Origin: Lacibacter sp.
GTDB lineage: Bacteria; Bacteroidota; Bacteroidia; Chitinophagales; Chitinophagaceae
NCBI RefSeq assembly: GCF_035299325.1
Contig: NZ_DATGWT010000041.1
Location: 28,709-92,708, forward strand
Direction: 5' to 3'
DNA: 64,000 nucleotides
Shown: piece by piece, positions 1 to 64,000 of the stretch
Numbering within the stretch: position 1 is the first letter of the stretch
How the letters are laid out: each line of letters starts with the position of its first letter
Notes under the pieces: model-generated
Databases searched by the model: none
Told to the model about the DNA's origin: nothing
What the model saw: the letters and a program-made list of their open reading frames with translations, nothing else
Made by a program: the position numbers and the translations under genes

Positions 1-77
1 CCCCGATGTTGCGCAAAAACAACAATAGCAGTAGTTAGCACGAATACTCCAAAAAGAAGCACTGTTTTCTTTCTCAT
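1..77 (-). CDS. partial CDS (N-terminus only, continues past window start); signal-peptide protein
   Basis: The reverse complement of 1-77 reads MRKKTVLLFGVFVLTTAIVVFAQHRG, a typical signal peptide. The ATG lies 38 nt downstream of the stop of the 2212-aa gene on the same strand. Confidence 0.3.
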   Translation of the reverse strand, partial: MRKKTVLLFGVFVLTTAIVVFAQHR

Positions 78-115
78 TAGTATCATAAATCAGTTCAATA
101 AATAAGTTCTTGTTA

Positions 116-3100
116 TCAATTTCGTTTTCGCAATGATTGCCTGCTTTCCTTGATCGTCATAATGCCACGTTCAGTTTCTTTCTTCACACGAACAGGCGTA
201 CCTTCTTCATCATATTCATAAATTGTGGCGAAATTGTTTTCATCCAGTTGTGCCATCAAACGAAGTGTGCGATTGTCAAAAACATAACTGTTCATCTGTG
301 CATCATTGGGCAGTATCCTGATATCATCCAGGTAAATTGTGCCTGATGGAATCAGTTCAAGTTGAAACTGACTGCTGGCAGTGAAACTTAATTCCAGTCT
401 CTTCCAACCTTCAACTACAGGTACAGTTAATGCACTGATATCCTTAGTTATATTATTGAATTTTATCGTCAGTCCCTGTATAGTATTTTCATTTGGTGAG
501 TTGTCTTTCACCCACATGCTGAACAAATATTTCTTACCTGCAACCGGTGCAAATCCATTGGCAAGCTCATTTGATTTAAGCAGGTAACGCCCAATATTAT
601 CAAAGCCAAGAAGTGCTGCTGTGGAAGGAGCAGCCAGTCCTGCATTTTTGATAAGGTTAACGGAGGAAGAAATGGCATAACTGTGCTTACCTGTATGTGA
701 TAGGTTACTCACGATCGACCCGGCACTACTAACCCAGTTGATACCTTGTTTGGTAAATCCAAAATCAAGATGACGTTTAGGCGGACATACATATTGGTTA
801 AGATTATTCTCCAGTTCAAAATCATAATCTTCAAACCCATCAAAAGCAATTTCATTCCGTCGTGCGTTTGCACCAACAGCGATAGCAACAGATTCACGGT
901 AACCAAACAGGGCCGATCCAAAGCGGTTTAAAGCATCCACATTTTCTACTTCATTACCCTTCTGATCAAAATGTATTGATTTACTACTCCATATCCATCT
1001 CGACCTCGCATCACTCAAAGGAAGGTTAACCGCATCAGTGAAGCTCCGCTCTAACCTACTACCTGTCGGCCATTGCCAGAATGGGGCATAGCTGACATAA
1101 GCTCCCGAATTACGAATATCGGTTCCACCTGTCTGGGCCGGGTTACCTGGCTTTTGTTCCCTGTTCACCGTGTAGACATAATTCATTAGCGGACGCCAGT
1201 TACCTAATACACCTTTGTAATAAGGATTAAAGACCCTGTCAATTGGTGAAACGCAACTTTCGACAATAGGTGCATCACTCAATAGTAACCCTGAAATATT
1301 CAGCTTAAATCTACAAGTGGTTGTGTAAACGGAAACAGGTGGTTCCGGTTCCGGATAAATAATGCTATCAATACCTTCAGAAGTATTTGCAGAACCTTCT
1401 TCCTGCGTTGTCCCCTCTTCTACATTACAATTTGCAATTTTGTAAGAAGCAGATGTCGTACATGATCCTATACCGAATCCAAATAAGTCTCTCTTCGGTT
1501 GACCTGAACCGTTATTGAGGAAATTCATTACTCCGGCATTAAATCCAACAAATGAGATCTCAGATATTTTTTGCTGTTGTGAAGTTGCAAAAAAACCTTT
1601 ATCATCACCAAGGATCATATAACCTGAACCGGCAGGGCTTAATTCTCTTTTGGTCCCAAGGTAGTAATAGATATTATCGACAGAAGGGATTGTTCCACCA
1701 ATACAGGGATTGAAAAAGTCAAGCAATGGGTTGCTGCCACTGGCAAAATAGCCTTTTTGAATTCCCACTCTGATGATGTCGCCAACTGTTACCTGATCAT
1801 TGACGAAAGAAAATAGATAGCGTTTGCCTGTTGCGTTATTTATTTCAAAAAGGGATCTTGAAAATGCCAACCAATACTCCCATTTTAAGCCCCATTTACC
1901 ACTGGCAAGTGGCTGCTCCTCGGTGTTCATATTGGAAACTGGTATTCCCCACTCATCTTTATATAACACAGCTTTTGAGTCAAGAATTTTTTCATCCACA
2001 TCCAGTTCAATACGTCCATTCTGCATTGGGTTTTTCATGCTGATCACTGACCCTACTCCGGCTGTTAACAGATTTCGTCGGCCAGAGCGAAGTAATAACC
2101 AGGAACCGGTGGCTTGTATAAAATTTCCGTTCTTATCAATTAACCGGTAGCTTCCATCTATCGATTTAATGATCCAGCCTTTTAACTCCCCCAACCCGCT
2201 TATATACACAAGCTCGTCTCCCGGGAACAGATATTTTTGTTGATCAGCTGCCGATAGAGAGGTGAGAGCAATTTTCCCATCTGTTCCGGTAACAAAGTTT
2301 GTAAAGGTGATACCAAGATTTTTATAAGCGCTTCCCATTCCTTCATATTCAGCCACCATATGCGCCGGGTAATTAAATGCATAGGTGTACTGGTCAAATT
2401 CATTTTGCGTTTTGGTTACAAGCACTTCTCCTGTCTCACCATCCCATAACAGATTTTCTGCTACAATGGTGGAGCCATTTTGCGTTGTCACCACCTTACT
2501 TACAATACCAAAACGGTTGATGACCTTTACACAGGCAATTGAATTAAATAAATCAAAAGAGGAATTTTGGCTATACGCCATGCCGGCATATGTGCCAGGG
2601 ATCAGTCCGAACAGAGCCGATCCTACGTAAGCACCTCTGCTTCCCCCTGTTGTTGTACTCAGACTTTCTCTTACATCTGTTACAAAATCAATATCGGTGG
2701 CAATCGTCTGTGTTGAATAAGTACCGTCTGCATTTAAGACAGGCACTTCGTTCCTTAATTCTTTTTCCGCAGCGTCTTCATCTACGATATTATAGTGATA
2801 TTCAGTAGAAGACAACATGCTCCCTGCCTTATCAAATACTTTTACACTTTGAGGTTTCCCATGCATATCATTCAACTCGATCTTAAAACCCTGCGATGCC
2901 GATAGTTTTTTAACTGACCTTGTACTGAATAATTTCATGATCAGGCTGTTCTCATAGGCCTTCTGTTCCAGAGGGAGGTAATCAACTTTTGTAGGGAAGT
3001 CTTTTGCGGTAAAGAATTCATGGATAATGTAACCGGTATGTTGTTTCTCCGACGGTACTTCCCCACTCCCGGTAAAATCGTTACCAAATGAAGTCACTTT

Positions 3101-6100
3101 TACTTTACTATAGCCAACTGAAGCTGATGGGAAAAAGGTTTCGCAAAAAGGCTTCTCAATAAAATGATATCGATCCTTACTCCAATGAACAGTTTCTGTA
3201 AAGCTTATGGGTTCATGAAACGGGTTCTCTTCATTTCCTATTTGGGGCTCATAAGACGCAACTCCTGATGATATCGTCTTACCTTGGTTGTCAGTTGTCG
3301 TATATGTATAAGTTTGTCCATACTTCGATGTTTTTGCACCATCTGTATTCGACATTGCTTCCCAGTCATCAGAGATCTGGATTTTCTTTACCCGGCTACC
3401 TCCACCTATTTTCTTCAGATCAGGTTGAAAGAGGCGCACCATACTCGCATTCAGGTCTACATTTTTAGCAAACTTTCTGTTTTCCGCACGTTTATCGAAT
3501 GACCTGAATAACTCACCAACCCCTACAATAGCAGAAACCATTGATTTGATCGCTGCAGCAAAGTCACCACTAAAACCATTTGCACCTGAGTTGTCATAAT
3601 TATCATAGGCGAATTGTGGCAAATCAGTTCTTAACATTTGCCACGCTGCTTTCGCAATGGGATTATAACCGTCAACTTTCTTCAAACCAATGGTTGCAGT
3701 ATTACCAATAGCTGTTGTATTGGTCCAATCTATTTCCGCATACCCATGCACATATTCATAATGATTTTTATTATCTACATCACACAAAAATTTATAAAAC
3801 ATTTTTCCCATCGGTTTCCCATCAGCCTCCGTCATGTATAACCGGATAAATTCCTTTTTTGCCTCCGTTGCGTTTGTTGTAGTTATACTTTTTGGAAGTT
3901 CCACCTTGATCTGTGAAGCGCTGATCAATCCTTTATCATCAGTTGCCACAACCTCTTTCACAAAACACATCTGCATCGCCCTTCTGTTCTGCACATAAGC
4001 ATAATCATCAGCCTCGTACTCCACTTCAATAATACCACTTGACGGAGTGATGATTTTTTTTAATTGCCATTTGGAAGCCAGCTTATCAGCAAGCGCCCGT
4101 ACATATGGATTGCTTTCACTTACCTGTGGCACATAGGGAAATTCTGAATTATTCAAAACAGGATTCCCGTTTACAAGACGGTTATAATAACTTTTTTTAT
4201 AAACGCCCCAACGATCCGACTGCCGTTCAAGATAATCATCTGAGTTCTCTGCATTCGTTAATGGAATTGCCGGTAACCCAATAATATTAGCAGCATTTAC
4301 GAGTGTTTCATCATAGGAAAATTCGTACGGATTCAGCTTCCCACGTTGATTCTTCCCGAACGTGAAATAGATTTTCTTTAGCGTAAGCTTTCCGGTGTTC
4401 ACCGCATTATTTGGTATGCCGGGAAACAACGAATAATCATATTCAAATACGACTGTTTTTACAGGAATGGCATTTACGCCATTCTTAATCAAATCAGCCT
4501 TCGAATAAAGCTTGATCGTATCAAGTTTTTCCAACTGAATACCTCCCCGCCCCCCGTTTTCTCCAGCCACGCCATAAGCATCACGCCTGCCACTACGTAA
4601 AAAAACTGCTACCATTGTTTTGCTTTCAATCGCATCGAGATACCAGATTTCCTTCTCCCCATATACATAACTGGCCTTATCATCTTTAGGGTCACTTAAA
4701 AAACCCTCATTATAATTGGCCATGTCCTGCTGGTAAGGAGCACGCCATTTGTATAAATTATTCCTGCTGGTAATCTCTTTGTATTTGAATTTAACAGCAG
4801 TGCCTAAATCATCGTCCGTGATACCGTCAGCTTTTACATCAACATAATCAGGAGATAAAATACCTGTCAATAAAAATGAAGTTGCATAAGCGGGTATTTT
4901 CTCCCTCGAGTACATCCAGTCCCGGCCGTTACGGTTTGCAAAACTGGCATCGGCTGCCGAATAACTAACCAAACCGGTTCTACGTGCTTCTTCTTTATTG
5001 GTTGGTTCCTTTATTGAAAATGTAACTTCTTCTTGTTTGCGGTTATAAACAGGAATACCGTAAACCATTCGCTTCCCTTCATTATCAGTGACAGTCACTT
5101 CCGACATATGATGGCTCCGGCGATAATCATGTGAAGCATCGTCTCGCTCAACACCATTTATCTTTTTATCCAGCGCATATTTCTTTGCCTGTGCTTGTGT
5201 GAGATATTGAAAACCGTAAACACGCTTTTCCTTATTTGTCTTTTTAATTAATGAGGTTGCTTCTGTTCCGTTCCGTGTAGTAAGATTTTTCGAACTGCTT
5301 GCCCGGTTTAGCTTAACCTGTGAGAGTGTTGTATTTAGAAATGTATTGTAAAAATTATTGTCCGAAATGGTTTTCTCTCCCACCTGTTTAAAATAAACGC
5401 CTTCCTCCGCAGGGCTATTTGAAAAAGCAGGTTCGGCATGCTCAAGAAAGATGTTATTTGACGTCCACTTTTTTGTGGCCGATCTTCCTGAACTGTAATT
5501 CACTCGCCCGCCCCCTTTAAAAGCATTAATCACACCAATTGTTACACCAATATCTGTATTTGCAGTATTAACATTCGAGTACTTCTTGTCGAAACTTACA
5601 AACCCTGTTCCTAAATGTGCTCTGAATTGCTGGCTCCCAGTCTGACCGGAGGCAACGAAAAAATCATTGGTGGCAACCGGTGTGGCAATAGCGGGGTTGC
5701 TGGTTAAAAAAACCCCGTCTTTCTCACGGTTAAAATCTAAAAGAGCGTCTTCATTTCTCCGGCCTTTTAAATAGTGCATATAACCAAAGGCAGGTGCCAA
5801 CGCAACGGGTTCACTTATTTTTTCTTTATAGCCATATCCTGCTCCTCCAAGTCCAATATAGCCACCAAAAACAGTTGGACCGAAATCAAAATTTAATGTA
5901 AAAGAGGAATTGGTTGTATTGTTTTTTATCGCTGGTGTGTAGGATTGTCCGAAATAATTTACAGCAGACGAACTGAATGAATTTCTTTTTATGTCTCTTG
6001 TTAAACTTGATGATGGCATTGTAGAAAAAGTGGCCCCGAGAGAAATGTTTTTCAACCCACTTCTTGAATTATAATCAAACCCACCTGAAAGTGATAAACC

Positions 6101-6754
6101 GAAATTTTCCTTTTTAAAATCATGATCAATTCCTAAAGACATCGACGGACTTACATCTACACCGTTACGAACATCAGAGTTAACATCCAATCCCAATCCT
6201 GCTGTTAAACTGGTCTTCGATTCTTTAGCAAGATTAAAATCCAATCCAGCGCCAAAGGATGCCCCAATACCATAGTAATTGTCTTTGTAAACATTTAATT
6301 TAACAGAGGCATTAATCCCCCCTGTTTCCCAGGCAAATAATGATGGCTTCAAAACAACCTGACCGCCAATTTTTTCAAAAGGCTTTCTCGAATATTCTTT
6401 CGTCACAAGGTCTCCGTTAAAATCATCCGGTAAACCACGCATAGTCCGGTTAACAGCACCGGGATTAAGTGTCCATCCGGCACCTACCCAACTGGCTTCA
6501 TCTTCCATACCTGTTCCTGAATTGTAGGAAATATTTACAGGATAGCCCCCCACATCCAGCAAGGGGATATTATACTTCATATCACCCGAGAAAAGATCAA
6601 CCATTTCTGTTGCACCGGCAGCTTCAAATTTTTGCATCTCCGGTTGCGCCGGTCCGTTCGTTAATGCAAAGCTGACAGCTGGCACAAATAGTTCCACCGA
6701 TAAAACAAGAAGGAAGAATGTCGCAATAACTTTTCTTTTACGTTCGATCTGCAT
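116..6754 (-). CDS. giant secreted/surface protein (2212 aa) with SpvB/TcaC-like N-terminal region and YD-repeat-like C-terminal motif
   Basis: This is an uninterrupted 6.6-kb ORF. It has an N-terminal signal peptide (VIATFFLLVLSVELFVPAVSFA). The stretch VDLFSGDMKYNIPLLDVGGYPVNISYNSGTGMEDEASWVGAGWTLNPGAVNRTMRGLPDDF resembles the SpvB/TcaC N-terminal signature (VDLxTG..Y.IPL...L.L.Y.S....G.GW.L....I.R...G.P). The C-terminus carries a YD-like motif (ATIYEYDEEGTPVRV). Confidence 0.75.
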   Translation of the reverse strand: MQIERKRKVIATFFLLVLSVELFVPAVSFALTNGPAQPEMQKFEAAGATEMVDLFSGDMKYNIPLLDVGGYPVNISYNSGTGMEDEASWVGAGWTLNPGAVNRTMRGLPDDFNGDLVTKEYSRKPFEKIGGQVVLKPSLFAWETGGINASVKLNVYKDNYYGIGASFGAGLDFNLAKESKTSLTAGLGLDVNSDVRNGVDVSPSMSLGIDHDFKKENFGLSLSGGFDYNSRSGLKNISLGATFSTMPSSSLTRDIKRNSFSSSAVNYFGQSYTPAIKNNTTNSSFTLNFDFGPTVFGGYIGLGGAGYGYKEKISEPVALAPAFGYMHYLKGRRNEDALLDFNREKDGVFLTSNPAIATPVATNDFFVASGQTGSQQFRAHLGTGFVSFDKKYSNVNTANTDIGVTIGVINAFKGGGRVNYSSGRSATKKWTSNNIFLEHAEPAFSNSPAEEGVYFKQVGEKTISDNNFYNTFLNTTLSQVKLNRASSSKNLTTRNGTEATSLIKKTNKEKRVYGFQYLTQAQAKKYALDKKINGVERDDASHDYRRSHHMSEVTVTDNEGKRMVYGIPVYNRKQEEVTFSIKEPTNKEEARRTGLVSYSAADASFANRNGRDWMYSREKIPAYATSFLLTGILSPDYVDVKADGITDDDLGTAVKFKYKEITSRNNLYKWRAPYQQDMANYNEGFLSDPKDDKASYVYGEKEIWYLDAIESKTMVAVFLRSGRRDAYGVAGENGGRGGIQLEKLDTIKLYSKADLIKNGVNAIPVKTVVFEYDYSLFPGIPNNAVNTGKLTLKKIYFTFGKNQRGKLNPYEFSYDETLVNAANIIGLPAIPLTNAENSDDYLERQSDRWGVYKKSYYNRLVNGNPVLNNSEFPYVPQVSESNPYVRALADKLASKWQLKKIITPSSGIIEVEYEADDYAYVQNRRAMQMCFVKEVVATDDKGLISASQIKVELPKSITTTNATEAKKEFIRLYMTEADGKPMGKMFYKFLCDVDNKNHYEYVHGYAEIDWTNTTAIGNTATIGLKKVDGYNPIAKAAWQMLRTDLPQFAYDNYDNSGANGFSGDFAAAIKSMVSAIVGVGELFRSFDKRAENRKFAKNVDLNASMVRLFQPDLKKIGGGSRVKKIQISDDWEAMSNTDGAKTSKYGQTYTYTTTDNQGKTISSGVASYEPQIGNEENPFHEPISFTETVHWSKDRYHFIEKPFCETFFPSASVGYSKVKVTSFGNDFTGSGEVPSEKQHTGYIIHEFFTAKDFPTKVDYLPLEQKAYENSLIMKLFSTRSVKKLSASQGFKIELNDMHGKPQSVKVFDKAGSMLSSTEYHYNIVDEDAAEKELRNEVPVLNADGTYSTQTIATDIDFVTDVRESLSTTTGGSRGAYVGSALFGLIPGTYAGMAYSQNSSFDLFNSIACVKVINRFGIVSKVVTTQNGSTIVAENLLWDGETGEVLVTKTQNEFDQYTYAFNYPAHMVAEYEGMGSAYKNLGITFTNFVTGTDGKIALTSLSAADQQKYLFPGDELVYISGLGELKGWIIKSIDGSYRLIDKNGNFIQATGSWLLLRSGRRNLLTAGVGSVISMKNPMQNGRIELDVDEKILDSKAVLYKDEWGIPVSNMNTEEQPLASGKWGLKWEYWLAFSRSLFEINNATGKRYLFSFVNDQVTVGDIIRVGIQKGYFASGSNPLLDFFNPCIGGTIPSVDNIYYYLGTKRELSPAGSGYMILGDDKGFFATSQQQKISEISFVGFNAGVMNFLNNGSGQPKRDLFGFGIGSCTTSASYKIANCNVEEGTTQEEGSANTSEGIDSIIYPEPEPPVSVYTTTCRFKLNISGLLLSDAPIVESCVSPIDRVFNPYYKGVLGNWRPLMNYVYTVNREQKPGNPAQTGGTDIRNSGAYVSYAPFWQWPTGSRLERSFTDAVNLPLSDARSRWIWSSKSIHFDQKGNEVENVDALNRFGSALFGYRESVAIAVGANARRNEIAFDGFEDYDFELENNLNQYVCPPKRHLDFGFTKQGINWVSSAGSIVSNLSHTGKHSYAISSSVNLIKNAGLAAPSTAALLGFDNIGRYLLKSNELANGFAPVAGKKYLFSMWVKDNSPNENTIQGLTIKFNNITKDISALTVPVVEGWKRLELSFTASSQFQLELIPSGTIYLDDIRILPNDAQMNSYVFDNRTLRLMAQLDENNFATIYEYDEEGTPVRVKKETERGIMTIKESRQSLRKRN

Positions 6755-6775
6755 GAGCCTTTACTTAATATTGAA

Positions 6776-7273
6776 TTATCTGTTTAATACAATTAGTTGT
6801 TTACCCCATACACCATATGTGTCATTATAAATAAGCGTATCGGGATTTTTTCCAGTAGGCGTTTCAAATACAAGCACCCCTTCAAACCTGTTCTTCTGCT
6901 TTCTGTTCGTTACATGAAAAAACACTGGGCTTAATGAATCTCCTTGATACAATGCCTTCCAGTCATGTTCCATATTGTATTGGTAATAAACACTCTTCTC
7001 TTCTTCATAGCTGGCGTTGCCATTCTTGGTTTGCACACTGTCAAGCACCCCGATCCTGTAACAAACAAATGTTGTTGCCGAAACAGAATCGCTTCTCAGC
7101 AATTTTGTGCAGTCCCCTTTATCAATATAGATCATTCCAATTCCGGGGTAATGGATCTGTACATCATGCTGTTCTGTGATTATGGAAGCTGCCGCTTCTT
7201 TGTCTTTGCATGAATACAATACAGCGCAGATCATTATCCCAAAAAATAAAATAATCGTTCTTCTTAACATCAT
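6776..7273 (-). CDS. small lipoprotein, unknown function
   Basis: A signal peptide ends in a lipobox-like LYSC (MMLRRTIILFFGIMICAVLYSCKD). The stop lies 21 nt before the giant gene's start and the start lies 3 nt after the upstream gene's stop. Confidence 0.6.
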   Translation of the reverse strand: MMLRRTIILFFGIMICAVLYSCKDKEAAASIITEQHDVQIHYPGIGMIYIDKGDCTKLLRSDSVSATTFVCYRIGVLDSVQTKNGNASYEEEKSVYYQYNMEHDWKALYQGDSLSPVFFHVTNRKQKNRFEGVLVFETPTGKNPDTLIYNDTYGVWGKQLIVLNR

Positions 7274-7276
7274 TCA

Positions 7277-8380
7277 TCAATTAACAGTATCATCAAAATC
7301 TCTATAAACGAAACGGATTTCTATTGGCGGTTCATTAAAAGGGAAAACCTTCAGTACATAATACTTCCCTTCTTTTAAATCCATATCTGTCAAATCAATA
7401 TCAATAAGATTCAGCCCCTGCTTTAAAGCGATCTCCGGTAAAGACTTAATTGGCTTACCACCGTGCTCAATCTCTGTTATACTGTATTGCAGTTTTTTAA
7501 TGTTATAATCATTTTTAAAAGCAAACCGTATAGAGCGGTTGGCGATATAATAGTTGCCATTTGAAAGAAATTTTAACTCACGATAACTATCATTAAAGGT
7601 TGGCTTCGGTGTTTCATTACACTTTACTGTAAACTCCCATATTTCCGACCTTGATACAATTAATCCCTGCTCATAAGCAATCACCTGCCAGCAGTAAGTT
7701 TTTCCCTCTTTTAATTCAGGATTGGCTGAGGGATAAGTAATCGTTGTAGCAGAAATATGATCCAGCAACAATAAGGGCCTGTTCTTTAAAAGGCTTTCTA
7801 CCGATTCACCTGCAGTCTTCTCTGTAAGGATCAACCGAAAGCGCATTTGTTGGCTATAAGGCAAAGGTGGTTGCCAGCTAAGTACAGGCCGCCTTATACA
7901 GATCGTATCTTTTAAGCCGGGCGAAAGCAGCGTTAATGGTACTAATGGTTGGATCGTTCCATCGAAACAATTTTCATACTCATCTAAATTCTTATTCTCC
8001 GGAACAAAGCGAAAACAAAAACTATACTCCCCTGTTGGAAAATTCCGTGTTTGGGAGGCAATTGCACCATAACTGCCGGGAGAAAACTGAAAAGAACTGT
8101 TATGAAACACAGCTTTTGGCAAGCCCGATACACCTTGTGTAATAGTAATTACCGGCGTCATCACCTGTACAACAGAAGTATTCCTCGTATTCTCTCTAAC
8201 GGTAATGAACAGCTTCCCTTTCAACACTTGACCGCTTAAGTTTTGCAATTGGAAAGAACCTAATCCATCCACACTCCTCCCGTGTAATTCCGGTACAAAT
8301 ACAAACTGCAATTGAGCAGAAGCCGCAAGAGCAAACTGAAGGAATAAGAATAAAATGAAACTGATTTTTCGCATGATCAT
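7277..8380 (-). CDS. secreted protein, unknown function
   Basis: It has a signal peptide (ISFILFLFLQFALAASAQ). Gaps to both neighbours are 3 nt, indicating an operon. Confidence 0.6.
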   Translation of the reverse strand: MIMRKISFILFLFLQFALAASAQLQFVFVPELHGRSVDGLGSFQLQNLSGQVLKGKLFITVRENTRNTSVVQVMTPVITITQGVSGLPKAVFHNSSFQFSPGSYGAIASQTRNFPTGEYSFCFRFVPENKNLDEYENCFDGTIQPLVPLTLLSPGLKDTICIRRPVLSWQPPLPYSQQMRFRLILTEKTAGESVESLLKNRPLLLLDHISATTITYPSANPELKEGKTYCWQVIAYEQGLIVSRSEIWEFTVKCNETPKPTFNDSYRELKFLSNGNYYIANRSIRFAFKNDYNIKKLQYSITEIEHGGKPIKSLPEIALKQGLNLIDIDLTDMDLKEGKYYVLKVFPFNEPPIEIRFVYRDFDDTVN

Positions 8381-8383
8381 TTT

Positions 8384-10834
8384 TTAAAACCTGTAATAAA
8401 CCGACGATTGAATAAAAAGCTGGTTTGCAAGTTCAGAACGTATGGTTCTTACTGCCTGCTTCCAGTTAATGTCAAGTTCAATGTCAACTTTTTCAAATAA
8501 TGTCCCGCTGATCTGTTGACGTACCCCGGCCTGTTGATTCCATCCTTCATTGATGTAAAAACCAATTCCACTGCTTAACCTGATGGCGCTTCCTGTGTTA
8601 TACCCATATAGTATTTCGGAATGAAAGAAACTGGTATTAAATAAATATTCCGATTTATCTGATTTATTAGCAACCAATGATAAAGTCAGAAGGTTCTTAT
8701 TGATCACCATCGATGATGAATGAACCCCGAGCCATGTATTACTGGAATAGAGTTGCCCATCAAGTCCCGGCAATGCAAATGATTGCTTGCTGATTGTTGC
8801 ATGATTAATTACTTTGTTCCTTCCTATTTTTAATTGGTAGCTGCCATCACCCTGGAGATTGATGGTCTTTCCTTTTTGTACACTACCGCTCATCTTATTG
8901 TCAAACGCATAGTGCTGCGTGCGCACCGTCAATCCAAAACGGCTATTACGATTAATCCTGTAGCCTGCCCGTAACGACTGATGATAATTGCGGTAGATCA
9001 CATTTTTCAAAGGGTTAAGTGGCTGATACCTGAATTCCGTCTTGTACTGGATGCTTAATTTTTGTTTAAGAAATTTCCGACTTAACTGAATACTCCCTGT
9101 GGTTTCTCCCTTACGCACAAACATATTACCGGGATTATGATATCCCAATCCTGCTTTTTTCAGCACCACTCCCAATTGAGTTTTATAAACTGTTCCACTA
9201 TACTCAATTGATCCCGCATAGTTCGCCTGTCCGGCTCCGCTGAAAACATCACCAAATGCATTTTCTTTCACAGCAATCGAATCAGCATTAAAGTTGTTTC
9301 TGTAGGAACCAAGCGATTTTGATAATTCTACTGATAACTGGTGATCAGTTTTAAACTGGTAGTTCGATTTCCAGTGAAGCACTGCATCACGTCTCGCAGG
9401 TGAAGAGATATAGTTTGCATTAATTTGAGAAGGATCAGTAGAGAACAGATCCTGCGATGCATTGAAGCTGAAAAAATTCAAAGACAGTGTTTGTTGAAAA
9501 GGACCGTCTGCTGATGAACCAATTTTAAACCCGGTAAGATTTGAAAACTCTGTTCCTGTAAAACTGCTCAACCCGTTTTGCGCCCATGCATTTTTGTTCA
9601 TGCCACCATTGCCGGAAATAAAACCAAGAGATGTTTTTTTGCTTGTCAGCGAAGTATTGATACCCATGTTCATCAACGACTGTGTATTTAAACCATCACT
9701 GGCAATCGGGTTTGCACCGAGGTCCAGTTTTGTTATGTTTAAAAACAAGCGCTGCAATCCGCTCATGGTCGTATGGTTCTTTACAACATCTATAAGATTA
9801 CCCGGCTTCTTTAGAAACTGTTTGTAATTATCTTTACTGAAAGGAAGGTTATTTCTGAGCTCTTTTACAACAGGGTTACTGTCAAACTTCGTTTTTGTTT
9901 GAATGATTTTTTCATAAATACGATTCAATGTTTCAAATTTTGCAACCATCGTTTTAGCTCTATTTACGATCGAATCACTGGCCGCCCCTGTTGAATGATT
10001 CCCCTGGAGTGTTTGCTGATAAATCGCTGCACCTTTTTGATAATCCTGCAGAACCTTTTCAGAAAAAATTGAGTTTTTTAACACCGAAAGATCACTCACC
10101 GATAGGTTGCTGATATCGGCAGGCAACTCAATCACATCATTAAATCCCGTTGCAAATTCTTTTTTTAATTGATTGATTTCAGTTAAAAGGGAAGCTTCAT
10201 ATTTTGCTTTTATACTGTTAATCCTGTTCAACACATTAGTAAGCACAGCTTCCGGTTTCACTTTTTCTGATACAAGCTTTTGTATCTTCTCTACATATGC
10301 CCGGTGATTAAAATTGAATTGTGGAAACTGGTTAAATGGGCTATGTTGTAGTTTATAGAAACCATTATTCCCCTGGAGCGCCGCATCAAAAGGCATTTGT
10401 AAAATAGAAACCTGCACATCAACATCATAAGCAAAAGTAGAGTGAAGACTCTGCAGGGTTCCGGTGGTCACTCCGGTTGAGTCCCACAGGTAATTATAAG
10501 TGGCCGCTAAATTGATGCGCCCGATATCAATCAACTTTTTTCCGGGGCTGAAAAGTTGTTGCTTACCTAACAGGGTACCTACTGTCTGCTTCGCTTGCTG
10601 CAACAAAGAATCAAATAATTTTCGTTCCGGGGCTATCAACATCCCCATCCCTTCGCCTGGCTTTTCATTGATGATAGCAGGTGCTTTTTTCAGTAGTTGT
10701 CCGGCGCTGCCTGCTTTATGTTTTATTGTTTTTACTGTAGAATCCCGCAACATTTTTGTAGGCGTTTGTGCACGCAGTTCGGTAAGAAAAAACAGGAAAA
10801 GCAGCACCAGCAGCGGTTGGTTTAGTTTGGGCAT
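8384..10834 (-). CDS. outer-membrane beta-barrel-like protein with N-terminal coiled-coil region
   Basis: It has a signal peptide (LLVLLFLFFLTELRAQ) and a Lys/Glu/Gln-rich helical N-terminal third. The C-terminal half shows an alternating hydrophobic/Gly/aromatic strand pattern and ends in ...SSVYYRF, the terminal aromatic typical of OM barrels. Confidence 0.55.
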   Translation of the reverse strand: MPKLNQPLLVLLFLFFLTELRAQTPTKMLRDSTVKTIKHKAGSAGQLLKKAPAIINEKPGEGMGMLIAPERKLFDSLLQQAKQTVGTLLGKQQLFSPGKKLIDIGRINLAATYNYLWDSTGVTTGTLQSLHSTFAYDVDVQVSILQMPFDAALQGNNGFYKLQHSPFNQFPQFNFNHRAYVEKIQKLVSEKVKPEAVLTNVLNRINSIKAKYEASLLTEINQLKKEFATGFNDVIELPADISNLSVSDLSVLKNSIFSEKVLQDYQKGAAIYQQTLQGNHSTGAASDSIVNRAKTMVAKFETLNRIYEKIIQTKTKFDSNPVVKELRNNLPFSKDNYKQFLKKPGNLIDVVKNHTTMSGLQRLFLNITKLDLGANPIASDGLNTQSLMNMGINTSLTSKKTSLGFISGNGGMNKNAWAQNGLSSFTGTEFSNLTGFKIGSSADGPFQQTLSLNFFSFNASQDLFSTDPSQINANYISSPARRDAVLHWKSNYQFKTDHQLSVELSKSLGSYRNNFNADSIAVKENAFGDVFSGAGQANYAGSIEYSGTVYKTQLGVVLKKAGLGYHNPGNMFVRKGETTGSIQLSRKFLKQKLSIQYKTEFRYQPLNPLKNVIYRNYHQSLRAGYRINRNSRFGLTVRTQHYAFDNKMSGSVQKGKTINLQGDGSYQLKIGRNKVINHATISKQSFALPGLDGQLYSSNTWLGVHSSSMVINKNLLTLSLVANKSDKSEYLFNTSFFHSEILYGYNTGSAIRLSSGIGFYINEGWNQQAGVRQQISGTLFEKVDIELDINWKQAVRTIRSELANQLFIQSSVYYRF

Positions 10835-10839
10835 GTAAA

Positions 10840-13497
10840 CTATTTTTTTCTGCTGTTAGCCTTTTTCTTTAATGCTTCGTTTTCTTTTTCAAGCTGCTCC
10901 ACTCTTTTATTCATTTCAATCATATAAAGTGTCAGCTCTTCTACTTTCTGTAATAACGCAGCCTGGTTCTCTCCCAAATCCAGTCCATTCTTTTCCACCT
11001 CTGCAGCAGGCACTATACCCGGTAAGTGTCGGTTCTTTTGTATAAAGGCTTCCACCTCTCGAAGCGACGGTAATTTATAATCCGGTGCAAAAACATAATC
11101 AGGCCATCCTGACAGTGTGACCTTTATTTTTTGGGTAGTAATGGTTCCGTTAACGGCTAGTGCCGATTGAGGGTTACTTGTACCTATCCCTACAAAACCT
11201 CCGTTGTTATTAAAAAGAATATTTCCACTTAATTGCCAGTTACTGCTACCTCCTCCTGATATGGTAGAAGCATCACGTAAAAATACATTTCCCGATGCAT
11301 CGCTTACAAGCAGTTTCGTTTGTGTGTTATCGTTAGTTAATCCGGTAAATTTTACACGGCCGCTCACCTGTAATTTATTAACCCCATCATCGGTAGTTGT
11401 GCCTACCAGAAGATTCCCCGTATTTGTAATGCGTAAACGTTCAACTATAGTGGATCCGTTTGCAGTAAAAAACTTCAAATGAGCAGCCGCATCATTACCA
11501 ATTCGTTCGGTTAAAATTCCTGCCACCTGGTTATTTACATTGGTCAAATCATGATGTATAAACGATATTCCTGTACCAAACCCATCCACCATTTCAATAG
11601 TAGGAGCTGTTTGCCTTACAATAAGCGGATAAAAATTACCATTGGGTGTATACCCTACCCCATAATTTACACTTAGTGCTGCTATGCTTGCGCCACCGCT
11701 CGTATTTACTTTTGCAATTGTTTCTCCGGAGCCGGCTAACTGAACCAAGTTTTGAGAAAACAAATTGCTCACCGTACCCCCGCCCCCATCTGTAAACTTC
11801 AATTGGCCTGTTGCCGACATTCGAATTTGTGCAAGCTGGGCTCCGTCTTTTTGAAAATTAATATAAGCCTCAGAACCGTTTCTGTTTAAAATCAATCCCC
11901 CACCATCAAATCTTGGAACCGACGTTGTCCGGAATACGCCGTTCACTTCAAGTTTGTAGCCATTATCAACCGGGTTTGCGCTACCAATTGAAATATTTCC
12001 ATTGTTGAATAAATGCAAATAACTGGCTGTGCCTTTCCCAAATGAAAGAGTTGATGCTGTACTCAAATCCACAAAACGGTTTCCTGCTAAACTTCCATTG
12101 GTCGTATAAATATTTCCCGCACTTCCAATAGTTGAGGCATCTCTTAAAAATAAGTTTCCTGTAGCGTCGCTTACAATCACTTTTTGCTGAGCGTTGTCGT
12201 TTGTTAACCCACTAAATTTTACCCGTCCGTTTACCTGGAGTTTGTTTACACCGTCGTCAGTTGTTGTTCCCAACAATAAAGCTCCTCCTCCGGTAATTCT
12301 CGCAACCTCGCTTTTTGTATTTGTACCCGCACCTCCCGTGTTTGCAGTAAAAAATTGAATAATCCCCGAAGGGCCTGTTGTGGCTCCTGCACCAGTTGAT
12401 AAAATCAGGTTTCCGCCTCCTCTATCCGCATTCGTTGCATCACCGGCACTGATGCTTAAATTTGAAGCTCCGGCACTTGGCATGTCGCTTTTAACATATA
12501 TCTTCTTTTCGGCACCCATGTCTGCACCATCCAAATAAATATAACCTGATTGCAAACGCTTTGTTATGTTTACATGTGTGCCTGCAACGTTCATAACTCT
12601 ATCGGCAGCAGTTACGGTATATCCATCACCTCCGGAACCATTTACCCAAAATTCAATCCCATTACTACCTCCATTTTCTCCAGATGCTTTTGAAACTATT
12701 CTTGAGGCAAAAGAATTAGAGCTATGAAAAGAGAAATTAATATAATGCTCTCCTCCATTATTTATACCCGATAGAAAGTTTTGATTATTTACACTTGACT
12801 GAAAAGTAAGACCATCCTGGTGCTGTATGCGCATTTTACCATTTAGATCAAATTTATAACCCGCATCTACAGTAGTTCCTATTAATATATTCCCACCAGA
12901 ATGTATTCTTAATCTTTCCACGTTGTTTGTACCGATAACAAAGTCCGCAGCTGTCCTGTTATACAGGAAGCTATAGCCACCTTCGTGCTTTAAGTCCATT
13001 TGGGCGCTACCGTTAACGATACTTAAAACATTATTAGTTTTTATTGATCCATTAACGTCCAATTTATATCCGGCGTCTGTGGGCGTTCCATTTCCCAACC
13101 ACACATTCCCGTTATTAAACAAGTGAAGATTCACATTTGAACCTTTACCAAAAGACAAAGTCGATGTCCCCAAATCAACAAACCGGTTACCGGTTAATGT
13201 ACCATCGATGCTGTAGATATTATCCGTGAAACTGCTTGAAGAAAATCCGGGTAAGCTGCTTTTTTGTTTACTCAATTCTAACAATCCCGGCATAGCGTTA
13301 TAAGCCTTCGGCCAGAGACTATCCATGGCAGACAATTGTATTTTTTCCAAACTGCTATCCGCATCATTAAAACTACTGGTTGTAATACTTACCGCTGTAT
13401 AGTAAAATAGAGACCCAGGATTCCCGTGCTTTCTAGGTTGTGAATTAGTAACTTGATAAATGAAAAGCAGGAATAGCAATAAAGGAAGCTTACTCAT
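10840..13497 (-). CDS. tail-fibre-like repeat surface protein with C-terminal coiled coil
   Basis: It has a signal peptide (LLLFLLFIYQVTNSQ) and Gly/Asn/Thr-rich beta-helix-like sequence with two pairs of internal repeats. The C-terminal block WPDYVFAPDYKLPSLREVEAFIQKNRHLPGIVPAAEVEKNGLDLGENQAALLQKVEELTLYMIEMNKRVEQLEKENEALKKK recurs in Bacteroidota tail-fibre-domain proteins. It is the first gene of the operon. Confidence 0.65.
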   Translation of the reverse strand: MSKLPLLLFLLFIYQVTNSQPRKHGNPGSLFYYTAVSITTSSFNDADSSLEKIQLSAMDSLWPKAYNAMPGLLELSKQKSSLPGFSSSSFTDNIYSIDGTLTGNRFVDLGTSTLSFGKGSNVNLHLFNNGNVWLGNGTPTDAGYKLDVNGSIKTNNVLSIVNGSAQMDLKHEGGYSFLYNRTAADFVIGTNNVERLRIHSGGNILIGTTVDAGYKFDLNGKMRIQHQDGLTFQSSVNNQNFLSGINNGGEHYINFSFHSSNSFASRIVSKASGENGGSNGIEFWVNGSGGDGYTVTAADRVMNVAGTHVNITKRLQSGYIYLDGADMGAEKKIYVKSDMPSAGASNLSISAGDATNADRGGGNLILSTGAGATTGPSGIIQFFTANTGGAGTNTKSEVARITGGGALLLGTTTDDGVNKLQVNGRVKFSGLTNDNAQQKVIVSDATGNLFLRDASTIGSAGNIYTTNGSLAGNRFVDLSTASTLSFGKGTASYLHLFNNGNISIGSANPVDNGYKLEVNGVFRTTSVPRFDGGGLILNRNGSEAYINFQKDGAQLAQIRMSATGQLKFTDGGGGTVSNLFSQNLVQLAGSGETIAKVNTSGGASIAALSVNYGVGYTPNGNFYPLIVRQTAPTIEMVDGFGTGISFIHHDLTNVNNQVAGILTERIGNDAAAHLKFFTANGSTIVERLRITNTGNLLVGTTTDDGVNKLQVSGRVKFTGLTNDNTQTKLLVSDASGNVFLRDASTISGGGSSNWQLSGNILFNNNGGFVGIGTSNPQSALAVNGTITTQKIKVTLSGWPDYVFAPDYKLPSLREVEAFIQKNRHLPGIVPAAEVEKNGLDLGENQAALLQKVEELTLYMIEMNKRVEQLEKENEALKKKANSRKK

Positions 13498-13990
13498 ACA
13501 ATGCAGATGGTTAGGTAAAGTTGTTTTTGGAATTGCTATATTAGTACGTTAAACCTCAACCTCAAAACATTATCTTTTTTTTTATATATGTGTGTCGATT
13601 TTTTTTATAACTGTGTAGTTTAGCGTTAACTAGAATATTTTTTCTACATGGAAACACTTACTACTTCAATCATTGGTAAAATATTATTAGTTCTTTGCAC
13701 GGAATAAGTAGGTCGATATAACGGTTACGAACAAGTGTTGTTTTATATTTTCTGTTTATAATAGCTTCAGTCGCATCTGGAGCAGCAAGCCATATCATTT
13801 ACAAAGCCTGAGTCTGTTAATCTGGCTAACTCATGTTCCTCGTCATATTAAAACCAATGATCTTTCTTGTTGCACCCGCTGTTTGTTTTCTATTTACATA
13901 CCATCACGCTCTTTATCTATTTATGTCCATTCGTGGCCTATTCTTGGCTCGTCGCCCTTGTGCCCTGTTCTCCCCCTTGCCCTTTACCCT

Positions 13991-14619
13991 GTGTGTTACT
14001 ACAACAACTGCCGGGTCACCCGCTCAGAATACATCCGCCTCGTAGCCATCGAAAAAGAAATCAAAAACCTTCTTTTTCTAAATCGCCCCGTACAGAGCCG
14101 ATTCGATTATCGAGACTGGCCAGTCATTGTCTCAATCCAAAACGAAAAAAACATTGACATACAACTCATGCATTGGGAATACATAGCCGAATCAATACAC
14201 GATGCCGATGAATTAAAAGCAGCATGTAAAAATTTCACCTGGCTCAATGCCAAAGGCGAAAACATCCTGGTCAATGAAAAAGGAAGAGAATCGATGTACC
14301 GTGAAGGTGCACTGCATGGACGTGTATTGGCACTCTCCTCCGGTTTCTTCGAGTGGCGGCATACTCCCAAGATCGGCAAACGTGGGCAACCATTAAAAGA
14401 AACACAAAAGATTCCTTACTGTATAACCATTAATAACAGTGAAGAATACTTGTTATGGCAGCTGTATCCCTTATATAGCATAATCTGGAAATGGATCAGA
14501 AAGCATCCACATTCGCAATAGCAACAACAGATGCACTAGGCCCGATGGTGGAGATACACAATACAAAAAACGCCTATGTCTGCCCGGGGTCTGGCCTCTG
14601 CCGACCCCGGGATTTATAA
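13991..14619 (+). pseudogene. decayed SOS-response-associated peptidase (SRAP / YedK-like) gene
   Basis: A GTG at 13991 followed by TGT gives the (M)C N-terminus required for the SRAP catalytic Cys2. The GFFEWRH motif matches the SRAP GFYEW signature. The frame breaks near 14460-14490. The expected continuation (STFAIATTDALGPMVEIHNTKN, compare SFTIITT.AN..M..IHN) lies in another frame behind a TAG stop, and it runs into a palindromic element where the RMPVIL motif should be. Confidence 0.6.
14582..14611. repeat. REP-like palindromic element, copy 1 (gcccggggtctggcctctgccgaccccggg)
   Basis: The stem is CCGGGGTC/GACCCCGG around an 11-nt loop. A near-identical copy lies at 21107-21135. This copy sits between convergent gene ends. 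Confidence 0.7.
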
Positions 14620-14639
14620 ACACATTCTTGGTTCGCCTG

Positions 14640-15116
14640 CTATTTAATAACCTGCTGTTTAATTCCATTCGATATCATCAGCAACTGCACCGCCCTGTCC
14701 GCCGCCTTTGCTGATTGCACCGTGTGGTATAAAGGTTTTTCGTCGGCATAATACCAGTCTGCAGTTTTTTTCTTGTTGTTTTCAATAAAATATTCCTCAA
14801 TTTTTATCAACTTATTGTCTTCGTAGTAAAATGCATTTGAAGAGGTAATTTGTTTTGTTCCACCGTCAATTTTCATGGATCTGTTTACAAGATTTACGTA
14901 CTTCAATAATTTTCCCTCCTGAATAATCACCGTGGTAAAGGTGGTCATCTTAAAACCCATCTCAGGATCATTTTGCACTAATGTGTCTGCAAGTACCGGA
15001 AGGTTTGATGTGTTAATACGAAGTACAATAGAATCTATTTGCCTGCTTTTTAAAGGAGGTTGCGTATAGGCAGTACAAAAGAAAAAGAAAAAAATAATGC
15101 TAAGTGTCGTCCTCAT
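14640..15116 (-). CDS. secreted protein, unknown function
   Basis: It has a signal peptide (LSIIFFFFFCTAYTQ) and an intact 158-aa ORF. Confidence 0.5.
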   Translation of the reverse strand: MRTTLSIIFFFFFCTAYTQPPLKSRQIDSIVLRINTSNLPVLADTLVQNDPEMGFKMTTFTTVIIQEGKLLKYVNLVNRSMKIDGGTKQITSSNAFYYEDNKLIKIEEYFIENNKKKTADWYYADEKPLYHTVQSAKAADRAVQLLMISNGIKQQVIK

Positions 15117-15194
15117 GATTGTAGTGGCAGTTTAAAGTGGCTCATAAATTTCATGTCTGAGTGAACGTTTCATGCATGCTGACAAGCCTCTTCA

Positions 15195-15713
15195 TTACGC
15201 TTGCTGTAATGCTCTTTCCAATACGTTCAGGTTTTTAATATACGCTGTTGAATGTTCCCATTCCTCGGAGAGTTCAGCCCATAGCTTTTGCCTGTCTATT
15301 GCAAGTTGAATGATCGGTTTGTTTTGCTGATCAATAATCCCTTCATCAACCAGTTGGGCAAAACCTGTTGCAATAACAGAATTGTCTAGCGTATAAATAT
15401 ATTGCAGGTCATCAAAATCATCGTCCTGTATCTGGGTCTTTATCAAACTCCTGTCTGTTATCTTTGGGTTGTAGTCAGCAAACGCCATCTCTCCCACACT
15501 TTCAATCACCCATTGCAAACAATCCAGCGTTGCTGTTTGCGGGTTTTCTTTTCGCCAGTCTCTGTATTCTGCTAAAGCCATGTCTCCTTCGTCTGAACCA
15601 AAGGGAGCAAGCTCGTCAATACAACTCCAAAAAAAATCTTCAGGGATAAGTTCAGTAGCTCTTGGGTGAGCATGTTCAATATCGATCCCGTATTTTTCTT
15701 CTTGTTCTCCCAT
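15195..15713 (-). CDS. acidic cytoplasmic protein, unknown function
   Basis: The 172-aa ORF has no signal peptide and is strongly acidic (Asp/Glu-rich). I could not assign a family. Confidence 0.5.
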   Translation of the reverse strand: MGEQEEKYGIDIEHAHPRATELIPEDFFWSCIDELAPFGSDEGDMALAEYRDWRKENPQTATLDCLQWVIESVGEMAFADYNPKITDRSLIKTQIQDDDFDDLQYIYTLDNSVIATGFAQLVDEGIIDQQNKPIIQLAIDRQKLWAELSEEWEHSTAYIKNLNVLERALQQA

Positions 15714-15764
15714 AATCGTTTGTCGCTTTATTTTGTTTTAGTGAACGTATTTATAACCTTTCAA

Positions 15765-16334
15765 TCACGCAGTAGAAAGCAGCAACACGCCACCTATAAT
15801 TGATATGATAGACAAAACAATTACTAATACATCACTTACCCTGAAATACGTTCTCATTTCCTTTGAGAAAAGCAATACAACCGACAATAATGAGAATCCC
15901 AAAAACAAAATGACCCGCCACAGCATTACGCCATTCTGAAAAATATCCCGTGTAATAAACTCCTCGTAAAAAATATAAGAAAATAATAACGATACAACAA
16001 CGTAGTAAAACACATTCACGATCCAGCCAATCTTTTTGTGGGCTAAATGAAAGAGCATCCCAATTACCGGCAAACCCACCAACATTAAAAAGAAATCCCA
16101 ACTGGTTCTTCTCATGCGGCCACCATCCACATCATACAACAGGTCAAAACTTAAACATAAAATGAATAGCAACGACGATACCGTAAATGCTTTATACATC
16201 CACCCCCTTTCAGCCTTCACGTCTAAAAGTCCTTCCAGTATATATTCATCATTTTTTTCTTCCATGTCTAAGCAGTTCAGATAAAGGGAAGATAAATTAT
16301 CTCCCGGTAACTGGTAAATGTTTGAAATAGTCAA
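15765..16334 (-). CDS. integral membrane protein, unknown function
   Basis: It has four to five hydrophobic helices after a roughly 45-aa soluble N-terminus. It overlaps the upstream ORF by 4 nt (16331-16334). Confidence 0.5.
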   Translation of the reverse strand: MTISNIYQLPGDNLSSLYLNCLDMEEKNDEYILEGLLDVKAERGWMYKAFTVSSLLFILCLSFDLLYDVDGGRMRRTSWDFFLMLVGLPVIGMLFHLAHKKIGWIVNVFYYVVVSLLFSYIFYEEFITRDIFQNGVMLWRVILFLGFSLLSVVLLFSKEMRTYFRVSDVLVIVLSIISIIGGVLLLSTA

Positions 16335-16804
16335 CTCGTGTACGTTCTGGTCATGCCAATCAATGTCCGTACGCCATAAATCATAACCATCGATGCCTTT
16401 CCCGTTTCAATGAAATAGTTTAATTCATCGCCACTTTCTGATCTGACACATCCAAACGTATAAATTATCTCTTTATTAACTTTAAAGTCTCCATACTGTT
16501 TATCTATAGCCCCTTGAATATTTAAAACACTTAACAGACCGTTCTGTTTTGTTATAAGTCTTCTTGTTGTCAATATACTGAAGTTATCCTGGTCAATAAC
16601 GGTGGAACAAATATAGAGTTCGCTTTCTACTAGGTTAATTTCAAGGCCCGAATAGGGAAACTCTGAATTGGACTCATAAAACTTTGTCCACTTAAAGTTG
16701 TAAGGCTTCATTGTACTTCGCTTGATAGAAGCAATACAAATAGCATGTATTGATTTGTCGGATTTCATCATTGTAACCACTTGTAGCTTAGATTCAATTT
16801 CCAA
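16331..16804 (-). CDS. hypothetical protein
   Basis: The 157-aa ORF overlaps the downstream membrane-protein gene by 4 nt, suggesting translational coupling. Confidence 0.45.
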   Translation of the reverse strand: MEIESKLQVVTMMKSDKSIHAICIASIKRSTMKPYNFKWTKFYESNSEFPYSGLEINLVESELYICSTVIDQDNFSILTTRRLITKQNGLLSVLNIQGAIDKQYGDFKVNKEIIYTFGCVRSESGDELNYFIETGKASMVMIYGVRTLIGMTRTYTS

Positions 16805-16816
16805 AATACATGGCTC

Positions 16817-17302
16817 CTATTTTAGTTTTCTGAATTTAAAGTTTTTGAATTCAATGTAGCAGATGGTATCTGTCTTCAGGCTGTCACGGTAGTTATAGTA
16901 ATATAAAGTATCATTAGTAGCGTTATTAACAGAATAAGATCTGTCCTCAAGGTTGAAAAAATCACTGCAGGTACCATTTTCACATTTGTAATATCCTTTC
17001 CAATGATCATTCACAATTAAAAACTCACGATCATTTTTTCGTAATAAACTAAAGAAAATAAGATGATCACTTGTTTTATAGCGCTTTCTGTACACAGTTC
17101 CATTTTGTTCCACCGAAACATCCATATTGTAAACGGGTTCCTGAAATGTTCCTAAACTTTCACTGCAACTGATCTTAATTGTAGGTTCTTTAGCATTTAA
17201 AGTAGAATATTTAAATGTGCCAACAGGATAATGCGTAAAAAAATAGTAGCATAACCCAACGCCTGAAACGATTATTATCAGGATAATTATTTTTTTATTC
17301 AT
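16817..17302 (-). CDS. membrane-anchored or secreted hypothetical protein
   Basis: It has an N-terminal hydrophobic anchor (KKIIILIIIVSGVGLCYYFF) and several Cys residues in the soluble part. Confidence 0.5.
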   Translation of the reverse strand: MNKKIIILIIIVSGVGLCYYFFTHYPVGTFKYSTLNAKEPTIKISCSESLGTFQEPVYNMDVSVEQNGTVYRKRYKTSDHLIFFSLLRKNDREFLIVNDHWKGYYKCENGTCSDFFNLEDRSYSVNNATNDTLYYYNYRDSLKTDTICYIEFKNFKFRKLK

Positions 17303-17353
17303 ACCTCAAAGAGAACTGTTTCTATTCGTATGCAATACTCAATATTTTAATCG

Positions 17354-17887
17354 TTATTTTCCATTCAATAAAACTAATTTGTCAAACGCAAGTACCGAAG
17401 CCGGTATTTGCGTTTCAGGCTTATTGTCAATAAAAGGATAAAGAATCTGAACAGAAATAAACTCTTTTTCGTTCCTTATAATATAATTTACCTGCTTCAT
17501 CAATCCCCATCTGTTAGTACGCATCATATAATCGGTTCTATGAGCAGGCATGGAATGAAAAACTGTGTCAAATTCCCGGAGCACCCTGTTTGCTTGGTTG
17601 GCATCTAACATCATCTTTCTGGCCCCCGCATAATATTGACTGTCTGAAACTGTTGTTTTAGGAACATCATCTGTTATTTTTATCGTGTAAGAAGTCCCGT
17701 CTGATACATCGATGACACCGCTTATAACTTGGTCCTTAGTATCGAGCGAGGGAAGTTGTTGCCAGGGGCTGTCTACAGAAAAAGATAACAACCGGTATTC
17801 ACTTTTCCAAATACCCTTCTTGTTATTAACTTGTGCGCATGCGGCGAAGCTTAGCAGTGTATAAATAAAAAATTGAAATCTAATCAT
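17354..17887 (-). CDS. secreted hypothetical protein
   Basis: It has a signal peptide (FFIYTLLSFAACAQ) and a 177-aa ORF. Confidence 0.5.
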   Translation of the reverse strand: MIRFQFFIYTLLSFAACAQVNNKKGIWKSEYRLLSFSVDSPWQQLPSLDTKDQVISGVIDVSDGTSYTIKITDDVPKTTVSDSQYYAGARKMMLDANQANRVLREFDTVFHSMPAHRTDYMMRTNRWGLMKQVNYIIRNEKEFISVQILYPFIDNKPETQIPASVLAFDKLVLLNGK

Positions 17888-17901
17888 TTCGTGCTAACGT
17901 T

Positions 17902-18084
17902 TTAAAAATTGTTACCATCTTTCAATATACCTTTCAGATCTATCTTCTCTAAATAAGGTTTCATCCTCTCTGCATTGGTACTCACAAAAGAATAAAACGC
18001 CCTGCGCACATTATACTTTTTGTGCCATTCTATCTTCTCCTCGTATTCATCGGAGTTTTTGAAATAGATAAAACGTATTCGCAA
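17902..18084 (-). pseudogene. 5'-truncated paralogue of the 83-aa gene at 21273-21524
   Basis: The residues ...EEKIEWHKKYNVRRAFYSFVSTNAERMKPYLEKIDL align with ...VEVEWHKEYNVRRAFYSFASTNAEKMKTYLDKIDI. DNA similarity is clear over about 17935-18032 versus 21290-21388. The N-terminal half is missing and the region is overlapped by the 3' end of the 220-aa gene. Confidence 0.6.
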
Positions 18085-18692
18085 ACAGCTTTGAAATTTG
18101 TATGCCGGTCACCGGCAGGCGACCATCTGTGAGCCCAGTGATACTTACCATCCTTAACTCCTTCCAGTATCCATTCTGCACCATCCAATCCGCCATCATA
18201 AATTTCAATCGGCATATTCCAAAAATCAGCTCTCGCTATGAGTGTGGTTAATGTGTCATATTGCACATGATTAACATGAAAAGTTGTATCCCAAAAAATT
18301 TGTCCGGGTTCATATCCTCCAGCCCCATCCGCCAATTTAGAAAAAAGTTTAATGGTTTCGCCATCTCTCTGCAATCTCACGGTTAGCGGGTGTTCAAAAC
18401 TTCGTAGCAAGGTAAAGCGGTAAATCTCATTATCTCCCTTGTAGTTATAGATCACTGGTTCATGTAATCCAAATAGCATGGTAGAATACCATCCCATTAC
18501 AAATTGATCCAACCTCCTTTTGTTCTCTTTTACTTGTTCTTTAGTATATGTGGGAAATGGGAAATAGCTAGTTGCCGAATCAACCGGAACAGCTAATGAA
18601 TCTATTATCCCGGGCAGGTTGGCTTTCTCTGGTCTTGGATTGCAGGAAAATAACAAAACAAGAAGTATGATGCTGGTCAGAAGTTGTTTCAT
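18030..18692 (-). CDS. lipoprotein, unknown function
   Basis: It has a signal peptide plus lipobox (IILLVLLFSCNPRP). Its 3' end runs into the truncated paralogue scar. Confidence 0.55.
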   Translation of the reverse strand: MKQLLTSIILLVLLFSCNPRPEKANLPGIIDSLAVPVDSATSYFPFPTYTKEQVKENKRRLDQFVMGWYSTMLFGLHEPVIYNYKGDNEIYRFTLLRSFEHPLTVRLQRDGETIKLFSKLADGAGGYEPGQIFWDTTFHVNHVQYDTLTTLIARADFWNMPIEIYDGGLDGAEWILEGVKDGKYHWAHRWSPAGDRHTNFKAVCEYVLSISKTPMNTRRR

Positions 18693-18816
18693 AGCTAGTT
18701 GCCCTCTTTTATTTTCTTTTGCACAATTTCATTTCTTCCGGCCTGTTAAATTGATAAAGTGTCAAGTAGCATTAAGATACTTCATTTTTCAGCTCTGTAT
18801 ACAACCCAATACTTTG

Positions 18817-19467
18817 TTACCGGCTCTGTTTCTTGAAATTGTAAACATTCATGTTGTATATCCCATACTGTATGGTTTTAAAACTATCCAGTTGAAAGTC
18901 TTTGAATAGTTCAATAACCTCATTCTTCGTCAGGTATCTTTTATTGCAAAATATATCAACCTGGTTTGCGTAACCGGGTTCTGCTTCAACAATCGTTAAA
19001 ATACCGTCGCTGCTGAGTATTCGCTTTAGTTCCGAAATCATTTTCTTCTGTTGAACAAATTCATGTACTGTTCTTCGGCATAAAACCCTGTTATAAGAAT
19101 CCGATGGCAAAGGAATTGAATCAATTTTACCGGCTATGAATTTATACCTGCCCGCCAGGTTTGGATATTTCTTACTGTTCTTAAATTTCTTTGTTACCTG
19201 TTTTTTTGTATTAACGGTCATGCAATTGGTGCCGCCTTTTGTGCAAAGCTTATAGTTCTCCAAGTCTTCGAGTATCAAATAAAGGTTTGGATAAGCCCGT
19301 GCAATTTCTCTTGAAAACGCACCATCCTGGCAACCAATATCCACCAGCGTGTCAACGTTTGCCAGTGCATATTCTTTTATCTCCAGCTGCATGGCCTGTT
19401 CATCATCGTTTTGTGTTGCTGCTCCTGAAAGAAAGAGTATAACAAAGAATAAAAAAAAGTTTCGCAT
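18817..19467 (-). CDS. class I SAM-dependent methyltransferase
   Basis: It has a motif I-like VDIGCQDG followed by an acidic LILEDL, then a typical Rossmann MTase order (..YNRVLCRRTVHEF.., GILTIVE). The true start may be the internal Met at MQLEIKEY. Confidence 0.6.
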   Translation of the reverse strand: MRNFFLFFVILFLSGAATQNDDEQAMQLEIKEYALANVDTLVDIGCQDGAFSREIARAYPNLYLILEDLENYKLCTKGGTNCMTVNTKKQVTKKFKNSKKYPNLAGRYKFIAGKIDSIPLPSDSYNRVLCRRTVHEFVQQKKMISELKRILSSDGILTIVEAEPGYANQVDIFCNKRYLTKNEVIELFKDFQLDSFKTIQYGIYNMNVYNFKKQSR

Positions 19468-19624
19468 AAGTGTCAGGACTTAATTAGTTACGGGTGTCAA
19501 CATCTGTTACAAACTGCATTATAACTGTGTAGTTAAATGCAATAACTGATAAATAAACTATTCATCCTGTTTGCCGATGAATAGAATGAAGATATTTTAT
19601 ATTTTTAACTCAAACCACTGCTGC

Positions 19625-20449
19625 ATGAAAAAAAGTATTTTTACATTAATTACTTTTCTTACCTGTTCATTATGTTCTGCGCAATTCAGGGAAGAGAAAA
19701 TCGATTCAGTTGAATATTATCGTGTGCAATTACAGCAAATGTATCAGGCAAACCGTAATGCTTTAATAAATGACAGCAACTATAAAAATCTTCAAAACAA
19801 ACTTTCCCGGTTAACACTTCAGTCCGATCATTATAATGCTTTTGTAATTTATACATCTGTTTCATCGGCCGATTTTTCAAAATTTAATGCCGACAATGCC
19901 TTATCTGGCTTCCCGGCATTCAGTGGGAATATGGTTGGTTTTGGAATTGGTATGTCACGCAAACGAAAACGCAGAATATTTGAAATCAATTTCGGCATGG
20001 TAAGCCTTACCAAAAAAGCAAAAAAAGACAGCAGCGAAATAAAAACGGGTTATAACCATATCACGCAATTTGAGTTTGGTTACGACTTAATAAAAGATAA
20101 AAGGATAAACCTGTATCCTTACGTAGGTTTCGGTTTGCGTGAAATTAACATCTCTTACAATACTCCTTACAGAAGAAACAGTAACCCTGGAAATATTACG
20201 GAGGTAGTGAGCAATAACCAATCAGTTGGAGGCTCGCAATTTGGCCTGGGCGTACAGGCAGGTATTGGGTTGGATGTACTGATCACAAATAAGAATAGAG
20301 GAAATGGTACCATTCTTTTTATGAAAGCCGGCACTAATCAATTGCTCATTGGCAAGAGAAGTTTTAAGCTTGACGGATTCGAATATGACCCGAAATTAAA
20401 ATACAGCAACGTCGTTATTGCAGCTGGAATTAAGTTTTTTGGGAAATAA
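19625..20449 (+). CDS. outer-membrane beta-barrel-like protein
   Basis: The internal ATG at 19625 gives the signal peptide MKKSIFTLITFLTCSLCSAQ. The C-terminal part has alternating-strand, Gly-rich segments (GFGIGMS, GLGVQAGIGLDV). Confidence 0.5.
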   Translation: MKKSIFTLITFLTCSLCSAQFREEKIDSVEYYRVQLQQMYQANRNALINDSNYKNLQNKLSRLTLQSDHYNAFVIYTSVSSADFSKFNADNALSGFPAFSGNMVGFGIGMSRKRKRRIFEINFGMVSLTKKAKKDSSEIKTGYNHITQFEFGYDLIKDKRINLYPYVGFGLREINISYNTPYRRNSNPGNITEVVSNNQSVGGSQFGLGVQAGIGLDVLITNKNRGNGTILFMKAGTNQLLIGKRSFKLDGFEYDPKLKYSNVVIAAGIKFFGK

Positions 20450-20516
20450 CACAACAGCCACCCTGGTTAAATATAGCTTGTACAGGCCAGTCATATTGGC
20501 AAACTGTCATTTATAA

Positions 20517-20921
20517 TCATTTAAACTTTACATCTCTCCGTTCAAAATAAAGAATAAAAACACCCTCTACTCTAAATATAAGTTCCCGTTCAGTCAATTT
20601 CACGATCTCAGCTTTTGTATCATGCTGGCTTAGTATTCTCCCGTCAGCACTAATCCTGTATGTTCCACTGTCTTTGATTTCTATGCCTTTAGCTGTTTCT
20701 TTTTTTGAAACTACTGTTACCGAATCCAGAAAGGTTACCATTCCCCCCACCCCCTGTTCTTTCATAGCTACAGAATCATCAAATACCCGTAATAACTCCA
20801 TTTTCTTAAAGCTCCAGGTACCAATGATTAGTCGCTTATTACTTTCCTGGGCATGGCCTGAGTTAATGATTATGAAAAACATAAAAGCAGCAAGAATGGT
20901 TCTGCTGAAATATAAAACCAT
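20517..20921 (-). CDS. secreted lipocalin-like small protein
   Basis: It has a signal peptide (ILAAFMFFIIINSGHAQ). The motif IIGTWSFKKME resembles the GxW start of lipocalin-like domains. The start was chosen at the second Met. Confidence 0.4.
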   Translation of the reverse strand: MVLYFSRTILAAFMFFIIINSGHAQESNKRLIIGTWSFKKMELLRVFDDSVAMKEQGVGGMVTFLDSVTVVSKKETAKGIEIKDSGTYRISADGRILSQHDTKAEIVKLTERELIFRVEGVFILYFERRDVKFK

Positions 20922-21106
20922 TATACATTTTCGCCTCAGCATATGCAGCTCTTATTTGTTGGTTGTTATCAAATATAGTTTAATAAAAAAAATAAGCTTG
21001 CGCCAGATTCTCAAGCTGATTCATGGCCCACCAAAACAACAAAACAATTGTGCAGCAGGTTGCTGCACAATCGCTACTACTCTTCAATCCATATCATTTT
21101 ATATCA

Positions 21107-21135
21107 GCCCGGGGTCTGGCCTTAGCCGACCCCGG
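21107..21135. repeat. REP-like palindromic element, copy 2 (gcccggggtctggccttagccgaccccgg)
   Basis: It differs from copy 1 at 14582-14611 only in the loop. It is intergenic. Confidence 0.7.
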
Positions 21136-21194
21136 CGGTTAGAAATATATTCCATGACTTTTAACACCACAACTAACATTCATAGTCAGTCGAT

Positions 21195-21272
21195 CATTAC
21201 GTTCATTCCCAATCGTGCTGATTCGTGAAATTCGTGGCTCATTATCGGTGTTCATTCGTGCCCTCTGTGGCA
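21195..21272. repeat. dispersed short-period intergenic repeat (..aatcgtgctgattcgtgaaattcgtggctc..gtgttcattcgtg..tctgtggc), copy 1
   Basis: It aligns with 33139-33205 (cgtgcaattcatggctcttcatctgtgttcatctgcg..tctgtggc) and partly with 39950-39985. Confidence 0.6.
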
Positions 21273-21524
21273 CTACTTTATTGTTGAAATATCTATCTTA
21301 TCCAAATAAGTCTTCATCTTCTCTGCATTGGTACTCGCAAAAGAATAAAATGCCCTTCGCACATTATACTCCTTGTGCCATTCCACTTCCACATAAAAAG
21401 CATCGATCTGGTACAGCTTGTAACGGTTTACCTCATCAACCCGCTCAGCCACCAATGCACCATGCTCCCAAACAGCTTCCAGCTGTTCCAATTCATCCAG
21501 CCTGTTAAATTGATAGAGTGTCAT
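21273..21524 (-). CDS. small conserved hypothetical protein (83 aa)
   Basis: The ORF is intact, and a truncated paralogue lies at 17902-18084. Confidence 0.5.
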   Translation of the reverse strand: MTLYQFNRLDELEQLEAVWEHGALVAERVDEVNRYKLYQIDAFYVEVEWHKEYNVRRAFYSFASTNAEKMKTYLDKIDISTIK

Positions 21525-21774
21525 GGAGAGTTAAGATAATTCATTTTGAAATGCAACATTCGGCAGCAATGTTCTTACAACAATAATTGAAAAAATTTTG
21601 CAGGAGATAGCAACAGCAAGAATACTTTTTACACCTCCCGATTCCAACCCCTTTTCATAACATTTTTTTATTGGGTTCTTTTGATGATTGAATGTACTTT
21701 TTGTAGCTTTGCTGTGTATCCCTGTTATTCCGCTGTTCAGTTTTATAATGATTAAGATAGCAGGTTAATTTCTT

Positions 21775-21800
21775 AAAAGGCCACCAATTGGTGGCCTTTT
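21775..21800. terminator. perfect palindromic, bidirectional rho-independent terminator
   Basis: The sequence aaaaGGCCACCaattGGTGGCCtttt has a 7-bp GC-rich stem and a 4-nt loop. It has an A-run on one side and a T-run on the other, so a T-tract follows the hairpin on both strands. It lies 35 nt past the stop of the 21836-22171 gene. Confidence 0.7.
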
Positions 21801-21835
21801 ACTTTTCTCTAATATCCTAAATACTTTTGAGTTAT

Positions 21836-22171
21836 TCAATGGTCAGAACACTGAGAAGTTGATTGCAAGGATGTATAGTATTCTCTACCCCCCCCATGCT
21901 GCCAGCAATAACCTCCCGATCTTGAATTCCGGCTGCACCACGTTCCTTTCTTGGTCTTTGCAATGCATTGCGATGAAGAAGAAGGCTTAATAGTATTTGG
22001 CGAAGAATAACTCCGGTTCTTCGGAGCTGCACTTTTCTTACAAACCCCGCAAGTGCCACCACCACTGCACCCATTTACAACTGCTGCAATTGTTGCAGGC
22101 GGAATCTGAACTGCGGCCAGCGCACCTCGGTTGCTACATGTTTGTCGGTCTAAGAAATTTACTAAAGGCAA
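21836..22171 (-). CDS. small Cys-rich hypothetical protein
   Basis: The 111-aa ORF has a C-terminal CIAKTKKGTWCSRNSRSGGYCWQHGG motif (C-x9-C-x9-C-x2-H, zinc-ribbon-like). An alternative overlapping ORF exists, so the coding call is uncertain. Confidence 0.35.
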   Translation of the reverse strand: MPLVNFLDRQTCSNRGALAAVQIPPATIAAVVNGCSGGGTCGVCKKSAAPKNRSYSSPNTIKPSSSSQCIAKTKKGTWCSRNSRSGGYCWQHGGGREYYTSLQSTSQCSDH

Positions 22172-22878
22172 TAGGGAAAATAAGTAAGGTTAGTGCAATG
22201 CGTATAATCGGTACTTTTTTCGAAAGTTAAAATGAAACCCCATTTATGTAATCTAATGTTCCTTTCCTGCGGGCGCACTACATCAAAAATTATATGTTTC
22301 TTACATAGTTAGCCTGTATTTTACTTATTGCTGTATAATATTTTACAGTTAAATTGCCGGATATTTTTTGTAATTTCCTTTTCATTAAAAATTAAAACTT
22401 TCCATATGAAACAAGGTTCCAAACTGATCGTAAAGTACTCGAAAGCCGCAACGTAAACGTCCCGACGGTTATCAGGATGAAATACTCGACCTTAAGCAGG
22501 GTGTACTGCCTTAGAAATGGGGCGTTGATAGGAACCAGCAACAAATATCCTTGCTTGAGCTAAAAAGAAAGGATTGATGGTACTGCTGCATTAAAAATAG
22601 GGTTGTGATAATACGGAATTTTGATAAAGAGCAGTCGGTGAATGTGTTTGCGAATTCATTTAATTACTCCGTTTCTATAAATAATTCACTTCTAGCAACA
22701 TTATTCTAGTCTTGATCCTGTAGAAAAAACTGCGCAGCTAGACGAGGAAAAGATAGCATTGAACGATCGAATGTTGAAAATGAAAGATGAAATGATGGCA
22801 GATCTGAAAAGGTCGACGGAAGGAAAATAAACACTATAGCAAGATTATTTCGCACCAAACAATTTTTACAAAGTATAA

Positions 22879-24126
22879 ATGAGAAATTATCAGCCATTTA
22901 TTGCATCACTTAGAAAGTTAATTGAAGAATACCCTGGTAAAATCGAAAATCCATGGAAAAAATTGGCTATTAGCTCTGTAAATGGACTTGCGAGTAAGGA
23001 GCTTAGGAGTCTGGTATCTCTTGAAGAAAGGCGAGCAAGTGGAGCTTTTTTTACAGATACAGAATTAGGCTCTTCTGTGTTAAAATCGTATAATTTGAGT
23101 TTCGGAGAAAATGTAAATTTTTATGATCCCGCTTGTGGGGCTTCGAACTTATTGATTTCTGTAAAAAATCATTTCTCTGGTAAGTTGTCTAAGAAGAATA
23201 TATCATTGGAAGTATTTGGAACGGATATTCACAAGGAATTTATTGAAGCTTCAAAACTAAGATTAGAGATTTCAGACCTATTATTAAATTCAAGAAACAG
23301 CGACTACTCAAAAAAAATTTTAGTTGCAGATGGCTTAAAGTCAAATACGTTTTACCAAAATGCAACACACGTTATCACCAACCCTCCGTTTAACCAAATC
23401 GATTCCCCTTTTGATATTGACTGGGCATCTGGAAAGGTGTCAGCAGCGGCTTTATTTATTGATGTAATATCAAAAAATGTAAATCCCGGCACTGAAATAA
23501 TTGCAATCCTTCCTGACGTACTTAGAAGTGGTAGCCGATATGAAAAGTGGCGTGCACATATCAGCAATCATTGTGTAGTTACAGGTATTAAGCTTTTTGG
23601 GCAATTTGACAACTATGCAGATGTAGACGTTTTTTCAGTTTTTTTAAAGAAAAAGGAGCAGCCTTGTGAAGAGACAATTTCTCCTTGGATCACAACAACT
23701 ATTAATGAATCAAAGCTATCGGACCTATTTAATGTTAGTGTTGGGACGGTTGTAGACAATCGGGACCCACACAAAGGAATTAAAAGGCCTTATCTCATCA
23801 GTAAGGGCTTAGAAGGCTGGACCGAATGTAATTATACCGATTTGACACGAAAGCATAAAGGCAAAGCTATACAATCGCCTTTCGTTGTCATAAAACGTAC
23901 ATCAAGATTTGGCGATAACCATCGGGCAATTGCCACACTGGTTACTATTCCTGAACAGGTCTATGTAGATAATCATCTTATAGTACTTCAACCTAAAAAA
24001 GGGGGTATTGCAACCTGCAGAAGAATCTTGAAAATTTTAAAAACTAAATCTATTGATGATTGGATAGATTCACAAATCAGGTGTAGACACCTAACAGTAA
24101 AAGTTGTTTCAAACATTCCTCTATGA
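22879..24126 (+). CDS. gamma-class N6-adenine DNA methyltransferase (Eco57I/TaqI-like)
   Basis: Motif I FYDPACGASNLL (DPxCGxG) lies upstream of motif IV VITNPPFNQ (NPPF). The 415-aa protein has a C-terminal target-recognition-like region. The stop overlaps the next start (ATGA at 24123-24126). Confidence 0.85.
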   Translation: MRNYQPFIASLRKLIEEYPGKIENPWKKLAISSVNGLASKELRSLVSLEERRASGAFFTDTELGSSVLKSYNLSFGENVNFYDPACGASNLLISVKNHFSGKLSKKNISLEVFGTDIHKEFIEASKLRLEISDLLLNSRNSDYSKKILVADGLKSNTFYQNATHVITNPPFNQIDSPFDIDWASGKVSAAALFIDVISKNVNPGTEIIAILPDVLRSGSRYEKWRAHISNHCVVTGIKLFGQFDNYADVDVFSVFLKKKEQPCEETISPWITTTINESKLSDLFNVSVGTVVDNRDPHKGIKRPYLISKGLEGWTECNYTDLTRKHKGKAIQSPFVVIKRTSRFGDNHRAIATLVTIPEQVYVDNHLIVLQPKKGGIATCRRILKILKTKSIDDWIDSQIRCRHLTVKVVSNIPL

Positions 24127-26225
24127 GCACAAGTGCGTTCCAAAATGCTAGTATTCGTTTTTCAACTCAGATAATAAAGCGTCTGGGCGAAGAACTCAAT
24201 CCAAGTATCGATCAAAGTATTCTTGAATTAGTAAAAAACTCTTATGATGCCGATGCGACTACCTGTACAGTGACTTTAAGTAATGTTAGTGCAGAAGGTG
24301 GTACCGTAACAATAGAAGATGATGGTGATGGTATGGATGGGAGTGCAATTAAGAATAGTTATTTGGTATTGGGGCAATCTGAAAAATCCTTTTCAAAGCG
24401 AACTAGATTAAACAGGATACCCGCAGGTAGTAAAGGTTTAGGAAGACTAGCAGCACTCCGTATGGGAACAGCAGTGGAATTAGAATCGGTACCTTTAAAA
24501 GTTAGCAATAAATTAAATAAAACCAAACAGAAATTTGCTATTAAAATTGACTGGAATAAATTTGATAGTGCCAAACTTGTCGATGATGTTATTATACGGA
24601 TAAACAGCTCAAAAGTATCACCAAGTAAATCTTCTAGCACAACTGTATCCATAAAACATCTAAAAAACAAAGTAACAGAAAGAGACATTAAAAAAGTTGC
24701 AAGAGGTTTGATTTTACTTGCAGACCCCTTTGATGACGACCCAGATGCTTTTAAACCAGTTTTAAAGGCGCCAGAGTTTAAAGAGCTGGAAAAACTTGTT
24801 ACAAAAAGATATTTCGACGATGCAGATTATCACTTATCTGCAGTATTAGACAAAGATGGAAATGCATCAGCGGAAATTTTGGATTATAAAGGCAAAGTAC
24901 TTTTCAAGGCAACGCACAAGGAAATTACAGTAAAGCGAAAAAATAAAAAGTATAATTGCCCTGTTACTACTTTTGATCTGTGGGCCTTTATTTTAAATAG
25001 CACCTCTTTTTCAACAAGATCAACATCATTGGGAGAAGTTAAAGAATGGCTAAATGAATTTGGAGGTGTTCATGTTTACGAGAATGGGTTAAGAGTTAAT
25101 CCTTATGGCAATCAAGGAAATGATTGGCTTGACATGAACTTATCACGTGCCAGAAGCCCTGAAGAGAGGCCTTCAACCAACACTTCAATAGGAGTAACGA
25201 GAATTAGGGACTCCAAAGGGTTATTGAAGCAAAAAACTGATAGGTCTGGGTTTATTGAAGATGACGTATTTCATGAAATAAAAAATTTTTGTCAAGACGC
25301 TTTAGAGTGGATGGCAAAAAAAAGACTTGAGATCGCTGAGAAGAAACGAGCTAAAAGCCGTGAACAAACAGCTTCAGAATCCACTAATTCTAAGGAGAAA
25401 GTAAAGGAACAGATTAATAAGCTACGAACAAACGACAGAGTTCAACTTGTAAAAGCTTTTGAATCATATGACAAGGCAGTTCAGAGCCAAGTAAATACAT
25501 TAAAAGCCGAGGTACAACTATATAGAACACTTAGTACTGCTGGTATTACTGCTGCTACATTTTCCCATGAGTCAAATGGTAATCCTATTAAAGTTATAAA
25601 ACTTAATATCGATGCAATTGAAAGGCGATCTAAAAAATTTTTGGTGGGGAGGCTTGAAGAAAACCAACTATCCAAACCGATAGGTCTTATTCGGCGTGCA
25701 ATTAACTCATTAGCTGTCTTAGGAACTGCAACATTAAAATTACTTTCCAATGAGAAAAGGCGAATTACACGAGTCGAAGTACATGATATAATTAAAAATA
25801 CTCTTGAAACATTTACTCCATTTTTAAATGGCAGAGACATCAAACTGAGAACGGAACTAGCGAAAGGAACGCCGTATCTTAGAGGAAGCGAAGCTGCACT
25901 AGAATCAATTTTTACAAACTTACTTAACAATAGCCTGGTCGCAATTGAAAATGCTAATCCATCAGAACGTGCGATGCTTATTAAAACAGAAATTCAGGAA
26001 GATGTTTTGGTGCTGACCGTTTCTGACAATGGTACAGGAATCGAAGGTATTGCCTTAAAAGACATCTGGTTACCAGGGCAGACTACTAATCCAAACGGCA
26101 CGGGTCTGGGTTTGACTATAGTTCGGGATGCTGTTATGGATTTAGGGGGCTCGGTAAGAGCAAATCGTCATGGCGTACTTGGAGGAGCGGATTTAATTGT
26201 TGAACTACCTATAATCGGAAAATAA
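24123..26225 (+). CDS. dual GHKL protein: N-terminal MORC/Hsp90-like ATPase module, coiled coil, and C-terminal histidine-kinase core
   Basis: The N-terminal Bergerat fold shows ELVKNSYDADAT (N-box), IEDDGDGMDG (G1) and GSKGLGRLA (G2). A Lys/Glu-rich coiled coil follows (KKRLEIAEKKRAKSREQ...). The kinase core shows an H-box-like TAATFSHESNGNP, N-box IFTNLLNNSLVAI, G1 VSDNGTGIEG and G2 GTGLGLTIV. No TM segment is present. Confidence 0.8.
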   Translation: MSTSAFQNASIRFSTQIIKRLGEELNPSIDQSILELVKNSYDADATTCTVTLSNVSAEGGTVTIEDDGDGMDGSAIKNSYLVLGQSEKSFSKRTRLNRIPAGSKGLGRLAALRMGTAVELESVPLKVSNKLNKTKQKFAIKIDWNKFDSAKLVDDVIIRINSSKVSPSKSSSTTVSIKHLKNKVTERDIKKVARGLILLADPFDDDPDAFKPVLKAPEFKELEKLVTKRYFDDADYHLSAVLDKDGNASAEILDYKGKVLFKATHKEITVKRKNKKYNCPVTTFDLWAFILNSTSFSTRSTSLGEVKEWLNEFGGVHVYENGLRVNPYGNQGNDWLDMNLSRARSPEERPSTNTSIGVTRIRDSKGLLKQKTDRSGFIEDDVFHEIKNFCQDALEWMAKKRLEIAEKKRAKSREQTASESTNSKEKVKEQINKLRTNDRVQLVKAFESYDKAVQSQVNTLKAEVQLYRTLSTAGITAATFSHESNGNPIKVIKLNIDAIERRSKKFLVGRLEENQLSKPIGLIRRAINSLAVLGTATLKLLSNEKRRITRVEVHDIIKNTLETFTPFLNGRDIKLRTELAKGTPYLRGSEAALESIFTNLLNNSLVAIENANPSERAMLIKTEIQEDVLVLTVSDNGTGIEGIALKDIWLPGQTTNPNGTGLGLTIVRDAVMDLGGSVRANRHGVLGGADLIVELPIIGK

Positions 26226-26226
26226 A

Positions 26227-26907
26227 ATGTCAGTTGTATTATTAGATAGAGAAATCAATAAAATTCACGTCATTGATGATGATACAGATAGTCGTGAAAG
26301 CTATGGTCTAACCGTAGAAGAGATTGAAGTAGAAACCGTGTTGCAAAATGACCGTGTTGATAACATAGAAACTTTTTTACTGACAATTGGTAATCAAGAT
26401 GCCGTTGTATCGGATCATCATTTAAAGAAGAGCTCGAGTTATTTTCCAATGAACGGCGCAAATTTTATATCTAAATGTTATGATAGACACATCCCGTCTG
26501 TTCTTGTAACAAAATATGAAATGGCATCTTATCATGAAATAAGACCCTTTAAAAGAAATATTCCAGTAGTATTAACTCCTGAACAATTCAACCCTGACAC
26601 ACTTGTTAAAGCTTTAGAGTTATGTGTCGCCGAATTCAAAGGTAATCTTTCACAAACACGTAAAACATGGAAGACTTTGGTTCGTTTTGATGATGTTATA
26701 AGAGACGATGCTGGCAATAAAACGGTAGCGATGGCTATACTTCCTTCTTGGAACAGAAACATGGTTATTAATTTAAAGATGTTAGAACTTCCCCATGAAA
26801 TTCAAGAAATATCGGAACCAGATTTGCGCCTTTATGCGCAGGTAAATATAGATGCAGAAGATCCTTATGAATTATATTTTCAAAACTGGGAAATCATTAA
26901 AAAATGA
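26227..26907 (+). CDS. REC (receiver)-like protein with uncharacterised C-terminal domain
   Basis: The receiver-like pattern is KIHVIDDD (acidic pocket after beta1), DAVVSDHHL (candidate phospho-acceptor Asp after beta3) and PSVLVTKY (Thr after beta4). The roughly 90-aa C-terminal region has no motif I recognise. The start is 1 nt after the upstream stop, and the stop overlaps the next start (ATGA at 26904-26907). Confidence 0.6.
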   Translation: MSVVLLDREINKIHVIDDDTDSRESYGLTVEEIEVETVLQNDRVDNIETFLLTIGNQDAVVSDHHLKKSSSYFPMNGANFISKCYDRHIPSVLVTKYEMASYHEIRPFKRNIPVVLTPEQFNPDTLVKALELCVAEFKGNLSQTRKTWKTLVRFDDVIRDDAGNKTVAMAILPSWNRNMVINLKMLELPHEIQEISEPDLRLYAQVNIDAEDPYELYFQNWEIIKK

Positions 26908-27881
26908 GTCGGGATATTTCAATAATTGATGTAGGGCATGGTAATGCCACTGTGATACATGATAATAGTGAAACTATAGTAATAGATTGTGGTTCTCATG
27001 GGGCAGGGCTGTTACAGTTTTTACAAGACAGAAATATTACCGAGATTAAAAGAGTATACCTTTCCCACGCTGATCAAGACCACATCGGGGGTCTGCTGAG
27101 CCTTCTTTCAAGTGATGAAATTAGCGTACGTGAAGTATATCTTAATTCAGATGGCTCAAAAGCCAGTAAACTTTGGAACGACTTAATCACTATACTTCAT
27201 GACAAGAGTCGTACTCAAAAAATCACTTTTGAAGTTTCAATTCATGACGAATTGCCTCCTATTAATGCAGGAAGTATTTCCATAACACCAATGGGTCCTT
27301 CAAAATATCTAGTAGGAAAAGGAGTTGGGAATACTGACAGGAAAAATAGGAAAATAACATCCAATTCAATTTCCTCTTCCTTTCTTGTTATTTATCAAGA
27401 TGTACCCTTGGTCTTTCTTAGCGGGGACATTGATCAAATAAGCTTAGATGAAATCACTTATAACGGGAAAACAATAAAGGCTGCTTCACTTGTTTTCCCC
27501 CACCATGGTGGAAAAATCGAAGAGGGAAATGTTGTTAATTTTACAAACGAACTTATTGCTGCAACCCAACCATCAACGGTTGTTTTTTCTATAGGCAGAC
27601 GAAGGTTTTCCAACCCAAGGCCAGAAGTAATAAATGCTGTAAAGAAAAGTAAGGTAAAAACAAGAATTGCTTGCACTCAGTTATCAGAACATTGTTGCGC
27701 TGATTTGCCTAAAGAAAATTCTGCTCATTTACATGCATATTATGCAAAGGGCAAACATCTTAAAGAATGTTGCGGAGGGACATATGTTCTCAATCTTGAT
27801 AACGCAATAACAGAATTTCCCATTTCACAAGATCATCAAGCCTTTATTACAGCCTCAGCAACCACAGCACTGTGCAGATAG
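26904..27881 (+). CDS. ComEC-type metallo-beta-lactamase-fold hydrolase (putative nuclease) with C-terminal Cys cluster
   Basis: IIDVGHGNATVIH...IVIDCG and YLSHADQDHIGGL (HxHxDH-type metal site in the ComEC/Rec2 C-terminal style) are followed by a later FPHHGG. The C-terminal Cys cluster is CTQLSEHCCADL...LKECCGG. Confidence 0.75.
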   Translation: MSRDISIIDVGHGNATVIHDNSETIVIDCGSHGAGLLQFLQDRNITEIKRVYLSHADQDHIGGLLSLLSSDEISVREVYLNSDGSKASKLWNDLITILHDKSRTQKITFEVSIHDELPPINAGSISITPMGPSKYLVGKGVGNTDRKNRKITSNSISSSFLVIYQDVPLVFLSGDIDQISLDEITYNGKTIKAASLVFPHHGGKIEEGNVVNFTNELIAATQPSTVVFSIGRRRFSNPRPEVINAVKKSKVKTRIACTQLSEHCCADLPKENSAHLHAYYAKGKHLKECCGGTYVLNLDNAITEFPISQDHQAFITASATTALCR

Positions 27882-27888
27882 GGTAATT

Positions 27889-28080
27889 TCATTTAGAAGA
27901 CTTCTCCCATTTCTTGCTTACAAATAGTTGCTGTTTTATTGATTTAAAAGTTTCCAAAAGGGCTTGATTTAATGCATTAATTTCTGCTTCAGCATATTCT
28001 TCATATTGTTTCGTATCAATTATTTCCTTTACAATTTCTTTATAAGCATCATATATCGGTTTACGTTCTGGATAAGCCAT
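27889..28080 (-). CDS. small helical hypothetical protein (63 aa)
   Basis: The short Lys/Glu-rich ORF is convergent with the four-gene operon and ends 8 nt from its stop. The coding status is uncertain. Confidence 0.3.
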   Translation of the reverse strand: MAYPERKPIYDAYKEIVKEIIDTKQYEEYAEAEINALNQALLETFKSIKQQLFVSKKWEKSSK

Positions 28081-28198
28081 TGTATAAATATTTAGATTGT
28101 AAATAATTTTTGCAAATGAAGGTAAAAGAATAATAAACCTTCCAACAAAGCAACCGTATAAAAAAAAGCGGATTAAACGTTTAGCCGGAAATTTACTA

Positions 28199-28744
28199 TC
28201 AACTCCTTTTCCCAGTAGTCAGGCCCTTGAAGTCAGCATTTTTTGGAAGAGGGCCATTATAAAAAAACAAATCAATTAAACTCACCTTAAGTCCTTCAGC
28301 AATTTTTATAATATTGAAAAGTTCCATGTTGTGTTCACCGTTGATAAATCTACTTAAATCAGCAGCATCAATATTAGATATAACAGCTAAATCGTCTTGT
28401 TTTGTAGAACGCCATTGTATTAAATCCAGCAATCGCTTTCCAAATTTTTCCTTTTCTGTTTTAATCCGACGTTCTAAATCATACTTCTTTGATAGCTTTC
28501 TAAAGCGCATCCCATTTTCATAATCAAAAAGAGCAGCAAGCGTCACATTGAGTCCGTTACCAATTTTTATTAATGTATTAAACTCAAAATTTGATGCCCC
28601 CTTTTCAATTAAACTAACTTGAGATTGTGTAAGCAAAATCAATTGCCCGAGTTGTGCCTGGCTTAATTCATCGTCCTTACGTAGTTGTTTAACACGTAAT
28701 CCAAATAATTTCGCTTCTCTTGAAAATCTGGCTTCGACTGTCAT
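28199..28744 (-). CDS. transcriptional regulator with two tandem XRE-type HTH domains
   Basis: The first HTH is LRVKQLRKDDELSQAQLGQLILLTQSQVSLIEKGASNFEFNTLIKIGNGLNVTLAALF. The second is GKRLLDLIQWRSTKQDDLAVISNIDAADLSRFINGEHNMELFNIIKIAEGLKVSLIDLF. Confidence 0.7.
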   Translation of the reverse strand: MTVEARFSREAKLFGLRVKQLRKDDELSQAQLGQLILLTQSQVSLIEKGASNFEFNTLIKIGNGLNVTLAALFDYENGMRFRKLSKKYDLERRIKTEKEKFGKRLLDLIQWRSTKQDDLAVISNIDAADLSRFINGEHNMELFNIIKIAEGLKVSLIDLFFYNGPLPKNADFKGLTTGKRS

Positions 28745-29344
28745 CAGTAATTTTGTAGTGGAAAAGTGAAGCCATTAGCAAAATTTTAAATTGGGGTATA
28801 TCGAATATTTAGAAATTATTCTTATCTTGCCTTAGTACTCTTACTAAAAGAGGATAGAAGTATTAATTTTGGGATTCTTCATTACTAATTTGAAGCATCC
28901 ATTTAAAGTCTCGTATCAGAAAAAGAGCAAGTTTTAAGACCACGAGACGCTAAGTGTGATGCCTGCATTCCCTATACAAAGGGGTGCAGGTGCTGCTTGC
29001 GTGTGGTCCAGCCTTTGCTCGGCTTCTGATACCGTAAGTTGTTGCCGCATCCCTTTCTATTTGCTGCGCCTTCTTAGGAGACTTTCATATAGGTTAATTT
29101 TTTTGCTATGAAAGTTCGCAACCATCACAAAGGCATGTATTTGCTATTAACCAAGTTTACCTGTAAACCTCAGGATCATGGTTAATACATTTATTGGTAC
29201 TTATTAAAATCTTCCCGTCTTACAAACTTCCCGGGTATTTAATCACCCGTTTGCTTTTGTTTTATTCTCCCCTTTAAGGGGTTCCTGAAAAGGAACGAAC
29301 GTAGTTCAAGAGAGGGAGCAAACATCAAAAACCTTTTTGCAAAA

Positions 29345-29881
29345 ATGAAACACTTCATTCTTTGCCTGGCATTGCTTTGCCCCTTCGTTTCCATCGCACA
29401 GCCTGCCGTCGGCACTCAGTTACACGATAGCATTACATCTGCCATCCCCGCACAAAAAAACCAGCTCATCATTTTAGATTTCTTTGCCACCTGGTGCAGC
29501 TCCTGTGCAAAGGCATTTCCCAAGCTCGATAGTCTGCAAACACAGTTTGGCAATCGTATCAGCATTCGCCTTGTCAGCAGCTATGGCACCCGTGATACAA
29601 AAGAAAAGATCACCGCCTTTTTCGTCCGCCGTAAACAGGCCACTGGCATGTCGTTCAGCTTTCCCGTCATCAATAACGACAGCCTTTTAAAAAACAGCTT
29701 CCCCCATAATAAGATACCGCATTATGTGTGGATATACAACAACAAACTCATCGCCATCACCCGCAGCAAAGATGTCACCGCCTCCAACATCAAAAAAATC
29801 CTCCGTGGCAAAACCATTTCCCTTCCTCAAAAAACTGATCCACCCTCTAAACTATCTGCACCGCTAAAAACTCCGGGCTAA
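29345..29881 (+). CDS. secreted TlpA/redoxin-like thiol-disulfide oxidoreductase
   Basis: It has a signal peptide (LCLALLCPFVSIAQ) and the thioredoxin-fold active site ILDFFATWCSSCAKAFP (WCxxC). Confidence 0.7.
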   Translation: MKHFILCLALLCPFVSIAQPAVGTQLHDSITSAIPAQKNQLIILDFFATWCSSCAKAFPKLDSLQTQFGNRISIRLVSSYGTRDTKEKITAFFVRRKQATGMSFSFPVINNDSLLKNSFPHNKIPHYVWIYNNKLIAITRSKDVTASNIKKILRGKTISLPQKTDPPSKLSAPLKTPG

Positions 29882-29968
29882 CGACTACGGACTACCGGCT
29901 ACCAGCTCACCCCCCACCACCCGTAACCCATAACCCCTAACTCTTAACCTAACAACAAACTAAAAATC

Positions 29969-32900
29969 ATGCAACCAAAACTTCTCTTCATCTTGTTTCT
30001 CCTCCCCCTCTTCTCTATGTGCCAGCCCATCAGCATCAAAGGCACAGTAATAAACGAAGAAGGCCAGCCCATCCCTGCTGCATCTGTTACACTCAAACGA
30101 ACCAATCAAACAGTTGTAACAGCTAATGATGGCTCCTTTACCATCGCAGCAACAAGGGTAAACGATACACTGCTCGTAACCGCCACAGGCTTTACTCCCG
30201 AAACAGTTCCTAACAACGAGCGGGGCTTACTAATCATCATGCTCAAACGAAAATTCACAGCCCTTGCCGAAGTGGTTGTAAGCACCGGCTTCCAGGACAT
30301 TCCCAAAGAAAGGGCTACTGGTTCCTTCACCCTTATCGATAACAAACTTTATAATGAGCAGGTGGGCAAAAGCATTACCGAAAGGCTGGAGTATATCACC
30401 AACGGATACACAACCCAGCCGCAGCGCATCAGTTCTAACAGGCAACCTGTTATCCGTGGAGTAACTAGTTTTTCCGCCGTCAATAATCCGTTGATCGTTG
30501 TCGATAACTTTCCTTACGAAGGCAGTATTGATAACCTCAATCCCAACGATGTCGAAACTATCACGGTCTTAAAAGATGCAGCAGCAGCTTCTATCTGGGG
30601 CGCCAAAGCATCCAACGGCGTCATCGTTATAACAACAAAAAAAGGCCGCTTCAACCAGCCCTTAAAGATCGAACTCAATACAAACATGTCGCTCACGGCA
30701 AAACCGGCATTGGAAAAACTCCCGCTTATCAGCACATCCGGTTTTATCGACATGGAACAAATGCTCTTTGCAAACCGGTTTCGTTTTTCCGATACCAATA
30801 GTTTGGTGCGGCCGCCTTTCACCCCCGTTTTTGAAATCCTTTTCCTTGCCCGTAAAGGTGCCATCACACAACAACAGGCACAACAGCAAATTGATCAGCT
30901 CCGCAATTACGATCTGCGGAATGAATTCCTGCAACACATGTACACGCAGGGCATCAACAAACAAATTTCGCTTTCACTAAAAGGAGGCGCACCAAACTAT
31001 GCCTGGTCGTTGTCCATTGGAGTTGATGATAACAAAGACAATCTCCATGCACAAAACAAACGCCTCACCACCCGTTGGGAAAACACATACCGTGCTTCTA
31101 AAAAACTGGAACTCTCATTAAGTGCTGCTTATACAAAAAGCAATTATCACAATGGTCGTCCTGCATGGGGCACCATCAATACATCCATCGGTAATCTCCC
31201 GCCTTACACACGCTTTACCGATGATGCAGGTAATGCCTTGCCCTTCTATAACGATTATCGGTTGCTCTTTACCGATACAGTCGGTGCGGGTAAACTGTTA
31301 GATTGGAACTACTATCCCTTAACCGATTACAAACACAATAACGTTACATCTGCTCTGCACGATCTTTCAGCGGTGGCAGGTCTTCGTTATAAATTCACTC
31401 CTTGGCTCAACATCGATCTTCGTTATCGCTACGAGTTACAACAAACCGAATCAGAAAATATCCTAACACAGGAAAGTTATTTCACAAGAGACCTCATCAA
31501 TACATTCACTCAACTCAACCGAAGCACAGGAGCTGTTACATACAAAATACCGCTGGGTGCAATACTAAACAGCATGTCAAATGATATGCTGGCGCAGGAT
31601 CTTCGTGCACAGCTCAACATCAATAAAGAATTTAACAAACACAACATCAATGCAATTGCAGGGGCACAGCTCAGCGAAAAGATAACCGATGGCTTCTCTA
31701 CCCGCATCTATGGCTATAAACCCGATCTCTTAACCGTATCCAATATTGATTTGGTAAATCCGTACCCTCGTTTTATTACTGGTGTTGCAGCGCTCATTCC
31801 AGGTGGTAGCGACTTCTCTTCATTCAACCACCGCTTCCTTTCATTCTATACCAACGCTGCTTATACATACAACAACAAGTACACGGTTTCACTCAGCGCA
31901 CGAAAAGATGCATCCAATCTCTTTGGTTTAAACACCAACGATAAATGGAATCCCCTTTGGTCAGTGGGTGCAGCTTGGGATATTGCTGCCGAATCATTTT
32001 ATAAGCTCAAATACATATCACAATTAAAACTCCGTGCAACATGGGGTTTCAGTGGCAACCTCGATCAGTCGAAATCTGCAGCCACCACGCTGCTCTATTC
32101 TGGTATCAATCCGTATACGCTCACACAAATAACAACGGTAAACAACTACTATAACCCCGATCTCCGTTGGGAAAAAATAGGGCAGTTAAACATCGGGCTC
32201 GATGTTGCAATGGCTGCTAACCGCATCAACGGCAGCATTGAATTTTATCACAAACGGGCAACCGATTTATACCAGTCCGTTCCGGTCGATCAAACATTGG
32301 GCATCGGCACCCTCATTGTAAAAAATGTAGGGGAGATGAATAACCACGGTTGGGATATTGCAATCAATACACTCAACATCAACAGGAAAATAAAATGGTC
32401 AACCAACTTTATTTTCAATACAACCAAAAGCAAGGTCACTGAATACTATGCCAATACAAAACAGGCATCTTCTTATGCAGGTAGTTCCGGCCGTGCATTA
32501 AATGGTTATCCGTTGTATTCCCTGTTTGCATACCAATGGGGCGGGCTGTCAGCAACAGGTGATCCGCAGGGTTTCTTACAGGGTCAGCTATCTACCGATT
32601 ATAATCAACTCAACGGACCTGCATTATCAGTAAACGATTTGCTGCACGTTGGTTCGGCAACACCACTCTTCTTTGGTTCAATGGGTAACACCGTTTCATA
32701 TAAATCGTTTTCACTCTCTGTTCGCATCACGTACAAACTCAAATACTGGTTCATGCGTCAGTCAATCGATTACGGTTCTTTATACAACCAATTAAAAGGT
32801 CACGCCGATTTTGATAAACGTTGGCAGAAACCCGGTGATGAATTGCTTACAAATATTCCTTCCATGCAATACCCCGTTGCATCTGGTAGAGATCAGTTTT

Positions 32901-33139
32901 ATACAGGCTCCGCAGTATTGGCAACCAAAGGCGATCACATTCGCCTCCAATATATCCAATGCAGTTACGAACTCAATAAAGCACTCATCAAAAAACTACC
33001 GGTATCGTCTATCCGCTTTTACAGCACATTCAACAACATCGCCATCATCTGGAAAGCCAACAATCACAACCTCGATCCCGACTATGCCGAGTTACCACCA
33101 GCACAAAATATCGCCTTCGGCCTAAACATCAATTTCTAA
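29969..33139 (+). CDS. SusC/RagA-family TonB-linked outer-membrane transporter
   Basis: It has a signal peptide and a carboxypeptidase-regulatory-like domain (IKGTVINEEGQPIPAASVTLKRTNQTVVTANDGSFTI). VVVSTGFQDIPKERATGSF is followed by a plug domain (TVLKDAAAASIWGAKASNGVIVITTKKG). The 1056-aa protein ends in ...FGLNINF and is followed by a SusD gene. Confidence 0.9.
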   Translation: MQPKLLFILFLLPLFSMCQPISIKGTVINEEGQPIPAASVTLKRTNQTVVTANDGSFTIAATRVNDTLLVTATGFTPETVPNNERGLLIIMLKRKFTALAEVVVSTGFQDIPKERATGSFTLIDNKLYNEQVGKSITERLEYITNGYTTQPQRISSNRQPVIRGVTSFSAVNNPLIVVDNFPYEGSIDNLNPNDVETITVLKDAAAASIWGAKASNGVIVITTKKGRFNQPLKIELNTNMSLTAKPALEKLPLISTSGFIDMEQMLFANRFRFSDTNSLVRPPFTPVFEILFLARKGAITQQQAQQQIDQLRNYDLRNEFLQHMYTQGINKQISLSLKGGAPNYAWSLSIGVDDNKDNLHAQNKRLTTRWENTYRASKKLELSLSAAYTKSNYHNGRPAWGTINTSIGNLPPYTRFTDDAGNALPFYNDYRLLFTDTVGAGKLLDWNYYPLTDYKHNNVTSALHDLSAVAGLRYKFTPWLNIDLRYRYELQQTESENILTQESYFTRDLINTFTQLNRSTGAVTYKIPLGAILNSMSNDMLAQDLRAQLNINKEFNKHNINAIAGAQLSEKITDGFSTRIYGYKPDLLTVSNIDLVNPYPRFITGVAALIPGGSDFSSFNHRFLSFYTNAAYTYNNKYTVSLSARKDASNLFGLNTNDKWNPLWSVGAAWDIAAESFYKLKYISQLKLRATWGFSGNLDQSKSAATTLLYSGINPYTLTQITTVNNYYNPDLRWEKIGQLNIGLDVAMAANRINGSIEFYHKRATDLYQSVPVDQTLGIGTLIVKNVGEMNNHGWDIAINTLNINRKIKWSTNFIFNTTKSKVTEYYANTKQASSYAGSSGRALNGYPLYSLFAYQWGGLSATGDPQGFLQGQLSTDYNQLNGPALSVNDLLHVGSATPLFFGSMGNTVSYKSFSLSVRITYKLKYWFMRQSIDYGSLYNQLKGHADFDKRWQKPGDELLTNIPSMQYPVASGRDQFYTGSAVLATKGDHIRLQYIQCSYELNKALIKKLPVSSIRFYSTFNNIAIIWKANNHNLDPDYAELPPAQNIAFGLNINF

Positions 33140-33275
33140 TTCATGTTCGTCCGTGCAATTCATGGCTCTTCATCTGTGTTCATCTGCGTTTATCTGTGGC
33201 CCCCACCATTGTAAGCGCAGCGCACAATACAATTCGTAGCCTTAGTCATTGCGAGCTGGCGAAGCAATCTGTTTC
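33139..33275. repeat. dispersed intergenic repeat, copy 2, plus GCGAAGC-containing module
   Basis: 33139-33205 aligns with 21215-21270. aagcgcagcgcacaa (about 33211-33225) matches aagcgcagcgccgcaacaa at about 39935-39953. cattgcgagctggcgaagcaatc carries the GCGAAGC mini-hairpin motif. It lies between the SusC stop and the SusD start. Confidence 0.6.
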
Positions 33276-33312
33276 AACTTGTGGATTCCTTAACCAAACT
33301 AAAAATCAAAAC

Positions 33313-34665
33313 ATGAAATACATATTACTTGTTCTGGCCTGCATCACATTGCTGTCATGCAAAAAGTTTCTTGATAAAAAATCAAACCAAAAACTCGTCA
33401 TTCCCTCTACCGTCCAGGATCTCCAGGGCCTCTTGGATCAATACACCCGTGTAAACCAGTTCAACCCCGGTGCTGCCGAAAAAAGCGCCGATGATTATTA
33501 CCTCACCCAATCCGATTGGGCAGCCTTGGCAACCATTCCCGATCAGCGCACATACATCTGGGAAAAAGACTTCCTTTTTGTAACAGGCACCAACGATTGG
33601 TCCAATCTTTTTGCGAATGTGTACAAGGCAAATCTTATAATTAATGAAATGCCAAACATTCCGCTTTCCGCCGGTACATTGGAAGAACGCAATGCATGTT
33701 TGGGTCATGCATACTTTATCAGGGCCAATTCCTTTTTACAAGGTCTGGCCATCTGGTCACCTGCTTATGATCCTGTAACAGCTTCAACCGATTTAGGAAT
33801 GCCCCTGCGGCTCCATCCTGAATTCAATTCGCCATCTGTTCGTTCATCGGTAAAACAATCTTACGAGCAGGTGTTGAAAGATGCAAAACAAGCAGCAGCC
33901 ATGCTTCCGGAAACAGCATTGCATTTGCTACGTCCATGCAAACCGGCAGCATTGGCCTTGGTTGCACGTACCTATTTATTCATGGGTAATTATGATAGTT
34001 GTCTTTATTACTCCGATTGGGCACTCTCAATAAAAAACAACATTAAAGATTACAACCAGCTCAACGCTTCAACAACTTATCCATTTGATCCACGTTTTTC
34101 AAATCCCGAAGTTTTATACGATTGCTATACTGCAAGCGGTTCAATATTAAATAATGCAAGAGCGAAGATCGATTCAAATCTGTATCGTTCTTACCATGCA
34201 AATGATTTAAGGAAAACGATCTTCTTTCGTAACAACAACAATGGCACCTATGGTTTCCGGGGTAGTTACTCTGGAGTAATTAATTTGTTCAATGGCTTTG
34301 CAGTAGATGAATTGTATCTCATGAAAGCAGAGTGTGAAGCAAGAAAGAACAATGCAATGGAAGCAATGAACACACTCAATACATTACTCATCAAACGCTG
34401 GAAAACAGGAACCTTCATCCCATACACAGCGGCAACAAAAGAAGAAGCAATTGAAAAAATTCTGTTGGAGCGTCGCAAAGAATTACTCATGCGCAGCATT
34501 CGTTGGATAGATATCAAACGCCTGAATAAACAAGGCGCATCAATTTCATTAACAAGAATACTCGGTAGCAATACATACCTGTTACCGCCCAACGATCTCC
34601 GTTTTGCATTACCAATTCCTGAAACAGTAATTGAGCTAACGGGGATGGTTCAGAATCCACGGTAA
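33313..34665 (+). CDS. SusD/RagB-family nutrient-binding outer-membrane lipoprotein
   Basis: The internal ATG at 33313 gives MKYILLVLACITLLSCKKF (lipoprotein signal). The position directly after SusC, the size (about 450 aa), and the C-terminal ...ERRKELLMRSIRWIDIKRL and ...ALPIPETVIELTG motifs are typical of SusD-like proteins. Confidence 0.85.
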   Translation: MKYILLVLACITLLSCKKFLDKKSNQKLVIPSTVQDLQGLLDQYTRVNQFNPGAAEKSADDYYLTQSDWAALATIPDQRTYIWEKDFLFVTGTNDWSNLFANVYKANLIINEMPNIPLSAGTLEERNACLGHAYFIRANSFLQGLAIWSPAYDPVTASTDLGMPLRLHPEFNSPSVRSSVKQSYEQVLKDAKQAAAMLPETALHLLRPCKPAALALVARTYLFMGNYDSCLYYSDWALSIKNNIKDYNQLNASTTYPFDPRFSNPEVLYDCYTASGSILNNARAKIDSNLYRSYHANDLRKTIFFRNNNNGTYGFRGSYSGVINLFNGFAVDELYLMKAECEARKNNAMEAMNTLNTLLIKRWKTGTFIPYTAATKEEAIEKILLERRKELLMRSIRWIDIKRLNKQGASISLTRILGSNTYLLPPNDLRFALPIPETVIELTGMVQNPR

Positions 34666-34686
34666 GCAATGGCTATGTCACAAGAA

Positions 34687-34722
34687 AAAACCGGCTGTTT
34701 CTACAACCGGTTTTACTTTTTT
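34687..34722 (+). terminator. hairpin terminator between convergent genes
   Basis: AAAACCGG-12 nt-CCGGTTTT is followed by acTTTTTT. It starts 22 nt after the SusD stop. Confidence 0.45.
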
Positions 34723-34736
34723 GTATTCTGATATAC

Positions 34737-35096
34737 TTAATCCTTACTCGCTTCCATATTTTCTCCTGTTACATAAGCCTGTGCGTTGGTTTCACCTTGC
34801 AGATCAAGATAATGGGCAAAATCAACTTCATCAACTACCCCGTTAGAATAGCCTGAGCCATAATCAGTAAGCCCTTCAATTTTTACAACACAAGGAATTT
34901 CTCCTTCATCACAGCCTGTGGCTGGCAAACTGATCAGGTCCCAGTTGCTCGGGTTTATCAGGTTACTATTACTGATGTCATCTTCCGAATACTGGAAATA
35001 AAGTTCATCAAACCCTGCTTTTTGAGGTTGTTGTGTAAATGCAACAAGCACCACAGCAATAACAACTGCACTCATACTCAGAAAATACTTTTTCAT
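34737..35096 (-). CDS. small secreted acidic protein
   Basis: It has a signal peptide or anchor (LSMSAVVIAVVLVAF), a strongly acidic mature part, and two Cys residues (ATGCDEGEIPCVV). Confidence 0.5.
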   Translation of the reverse strand: MKKYFLSMSAVVIAVVLVAFTQQPQKAGFDELYFQYSEDDISNSNLINPSNWDLISLPATGCDEGEIPCVVKIEGLTDYGSGYSNGVVDEVDFAHYLDLQGETNAQAYVTGENMEASKD

Positions 35097-35130
35097 AAAC
35101 TAAAATTTAAAAATGATCGCCTACTCTGTT

Positions 35131-35580
35131 TCAGGTTTTCGGCATACCCTGCCTACGTAGAAAGTTGAGAAGTTCATATAACTGAAATCTTCCAATAGCA
35201 ATAAGATTAATAACAAAAAACCCAGCATTAAAAAACAAGTGTTCCTTCCAGCTCATCTTGTTCAGCACACCACCACAGCTGCAGGGCAAATCAGCAACAA
35301 ACAAAACCATATACAATAAATACAGGGTAAACAATACAAGCAATAAAAGCGAAGCATATAAACCTGCTTTTCTTGTCAGTTCAAAAAACAGGAGCAGCAC
35401 AACAATCAACTCGGTTGCTGGCAACAACCATGCAATCGTGTCTGCTCCCTGGTCAATAAGAGGAGACCTTCTTAAATGAGCTTTAAAAACTTCATAGTTT
35501 ATAAGCTTGCTGATAGCTGTATAGCAATAAAGTAAAATCAACAAATTGCCGATAATTACTCTATGGTGAACAATTTTCAT
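35131..35580 (-). CDS. MauE/DoxX-like redox-associated membrane protein
   Basis: It has four hydrophobic helices and the Cys motif DLPCSCGG between helices, as seen in MauE-family proteins. Confidence 0.5.
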   Translation of the reverse strand: MKIVHHRVIIGNLLILLYCYTAISKLINYEVFKAHLRRSPLIDQGADTIAWLLPATELIVVLLLFFELTRKAGLYASLLLLVLFTLYLLYMVLFVADLPCSCGGVLNKMSWKEHLFFNAGFFVINLIAIGRFQLYELLNFLRRQGMPKT

Positions 35581-35709
35581 CCGTGCAAAATTTAATAGTT
35601 GACGGTTCCTTAATAACGCATGTTAAAATTCTGCAATCAAAAAACAGGATACAAATCAAAGAGGTATTGAAACCGCAGCAAGAAGTATAGAAATTACAGT
35701 AGAGAAAGT

Positions 35710-36075
35710 TTATGCAGTCCTTGTATAGCGTTTACGGTACATGCCGGGAGGCATCCCCGTCTTTTGTTTGAAATAAGCAAAGAAGTTTTTTTCAGAGGTA
35801 AAGCCGCAATCTTTTGCAATGGCTTTAACGGGAAGATTTGTTATTACCAGTTTTCGTTTTGCAAGTTGTATTCGTTGTTGCAGTTGATATTGCTTAATAC
35901 TGCAACCATATAATGTTAGAAAACCGGTTGAAAGCTTCGTTCGGTTCATGCCCGTCATTTTTACAAGTTGCCGCATCGTTAATACAAAACCTGTTTGCTT
36001 GCTGAGCACAACCTTTAAATCAGAAAAGACAATAAGCTCATCTTTGCTGATAAATATTTTTTCAAATCGTTTCAT
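35710..36075 (-). CDS. AraC-family HTH protein (DNA-binding domain only)
   Basis: It shows a two-HTH AraC pattern, ending in IAKDCGFTSEKNFFAYFKQKTGMPPGMYRK. Confidence 0.6.
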   Translation of the reverse strand: MKRFEKIFISKDELIVFSDLKVVLSKQTGFVLTMRQLVKMTGMNRTKLSTGFLTLYGCSIKQYQLQQRIQLAKRKLVITNLPVKAIAKDCGFTSEKNFFAYFKQKTGMPPGMYRKRYTRTA

Positions 36076-36122
36076 AATGATGCATACAAGTCTCCTCTTA
36101 TTGACTGCATCCTATGAAAATA

Positions 36123-36773
36123 TCAGGGCTTAAAATAACCATGCCTTATGGCAAAGATCACCACGCCTATAATATTCACTGAACCTGTTTTTTCAATAAT
36201 CCTTGTTCTTGTTTTTTCAACCGTGCTGATCGTAAGCTTAGTCCGGTCTGCAATCTCCTTTGTAGCATACTGCTCACACAATAGCTTCATAACAGTTAGC
36301 TCAGTTTCTGAAAACTCAATTGCTTCCTTTCTCTGTCCCGCCTTTGTTGCAGCAATCATTTTACTGAGTTGCGTACTCGTCTGCTCACAGAAATATGTGC
36401 CCCCATCCTTTGCCGACTGAATGGCAGTCAGCAACTCCTCCTTCTTACTGCTCTTTAACAGGTAACCATTCGCTCCCGCATCCATCATATCAACAAGAAG
36501 ATGCTCTTCATCAAACATCGTCAGTGCAAGAATACCAACCTTGGGTCTTTGCTGCTTAACAATCTTGGTTACAGCTATCCCGTTTTTTAAAGGCATGGCA
36601 ATATCAGTGATCACAACATCCGGTTCCACTTCATCAATCAATTGTAAAAGTGCGTCGCCATCAGCGGCTTCGCCGGCAATCACAATGCTCTTTTCTTTTT
36701 TCAACACCAGTAAAATACCTTCCCTGAAAAGCGAATGATCATCGGCCAGCACAATTTTTATAGGTTCACTCAT
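36123..36773 (-). CDS. NarL/LuxR-family response regulator
   Basis: The REC domain shows IVLADDHSLFREGI, VVITDIAMP and ILALTMF. The C-terminal LuxR HTH shows LTVMKLLCEQYATKEIADRTKLTISTVEKTRTRIIEK. Confidence 0.85.
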   Translation of the reverse strand: MSEPIKIVLADDHSLFREGILLVLKKEKSIVIAGEAADGDALLQLIDEVEPDVVITDIAMPLKNGIAVTKIVKQQRPKVGILALTMFDEEHLLVDMMDAGANGYLLKSSKKEELLTAIQSAKDGGTYFCEQTSTQLSKMIAATKAGQRKEAIEFSETELTVMKLLCEQYATKEIADRTKLTISTVEKTRTRIIEKTGSVNIIGVVIFAIRHGYFKP

Positions 36774-37518
36774 AACGTTGATTTATAGGTAATGCAAAAT
36801 ATATCTCTGTCCCTTTATTCTTTCCGCAACCCACTTCCATTACTCCGTTTAACACACTCGCCCTGCTCCTCATATTTTTTATCCCCGTTCCATCTGCATG
36901 TTTATTCTTGGCCAATCCAATGCCGTCATCAGTATAAAACAAATGAATGATTCCCTTCCGTTCAAGAATCCGCAATTCAACTGTCATCGCTTTCGAATGT
37001 TTAATGGCATTATGCAATAACTCCTGCACCAACCGGTAAATATGTAGGCCTAATTCCTTATCAGGTTCCTGCTTTAATTTATAGGTTAGCAAAAACTGAA
37101 TGTCACATGCTGTTCTGCATTTACTCAGGAACTGTTCAATGGCTGGTTGCAGCCCCTTATCGTTTAATACAGCCGATGCTAACCCGTTGGCCGTATCTCG
37201 AAAACGTCTGGTTAACTCCTGCATCGATTCTTCTGCTTTTGCAAGGTATTCACGCTCTTCTTCATTCGCACCTCTGCAATTTCTGATCAGCAGGTGTGCA
37301 ACCGAAACCAGTGGCCCTAAATCATCATGCAGGTCTCTTGCAATCCTCGAACGGTCATTTTCCAGTATTCTCGATTCTTGTAAATAATACCGCCGCAAAA
37401 GATCAAAATGTCTTCGGTGTTTGCGGATCATGCTCACCGCAAAATACAGGAACAATGCCCCGATCACTATACTGCCAATGAGGAACGCAGTATATATTCT
37501 CGTTTCAGTGGTATCCAT
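36766..37518 (-). CDS. sensor histidine kinase (HisKA_3 / NarX-DesK type)
   Basis: It has one TM helix, the H-box IARDLHDDLGPLV, the N-box LLHNAIKHS, then DDGIGL and GTGIKNM. It overlaps the response-regulator gene by 8 nt. Confidence 0.8.
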   Translation of the reverse strand: MDTTETRIYTAFLIGSIVIGALFLYFAVSMIRKHRRHFDLLRRYYLQESRILENDRSRIARDLHDDLGPLVSVAHLLIRNCRGANEEEREYLAKAEESMQELTRRFRDTANGLASAVLNDKGLQPAIEQFLSKCRTACDIQFLLTYKLKQEPDKELGLHIYRLVQELLHNAIKHSKAMTVELRILERKGIIHLFYTDDGIGLAKNKHADGTGIKNMRSRASVLNGVMEVGCGKNKGTEIYFALPINQRYE

Positions 37519-38129
37519 AATGTTGCCAGTATAAAAAGGATGTTGGTAAATAGGTTGATATAGCTGAACACAGTGTAGATTTTTTTCCTGAAAAATTCGC
37601 TGTTATTTAATCCGTAAAACCAGAACAGTTCTACAATGATGGAATAAGTAAAATAAATAATCAATCCCATGCTGATTAAAAACACCGGGTTCCGGTACAG
37701 CTTCGCTGATGTTTGAAAAAGCACGGTATGTAAAAGGTTAATCGAAAGAAAAACAAGTATCGTCGAATACCCAATGATAAAATAAGAACAAAAACTACCG
37801 AGGTTACGGTAAAAAAAACATTCGGTCAACCAGCACAAAACAAAAAATAACTGGAGTAACAAAGGCCACATTCTTTTTTTGAATAAATCAAGCTTATAGA
37901 AAAGATGGGTCACAAGACATGCCTCCACAAGTGTAAAAACATTAACAACAGGCGCATTCGAATAATGCTTGTTCGTTACGATAGTGCTGATGACTTCTGT
38001 AACAAAACCCGCAGTTAGCAATAGCGTAAAAGGCAAATAGGCCGGGTCAGTTTTTTTAATTCTGACCCAGCCAATAATTGCTCCTGCTCCTGCCGTCAAA
38101 CTAAAAAGTGCATGTGCTTCAAAATCCAT
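37467..38129 (-). CDS. polytopic membrane protein (about 6-7 TM), possible detached sensor domain of the kinase
   Basis: The 220-aa ORF is hydrophobic. It overlaps the kinase ORF by 52 nt in a different frame. Confidence 0.5.
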   Translation of the reverse strand: MDFEAHALFSLTAGAGAIIGWVRIKKTDPAYLPFTLLLTAGFVTEVISTIVTNKHYSNAPVVNVFTLVEACLVTHLFYKLDLFKKRMWPLLLQLFFVLCWLTECFFYRNLGSFCSYFIIGYSTILVFLSINLLHTVLFQTSAKLYRNPVFLISMGLIIYFTYSIIVELFWFYGLNNSEFFRKKIYTVFSYINLFTNILFILATLWIPLKREYILRSSLAV

Positions 38130-38138
38130 AATGATAGC

Positions 38139-38495
38139 TTAACTGTTTAAAGGCGATTCCGTCGGACAGATATCCGGGCACCTGATACCACGTTCTGCAA
38201 TATCATCCCCATCTTCTGTCGATGTCAATGTTTGCGATGGCAGAATATCATTGCCGTTGGCATCAGTAGGCACAATAATGGCATGTACTTTTAATTGCGT
38301 ATCCATGCCATAATAAATGCGTAAGCCCGCACAACCATTCTTTGCCAGTAACGTATCAAAAGCTGCCCGGTCAAAAGCTTCCGAACGGGCAAGAATGTTT
38401 TGATTCTGGTAAGCAGGCTTAAGAATATTTTCCGACTCCTGTCTGTACAAACTGGTCATGTCAATGGCTTCCTGTAGTGAAATAAAATGGTTCAT
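38139..38495 (-). CDS. hypothetical protein
   Basis: The ORF is intact. The start was chosen at MNHFISLQEA. The gap to the upstream gene is 9 nt. Confidence 0.45.
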   Translation of the reverse strand: MNHFISLQEAIDMTSLYRQESENILKPAYQNQNILARSEAFDRAAFDTLLAKNGCAGLRIYYGMDTQLKVHAIIVPTDANGNDILPSQTLTSTEDGDDIAERGIRCPDICPTESPLNS

Positions 38496-38762
38496 AAAAT
38501 ATTGATTTGGTGAACCACAAAGCACGCGGTTTCACCCATACCGCACAATCCCACTTTCATCATACGCTTTGTCCGTTTTCATCATCCCTTTCGGATGTTT
38601 TTCTCCTCTTGCAGTGCAGGTTTTCTCCATTTCGCAGCGAAAAATAGCCGATTATAAAAGACAGGCAAGGGTTTAAACACCCATTGTGCTTATTGGTCAG
38701 ATTGAATAGTTTAGTACTGGCATTCAAACAATATTTTTTCCTCTGTTGTAAATGCAAAAACC

Positions 38763-38978
38763 ATGAAAACAGTACCCCACCAAATCCCCGCCCGTGTCGT
38801 ACTCTATCCAAAAGACGTAGAGAATATCACCGGCCGTCGTGGCCGCACAGCCCGCACGCTTTTAAATAAGATCCGCACCGCCCTCGGCAAATCAAAAGAC
38901 GAATTCGTCACCATCAAAGAATTCTCCCTCTTCACCGGCATCGATGAAGAACTCATCAAAGATTTCCTCCAAACATAA
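38763..38978 (+). CDS. small HTH-like (excisionase/MerR-like) protein
   Basis: The 71-aa protein contains ...ITGRRGRTARTLLNKIRTALGKSKDEFVTIKEFSLFTGI, which resembles short DNA-binding proteins found on Bacteroidota mobile elements. This is a weak motif-level call. Confidence 0.3.
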   Translation: MKTVPHQIPARVVLYPKDVENITGRRGRTARTLLNKIRTALGKSKDEFVTIKEFSLFTGIDEELIKDFLQT

Positions 38979-39052
38979 AAACGATAAACGGTATCGAACG
39001 CCATCACTAATTCACAGCTAAAAAATCAGATTCACCAATAAAATTTTTACCA

Positions 39053-39505
39053 ATGAAAACAATCAACCTCACCGATCTGAAAAACTACAATTGCGCACTC
39101 ATTGAAGAATATCTCGAAATGCACCCTGCTGTTCTGTATGAAATCATCATCCCTTGGGAACAGCACGAAAGTCCAGGTACCGATCATCTTTCATGCATGT
39201 TCCAATACATCAATGCCGCATATGCAGGCCAATTATTATCCCTCTCTTCATTGTCATTTGGGTACAATGTGCCATCACCATGTCAGTGCACACCCTTTCG
39301 TTTCGAAATCGAACTACCTGTTGCAAACCAACTCCCGCAAACACTGTTAACAATTACAGAAGCCTATTTCACACACGAAGATGCAATGGTCGAATTTTCC
39401 GTGCAGGCAGCACAGTATTACGATGATGCATTCAACGGCATCACCCACTCCAACACCTGGGGCCTCTTACTCATGGCCGATAAAATGTTACCCAATATCT
39501 GGTAG
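39053..39505 (+). CDS. hypothetical protein
   Basis: The 150-aa ORF has no recognisable motifs. Two overlapping alternative-frame ORFs are less plausible. Confidence 0.4.
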   Translation: MKTINLTDLKNYNCALIEEYLEMHPAVLYEIIIPWEQHESPGTDHLSCMFQYINAAYAGQLLSLSSLSFGYNVPSPCQCTPFRFEIELPVANQLPQTLLTITEAYFTHEDAMVEFSVQAAQYYDDAFNGITHSNTWGLLLMADKMLPNIW

Positions 39506-39789
39506 TAAACAATTCACAACGCCAATTCTCCATACCGCAACACCTGCCCTGTTTAATAAAAAAAAAGTGATAAGTGTACACGCACAGGCATTAGCTTCTA
39601 CCCTCATCAAATCCTGATGCATCACCATCAATAGAAACCGTTGCATCGGCATCCTGGAAGACCTCATCAGAGATTCTCTCCAATTATAAAATCAAAGCAA
39701 AAGCTGGTTGCAATTAATTAAAGAGTTGCACATAAGTTGTACAATTGAGTTAAATAGGAGATGCTACAGTAGTATTGTTGCTAAATCAG

Positions 39790-39911
39790 GGCCTTATCCG
39801 AAAACCAGGCTGTCGAAGATCCCGGCCGCCGCGTCGGGATATATTGGTTTTCGGGGTCCTTTTTGGTTACTTTTTGGACAACCTGTCCCGATGAGCGAAG
39901 CATCTTCGGGA
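39790..39911. repeat. nested inverted repeats / hairpin cluster with GCGAAGC loop
   Basis: ccgaaaacca (39798-39807) pairs with tggttttcgg (39845-39854) and encloses atcccg/cgggat (39819-39824 / 39835-39840). A second hairpin, tcccga..gcgaagc..tcggga, lies at 39886-39911. Confidence 0.6.
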
Positions 39912-39930
39912 GCAAAAAGTGACAAAAGAT

Positions 39931-40020
39931 ACTGCAAGCGCAGCGCCGCAACAATCTGTGTTCATCAGTGCAATCAGTGAGCAACCTCTTGTGAGCAAAG
40001 CGAACAATCTCTGCTTCTCG
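39931..40020. repeat. dispersed intergenic repeat, copy 3 (partial)
   Basis: caatctgtgttcatcagtgcaatcagtgagc resembles the gtgttcat..gtg cores at 21245-21260 and 33175-33190. aagcgcagcgc is shared with about 33211. Confidence 0.45.
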
Positions 40021-40028
40021 TATCCTCT

Positions 40029-40055
40029 AAAAAAAGCCCCGAAATAAATCGGGGC
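40029..40055 (-). terminator. rho-independent terminator of the small-membrane-protein genes
   Basis: On the minus strand, GCCCCGA-tttatt-TCGGGGC is followed by TTTTTTT. It lies 17 nt past the stop at 40072. Confidence 0.7.
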
Positions 40056-40071
40056 TCTCTAACCAGCGTAA

Positions 40072-40245
40072 CTATTTCTTCCTCCCAAACATCTTCTTCA
40101 ACACAAAACTCACAATCAAACTCACTGCCGCACCAACAGCAGCAAGGATCGCTGTCTTCACCAAATCATCAGCGTTGATGTTGGCAAAAAGAATCGTGAT
40201 CGTTCCGCCGGCCGTGCCTGTTTTCAAAAACGACGGATGCTGCAT
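40072..40245 (-). CDS. small membrane protein (57 aa; not in the ORF track)
   Basis: The reverse complement reads MQHPSFLKTGTAGGTITILFANINADDLVKTAILAAVGAAVSLIVSFVLKKMFGRKK, with one C-terminal TM helix. The ATG overlaps the upstream stop (TAATG). Confidence 0.45.
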   Translation of the reverse strand: MQHPSFLKTGTAGGTITILFANINADDLVKTAILAAVGAAVSLIVSFVLKKMFGRKK

Positions 40246-40460
40246 TAGTTGCGTTCATTCGTTACAGCCGTCTGGCTCACACTCCCTGCAACCGCACCCG
40301 CTACTGCCAAGTAACCGGCAACTTTGATCAACACCGCAGGCAATGCCACAGGTGCTGCAAGTATTGCTGCACTCACACCCGCCAGTGCCACACCAATATT
40401 TCGCACCTGTTTAAAAAACTTTGGCGTACGTCGCCTTGCACGTTTCAAAATCTTTTTCAT
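40245..40460 (-). CDS. small membrane protein (71 aa)
   Basis: It starts at MKKILKRARRRTPKFFKQVRN, a basic N-terminus, followed by two Ala/Gly/Val-rich hydrophobic helices. Confidence 0.5.
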   Translation of the reverse strand: MKKILKRARRRTPKFFKQVRNIGVALAGVSAAILAAPVALPAVLIKVAGYLAVAGAVAGSVSQTAVTNERN

Positions 40461-40639
40461 GTTTTGAATTTGTGATTTGAAAAAATGATGTTTATAAAAC
40501 AAAGGGCAATACAATTCCTCATCCGCTCAGGAGTTATTTTTTTAACGCAATAAATCATTGCTGAATCCAATGTTGGATTAGGCTCCGTCAGAGAAAGAAT
40601 CGACTGCCCTTGTTTTACTACCAACTAATGACTACCGGC

Positions 40640-41010
40640 TATCGGCTTTTCTTCCTTGCCCATTGCCAATTGTCCATTGCCCATTGGTTTTTCTTCCTTG
40701 GCTTTTGTTCTTTGGACATTGGATTTTCTTCCTTGAACCTTGTCCCTTGTACCTTTCCTTGGCCTTTGGATTTTGGCTCTTGGATTTTCTTCCTTGCACC
40801 TTGTCCCTTGTGCCTTTCCTTGTCCTTTGGATTTTGGCTATTGGGATTTGGATTTTCTTCCTTGTCCCTTGAACCTTGTCCCTTGTGCCTTTCCTTGGCC
40901 TTTGGATTTTGGCTCTTGGATTTTCTTCCTTGCACCTTGTCCCTTGTTCCTTGTGCCTTTCCTTGGCTTTTGGATTTTGCTTTTTGGATTTTGTCTTTTG
41001 GATTTTTATC
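40640..41010. repeat. degenerate tandem repeat (unit about 61-68 bp, roughly 5-6 copies)
   Basis: The core ggattttcttccttg recurs at 40721, 40782, 40850 and 40918, with degenerate versions near 40644 and 40686. The unit is ggattttcttccttgMaccttgtcccttgtRcctttccttggcctttggattttggctctt. Confidence 0.85.
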
Positions 41011-41045
41011 CATCATAAATCCTACATCCTAAATCATACATCGCC

Positions 41046-41801
41046 TCAACTGCCACTCACCTTAACAAGGCTCAATGCATTAAACGCCCCATTCTTCAAA
41101 CTGTACTGGCTGCCATTCACCTCCTGGTAAAACTCAATACCCAATACAAGAAACAGTGGCTTCGTGCTGTTCGCAGTCACCTGGTGGCTGATGTTCAGCA
41201 CAGCAGTTGCTGTGGAGTTAATCGGCAAAGAACCGCTGTCTGCAATCGCAACAACATAGGTCTTGTTTTCAAAATCAATTTCCACACCTGCAGAAACCAG
41301 TTTGAAATGCGTGGCACCGCTCGGTGCAGCCACCATGTTTGTTGGAACAAATGCCGGGATGCTCACACTCAGTTCACCGCTTACCCGGTTGATGTTGGTG
41401 CTGAAAGGTGCAAAAAGTGAAGTACCCAATTTGCTGTTGGCGTTAAACTCAAACCCTTCCAGCAATGCAGCTTCCCCGTCAATCACGTTACGGAGTCCAC
41501 GTTCATTAATGGCGTCCGCCTGTATCACCTTCATCATCTCACGTGTCAGTCGTGAAAGCATGCGGCTGTCAGCTGTGTTAAGTAATAACGAACGGAGCGC
41601 TGTACGCAACACCTTGCCCGCTGAACCGGCCCTGCCAAATTCTGCACCGTTTTCACGGGTGCGGGCAAATGCCGGATCGTTTGCAATACGCTCCTTGTTC
41701 ACGCTTGTTTTTTCACGTGCCAGGTAGCCGTCCTTTGTCTTGTAAAAATTGATGTTCCCGATCGTACCCTTCAATGGAAGGATGCCTTTTTGTTGTGCCA
41801 T
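41046..41801 (-). CDS. conserved hypothetical protein (251 aa)
   Basis: The ORF is intact and has no signal peptide. The N-terminus is MAQQKGILPLKGTIGNINFYKTKDGYLAREK. I could not assign a function. Confidence 0.55.
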   Translation of the reverse strand: MAQQKGILPLKGTIGNINFYKTKDGYLAREKTSVNKERIANDPAFARTRENGAEFGRAGSAGKVLRTALRSLLLNTADSRMLSRLTREMMKVIQADAINERGLRNVIDGEAALLEGFEFNANSKLGTSLFAPFSTNINRVSGELSVSIPAFVPTNMVAAPSGATHFKLVSAGVEIDFENKTYVVAIADSGSLPINSTATAVLNISHQVTANSTKPLFLVLGIEFYQEVNGSQYSLKNGAFNALSLVKVSGS

Positions 41802-42050
41802 CGGATTCTGTTTTAATAATCAAAAAATGAAAAGTGTTCAGGGTACACCCCTTTAAAACCCGTCAGTTGCAACGACACAACAAGATTACAAACACATAAA
41901 AGGGAAAGAAAATCAAACGGCCGTTTTTGCCGCATTTAGCCATATTTGTTCATTTATGCCGGAAAGGGCATACTAGCTATATAGAGCGTATATACTGCCT
42001 ATATTAACCCTGTATAGCAGGGTGTCAGGGGAAATTTAAGAAAAAGAGAA

Positions 42051-42836
42051 TTACTTGTTTGCCTGCGCCAGAAACTTATCCAAAGCCGACACCATACTAG
42101 GTGCCTGCGGATCGGGTGCTTTAATCTGTAATTGCAGACCGGCTTCTTCAACCGCTTTAAAGGTATTGGCACCAAATGCGCCGATAAATGTTCCGTTTTG
42201 TTTGTACTTCGGTAAATTCTCAATGAGGCTTTTTACACCACTTGGTGTAAAAAAACAAATGATGTCAAAGTCGCCTGTAGTGATCAGGTCTTTTACATCA
42301 TTGCTTACCGTTTTATAGAGGATAGGTGTTGCAAATTCACAGTTATGATTACGGAGCCAGCTCGTGATCTCGTTATCGAGGTTTTCACTGCAGGGGTATA
42401 AAAACTTTTCGTTGCTCTTATGTTTGTTCACCACATCAAACAAACTTTTATTGGTGCCATCAGCACCATAAAAAACTTTACGTTTCCGGTAAAGGATAAA
42501 CTTCTGGAGGTATAAAGCCACAGCTTCAGTAATGCAGAAATATTTTGTTTCCTGCGAAACTGATATCCTCATTTCTTCGCAGGTGCGGAAAAAATGATCA
42601 ATGGAATTCCGGCTGGTGAAAATAACAGCAGAATAGGCTGTTATATCGATCTTTTGTTTTCTGAATTCTTTAGAAGGGATTCCTTCAATACGTATAAAAG
42701 GCTGAAAGGACAACTGTAAGTTGTATTTCCTGGCAAGCTCATAGTATGGCGACTTATCGGATTCAGGCCTTGGCTGCGTTATCAGGATATTTTTGATCGC
42801 TTTCTCTTTAGTGGGCTTCATACCGTGTTTTTCCAT
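42051..42836 (-). CDS. hemD: uroporphyrinogen-III synthase
   Basis: It shows the Bacteroidota HemD-like pattern ILITQPRPESDKSPYYELARKYNLQLSFQPFIRIE...YSAVIFTSRNSIDHFFRTCEEMR. It has a two-lobed size of about 255 aa and lies next to a DUF4271-like gene, as is common. Confidence 0.6.
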   Translation of the reverse strand: MEKHGMKPTKEKAIKNILITQPRPESDKSPYYELARKYNLQLSFQPFIRIEGIPSKEFRKQKIDITAYSAVIFTSRNSIDHFFRTCEEMRISVSQETKYFCITEAVALYLQKFILYRKRKVFYGADGTNKSLFDVVNKHKSNEKFLYPCSENLDNEITSWLRNHNCEFATPILYKTVSNDVKDLITTGDFDIICFFTPSGVKSLIENLPKYKQNGTFIGAFGANTFKAVEEAGLQLQIKAPDPQAPSMVSALDKFLAQANK

Positions 42837-42877
42837 ACGTGGAAAAGGAAAATTTCTGCAAAGGTAAGTACAATTGT

Positions 42878-43774
42878 TTATAAAAAACCAAGGATAAGCT
42901 TATAGATAACCAGCAGGGGGGCAATCTCAAAAGCCAGGAAAAAAATGAAAAAATGGAACCTGCCCACCTTTATTTCGGCCTGCACCGGGCGGTAAGCCCG
43001 CAGAAAACGGTAAAGAAACAGTCCCACAATCACAACCAATGAAATAGTAATGGCAATGCCGGCCAATTCTTTTTCAGCAAAAGCAATCACAAACAGGAAA
43101 GGAAGCAGGATGATCCCAACAATCTTATTGATCAGGAAAACAATAAACGAATAGGTTTCTGCAGCATTCTTCATACCAAACAACCAGCCGCTCACTTGTA
43201 GAAAAACATACTTGCCAAGGTACATCAGGGCAATGGTTGCGGTTGTAACCAGCGGAATAAACAGGTCGGGCAGCTTAACCGATACATCAAAATAACTGAT
43301 GAGCAGGTACACATATGTGCCGGCTGCCACGGCAAAAAACAAATTGAACAATAACGACTGCAGACCCGATTGTACTAACTGTTCCCTGATCTGGTTCACA
43401 CGTAAAGATGTGCGGAAGAACACCCGGAACATATCATTGAAATAACGCAGGTAAGTGATACGCAGCAACCCAAACAATAATGCAATACCCAGAATATAGT
43501 AAAACAGCCAATCCCTGTTTTCAACCTGCTTTTCTTTTTCGATCTGGAACTGTGGCTTTGCAAAAAGATTCAACCTGCTTTTTGCAAGAATAGTTTTGTA
43601 AGAAGAATCAAATGAAACCAGCGGTACTGTTTGCACTTGCTGAAGGGTATCTTCTGCAACTGGCAGCTGCGCACTCACAGAAACACTGTCAGGCTTCTGC
43701 TGCACAACAGAAGTATCCTGTGCTGCAACAGTAAATTGAACCGATAAAAGAAATAAGAGTAAAAGTAAGCGCAT
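42878..43774 (-). CDS. polytopic membrane protein (DUF4271-like)
   Basis: It has a signal peptide, a Gln/Val-rich linker, then six or more TM helices. It shows synteny with hemD. Confidence 0.5.
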   Translation of the reverse strand: MRLLLLLFLLSVQFTVAAQDTSVVQQKPDSVSVSAQLPVAEDTLQQVQTVPLVSFDSSYKTILAKSRLNLFAKPQFQIEKEKQVENRDWLFYYILGIALLFGLLRITYLRYFNDMFRVFFRTSLRVNQIREQLVQSGLQSLLFNLFFAVAAGTYVYLLISYFDVSVKLPDLFIPLVTTATIALMYLGKYVFLQVSGWLFGMKNAAETYSFIVFLINKIVGIILLPFLFVIAFAEKELAGIAITISLVVIVGLFLYRFLRAYRPVQAEIKVGRFHFFIFFLAFEIAPLLVIYKLILGFL

Positions 43775-43811
43775 GGGTTGGTTGCAAAAATAATCAAGCG
43801 ATCTTCAACCA

Positions 43812-45617
43812 TCAGAAAAAATTCACATAACCAAAGTGAATTTTACTTTGTCGCAGGTTTAAAGGTGAATCATCTCTTTTACCTGCTGCAAAAGCAATAT
43901 TGAAAATGCCCGCCTTTGTTTCAAACGCCATACCCAAACCTGAACCGATAAAACTGTTACTGGTATTGGCAAACTGGCTGTTGTTACGCACCAATCCCCC
44001 ATCGGCAAATGCATAGATATAACTGTTGAGGCCGATAAGAATGCGGTACTCAGCTGTTGCCACAGCGTAAGCTGATGCAAAAATGCTTTCTTCATCAAAC
44101 CCACGTAACAAACGGAAACCACCCAATTGATACAACTCGTTCCGGAAAATGCGGGGGCTTTGGATCATCCCTGCATTGATCGCTGTTTTAAAGGCTGCAT
44201 TCTTACCGGCTTTTAAATAATTAGCAACACTTGCCCGCAAGCGAAACGTATATGCTCTAGTTCCAACTGAATCATAAAGCGATTGATAATTGAAGCCCGG
44301 ATCATTTGGATTTTTCAACGAGGATATATTATTGTTGGGTCTGATCTTTCGAATACCTGCCGAACCGGTAAACTTCATATCAAATCCTTTACGTGGATTG
44401 AAACGGTAATCGGTAGTAAACCACTCGTATTCTAAACCAATATTTGAAGTTGTTTGATCGATCTGATCAGGCAATCGTTTGCTGATGCGGATTGCATTTG
44501 TATCAACTGTAAGCAGGTTGGAGATGGATTGTTGGTAGAATATTTTACCACTCCTGTTTCCGCCAAATGCATATTGCACGCCCAGCTGTAAGTTGATATT
44601 CAGAAAGCTGCTGTCTTTCTTCAAACCATCAAACGAAACATCCACACCAAATGGTGAACCGAATAGAAACGGTTGCAGGTAGCCCATTTGCAAACGTGGC
44701 GATTGCACCTGTATCTGTTGAAACACGATGGTTAATGCTTCACCTAAACCAAATCCATTCTTCAGGTTCAAATTAAAATCACCCGTTACTAATAATTTGC
44801 TACCACCTAACTGATCATTTGATGGAAGGAAACCTATGATACCATTGATCTGGCTGCTCTTTCTTTCTTTCAAATAAAGATTTACAATAGAACCTGTGCC
44901 TAAAAAACTCATGTTCCATTTTTGTTCTTCGAGGAGATACGGCAGTTGCAATAAACGTGGACTGATGTTGAGCAGTTTCTGTTTTTGGTAAATCGAGGCA
45001 TCCTGTATCTCAAGATAACGTTGCAGGAAACGGTTACTGATCTTCACGTCGCCATACACACGAATGCTGTCGATCTTATACAACGGACCTTTATCAATTT
45101 TCAATATTGCGGTGATGCCTTCCTGTTGCAGATTGAAACTATCAAGATATACATTAGCAAAAGGATAACCCGTGTTCTCCAGTTTATCAAGCAACCTTGT
45201 TTGCAATAATTGCACAGCTGCAAAATCGAGAGGTTGCTGTTTGAAATTTTTATCACGGTAACCGGCAGCATTCAACAGATCCTGTGGCACGGCTGATGTA
45301 TTGAGTAATGCCCAACGGTATGTTTGGCCAAGGAATAGCAATACTTCCGCTTTTGTTGAATCCATTTGTACCGAATCAACCGAAGCGGTGATATATCCTT
45401 TCTTCTGTAACAGTTTGGGCAATTCAAAAATGTATTGGCTGCATGCTCCCTTATCATCAAATTCTTTTACTAACCCAATAGATGAAGAAACGTCAACCGT
45501 ATCAGCAAAACGATAAAGCAATTGATATTTTTTTTGCGCATGTGCAGGCAACACAAAAAACCAGCAACAGGCTGCAAGAAAAATGGCTTTGTAAAATGCT
45601 GAACGGATTTGAAGCAC
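43812..45617 (-). CDS. BamA/Omp85-family outer-membrane protein (POTRA + surface-antigen barrel)
   Basis: It has a signal peptide (FLAACCWFFVLPAHAQ), POTRA-like N-terminal repeats, and a C-terminal barrel ending in ...IHFGYVNFF. Confidence 0.6.
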   Translation of the reverse strand: MLQIRSAFYKAIFLAACCWFFVLPAHAQKKYQLLYRFADTVDVSSSIGLVKEFDDKGACSQYIFELPKLLQKKGYITASVDSVQMDSTKAEVLLFLGQTYRWALLNTSAVPQDLLNAAGYRDKNFKQQPLDFAAVQLLQTRLLDKLENTGYPFANVYLDSFNLQQEGITAILKIDKGPLYKIDSIRVYGDVKISNRFLQRYLEIQDASIYQKQKLLNISPRLLQLPYLLEEQKWNMSFLGTGSIVNLYLKERKSSQINGIIGFLPSNDQLGGSKLLVTGDFNLNLKNGFGLGEALTIVFQQIQVQSPRLQMGYLQPFLFGSPFGVDVSFDGLKKDSSFLNINLQLGVQYAFGGNRSGKIFYQQSISNLLTVDTNAIRISKRLPDQIDQTTSNIGLEYEWFTTDYRFNPRKGFDMKFTGSAGIRKIRPNNNISSLKNPNDPGFNYQSLYDSVGTRAYTFRLRASVANYLKAGKNAAFKTAINAGMIQSPRIFRNELYQLGGFRLLRGFDEESIFASAYAVATAEYRILIGLNSYIYAFADGGLVRNNSQFANTSNSFIGSGLGMAFETKAGIFNIAFAAGKRDDSPLNLRQSKIHFGYVNFF

Positions 45618-45662
45618 GAACGGTTAGTTTTGCAGTTTCGAAATTAAGGTATCAGTTTGAGG

Positions 45663-45737
45663 ATGGCAGGTATTTATATTCATATTCCGTTTTGCAGGCA
45701 GGTTTATCTGCCGGAAAATAAAATCACATTACAGTAA
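45663..45737 (+). other. 24-codon upstream ORF created by duplication of the hemW 5' end
   Basis: atggcaggtatttatattcatattccgttttgcaggcagg (45663-45702) repeats atggctggcatttacattcatataccgttttgcaggcagg (45743-45782). It encodes MAGIYIHIPFCRQ+VYLPENKITLQ and stops 5 nt before the hemW ATG. Confidence 0.6.
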
Positions 45738-45742
45738 AATCA

Positions 45743-46873
45743 ATGGCTGGCATTTACATTCATATACCGTTTTGCAGGCAGGCATGTAATTACTGTAATT
45801 TTCATTTCAGTACAAGTCTGCATTATAAGAACGATTTTGTTGCTGCTTTATTGAAAGAGATCGAATTACAGGCAAAAGCCGGCTATCTGCAAGGCCAGAC
45901 TATTGAAACAATTTACTTCGGAGGAGGCACACCCAGCATTCTGCAGATCGACGAGTTAGAACAGATCATGCAACAATTGCATCAGCATTTTTGCATTGAC
46001 CCATACGCTGAGATCACCTTAGAAGCAAACCCAGATGATGTAAATGATGAAAAGTTGAAAGGTTGGAAACAACTCGGCATTAATCGTCTCAGCATCGGTA
46101 TTCAATCGTTGTTTGAAGAAGATTTGCGCTGGATGGACCGGGCGCATACTGCCGATGAGGCAAAACAAGTAATAGCAAAAGCAAGAGCAGCCGGCTTCGA
46201 TACTTTCACAGTTGATCTTATTTATGGTACTCCCGGATTATCCGATGAGAAATGGCTGTATAATCTAAACTGGGTGTTGCAGCAAAACATCAATCACATT
46301 TCCTGTTATGCATTAACGGTTGAAGAAAAAACTCCGCTGGATAAACAGATACGTCAGCATCAAAAACAGGATGTTGATCCGGAACAACAAAGCCGCCAGT
46401 TTTTACTGTTGATGGATCATCTGCAACAGGCAGGATTTGAACATTATGAAATTTCCAATTTTGCAAAACCCGGTTATCGTAGTAAACACAACAGCAGTTA
46501 TTGGAAGGGCGTGCATTACCTGGGTTTGGGGCCATCGGCCCATTCATTTAACGGCAGCAGCAGGCAATGGAATGTGGCCAACAATCAACTTTATATACAA
46601 TTGCTGAAACAGGAAACAATTTCATTTGAAAAGGAAGAACTAACGGCAACCCAACAGCTGAATGAATACATCATGACCGGCTTACGGCTTATGGAAGGTT
46701 GCGATCTTAACTATATCAGCCAAAAATTTGGCAGCGACAAATCAGCTCAACTGCAAACAGAAGCTGCTTCTTATGCAAGCAAAGGTTTGCTGATGATTAC
46801 AAACAATCATCTCATTCTTACGAAGGAAGGAAAACTCTTTGCCGACAGTATCGCTTCCGACCTGTTCTTCTAA
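45743..46873 (+). CDS. hemW: radical SAM heme chaperone / oxygen-independent coproporphyrinogen oxidase-like protein
   Basis: It has the CxxxCxxC motif IYIHIPFCRQACNYCNF, then GGGTPS, and the HemN C-terminal-like domain size (376 aa). Confidence 0.8.
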   Translation: MAGIYIHIPFCRQACNYCNFHFSTSLHYKNDFVAALLKEIELQAKAGYLQGQTIETIYFGGGTPSILQIDELEQIMQQLHQHFCIDPYAEITLEANPDDVNDEKLKGWKQLGINRLSIGIQSLFEEDLRWMDRAHTADEAKQVIAKARAAGFDTFTVDLIYGTPGLSDEKWLYNLNWVLQQNINHISCYALTVEEKTPLDKQIRQHQKQDVDPEQQSRQFLLLMDHLQQAGFEHYEISNFAKPGYRSKHNSSYWKGVHYLGLGPSAHSFNGSSRQWNVANNQLYIQLLKQETISFEKEELTATQQLNEYIMTGLRLMEGCDLNYISQKFGSDKSAQLQTEAASYASKGLLMITNNHLILTKEGKLFADSIASDLFF

Positions 46874-46954
46874 AAACCTGCTTTACATTTTCAAGTCTTT
46901 TTTGTAAATTAGAATGCAAGCGTTTTCGGGTTGCTGCCACCAAAATTGCACCTC

Positions 46955-47683
46955 ATGCTCGAGCCTACTATTGATTTTACAAACATGCCTTACTGGCATT
47001 TGTTTGGCATAAAGATATTGGAGCCATTTACGGTTCTTACAAATCTCTTTATTGCTGCGGCCTGCTTTTATGCTTACCGTAATCTTCAGGTAAAAGGATT
47101 AACACAAACTGTTCCTCATCGTTTAATGAAGTTGTTCTTTTTGCTGATGGGCATCTCTACAATTATTGGTGGAGTGATAGGTCATGCTTTATTGTATAAA
47201 ACCGGCATGTATGGAAAAATTCCCGGTTGGTACATTGGTATGGCAGCAGTGGCTGTGTTTGAACGGGCTACAATTATTCATAGCCGCCCTTTGATGAATA
47301 AAAATATCGGGCAGTTTTTTTCCTGGTTTAATTATGCGGAGATACTTACGTTCATGATACTTTCATTGATCACACTCCGCTTCACATTTGTGATCATGCA
47401 TGCCATGTATGGATTACTGGCGGTTGTTTTTTCTTTTGAATTATATGTTTACAGCAAAACAAAAGACCCGGCATTAAAACATATTTTCTATGCAACTGCA
47501 TGGGGGTTTGTTGCCTTGCTTTGCCATGCTTATCAGCTAAGCATTCATTATTGGTTTAATTACAATGATGTGAGCCATTTGGCCATGATCGCTGCTATTC
47601 TGCACTATCACAAAGCCGCAGTTGGAATGCAGATAGAAATTAAAAAAGAAGAAATGATTCCGGTAAGATTAGAAAACAGTTAA
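46955..47683 (+). CDS. seven-TM membrane protein, unknown function
   Basis: It has seven hydrophobic helices. The first ATG in frame is at 46955; the track ORF begins at an upstream TTG. Confidence 0.5.
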   Translation: MLEPTIDFTNMPYWHLFGIKILEPFTVLTNLFIAAACFYAYRNLQVKGLTQTVPHRLMKLFFLLMGISTIIGGVIGHALLYKTGMYGKIPGWYIGMAAVAVFERATIIHSRPLMNKNIGQFFSWFNYAEILTFMILSLITLRFTFVIMHAMYGLLAVVFSFELYVYSKTKDPALKHIFYATAWGFVALLCHAYQLSIHYWFNYNDVSHLAMIAAILHYHKAAVGMQIEIKKEEMIPVRLENS

Positions 47684-47867
47684 TCCGAAGACGTTTTTGC
47701 ACGCCTGTTGCTCACAATGTGCTGCACAATACCAACTGCCAACATCAGCAGAAGTGCCCAGGGACCAAAACCTGTGAAAGAGAAAGGCATTGTTTTTTGT
47801 TTGTATAAAGTTACAACATGTTCGTGTGCTCATTCCTTCCGGAAAAAAATTTAACAGAATCCATCTC

Positions 47868-48296
47868 TTAATGAATTAGCTCCGTAACTCTAGTCCCAAA
47901 AATCTCACCCCCTGTTAAACAAATAGCTATTGTTGGTCCCATCAATAATAGAAATAACGGTAGTGCCACTGACAATAGATAGAGTAAAAATCGGCTAATA
48001 CGATAACTCTTATATTGCTCAACAAATTGTAGCATTTTCTTTTCTTTAAATAGTTTCCGATGAATAAACTTCCGACCTACCGTAAAAATTAGAATTGAAA
48101 AGAGTATTATAATAAGTAGTTGAATAGGCCTGCTATCATTATTCGTATAAGTCCTGATAAGCTCCCATATTGGAATAAATAATGAAAAAAACAAACACTG
48201 CATTACAAAAGTCACATAAAGCACAATTCTCTCATCCGGGTCCCATGTATTAACCCGTTTATATTCTTGATATAGCTTAGTAAAAACGAAAAGCAT
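47868..48296 (-). CDS. membrane protein, unknown function
   Basis: The 142-aa ORF has three to four hydrophobic helices. The region is AT-rich. Confidence 0.45.
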   Translation of the reverse strand: MLFVFTKLYQEYKRVNTWDPDERIVLYVTFVMQCLFFSLFIPIWELIRTYTNNDSRPIQLLIIILFSILIFTVGRKFIHRKLFKEKKMLQFVEQYKSYRISRFLLYLLSVALPLFLLLMGPTIAICLTGGEIFGTRVTELIH

Positions 48297-48385
48297 CTGA
48301 TTCTAAGAATGATTTATTAAGCCCAAGGCTGAAAATTAAGGAAGAGCACGAAAACTGTCTAGACAACTTTCATTTGGGCACACAG

Positions 48386-49462
48386 TTAAATCAACACCTG
48401 TTCTAACTGTTCAAACGCTTCAGCCGGCTGCACATCCTCCCACAAAATTTTATAGATAGCTGTGGCAATGGGCATATCAGCGCCCAGTTCTTTATTGATG
48501 AGATAAAAACATTTGCTGGCGTTATAACCTTCTGCCACCATATTCATTTCAAGCTGGGCAGCTTTTACACTAAACCCTTTGCCGATCATGTTTCCAAACG
48601 TACGGTTACGACTGTACAATGAATAACAGGTTACCAGCAGATCGCCCATATACACACTCGCTGCATAGTTGGCCGATTTTCGTAACGATGTTTTCATCAG
48701 CTGCACTCCGGGAATGGGCTCTTTGTGCACACCCACTTCCATATTACGGATACCCACTTTGCGTAAAAAGCCTGCCATTTCATCGGCAGCATTTGCAATA
48801 AGCACACTCAGGAAATTATCACCATACTCAAGCCCATGTGCAATACCACTGCCCAATGCATAAATATTTTTTAAGATGGCAGCAAACTGCACACCATACA
48901 CATCATCATTGATTACGGTATTTATATAATGATTACGGAATTGATCTGCGATCCACTGTGTAGTAGTTTGATCAAGACCGGTAAACGTGAGGTAAGATAA
49001 TTTCTCCGATGCCACTTCTTCTGCATGACAGGGACCCATGATCGTGTAATAATCCTTCGGATCAAAACCAAAATCATTCTTCAGGTAATCGTTGAGCAGA
49101 ATATTACGGTTAGGCATAATGCCTTTTATGGCTGAAATGATCTGCTTCCCTTCAAAAATATCTTTGGGTAATTTATCGAGCACTTCTTCTGTGTAAGCGG
49201 AAGGAATGGCAAGTATCAGGTAATCTGATTGTTCAATTGTTTCCGTCAGATTTGTCGTTAACGTGAGTAAAGAGGTATTAAACGTTGCAGATCGGAGATA
49301 GCTTGGGTTATGCCCATGCTTTTTTATCTGATCAATAATGTTTTGATTCCGCACACACCAATTCAGGCGCACCCCGTTACCATTAAGGATCTTCGCAAGA
49401 GCAGTGGCAAAACTGCCACTCCCGATAATTGCAAACTGCTGATTAAGTTCTTCCTGTTTCAA
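48386..49462 (-). CDS. gpsA: NAD(P)H-dependent glycerol-3-phosphate dehydrogenase
   Basis: It has the N-terminal dinucleotide fold FAIIGSGSFATALAKIL, plus GPCHAEEVA, KNIYALGSGIAHGL and SRNRTFGNMIGKG, all typical of GpsA. Confidence 0.85.
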   Translation of the reverse strand: MKQEELNQQFAIIGSGSFATALAKILNGNGVRLNWCVRNQNIIDQIKKHGHNPSYLRSATFNTSLLTLTTNLTETIEQSDYLILAIPSAYTEEVLDKLPKDIFEGKQIISAIKGIMPNRNILLNDYLKNDFGFDPKDYYTIMGPCHAEEVASEKLSYLTFTGLDQTTTQWIADQFRNHYINTVINDDVYGVQFAAILKNIYALGSGIAHGLEYGDNFLSVLIANAADEMAGFLRKVGIRNMEVGVHKEPIPGVQLMKTSLRKSANYAASVYMGDLLVTCYSLYSRNRTFGNMIGKGFSVKAAQLEMNMVAEGYNASKCFYLINKELGADMPIATAIYKILWEDVQPAEAFEQLEQVLI

Positions 49463-49480
49463 ACAATTAGTTTCAGAACA

Positions 49481-49515
49481 TCTAAAATAAAAGAATCCCG
49501 CCTGATGGCGGGATT
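49481..49515 (-). terminator. rho-independent terminator after the efflux adaptor gene
   Basis: On the minus strand, AATCCCGCC-atca-GGCGGGATT is followed by cTTTTATTTT. It lies 22 nt past the stop at 49537. Confidence 0.6.
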
Positions 49516-49536
49516 TTGCTATTCTTTTTTTACGAT

Positions 49537-50919
49537 TTATTTTTCGTCGTACACTTTATCCTTTGGCACCACTGTTACTTTCATACCATCTTTTAATGTT
49601 TTACTGATGGTATTATAAGGTGCACTCACTACTTCGTCACCTTCTTTCAATCCACTCATCACTTCAATGTATTCGTTATCCTGGATATTTGTGCGGATGG
49701 CGACTTTCTTTACAGTTCCGTCTTTCTGCACAATAAACACCACTTCTTCCATCTCATCTGTCATCACAGCATTGTTCGTTGGCACTTCCTGTCCCTGTGC
49801 TTTCTTCTTATCTGCTTCCTCTTTTGCTTTTGCTTTCGATCCCTGTTCATTCTTATCACGGGTGGTAACTGCAAGAATTGGTACGGCTAATACATTCACC
49901 TGTGTAGTGGTCATAATATCAGCACTTGCGCTCATACCCGGACGGAACGGAAGATTCTTTCCTTTAGCCGGATCGATGAGATCAGCATAAGAAGAAGGAT
50001 CAATACGGATATACACTTTATAGTTTGTTACATCACCTGATGCAGCTGCAGCGCCGGTTGCCTGAGCCGATGTGCTGCTGCTTGATATCTGCGTAACCAC
50101 ACCTTTGAATTTGCGATCGTTATAAGCATCTACTTCCACAATAGCACTGTCACCGATTTTTACTTTCGGAATGTCATTTTCACCAACATCAACACGCACT
50201 TCAATCCTGCTCATATCTGCAACACGCATGATTTCTGTACCTAAGCTGAAACTGTTACCAGCTACACGTTCGCCTTTTTTTACGGCCAATAAAGAAACAA
50301 TACCATCCATTGGAGCAACAACCGTTGTACGGGAAAGATTTTTATTAGCTGCCGTTAAACTTGCCTGGGCACTTTGCACACTTGCTTTACCACTGCGAAT
50401 AGTTTGTTTGGCAGCATCAAGATCAGCTCTTGCAGTTAAATAAGCACTTTCAGCCTGTTCAAACTCCTGACGTGAGATCACCTTTTCATCAAATAATTTT
50501 TTCTGTCGGTCGTATGCAAGTTTTGCCTGGTTCAACCTTGCTTCAAACGAACGGAGCGATGCTTCGGTATTTCCCACCTGTGCCTGCTGCTGGTTAACAA
50601 TAGATGCAGCCCGGTCTCTGTCTGAAGTCAATACATCGGCAAAAACCTTTGCCAGCACCTGACCCTTTCGTACACTGTCACCTTCTTCCACATACATATC
50701 CACTACCTCACCGCTTACATCGGAGCTTACCTTTCGCTCATCTTCAGGATACACTTTACCGCTTGCGTTTACTGTTTCAATAATGGTTCGCTTCGTGATC
50801 TTTTCAGTAGCCACTCTCGTTGCTTCCTTTTTACCGATCACTTCTTTTTTCTTCAGGATGATAAGGGTCGCTGCTACCACCAAGAGGATACCAATGATCC
50901 ACCAGATTTTCTTATTCAT
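49537..50919 (-). CDS. efflux transporter periplasmic adaptor subunit (HlyD/MacA-like)
   Basis: It has an N-terminal anchor, a lipoyl-like motif (VSSDVSGEVVDMYVEEGDSVRKGQVLAKV), a long coiled-coil hairpin and beta-barrel domains. Confidence 0.85.
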   Translation of the reverse strand: MNKKIWWIIGILLVVAATLIILKKKEVIGKKEATRVATEKITKRTIIETVNASGKVYPEDERKVSSDVSGEVVDMYVEEGDSVRKGQVLAKVFADVLTSDRDRAASIVNQQQAQVGNTEASLRSFEARLNQAKLAYDRQKKLFDEKVISRQEFEQAESAYLTARADLDAAKQTIRSGKASVQSAQASLTAANKNLSRTTVVAPMDGIVSLLAVKKGERVAGNSFSLGTEIMRVADMSRIEVRVDVGENDIPKVKIGDSAIVEVDAYNDRKFKGVVTQISSSSTSAQATGAAAASGDVTNYKVYIRIDPSSYADLIDPAKGKNLPFRPGMSASADIMTTTQVNVLAVPILAVTTRDKNEQGSKAKAKEEADKKKAQGQEVPTNNAVMTDEMEEVVFIVQKDGTVKKVAIRTNIQDNEYIEVMSGLKEGDEVVSAPYNTISKTLKDGMKVTVVPKDKVYDEK

Positions 50920-50955
50920 ATTCAGTTGTTGTTCCTTTGTTGATTAGATAAGTGC

Positions 50956-52398
50956 TTATAATCTTAAGCCAAGACCTTTATAAAACTCCAGTACTTTCAT
51001 GCGAAAAACATAGTCGAACTGGTTAGAAATTTTTTCAAGCCTTGCCCTGAATAAATTGTTTTGATTAGTTATCAGGTCAATAGAACGTAACAAACCCGCA
51101 TCGTATCGCTTTCTTGAAAGTTCGTAAGAATACTCTGCTGTTTGAACACTTTTTATAGATGCCTGGTAGCGTTGAAAAGCAGCAGTTGCATCATTATAAG
51201 CCTGATAAATGTTTTGCTTCAATGTTTGGTTATCGTTGTTTACCTGCAATTGCTGGCTTTGATAATTCAGTTTACTACGCTGCCATGCAGTGCGTGCCTG
51301 TCCGCCATTAAAGATCGGAACCGTTAAACTGATTCCCACTGACTGCCGGAAGTTGAAATCGAGTTGACGAACAAAATCTGCTTTTTGCGAACCCGAAGGA
51401 ATAAATGTTTGTGTAAATACATCAGGATTCTGAGCAGAACCTAATGAGGTAAATCCAATTGGAATGGTAACAGGAATATTCGCCCCTTTTGGAAGATTCT
51501 TTAACGCACTGGAATAAGCCGAATTCACATTTGCAAATGCACCAATACTCGGGTACATATTTCCTCTTGCAGCCTTTTGAAATTTCTCCAGTGATTGCAA
51601 ACGAAGCTTATTTACCCTTTGCAAGGGCATATTGGCGAGTGCAAGTTGATAAACCGGCTCAGGCTGTAATTCAGCAAATGTTTCAACAGGTATTTTGTCA
51701 ACCGGTGGTGTATCCAATTCGATGGCAATCGCCGGATCCAGATTCATCCAGATCTTCAGATTAAGTAAATTGGTTTGATAAGCGGTAACTGCAGCAATAT
51801 AAGTACTGCTGTCCCTCGCTAATTGTGCTTCAAGTTCTGCTGCATTCAATTCAGGTAAACTTCCGGCATCAACTAATTTTCTTGTATTGAGTAACTGCTC
51901 TTTTGTTTGGTTAATCTGTACGCTGGTGATATTTACCTGCTCTCTTGAAAGCAGTGCCTGCAAATAAGCCCCTGCAACATTCAATGAAATATCGTTCTTC
52001 CAGCGCTCAACAGTTGCTTCCTGTGCTTTTGCTTCAAGTTCATTACCCAGTATGGTATTTTTCTGTGAATTGAAATTGAATAAGGTTACACTGCTTGAGA
52101 GGCCAAATTGTGAAAAAGTGATTTGTTGATTTGTAAACCCGTTGGTTGCGGGGTCGATGGACCGGCCAAACTGGAAACCATTACTGTTCTGAAAATTAGC
52201 GCTGGGCCACCTTTGCAGCTTACTTTGATTTAGTGTAAGCTGGCTGATCTTTGCCTGCACATCAGCCTGTTTAATGTTAAGGTTATTGGCCACTGCATAT
52301 TCAACGCAACGGCGAAGATCCCATTTTTCCTGGGCCTGAATTTGTGTTACGGCGAGCAACAGGGATGATAAGAGAGTAAGCAGGATAAATTTTTTCAT
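50956..52398 (-). CDS. TolC-family outer-membrane efflux protein
   Basis: It has a signal peptide, the motif DLRRCVEYAVANNLNIKQA, a duplicated coiled-coil/barrel repeat, and a size of 480 aa. Confidence 0.85.
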   Translation of the reverse strand: MKKFILLTLLSSLLLAVTQIQAQEKWDLRRCVEYAVANNLNIKQADVQAKISQLTLNQSKLQRWPSANFQNSNGFQFGRSIDPATNGFTNQQITFSQFGLSSSVTLFNFNSQKNTILGNELEAKAQEATVERWKNDISLNVAGAYLQALLSREQVNITSVQINQTKEQLLNTRKLVDAGSLPELNAAELEAQLARDSSTYIAAVTAYQTNLLNLKIWMNLDPAIAIELDTPPVDKIPVETFAELQPEPVYQLALANMPLQRVNKLRLQSLEKFQKAARGNMYPSIGAFANVNSAYSSALKNLPKGANIPVTIPIGFTSLGSAQNPDVFTQTFIPSGSQKADFVRQLDFNFRQSVGISLTVPIFNGGQARTAWQRSKLNYQSQQLQVNNDNQTLKQNIYQAYNDATAAFQRYQASIKSVQTAEYSYELSRKRYDAGLLRSIDLITNQNNLFRARLEKISNQFDYVFRMKVLEFYKGLGLRL

Positions 52399-52501
52399 AA
52401 ATAACTATAGTGACAATATAATGACATTTGGGGCACGAATTTATTCTTTTTTGACAAGCGGGAAACTGCTTATTCTGATTTTCGGCCCTAAATTAAAGCC
52501 T

Positions 52502-53671
52502 TCATTTTAACCCTGACTGTTCAAATGCCTGATTCAGGTCAGTAATCAGGTAGTTTGCATCTTCCAAACCCACATACAACCGCATCATTTGGTGCTCTGG
52601 ATTAGCAGCGTCAAATTCATGATCCTGCAACCCGGCGCATTTCGGCAACAGCAAACTCTCATGCCCACCCCAGCTTACTGCCATCTGTATATGTTGCAGA
52701 CTTTCGCAAAAAGTTACAATCTGCTGCCTGTTTTCTGCACCTACATAAAAAGAAAATAACCCCGGCGCCTCTTTCATTTGTTGCTTAGCCAGTTGGTACT
52801 GCGGGAAACTCTCATCAAACGGATAAAGGATGCGTTTTACTGCCGGGTGCGCTTTTACAAAAGCAACCACATCTTGTGTTGTACGGTTAATGCGTTCCAG
52901 TCTTGTTGGCAGGGTACGTAACCCACGTATCAACAGCCAGGCGTTAAAAGGTTGAATGCCGCTGCCGATATTGAGGTACTCACTGTCGAAGATCTTTTTC
53001 ATCATGGCATGTGTGCCACTTAACACGCCGCCCAATGTATCACTATGCCCGCCGATATACTTGGTGGCCGTTTGCATGGCCAGATCAATACCCATCTCAA
53101 TCGGTTTTTGATAAAGCGGCGTGCAATAACTATTATCAATTAAAGTGATGATGTTATGCTCTTTTGCATAAGCAGCAATAGCAGGTATATCCTGTAGGGC
53201 AAAATCCCAACTGTTAGGGCTTTCGAGATAATAAAAGCTAGTGTTTGGATTAGTTGCGTTGAAATAATCATGCGCATCTCTTCCATCAACATACGTGGTA
53301 CTAACACCAAAACGTGGAAGGATTACATCGAACAACCTTTGCACCCAGGTGTAGGGCTTGTTTACACTTACAATATGATCGCCGGCTTTTACATTCGCAA
53401 GCACACCTGCAAAGATGGCTGCTGCTCCATTGTTGAACACAAGACAATCTTCCGCTCCATCCAATGCAGCTAGCTTTTTGCGTAGGATATCAACCGTTGG
53501 GTTTAAACCACGACTGTAGAGATAAGTACTCATCTCATCTGCAAATGCAGCACGCAATTCATCTACTTTATTAAAACGAAAATTACTTGTCTGAATAATG
53601 GGTGGTGCAATGGCATTGAAATAATGCTCACGGTCTTCACCCAGTTCGTTGAGGATATATGAAATGTCCAT
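52502..53671 (-). CDS. Cys/Met-metabolism PLP-dependent enzyme (cystathionine lyase/synthase or methionine gamma-lyase family)
   Basis: It has the PLP-lysine motif TKYIGGHSDTLGG and a size and overall pattern typical of the trans-sulfuration family. Confidence 0.8.
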   Translation of the reverse strand: MDISYILNELGEDREHYFNAIAPPIIQTSNFRFNKVDELRAAFADEMSTYLYSRGLNPTVDILRKKLAALDGAEDCLVFNNGAAAIFAGVLANVKAGDHIVSVNKPYTWVQRLFDVILPRFGVSTTYVDGRDAHDYFNATNPNTSFYYLESPNSWDFALQDIPAIAAYAKEHNIITLIDNSYCTPLYQKPIEMGIDLAMQTATKYIGGHSDTLGGVLSGTHAMMKKIFDSEYLNIGSGIQPFNAWLLIRGLRTLPTRLERINRTTQDVVAFVKAHPAVKRILYPFDESFPQYQLAKQQMKEAPGLFSFYVGAENRQQIVTFCESLQHIQMAVSWGGHESLLLPKCAGLQDHEFDAANPEHQMMRLYVGLEDANYLITDLNQAFEQSGLK

Positions 53672-53678
53672 ATAAATA

Positions 53679-54026
53679 TTATGCGCCGGTTATAAATCCA
53701 ATATGATTACCGAATGGATCTTCTACAATTGCTACTTCTATTGCGCCACCAACATTGTGTGCAGGGTCGATAATGGTTGCACCCAGTGACACTGCTTTTT
53801 CTACAGCTGCTTGCATATCGTCAACAGCCCAATAAGCTGTACTGTGATTGCCTGTTTGTGTTTTACTCATATCAGGATCAAGTCCTAATTCAAACCCATT
53901 GATATCAAAGCCTACATAAAACACTTCATCAAAATAAGGCTCTTTACCTGTAAGCGAAGTGTACCAGTTTTTTGCAGCGGCAAGATCATTGGTATGATAA
54001 ATAACGGTGCGGAGTTTCTGCAGCAT
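53679..54026 (-). CDS. VOC/glyoxalase-family protein
   Basis: The 115-aa protein has a pattern like the beta-alpha-beta-beta-beta module and ends in EDPFGNHIGF, typical of VOC proteins. Confidence 0.6.
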   Translation of the reverse strand: MLQKLRTVIYHTNDLAAAKNWYTSLTGKEPYFDEVFYVGFDINGFELGLDPDMSKTQTGNHSTAYWAVDDMQAAVEKAVSLGATIIDPAHNVGGAIEVAIVEDPFGNHIGFITGA

Positions 54027-54030
54027 AAGA

Positions 54031-55350
54031 TTATTTTTTTCGGTGAAAAATAAAATAGATCACGATAAAAGCCGCTAATATTCCCAGCCCGGTTAAGGCT
54101 GCAGAAGGATCAGCAATAGCAATACTTGTACCTACAAATAAATAAGCGGCAATAAAGATGAGTGGCATCAACGGAAACAGTTTCATTTTATAAATACCTG
54201 TACCATCTAAATGCTTTGTCTTTCTGCGGAACCAGAATATGGTAGCACTGCTCAACACCATCCCGAAGCAATCAAGAAAAATAGTGAAGGCCAATATCTT
54301 TTCAAACTCCTGTGCAAAGAATAAGATGATAATGCAAATGGCAGCAAACACCGTTAGTGAAAATGTGAGCACATTTGTTTTTTCATTTTGCTTCGCAAAC
54401 ACTTTCGGCAAACTTCCATCATCGCCCATTGCATACATCACCCGTGGATTGCTCATGAGCAATCCGTTTACATAAGCCAATACACCCAAAAATAAAAAGG
54501 CAGAGAAAACAGTAGCACCTGTTGATCCGAATATTTTATCGATCACTACGTATGCAATTTCACGTTCGCCTTTCATTTGTTGAAAGCCTACCAGGTTGTA
54601 ATAACTCATGTTCACGAGTAAATACAAACCAATGATGATAGCAATACCCATGAAGATACCACGTGGAATATTTTTCGTTGGATTCTGCACTTCATTTCCG
54701 AAGTTGATGGTTTGCTGGTAACCGCCATAAGTAAAGGAAACTGCGATCAAACTCACGCCAAGACTTTTGATCCAATCCATGTTGCTGAATGTTGTTACGG
54801 CAGTGGTTGTTTCCTGCACTGCATATTTATCGGGAAAGAATAAAGCAGCGATCAATACCAATATCATCCCGATCTTGATGATCATTAAAATATTCTGCGC
54901 CATGGAACTCAATTTTAATCCACGCAGATTAATTAAATAAAAAACAGCGATGGCCACACAACTCACCAATGCTTTATGTATATCTGTCCATTCACCGGGA
55001 AATAGTTTTAACAGATACCCGCTGCCGATCAATGCCACACCACTTAAACTTGCTGCGTTACTAACTAAGATCAAACAGTTAATTGCAAAGGCAATACTGG
55101 GGTGATAGGCTTGTGCAAACACTTTGTAGTAACCACCTGTTACGGGAAAACGGCTGCCGATCTCTGCATACGTTAAGGCACCACACAAAGCCACCAAACC
55201 ACCAATAAGCCAGGCACTGAAATAAACCGATGGATCAATGGCATCTTTTGCACTCGTAGCTGCTGTACGGAAAATACCCATACCGATCACCAGACCCACT
55301 ACGATCATAGTGAAGGAAAACAGGTTGAGTTTGTTGGTTGAAGTTTTCAT
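54031..55350 (-). CDS. APC-family amino acid permease
   Basis: It has about 12 TM helices. The N-terminal MIVVGLVIGMGIF and AEIGSRFPVTGGYY motifs are typical of APC transporters. Confidence 0.8.
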   Translation of the reverse strand: MKTSTNKLNLFSFTMIVVGLVIGMGIFRTAATSAKDAIDPSVYFSAWLIGGLVALCGALTYAEIGSRFPVTGGYYKVFAQAYHPSIAFAINCLILVSNAASLSGVALIGSGYLLKLFPGEWTDIHKALVSCVAIAVFYLINLRGLKLSSMAQNILMIIKIGMILVLIAALFFPDKYAVQETTTAVTTFSNMDWIKSLGVSLIAVSFTYGGYQQTINFGNEVQNPTKNIPRGIFMGIAIIIGLYLLVNMSYYNLVGFQQMKGEREIAYVVIDKIFGSTGATVFSAFLFLGVLAYVNGLLMSNPRVMYAMGDDGSLPKVFAKQNEKTNVLTFSLTVFAAICIIILFFAQEFEKILAFTIFLDCFGMVLSSATIFWFRRKTKHLDGTGIYKMKLFPLMPLIFIAAYLFVGTSIAIADPSAALTGLGILAAFIVIYFIFHRKK

Positions 55351-55446
55351 GCTTTTTCTTCTAGCGATGAAGATAGTTTTTCTTTCAACTCATTCTTTTA
55401 AAAAAAACATGAAAGGCAAACCCGGAATGTCTGTAATTTTAGGGCG

Positions 55447-57516
55447 ATGAAGAACCAATCACTAACCCTGCTTGCAACAGTAGTTGCACTTTTCTCATTT
55501 GCACAGTCACAACCCGACTCCAGTTCCAAAGAATTAGGCGAAGTCGTTATTACAGCGTTTGAACAGAACCGTAAGCTTATGGATGTTCCTGCAGCTATCA
55601 GTTATGTGGGCCAAAAACAATTGAACCGTTTCAGTAATGCATCCATTGTTCCTGCTTTGAATGCTGCACCCGGTGTACGCATGGAAGAACGCAGTCCCGG
55701 CAGCTACCGTTTAAATATTCGTGGCAGTTCACTGCGTTCGCCCTTTGGTGTGCGCAATGTAAAAGTTTACCTCAACGATATTCCGTTTACCGAACCTGGC
55801 GGTTCCACTTATTTAAACCTGTTGGGTTTTTATAATATCAACTCGGTTGAAGTATTAAAAGGACCATCCGGCAGTTTGTATGGTGGTGGTAGCGGTGGTG
55901 CTGTGTTATTGAAAACAAATGGCAACAATCAACCTGTAGGGGTGGGTATTGATTATACGGGTGGCAGTTTTGGTTTGAGTAATGTAAATGCGGTTGTTCA
56001 TATTGGCGAAGGTGCCACGCAACAAACCATCAGCTATAATCGATTACACAGTGACGGTTATCGTGACTGGACAAAACTCGACCGCTCGGTGTTTAGCTGG
56101 GACAGCCGTTTTGCACTGAACGAAAAACAAAGCATCCGCACTTACGTGATGTATGCTGATCTTTCCTACCAAACGCCCGGCGGATTAACTGCTGTTGAGT
56201 TTGCTAACAATCCAAGACAGGCAAGACCAAGAGTGGGTCCTACTCCTTCCAGCGCACAAGCCAATGCAAGTGTGAACCAGGAAACATTCTTTGCAGGATT
56301 GAGTCATGATTTCCAGATCACGGAAACATTTAAGAATACGACATCTTTATATGGTGCTTACTCACAGTTTGCGAATCCAACTGTTCGCAACTTCGAACGC
56401 CGCAGCGAACCACATGCCGGAGGAAGAACAGTTTTTGCTTTTACTCCACGTAATGTAATGGGTGAATTAAAATTTGTTGCCGGTGCCGAACTGCAACGAG
56501 GCTGGTATAACATTCGTGTTTATAAAAATGTAAACGGCACAAGCGATAGTCTGCAAACAGAAGACGAAGTGAATCCATTCTTATGGAATGTATTTGCACA
56601 AGCCGATTGGAAATTACCACAAGGCTGGATCATTACTGCAGGTGCAAGCATTAACCAGAATAAGATCGAGATCATTAGATTGAATAAATTCCCCTTGAGT
56701 CCGCAACGCAGAACGTATGATAATGAAATTGCACCACGGCTTTCTGTATTGAAAAAGATCAGAGAAGAATTGTCCGTGTATGCATCTGTTGCCAAAGGAT
56801 TCTCTGCCCCCACTTCTGCAGAGGTTTTGCCTTCAACAGGTGTAATCTCTACCAACCTTAATGCAGAAGAAGGCTGGAACTACGAAGCCGGTATCCGTTT
56901 CAACTACAAACGCAAACTGTTTATAGATGTAAATGGATTTCTCTTTAACCTCAGTAATACCATTGTGCAACGCAGAGATGGAGGCGGTGCCGACTTTTTT
57001 GTGAATGCAGGTAGTACAAGGCAACGTGGTGTGGAAACATTTGCCCGTTATGCCATTGCAGATAGCGAAACAGATTTTCTTTCAACAGCGAATGTTTGGT
57101 TGAGTTATACCTACAATGATTTTACGTACAAAGATTTTAAACAACTCACAAACGATTTCAGCGGCAAACAATTACCAAGTGTACCAACACATATTGTTGC
57201 GGCCGGAGTTGATATAACACTGAAGCCCGGTATTTATCTCAACGTTACTTATAATTACAATGAGAAAACGCCTTTGAATGATGCCAATACATTTTATGGC
57301 GGCGATTTTCATTTGTTGGGTGCAAGACTTGGTTACAAACAAATCTACTTTGGAAAACTGCGTGCTGAAGTATTTGTTGGTGCTGATAATCTTTTTAATG
57401 AAACCTACAGTTTAGGAAATGACATTAATGCAGCAGCTAACCGTTTTTACAACGTAGCAGCGGGAAGGAATTATTATGCAGGGATTTCTGTTTTTCAGGG
57501 ATATAAAAAGAAGTAA
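55447..57516 (+). CDS. TonB-dependent receptor
   Basis: It has a signal peptide, a plug domain (VVITAFEQNRKLMDVPAAISYV...VEVLKGPSGSLYGGGSGGAV), and a barrel of about 22 strands. Confidence 0.85.
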   Translation: MKNQSLTLLATVVALFSFAQSQPDSSSKELGEVVITAFEQNRKLMDVPAAISYVGQKQLNRFSNASIVPALNAAPGVRMEERSPGSYRLNIRGSSLRSPFGVRNVKVYLNDIPFTEPGGSTYLNLLGFYNINSVEVLKGPSGSLYGGGSGGAVLLKTNGNNQPVGVGIDYTGGSFGLSNVNAVVHIGEGATQQTISYNRLHSDGYRDWTKLDRSVFSWDSRFALNEKQSIRTYVMYADLSYQTPGGLTAVEFANNPRQARPRVGPTPSSAQANASVNQETFFAGLSHDFQITETFKNTTSLYGAYSQFANPTVRNFERRSEPHAGGRTVFAFTPRNVMGELKFVAGAELQRGWYNIRVYKNVNGTSDSLQTEDEVNPFLWNVFAQADWKLPQGWIITAGASINQNKIEIIRLNKFPLSPQRRTYDNEIAPRLSVLKKIREELSVYASVAKGFSAPTSAEVLPSTGVISTNLNAEEGWNYEAGIRFNYKRKLFIDVNGFLFNLSNTIVQRRDGGGADFFVNAGSTRQRGVETFARYAIADSETDFLSTANVWLSYTYNDFTYKDFKQLTNDFSGKQLPSVPTHIVAAGVDITLKPGIYLNVTYNYNEKTPLNDANTFYGGDFHLLGARLGYKQIYFGKLRAEVFVGADNLFNETYSLGNDINAAANRFYNVAAGRNYYAGISVFQGYKKK

Positions 57517-57606
57517 CTGAATTTTATTTCATAGTATGAAATTGGAGAGATACCAACAGATAAGGTAGTTGCATCCATAAACTAAGCAGTTCAATCCCAA
57601 CTCATC

Positions 57607-58062
57607 TTACCAAATATCTCCCTGGTAAACTTCTGCTTCTTCACGCCAGGTAGCATAAGAATTTTTTGTTTCGTACAAACGCAGTTCAACGAGTTTCATA
57701 TCATCGGGCAACTCATCCTGTACAGCACGCTTAATAAAGAGCAATAAATTTTCAGCGGTGGGTTCCGCATCCCATGCAACAAGATTTTCCTGCTCGGTTA
57801 CTTCAGGATGTTTCGCAATATAACTGTGCGATAAAACCAGTTTATGATCGAAAAGATCCACCACTGCTTTTTGTACAATTTGCTTAAGGTCTTTAAAGTC
57901 GAGCAGAAAACCGGGAGCAGGTAAATATGCATTTTCATTTACCAACGAACCAACCGTTACATGCAGTTCATACGAATGTCCGTGAATATTTTTACACATG
58001 CCGTTATAACCATCAATGGCATGCGCCGTTTCAAAATCGAAGATCTTTGTGAGTAATAACAT
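57607..58062 (-). CDS. queD: 6-carboxytetrahydropterin synthase / 6-pyruvoyl-tetrahydropterin synthase family
   Basis: FDFETAHAIDGYNGMCKNIHGHSYELHVTV matches the QueD/PTPS signature (F.F.AAH...C...HGH.Y). The start was moved to the internal Met (MLLLTKIF), giving a typical size of about 150 aa. Confidence 0.75.
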   Translation of the reverse strand: MLLLTKIFDFETAHAIDGYNGMCKNIHGHSYELHVTVGSLVNENAYLPAPGFLLDFKDLKQIVQKAVVDLFDHKLVLSHSYIAKHPEVTEQENLVAWDAEPTAENLLLFIKRAVQDELPDDMKLVELRLYETKNSYATWREEAEVYQGDIW

Positions 58063-58338
58063 ATGCGCTGATTGAGGCGCAAAATTATCAGGAGTTACTT
58101 TTATCAACGATTTTCTTCCACTGATGTTCATCAGTTTCAAGACGAATGATCATCATTAAATGCACACTTTCCAATATTACAATTCCACAACTGTCAGCAA
58201 TGCACTGTTACTCAGGCACTCATCCACATGTAAACATTTGTTGCCAATGCCAGTTTGTAAAACGATACCTTTAAAGGTAAAATTGTGCAAATCAAACAAG
58301 TCCTTAACAGCAAGGCCATCAACGAAACCAAATAAAGT

Positions 58339-58899
58339 ATGAAGATTTATATAAGAAACATGGCCTGCGAAAGCTGCAAGGTTGTTGTGCGGGAAGCATT
58401 GGAAGATCTTGACTTATCGCCCATAAAAGTAGAATTAGGCGAAATTGAAACGAGAGAAGATGTTACTGATGAAGACAAAGTGAAACTGAACAGTAAAATA
58501 AAAGCAGTTGGATTGGAATTGCTGGAAAAGAAAAGTGGGGTGTTAATTGAAAAGATCAGGAAAGAGATCGTAGACTATGTTTATAATTCCGATGAGAAAC
58601 CGGATATTAAATTATCTGAATTACTCAGTAAAAAATTACATTACAGTTACACCTACCTGGCTAATTTTTTCTCTGAAGTAGAGGCTACTACCATTGAACA
58701 ATATGTGATCGCATTAAAAATTGAACGGATAAAAGAGCTGATCATTTTTGGAGAAGATACTTTTGCAGAAATAGCTTACAAACTGCATTACAGCAGTGCT
58801 GCACATTTATCAACACAATTTAAAAAGGCAACTGGTTTAACGCCATCGCATTTTAAAGCACTAAAAGAGAAAAGAAGAATAACTATTCAGAATATTTAA
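58339..58899 (+). CDS. AraC-family regulator with N-terminal heavy-metal-associated (HMA)-like domain
   Basis: The N-terminal IYIRNMACESCKVVVREALEDL carries an MxCxxC HMA motif. The C-terminal AraC HTH is IAYKLHYSSAAHLSTQFKKATGLTPSHFK. Confidence 0.65.
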   Translation: MKIYIRNMACESCKVVVREALEDLDLSPIKVELGEIETREDVTDEDKVKLNSKIKAVGLELLEKKSGVLIEKIRKEIVDYVYNSDEKPDIKLSELLSKKLHYSYTYLANFFSEVEATTIEQYVIALKIERIKELIIFGEDTFAEIAYKLHYSSAAHLSTQFKKATGLTPSHFKALKEKRRITIQNI

Positions 58900-58965
58900 T
58901 AGGTTCTTCTCAACTCCATTATTTGCTTTATAAAAACACTCGTCTGAAAGAAACTCGCTGTAAGG

Positions 58966-59712
58966 TTACCGCACAGGCGGGCAATCCCAACTGTTTTTAC
59001 GACCGAAGCGATAAATCAATCCAACAGAAATATTGTAATAATGATCCTTTCGATCGGGGTTGGCTGCACGACTGAACCCATCTAAATAATCCGTAAACAA
59101 AAAACGATACGATGCTTCCGCATTTAACAGCAATGATGGAGAAATGGAATAACGCATACCTGCACCAACGGGCACTGCCGGTAAAAGCCGGGGTGTGCTT
59201 GCAGAAAGATCGGTTGCTAATTGCGTAAACAATTCCGGTTCGGCTTCAAAATAAACAGCATTGAAAGCACTTGCATCTCTTCTGATCCGCACCAAACTTA
59301 TTGCAGCACCGCCAAACAAATATGGCGATAGTTGTTTCCCCGCATCGCTCCAACCCAGCGGGCTCCATACAAGTTGCGGCGAGAGTTCAATTAATGAAGT
59401 GCGGAAATTAAAATTTCGTTGTTGACGATATGCAGGGTTGTTGTACTTCGCATCGTCACCATGCAATGATGCAATAGACAATTGTAAACGCAACGCCATT
59501 GTACGGTTCAACAGGCGAGACCCATGCAATACCAATCCGGGTCTGGTGGTTTTCCAGGAACCCAAACGGCTGGGTGCAAGATCACCTTGATAAACAAAAG
59601 CGCCTACACCGGCTCCAACTTCATACTTTGGTTGTTTGATTTGCGCCTGAACCTGCGTACACATACTGATTAGAACAACAATACACTTGCTGATGAAACG
59701 AATCATAAACAT
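58966..59712 (-). CDS. outer-membrane beta-barrel protein
   Basis: It has a signal peptide (VVLISMCTQVQAQ), an alternating strand pattern, and aromatic-rich strand ends (GLIYRFG). Confidence 0.5.
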   Translation of the reverse strand: MFMIRFISKCIVVLISMCTQVQAQIKQPKYEVGAGVGAFVYQGDLAPSRLGSWKTTRPGLVLHGSRLLNRTMALRLQLSIASLHGDDAKYNNPAYRQQRNFNFRTSLIELSPQLVWSPLGWSDAGKQLSPYLFGGAAISLVRIRRDASAFNAVYFEAEPELFTQLATDLSASTPRLLPAVPVGAGMRYSISPSLLLNAEASYRFLFTDYLDGFSRAANPDRKDHYYNISVGLIYRFGRKNSWDCPPVR

Positions 59713-59949
59713 TGGTTTAAGTGGTAACGATCAATGTTTCTGATAAGCACTGTTTGGAAACTTTCGAATAGAGAGAGATCGGCAGGTTGCAGTATTAACG
59801 AAGCATCATTTGTGGGCGTATATGTCAATTGTTAAATTCATGCGAAGAGAAAGCGCTTCAATTTATATCTGTCTACTTATTTATTCAGATGCCATGTGAA
59901 CAATTCAACAGAAACAAATTTGCAACTGCACAGCTGCTCCCCTACTTTT

Positions 59950-60195
59950 GCTCCTGTAGCGGTTTCCGGCGTTCATAGCCGGAATTAAAAGGGAAGTCCG
60001 GTGTAAATCCGGCGCTATCCCCGTAGCTGTAAGTTCTACTAATGAGTAATCAGTAATGAATAATGAGTAAAGCAGTTCTGCACTTATTATTCATCACTAA
60101 TTCTGCTGATTCTACATACCACTGTTGTTGAAAGGTGTTTGCCACATCAACGGGAAGGTGTTCAGCAGCGAACGAGCCAGAAGACCTGCCGGTAC
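59950..60195 (+). promoter_or_regulatory. cobalamin (B12) riboswitch
   Basis: The core AAAAGGGAAGTCCGGTGTAAATCCGGCGCTATCCCCGTAGCTGTAAG (59986-60032) is followed by CCACTG...CGGGAAGG...AGCCAGAAGACCTGCC (60119-60190), which includes the B12 box. It lies upstream of a TonB-dependent receptor gene. Confidence 0.85.
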
Positions 60196-60309
60196 AGATT
60201 AACAATCATTTGCTTTCGGGTGAAAGGCAGGAGATGTAACGGCTCGTTAGCTTTTATATTTTCTATTTCTTTTTCTGAAAGCAGTCACAACAAACCCTTT
60301 TTTCAACTC

Positions 60310-62160
60310 ATGAAAAAGAATTTATTTGTAGTGGCTGCCGGATTATTTATCAGCAGTCAACTAAATGCACAGGACAGTACAGTAAAATCATTGAATGAAG
60401 TAGTGATTACCGCCAACAAGGTAAACCAGAAACTGCTTGAAACAGGAAAGGTCACTACTGTCATCAATCGTAAAACTATTGAACAGAGTTCAGGGAAAGA
60501 TCTTGCACAGCTTTTAACCGAACAGGCCGGCATTGTAGTTAATGGTGCTACCAGTAATCCCGGTAAAGACAAAAGTATTTTTATGCGTGGTGCAGGCAAT
60601 GGTTATACTGTCATTTTAATTGATGGTATTCCTGTAAATGATCCATCCTTCTCAGGTGCATTTGATCTGCGCTTACTTCCCATCGACCAGATCGAACGTA
60701 TTGAAATTGTAAAAGGTGCACAGTCTACCAACTATGGTTCCGATGCTGTGGCCGGTGTTATCAATATCATCTCAAAACGTGGTGCATCAAAACCCGCACA
60801 GCTATATGGAACTGCTGCAGCAGGTTCTTTTGATACATATAAATTCACAGCAGGTGTGCGTGGTACCGCTGAAAAAGTAAACTACAATTTCTCGTACTCA
60901 CACAACGAATCAAAAGGTATTTCAGAAGCAGTTGACAAAACCGGTACTGGCAATTTTGATAAAGATGGTTTCCTGAACAATGCGCTTAATTTTAGTGTAG
61001 ATGCGCCGGTAACAAAAAATATCCGCTTACAACCATTTACACGTTACAGTTATTTTCAGGGCGGTTACGATGACGGTTCGTTTTCTGATGCTGCTAATAA
61101 CTATACCTCATCTTTGTTTACAGCGGGTTCTGCTGTTGAAGTAAAAACAGAAAAAGCCGGTGGTCGTGCATACTTCAGTTACGATGAAATGGATCGCACC
61201 TATAACAGCGAAGCATGGGGACCTTCCTCTTACAAAGGCACCAATAAAATTATTGACCTGTTTGCTTACTATCAAATTGCACCGAAAGTAAAATTGCTGG
61301 CAGGTGTTGATAACCGTTACCAGAAGAATCTTGATTCAAACGTTCACATCAATAGTCCTTACCTGAGTGTATTCCTCCAAAATCTGGGCAACTTTTACCT
61401 TGAAGCAGGTGCACGTTATAACAAACATTCAAAGTATGGTAACAACTTTACTTACAGCATCAACCCATCTTATGTGTTGAATGAAAACACAAAGCTGTTT
61501 GTGAATTACGCTACCGCATTTCGTGCGCCGGGCATTAGTGCATTGTATGGTGCATGGGGTGCAAATCCTGAACTGAAGCCTGAACATTCACAAACATTTG
61601 AAGCAGGTGTGCAAAGTTCTTTATTGAACGATAAAATAAGTGTACGTGCCGTTTACTTCAACCGTCATAACAAAGATGTCATCATCTATACATCGAAATA
61701 CGAGAACTATGATAAGCAGGATGACTATGGTTTTGAATTGGAGCCAACCATTCAGTTCAATAAAAAATTAAAATTAACCGCTTACTACAGCTTCCTCGAT
61801 GGAGAAGTAACTACTAAAGCCGCAGGTGGAAAAGATACCAGCTACTTTAATTTGCTGCGTCGCCCAAAACATTCATTTGGTGCAACGATCGGTTACCAGG
61901 TTACCCCTTCATTTTTTGTAAGTACAAATGTTTACAACTATGGTAAGCGTACCGATATGGATTTCGGAACATGGCCTTCAACACAGGTAAACCTCGATAG
62001 CTACTTGCTGTGGGGCGTTCATGCAGAATACAGCTTTTTTAAAAACAAACTTGTTGTATTTGCCGATGGTAAAAATCTGTTGAATACAGATTATGTGGAA
62101 GTGCTGGGTTACAGTACCCCCGGTGCCAATTTTATGGGAGGAATTCGCTTTAATCTTTAA
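60310..62160 (+). CDS. btuB: TonB-dependent vitamin B12 receptor
   Basis: The ATG at 60310 gives the signal peptide MKKNLFVVAAGLFISSQLNAQ. It has a plug domain (VVITANK...IEIVKGAQSTNYGSDAVAGVINI) and a barrel ending in GGIRFNL. It lies directly downstream of the cobalamin riboswitch. Confidence 0.85.
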   Translation: MKKNLFVVAAGLFISSQLNAQDSTVKSLNEVVITANKVNQKLLETGKVTTVINRKTIEQSSGKDLAQLLTEQAGIVVNGATSNPGKDKSIFMRGAGNGYTVILIDGIPVNDPSFSGAFDLRLLPIDQIERIEIVKGAQSTNYGSDAVAGVINIISKRGASKPAQLYGTAAAGSFDTYKFTAGVRGTAEKVNYNFSYSHNESKGISEAVDKTGTGNFDKDGFLNNALNFSVDAPVTKNIRLQPFTRYSYFQGGYDDGSFSDAANNYTSSLFTAGSAVEVKTEKAGGRAYFSYDEMDRTYNSEAWGPSSYKGTNKIIDLFAYYQIAPKVKLLAGVDNRYQKNLDSNVHINSPYLSVFLQNLGNFYLEAGARYNKHSKYGNNFTYSINPSYVLNENTKLFVNYATAFRAPGISALYGAWGANPELKPEHSQTFEAGVQSSLLNDKISVRAVYFNRHNKDVIIYTSKYENYDKQDDYGFELEPTIQFNKKLKLTAYYSFLDGEVTTKAAGGKDTSYFNLLRRPKHSFGATIGYQVTPSFFVSTNVYNYGKRTDMDFGTWPSTQVNLDSYLLWGVHAEYSFFKNKLVVFADGKNLLNTDYVEVLGYSTPGANFMGGIRFNL

Positions 62161-62166
62161 TAATCA

Positions 62167-62212
62167 GTGATGAGTAATGAGTGATTAATTGAATACACTC
62201 ATTACTCATCAT
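62167..62212. repeat. long inverted repeat hairpin (gtgatgagtaatgagtg / cactcattactcatcat), possible terminator or attenuator
   Basis: A 16-17-bp stem lies 7 nt after the btuB stop. It shares the motif (t)aatgagtaat with the hairpin inside the riboswitch (60041-60098). Confidence 0.55.
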
Positions 62213-62228
62213 TCATAACTCTTCAACT

Positions 62229-62819
62229 ATGTCTGCACAAAAAATTAATCCCCGATTTGCAATCCTGGCAATTATTATGATTGCAGTGGCGGCCTTACGT
62301 ATTCCCAATGCAGCACAGCTTGGGCCATTGAGTAATTTTACACCAATTGGCGCCATGGGCTTGTTTGGTGCAGCTTACTTTAGTAAAAGCTGGAAAGCGT
62401 TTGGTTTCCCATTGTTCACATTACTTGCAAGTGATCTCATTATAAATATCTTCGTTTACAATGGACAGTACGGCATCATGTATGGAAGCTGGTATTGGGT
62501 GTATGGTGGTTTTGTGGCAATTGTATTACTTGGAAGATTATTCATCAAAAAAGTTTCAGTAACATCTGTTTTGCTAACCGGTATTGGGTCAACATTAGTT
62601 TACTGGTTGATTGTTGATTTTGGTGTATTCCTGTTTGGCTGTACTGATATTACAACAGGACAAACGATGGATCACAGCTTTGCAAGTTTAATCAAATGTT
62701 ATGCACAAGGTGCGCCTTACATGAAAAACTTTTTGATCGGCACGTTGCTTTACAGCAGTATTATGTTTGGTGCTTTTGAATGGATGAAATCAAAAAACAG
62801 TTTCTTGCAGTTAGCATAA
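62229..62819 (+). CDS. membrane protein of the B12 locus (DUF6580-like putative transporter component)
   Basis: It has five to six TM helices. The N-terminal pattern is RFAILAIIMIAVAALRIPNAAQLGPLSNFTPIGAMGLFGAAYF. It is co-oriented in the riboswitch-controlled locus. Confidence 0.55.
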   Translation: MSAQKINPRFAILAIIMIAVAALRIPNAAQLGPLSNFTPIGAMGLFGAAYFSKSWKAFGFPLFTLLASDLIINIFVYNGQYGIMYGSWYWVYGGFVAIVLLGRLFIKKVSVTSVLLTGIGSTLVYWLIVDFGVFLFGCTDITTGQTMDHSFASLIKCYAQGAPYMKNFLIGTLLYSSIMFGAFEWMKSKNSFLQLA

Positions 62820-62850
62820 CCATTAACCATTTAACCTTATTCAATTCATC

Positions 62851-63786
62851 ATGAAAGCATGCTCCTTTTTACCTGCTGCTACGCAAATGATCTACGACAT
62901 GGGTTTGCAAAATTTGCTACATGGCGTTACGTTTGAATGTCCCGCTACGGCTTTGAAAGAAAAACAAAAAGTAGTGCGTTGCGTAATGGAAGGAAAAAAC
63001 TACAGCAGCGAAGAGATCGATAAAATATTTTCTGCCAGCAAATCACAAGGCAAGAGTTTATATTATGTTGATGAAGTTGTATTGCAAAACATACAACCCG
63101 ATGTAATTTTCACACAGGATGTATGTGAAGTATGCCAGATCGATACTGCCTGTACAGCAGCGGCCGTTGCAAACCTTGAAAAACAACCAACAATTATTGC
63201 ATTAACACCGCAAACGCTTGACGATGTATACTATACAGCTGTAACGATTGCAACAGCGTTGGGTCATGAATCTGCTGCTTATCATTACCTGGCAGGTTTG
63301 CAAAAAAGAACAACGCATATTCTTGATAAACTACGTCGTCATCAAATGCCTTTGAAGCGTGTGTTGTTGATGGAATGGATAGCACCTGTCTATAATTGTG
63401 GTCATTGGATCCCGTTCCAGGTAGCGCAGGCGGGTGGAATTGATATGCTCAGTAATCCCGGTGGCGACAGTATTGTTACTTCATGGGAAAAAATTGTAAG
63501 ATATAACCCGGAAATATTAGTGATTGCTCCCTGCGGTTTTCATGTGCAACGCAGCAAAGAAGAACTGCATCTCTTAGCTGAAAAACCGGAATGGCAACAA
63601 CTGGAAGCGGTTAAGAACAACGCCGTATTCATTTGTGACTACGATCTGTTCACACAACCATCTGCTTCAACATTGGTTGATGGTATTGAATTACTAGCTG
63701 CGTTATTCCATCCTTCGTTGTTTCGTGTACCCAAACATCTGCAAACAAAATTCTCTCACTTCTCAAACAGGCCAGCGCATGTGTAA
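62851..63786 (+). CDS. BtuF-like cobalamin/iron-complex binding protein (periplasmic-binding-protein fold) lacking a signal peptide
   Basis: It has PBP type-2 patterns (PDVIFTQD..., EILVIAPCGF). It begins directly with the conserved core (SFLPAATQMIYDMGL..LHGVTFEC), with no hydrophobic leader. Confidence 0.6.
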   Translation: MKACSFLPAATQMIYDMGLQNLLHGVTFECPATALKEKQKVVRCVMEGKNYSSEEIDKIFSASKSQGKSLYYVDEVVLQNIQPDVIFTQDVCEVCQIDTACTAAAVANLEKQPTIIALTPQTLDDVYYTAVTIATALGHESAAYHYLAGLQKRTTHILDKLRRHQMPLKRVLLMEWIAPVYNCGHWIPFQVAQAGGIDMLSNPGGDSIVTSWEKIVRYNPEILVIAPCGFHVQRSKEELHLLAEKPEWQQLEAVKNNAVFICDYDLFTQPSASTLVDGIELLAALFHPSLFRVPKHLQTKFSHFSNRPAHV

Positions 63787-64000
63787 ACACGAACAGAAAA
63801 ACTGTCCACGTTGTGGTGAGGGCTTTGAATGCAAAGTGGGTGATGTTACCAATTGCCAATGTTATGGCATTGACTTAAGTGTGGAAGAAGAAGCATTCAT
63901 CACAAAACAATATGCCGATTGTTTATGCCGCAGCTGTCTGCAGCAATTAAAAAGCAGGTATACTTTATTTGTAGAACAGAAAGATCTATACAGTAACCGA
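63779..64000 (+). CDS. partial CDS: small cysteine-rich (CWC-like) protein, runs off the window end
   Basis: The ATG at 63779 overlaps the upstream stop. The translation is MCKHEQKNCPRCGEGFECKVGDVTNCQCYGIDLSVEEEAFITKQYADCLCRSCLQQLK..., with eight or more Cys residues. No stop occurs before 64000. Confidence 0.5.
   Translation, partial: MCKHEQKNCPRCGEGFECKVGDVTNCQCYGIDLSVEEEAFITKQYADCLCRSCLQQLKSRYTLFVEQKDLYSNR

Follow-up and report, generated by a model that had tools for sequence, protein, structure and literature searches.

Within the window, the whole 64,000-nucleotide stretch of DNA that was analysed, four co-directional genes form a compact cassette in which genes 1 and 2 overlap in ctATGAgc (24123-24126), genes 2 and 3 are parted by a single nucleotide in TAA-a-ATG (26223-26229), and genes 3 and 4 overlap in aaATGAgt (26904-26907). 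The cassette lies within a low-GC stretch (0.35-0.37 versus 0.40-0.45 in the surrounding DNA), and a gene for an XRE protein lies convergent with gene 4. The original prediction had proposed a novel defence operon of coupled genes here; the ORF coordinates and junction letters bear out its layout, and every motif that it quoted was located in the respective protein, at the residues given below. The features are:

22879..24126, + strand: gene 1, 415 aa, gamma-class N6-adenine DNA methyltransferase, homologue of AbrA
24123..26225, + strand: gene 2, 700 aa, MORC-like ATPase and histidine kinase in one protein
24123..24707, + strand: gene 2 residues 1-195, MORC/MutL-type GHKL ATPase (HATPase_c_3)
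24708..25502, + strand: gene 2 residues 196-460, middle domain followed by a charged helical linker, with dense invariant alignment columns
25503..26225, + strand: gene 2 residues 461-700, histidine-kinase core
26227..26907, + strand: gene 3, 226 aa, unusual receiver protein
26227..26646, + strand: gene 3 residues 1-140, receiver (REC) domain
26659..26907, + strand: gene 3 residues 145-226, OB-like five-stranded barrel, predicted output domain
26904..27881, + strand: gene 4, 325 aa, ComEC-type metallo-beta-lactamase (MBL) hydrolase
26904..27656, + strand: gene 4 residues 1-251, ComEC-type MBL-fold hydrolase, predicted DNase
27657..27881, + strand: gene 4 residues 252-325, Cys/His-rich, family-specific C-terminal extension with invariant alignment columns
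28199..28744, - strand: XRE protein, 181 aa, tandem HTH (HTH_3, 2e-14)

Gene 1 carries DPACGAS (motif I) at residue 83 and NPPF (motif IV) at residue 168, and motif I thus precedes motif IV in the gamma-class order, the target-recognition region being C-terminal; the protein matches Pfam N6_Mtase (6e-13) and PADLOC MTase_II/mad2 (about 1e-13). The dual-GHKL protein encoded by gene 2 begins with a module that matches HATPase_c_3 over residues 30-150 (1.7e-19) and, among PDB profiles, MORC3 and MutL, with E35, N39, D66xGxG and G102xKGLGR invariant in the homologue alignment. The same N-terminus matches PADLOC REase_II models and the BbrUII/HgiDII restriction-enzyme family, the latter at 1e-17, which lies far under the family cut-off. 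The middle region (residues 196-460), for which no family HMM gave a match, holds a highly conserved domain (FGGVHxYxNGLRVxPYGNxGNDWL ... QKTDRSGF) that would serve as the transducer or clamp domain of the MORC-like module. The C-terminal core contains FSHES at residue 480, with H482-E483 invariant in the DHp domain (H482 codon 25566-25568), and N599/N603, D635xGxG and G659TGLGL in the CA domain. Pfam HisKA gave no score for gene 2; HATPase_c matches residues 589-696 (5.8e-20), AtoS/ZraS-type kinases match DHp and CA together over residues 454-696 (5e-22), PDB ZraS aligns with residues 454-689 (8e-17), and AtoS/ZraS/FixL-type kinases cover residues 450-698. The catalytic residues of both GHKL modules and the H-box are invariant among the homologues.

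Gene 3 has no match in Pfam, NCBIfam or PADLOC. Its AlphaFold model (pLDDT 92) resembles receiver domains, 3jte, CheY, DctD and PorX among them, with target-normalised TM-scores of 0.6-0.73 in Foldseek, and the sequence motifs VIDDD (residue 15), VVSD (residue 60) and LVT (residue 93) contain the conserved D17-D18, D63 (codon 26413-26415) and T95. In canonical receivers, a lysine in beta5 couples phosphorylation to output. This lysine is not conserved in gene 3 receivers, T117 occurring in the protein of the window, an observation that speaks against a phosphorelay. The C-terminal domain, modelled alone (pLDDT 88), forms a barrel of topology b1-b2-b3-helix-b4-b5 in which R145, W175 and N207 do not vary and aromatic residues are conserved. 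None of its PDB matches reached significance (best E 0.2), many of the top ones being OB folds at TM 0.5-0.6 and non-significant E (CspA, YBX1 CSD, eIF5A, Teb1, SSB and a ligase OB domain). Gene 3 is accordingly modelled as a receiver domain joined to an OB-like barrel, the OB assignment drawing on these non-significant fold matches.

The ComEC-style site claimed for gene 4 is present as SHADQDH at residue 54, and D9, H12, H55-x-D57-x-D59-H60, D83, D175/D177 and H200-H201 are invariant; the residues of the MBL metal site, like those of the receiver acidic pocket, do not vary in the homologue alignments. The protein matches Lactamase_B (1.5e-11), TIGR00361 ComEC (2e-13), PADLOC LmuA-MBL (6e-11) and also RTasMBL, PDC-M48B and Avs1a, and its best PDB profile matches are ComEC/Rec2 MBL domains (3e-15), the ComEC alignment falling into two blocks, and gene 4 having ~40 additional aa in the interval from residue 72 to residue 151. 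The MBL fold also includes non-nuclease hydrolases, and against a nuclease reading stand weaker PDB matches to the phosphocholine esterase Pce/CbpE and the cyclic-nucleotide phosphodiesterase Apyc1; precomputed Pfam annotations place Anti-Pycsar_Apyc1 on many homologues. HamM and Avs1a exemplify the ComEC-like MBLs of defence systems that act as latent DNases (PMC12799240), and the PADLOC models for such proteins match gene 4. The C-terminal extension is not covered by the ComEC alignment, which stops before it, and is probably a metal-binding module, the Cys cluster noted earlier proving real and conserved (C257, C264, C289/C290, H311, C324). The domain calls of the original prediction were right for all four proteins, as were two of its negative statements: gene 2 has no membrane segment, nor have the other three, because no 19-residue window exceeds a Kyte-Doolittle value of 1.32, and no HNH or PD-(D/E)xK family scored against the four proteins in any library searched.

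The arrangement recurs widely, the cassette being spread over at least 15 bacterial phyla, plasmids included. In each of the 78 loci that were complete enough, the genes for kinase, receiver and MBL lie collinear and abut one another, which, in unrelated genomes, places the triad far beyond chance, and an orthologue of gene 1 lies directly upstream of the kinase gene in about 70 of 79 loci. At four exceptions the place is taken by unrelated DNA methylases, of M.Eco57I type in L023, L066 and L002 and an N6_N4_Mtase fused to Mrr in L063; this substitution points to a functional need for DNA methylation. Two locus types (L005/L012 and L029) appear to have no adjacent methylase and a seemingly intact triad, which speaks against methylase dependence. 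The four proteins co-diverge (r = 0.65-0.83), and the flanks share nothing else, their 402 ORFs falling into 381 clusters. The cassette is carried by a Burkholderia conjugative megaplasmid, where an integrase and ParDE adjoin it, by a plasmid of Hymenobacter, with patatin and ThiF genes as its neighbours, and, without methylase and with the MBL gene split by IS982, by a Pseudanabaena plasmid; plasmid-borne copies are found next to TA genes. The proposal that the four genes make up one functional unit, conserved and horizontally mobile, thus agrees with both synteny and co-divergence.

No model in PADLOC 2.0 or NCBIfam names the four-gene system. Its complete novelty could not be upheld, as the products of genes 1 to 3 have their homologues (AbrA, AbrB and AbrC) in Ambrosia, a validated anti-phage system of P. 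aeruginosa consisting of methylase, HATPase kinase, REC protein and nuclease and reported in a preprint of September 2025 (bioRxiv 10.1101/2025.09.30.679545); moreover, dual-GHKL kinase/receiver pairs were tied to R-M systems already in 2021 (PMC8011034). Gene 1 aligns with AbrA (BLASTP, 34% identity over 373 aa, E 2e-58) into the C-terminal region, gene 2 residues 20-379 with AbrB (27% identity, E 2e-32) as far as the AbrB fragment reaches, and gene 3 residues 12-100 with AbrC (hhalign, 93.6% probability, E 2e-7). Mutating the predicted functional domains of every Ambrosia protein abolishes defence, AbrB N40A and AbrC D60A being among these mutations, the latter in the predicted phospho-acceptor (bioRxiv 10.1101/2025.09.30.679545); N39 of gene 2 and D63 of gene 3 are the counterparts. 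In contrast to Ambrosia, the predicted effector is a ComEC-type MBL nuclease rather than an HNH protein, the output domain is OB-like rather than the proposed wHTH, and no conserved XRE regulator accompanies the genes. The cassette, an uncharacterised sister of Ambrosia, is thus of the same broad kind but departs from it in effector and output domain. Detocs, whose models do not match the cassette, offers only an analogy.

A role in defence is very plausible, given the homology to Ambrosia, carriage on plasmids, non-orthologous replacement of the methylase and neighbouring defence genes, some immediate neighbours giving raw matches to REase, SIR2, HmaC and PDC models. The cassette is probably a self-contained, horizontally mobile anti-phage/anti-plasmid unit, an R-M-like methylase/nuclease pair under a dedicated His-Asp phosphorelay, and most likely works as a methylation-linked, phosphorelay-gated DNase. 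In the most economical model for this variant, which follows the mechanism of the original prediction, the gamma-class m6A methylase, its motifs in place, would modify host DNA and mark it as self. The 700-aa protein would dimerise, its MORC/MutL-type GHKL and middle domain working as a DNA clamp or sensor, driven by ATP, for an infection cue or for DNA that is foreign or unmodified. In response to this signal the C-terminal kinase core, whose motifs are seen, would autophosphorylate at H482, and phosphotransfer would follow to D63 in the acidic pocket of the receiver fold. The phosphorylated receiver might then recruit or un-gate, via the OB-like barrel, the MBL nuclease, which its homology to characterised DNases suggests would degrade DNA. 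An output domain of OB-like rather than wHTH type, together with the overlapping or abutting layout of the four co-directional genes, favours post-translational control of the nuclease over purely transcriptional control.

The self-marking and licensing steps may nonetheless be wrong, since, in the Ambrosia study, phage propagated on an AbrA-expressing host was not protected and stayed sensitive, and Ambrosia genes are transcriptionally induced on infection, as seen with a reporter, its authors proposing transcriptional control by kinase and receiver (bioRxiv 10.1101/2025.09.30.679545). Applied to this cassette, the scheme would have kinase and receiver regulate expression only: upon infection the phosphorylated receiver would activate the operon or some promoter close by, and the nuclease would act constitutively once made, possibly on DNA that the methylase of the cassette has modified. 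Such control is unlikely. In its favour, nucleic-acid binding is conceivable for an OB-like barrel, and the adjoining XRE protein, which may be a local regulator, matches R-M 'Control_protein' models in two stretches (1e-14 and 3e-12). However, gene 3 contains no HTH or wHTH, its C-terminal domain gave no hhalign alignment with the C-terminus of AbrC, and the receiver gene sits amid the very genes to be regulated. The XRE neighbour does not belong to the conserved cassette, its relatives occurring near the cassette in L047 only among 79 loci, and no XRE or other regulator is conserved across these loci.

More doubtful is an ATP-dependent restriction enzyme, an R-M-like complex of dual-GHKL protein and MBL in which the paraMORC would clamp DNA, as in enzymes of the BbrUII/HgiDII type; the kinase chemistry would be vestigial and the receiver-like protein a pseudo-receiver scaffold or DNA-binding subunit. 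The N-terminal matches of gene 2 and the missing beta5 lysine fit this account, and paraMORCs are classically associated with R-M systems (PMC8011034, citing Iyer et al. 2008). A working phosphorelay is better in keeping with H482-E483, both N boxes, the G boxes and D17/D18/D63/T95 being invariant or nearly so across phyla, and with the loss of Ambrosia defence in the receiver mutant. R-M-like modules can act as post-segregational killers, and a selfish addiction module, or an epigenetic or stress-signalling unit whose MBL hydrolyses a small molecule or RNA, would suit the plasmid setting and the Apyc1 and Pce likenesses, but is highly improbable in view of the best and specific similarity of gene 4 to ComEC nuclease domains and defence-associated MBL DNases, the kinship of the other three proteins with components of a phage-blocking system, and a DNA methylase that is retained or replaced.

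The cassette consists of four co-directional genes encoding an N6-adenine methylase, a dual-GHKL kinase, a receiver protein and a ComEC-type metallo-beta-lactamase (MBL) protein, laid out as follows.

22879-24126, + strand: gene 1, methylase, 415 aa; N6_Mtase at 6e-13 in the Pfam scan
24123-26225, + strand: gene 2, kinase, 700 aa; HATPase_c_3 at aa 30-150 (1.7e-19) and HATPase_c at aa 589-696 (5.8e-20)
26227-26907, + strand: gene 3, receiver protein, 226 aa; no family HMM match
26904-27881, + strand: gene 4, MBL protein, 325 aa; Lactamase_B at 1.5e-11

The ORFs and their junctions, with ATGA overlaps at 24123-24126 and 26904-26907 and TAA-A-ATG at 26223-26229, agree with the original prediction to the exact coordinate, each motif that it quoted was found at the claimed place in the four proteins, and HMM scans bore out its domain calls for genes 1, 2 and 4. 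It had described gene 2 as lacking a membrane segment, and no membrane-like stretch occurs in any of the four proteins; it had also seen no classical restriction endonuclease motifs, and searches of Pfam, NCBIfam and PADLOC gave no family-level match to such an enzyme. Intact catalytic motifs are present in the methylase, in the kinase at its H-box and both ATPase sites, in the pocket of the receiver and at the metal site of the MBL protein. The cassette falls within a stretch of GC content 0.35-0.37, against 0.40-0.45 around it in the window, and SusC/SusD genes lie downstream at about 30 kb. The window belongs to a Lacibacter genome: for genes 2-4, a protein search gave Lacibacter sp. proteins of 100% identity. 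No direct or inverted repeats bracketing 22879-27881 and no tRNA in the window were found, and a scan for sigma-70 promoters and terminators, with a consensus unsuited to Bacteroidota, gave no more sites than shuffled sequence.

The N-terminus of the kinase matches MORC3 and MutL in a PDB profile search, and aa 450-698, the DHp and CA regions, align with AtoS/ZraS/FixL-type kinases and with solved kinase cores (ZraS, 8e-17). In the family alignment the first Bergerat fold is intact, with E35, N39, D66xGxG and G102xKGLGR invariant, and the second ATP site is complete, with N599, N603, D635xGxG and G659TGLGL invariant, as are H482-E483 of the H-box TAATF(S/A)HES. The middle domain is strikingly conserved (FGGVH.Y.NGLRV.PYGN.GNDWL ... 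QKTDRSGF) and is putatively the transducer or clamp part of a MORC/MutL-like module; a charged helical linker is also present in the alignment. A protein search recovers relatives that match over the full length, at 45-75% identity, even in lineages that are very distant.

The extent of this distribution was explored by a pattern scan for gene 2 relatives across 185,579 species genomes, 123 of which carry one and from which 80 loci were retrieved. These loci come from Bacteroidota, Latescibacterota, Gemmatimonadota, Spirochaetota, Planctomycetota, Acidobacteriota, Chloroflexota, Actinomycetota, Verrucomicrobiota, Armatimonadota, Myxococcota and several proteobacterial classes, and the range of the cassette takes in at least 15 phyla, Cyanobacteriota included, as well as plasmids. 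Synteny of the four genes in other genomes had been named beforehand as a check on the original prediction, and it holds: the kinase gene is followed directly by homologues of gene 3 and then gene 4 in 78 of the 78 loci with enough contig, and in about 70 of 79 loci the gene directly preceding it on the same strand is an orthologue of gene 1, which in two more loci is upstream but divergent. Four exceptional loci (L-numbers denote cassette-bearing loci from other genomes or plasmids) carry a different DNA methylase.

L023, Caldilinea: M.Eco57I-type methylase directly after the MBL gene
L063, Kofleriaceae: N6_N4_Mtase fused to Mrr_cat
L066, Kocuria, and L002, Micromonospora: Eco57I-type methylase

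In one spirochaete locus the position of the methylase is taken by an SNF2/ResIII helicase, and one Longimicrobiaceae locus has no adjacent methylase. The tie of the cassette to some DNA methylase is obligatory with few exceptions. There are no other conserved neighbours, the 402 flanking ORFs of 79 loci falling into 381 clusters, while the four proteins themselves co-diverge, their identities to the window copies being correlated (r = 0.65-0.83), with conservation highest in the kinase (median 52%) and lowest in the receiver (31%). The same four genes are carried by a conjugative Burkholderia megaplasmid, beside integrase, ParDE and DEAD-box helicase genes, and by a Hymenobacter plasmid, beside patatin and ThiF genes; elsewhere, some immediate neighbours match PADLOC Type II/IIG enzymes, SIR2, HmaC, HEC-01 and PDC-S02. 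Nothing points to carriage by phages, since the sole match in a phage collection, on an unannotated contig of 5.5 kb, is a weak and partial one to gene 2 (25% identity). This pattern is the signature of a conserved conflict cassette that is self-contained, moves horizontally and depends on a DNA methylase.

Several individual loci deserve mention. In four unrelated genomes (L029, L045, L046 and L083) the cassette is adjoined by a helicase of the SNF2/ResIII type, about 1,100 aa long, that of L029 (4555-8007) lying in the methylase position and overlapping the start of the kinase gene. On the Pseudanabaena sp. ABRG5-3 plasmid NZ_AP017563.1 (L090, 6010-10786) there is no methylase gene, and an IS982 transposase interrupts the MBL gene, a single case that is consistent with a nuclease harmful without its methylase; the 464-aa gene upstream of this copy was considered for the missing role and is not a methylase. 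A Rhodothermales MAG (L043, 81-5058, - strand) carries a second, paralogous dual-GHKL kinase of 706 aa, with the H-box FHEVERG, whose neighbours differ, being 479-aa and 429-aa proteins with no informative Pfam matches, and this locus possibly represents a further effector variant within the superfamily.

Ambrosia is an anti-phage system validated in P. aeruginosa in a preprint of September 2025, and its parts are AbrR, an XRE protein, AbrA, an N6 methylase, AbrB, a kinase/HSP90-like ATPase, AbrC, a REC domain with a proposed wHTH, and AbrD, an HNH protein (10.1101/2025.09.30.679545). Every protein is needed, and functional-domain mutations including AbrB N40A and AbrC D60A abolish defence; reporters of the cluster are induced on infection, and phage from an AbrA-expressing host are not protected (10.1101/2025.09.30.679545). 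The Abr sequences of Table S1 of the preprint, with AbrB taken as its N-terminal 399 aa, were compared with the cassette. Gene 1 and AbrA share 34% identity over 373 aa, the C-terminal region included (BLASTP, E 2e-58), gene 2 and the AbrB segment share 27% over 385 aa (E 2e-32) and both kinases carry HATPase_c_3 and HATPase_c, and the gene 3 family profile aligns at aa 12-100 with the receiver half of AbrC (hhalign 93.6%, E 2e-7), the C-terminal halves of the two proteins giving no alignment. Both clusters unite an N6-adenine methylase, a HATPase_c_3/HATPase_c kinase, a small receiver and a nuclease, and AbrB N40 and AbrC D60, at which Ambrosia was mutated, correspond to conserved residues of the cassette, gene 2 N39 and gene 3 D63.

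The two also differ. The effector is a ComEC-type MBL hydrolase of 325 aa in the cassette and an HNH endonuclease of 213 aa in Ambrosia, AbrD being unrelated to gene 4 and no HNH family scoring on any of the four cassette proteins. The receiver output is an OB-like beta-barrel instead of the helical/wHTH C-terminus of AbrC, and an XRE protein is part of Ambrosia whereas no XRE gene is conserved with the cassette. The range of at least 15 phyla is much wider than that of Ambrosia, which is reported from Gammaproteobacteria only (10.1101/2025.09.30.679545). The cassette kinases form a family distinct from AbrB, because they share at least 45% identity with one another and 27% with AbrB. On the homology of genes 1 and 2 to AbrA and AbrB and of the gene 3 receiver domain to AbrC, the cassette is, at the level of sequence, a sister of Ambrosia in which the effector has been exchanged, the receiver has another output domain and no XRE gene is conserved. 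The window does hold an XRE protein (28199-28744, - strand), convergent with gene 4, with tandem HTH domains and both halves matching R-M 'control protein' models, and next after it comes a 63-aa ORF without matches (27889-28080, - strand). Conservation of the XRE gene alongside the cassette does not extend to other genomes, and the protein was rejected as a fifth component analogous to AbrR, its relatives occurring near the cassette in only 1 of 79 other loci.

A second precedent is provided by kinases combining HATPase_c_3, a DHp-like HEF_HK region and HATPase_c (Bellieny-Rabelo et al. 2021, PMC8011034), of which 91.6% are linked to the divergent receiver Response_reg_2 and which are enriched beside R-M genes, mainly C5 methylases, HNH_2 and Vsr; descent from paraMORCs was proposed, and Lactamase_B/MBL proteins are absent from the text of that study (PMC8011034). 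Gene 2 has the same architecture, with a divergent receiver gene adjoining and a DNA methylase immediately upstream. The methylase, however, is an N6-adenine enzyme in the cassette and predominantly a C5-cytosine enzyme in the HEF_HK study (PMC8011034), and the beta5 Lys is conserved in Response_reg_2 and not in the gene 3 family. At E <= 10, PF19191 (HEF_HK), a model whose presence in the library is unconfirmed, matched neither gene 2 nor its aa 401-600, PF19192 (Response_reg_2) did not match gene 3, and Pfam membership of the two proteins was rejected on these absent matches; AbrC and the paralogous kinase of the Rhodothermales MAG did not match the two families either. On the Stenotrophomonas rhizophila plasmid CP031730.1 (L089, 4736-8115), the gene right after a C5 cytosine methyltransferase is a distant gene 2 relative (23% identity) that bears the annotation 'GHKL domain-containing protein', which is the arrangement of the 2021 paper (PMC8011034). 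Given Ambrosia (10.1101/2025.09.30.679545) and the HEF_HK pairs (PMC8011034), the suggestion of the original prediction that the cassette is novel is not supported, and its reading as a defence system stands in part: the four genes make up a real, conserved and probably defensive system, one that is not without precedent.

Other defence systems were compared as well. For BREX-like systems and the classical Type II restriction endonucleases, the PADLOC scan suggested with the original prediction and an NCBIfam scan returned only generic methylase and GHKL-domain likeness far below family cut-offs, on which grounds membership of both was rejected. MADS was rejected likewise, NCBIfam MAD2 scoring 18.5 bits against a cut-off of 720 and the PADLOC mad2 match being to the generic methylase domain, with no PADLOC matches of mad1 or mad3-8 on genes 2-4. 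The N-terminal GHKL domain of gene 2 matches the BbrUII/HgiDII model NF050001 (1e-17) and PADLOC REase_II (8e-9), and it is paired with a methylase; gene 2 scores 64 bits against a cut-off of 550, the first 190 or so residues alone aligning, and BbrUII/HgiDII and other paraMORC Type II enzymes have a nuclease domain of their own and no kinase core, receiver or MBL partner. Detocs (Rousset et al. 2023) reportedly comprises the kinase DtcA, the buffer receiver DtcB and the receiver-PNP effector DtcC, the effector being fused to a receiver and depleting ATP with no cutting of DNA, and is not known to contain a methylase, a MORC-like module or an MBL protein. What the two appear to share is a dedicated cytoplasmic His-Asp phosphorelay for anti-phage signalling, with a receiver upstream of effector activity. 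Assignment to Detocs was rejected, as there was no Detocs-named match in PADLOC 2.0, a release in which Detocs models are unconfirmed, and no PNP domain.

The receiver protein has zero matches in Pfam, NCBIfam and PADLOC, and Pfam Response_reg does not score on it either. An AlphaFold model built from 22 homologues (pLDDT 92) nonetheless shows a receiver fold at aa 1-140, with TM-scores of 0.6-0.73 (normalised to target) against CheY, DctD, PorX and 3jte, which supports the receiver-like fold originally proposed. D17-D18, D63 and T95 are conserved in a family of about 1,100 50%-identity clusters; the beta5 Lys of canonical receivers is not, its position being variable and occupied by T117 in the window. 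A canonical NarL-type pair is encoded in the window at 36123-37518 (- strand), with a HisKA_3/HATPase_c kinase and a Response_reg+GerE regulator, and canonical receivers in the Lacibacter genome score 8e-25 on Pfam Response_reg, where gene 3 scores nothing. The last 80 residues of the protein fold as a b1-b2-b3-helix-b4-b5 barrel (pLDDT 88 as an isolated model). A PDB fold search with this domain gave no significant match; many of the top matches are OB folds at TM 0.5-0.6, among them cold-shock domains, eIF5A, Teb1, SSB and a ligase OB domain, a consistent trend by which the modelled output domain may be called OB-like.

The best PDB relatives of gene 4 are the MBL domains of ComEC/Rec2 (3e-15 to 1e-14), followed by Pce/CbpE and Apyc1. 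In the family alignment D9, H12, S54-H55-x-D57-x-D59-H60, D83, D175/D177 and H200-H201 are invariant, as is a C-terminal cluster of C257/C264/C289-C290/H311/C324, so that the Cys cluster noted in the original prediction is both present and conserved. The alignment with ComEC spans aa 7-72 and 152-250, and the parts predicted to be family-specific are the Cys-rich tail and a further segment some 40 residues long. Full-length ComEC was taken as a membrane competence domain, an OB domain and an MBL domain together with the equivalog score. Gene 4 was rejected as full-length ComEC/Rec2, the MBL portion alone aligning with TIGR00361 at 49 bits against a cut-off of 190, and as a competence protein, being 325 aa long with no hydrophobic segment; because of this score and the missing membrane domain, the NCBI label 'ComEC/Rec2 family competence protein' is a misnomer. 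That label and 'sensor histidine kinase' mask a probable immune module, an annotation that is corrected here.

The MBL domain of ComEC is a metal-dependent DNase according to Silale et al. 2021, as cited in PMC12799240, and in Hachiman, AVAST, Lamassu, DRT and Canu the ComEC-like MBL protein is a latent DNase that a partner protease activates (PMC12799240, Science 2025). In those systems (HamM of Hachiman, Avs1a, the Lamassu/DRT MBLs, CanC) the effector is also a separate gene beside a sensor or activator, and gene 4, like them, has extra segments relative to ComEC. Its likeness to them is limited to about 90 N-terminal residues, the PADLOC matches (LmuA-MBL 6e-11, RTasMBL 7e-9, PDC-M48B and Avs1a) covering aa 4-96 only. 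The partner also differs, being a kinase/receiver pair instead of a protease: no trypsin-like or caspase-like protease domain was found in genes 1-3, nor such a conserved neighbour in 79 loci. Activation of gene 4, if it is gated, would therefore use different chemistry.

Several readings of how the cassette works can be weighed. In the preferred one, put forward tentatively, the methylase would mark resident DNA, and the MORC-like half of gene 2 would sense foreign or unmodified DNA or an infection cue; sensing would lead to autophosphorylation of H482 and transfer to D63 of gene 3, whose phosphorylated form would, via the OB-like barrel, recruit or un-gate the MBL DNase. Homology ties the proteins of the cassette to an anti-phage system that works and to DNases that have been characterised. 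Control at the level of transcription is rather unlikely, kept alive by the induction of Ambrosia on infection and the non-protective methylation; post-translational gating is favoured over it on three grounds, namely an output domain other than an HTH, the lack of a conserved regulator and the latency of the related MBL nucleases. It is less probable still that gene 3 is a pseudo-receiver and that there is no phosphorelay, a reading kept alive by the missing beta5 Lys and set beside the conserved D63 and H482. A non-immune role in addiction or with a small molecule is the least likely of the readings and quite improbable for a cassette with such homologies.

A bolder reading, less likely than not, is R-M-like immunity of a new class, in which a MORC-type clamp-kinase would read methylation or foreignness and, by a His-Asp signal, cause a receiver/OB adaptor to un-gate a latent ComEC-like DNase post-translationally. 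Should this hold true, phosphorylation would take the place of the proteolytic activation of the Hachiman, AVAST and Canu MBL nucleases, and the cassette would be the first known two-component phosphorelay directly licensing a nuclease. As gene 4 appears to fall in a group of protease-activated latent DNases, the cassette lends itself to a direct test of gating by phosphorylation instead. Ambrosia showed an R-M-like pair under a private two-component system; comparison with the cassette helps to define the invariant core of Ambrosia-type systems, which is the methylase, the dual-GHKL kinase and the receiver, the effector, receiver output and XRE being exchangeable.

Other features of the window were recorded in passing. 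Five tightly packed co-directional ORFs at 116-13497 (- strand), of 2212, 165, 367, 816 and 885 aa, gave no Pfam match at E <= 0.001 and no PADLOC match at E <= 0.01, and form a 13-kb operon of large unannotatable proteins just upstream of a low-GC stretch. At this stretch lies a gene for an SRAP (SOS-response-associated peptidase) domain protein (13883-14521, + strand), and within it a small class I SAM methyltransferase gene (Methyltransf_11; 18817-19467, - strand). Eight small ORFs of 141-220 aa (14640-18692 and 20517-20942, - strand; local GC 0.35-0.37) have no Pfam matches and no mutual similarity, several of them having hydrophobic or lipoprotein-like N-termini. Three pairs of direct repeats all lie inside the low-GC stretch upstream of the cassette, and may mark duplicated cassette boundaries or REP-like elements.

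17938-18030 and 21291-21383: direct repeat, 93 nt, 89%
18727-18788 and 21486-21547: direct repeat, 62 nt, 84%
14575-14627 and 21100-21152: direct repeat, 53 nt, 81%, a GC-rich hairpin (CCCGGGGTC...GACCCCGG)

Two RNA elements were also found in the window, a DUF805b RNA motif at 35118-35152 (- strand, 41 bits), which adjoins a MauE-family gene, and a cobalamin riboswitch at 59943-60207 (+ strand, 87 bits), upstream of the ORF at 60139-62160.
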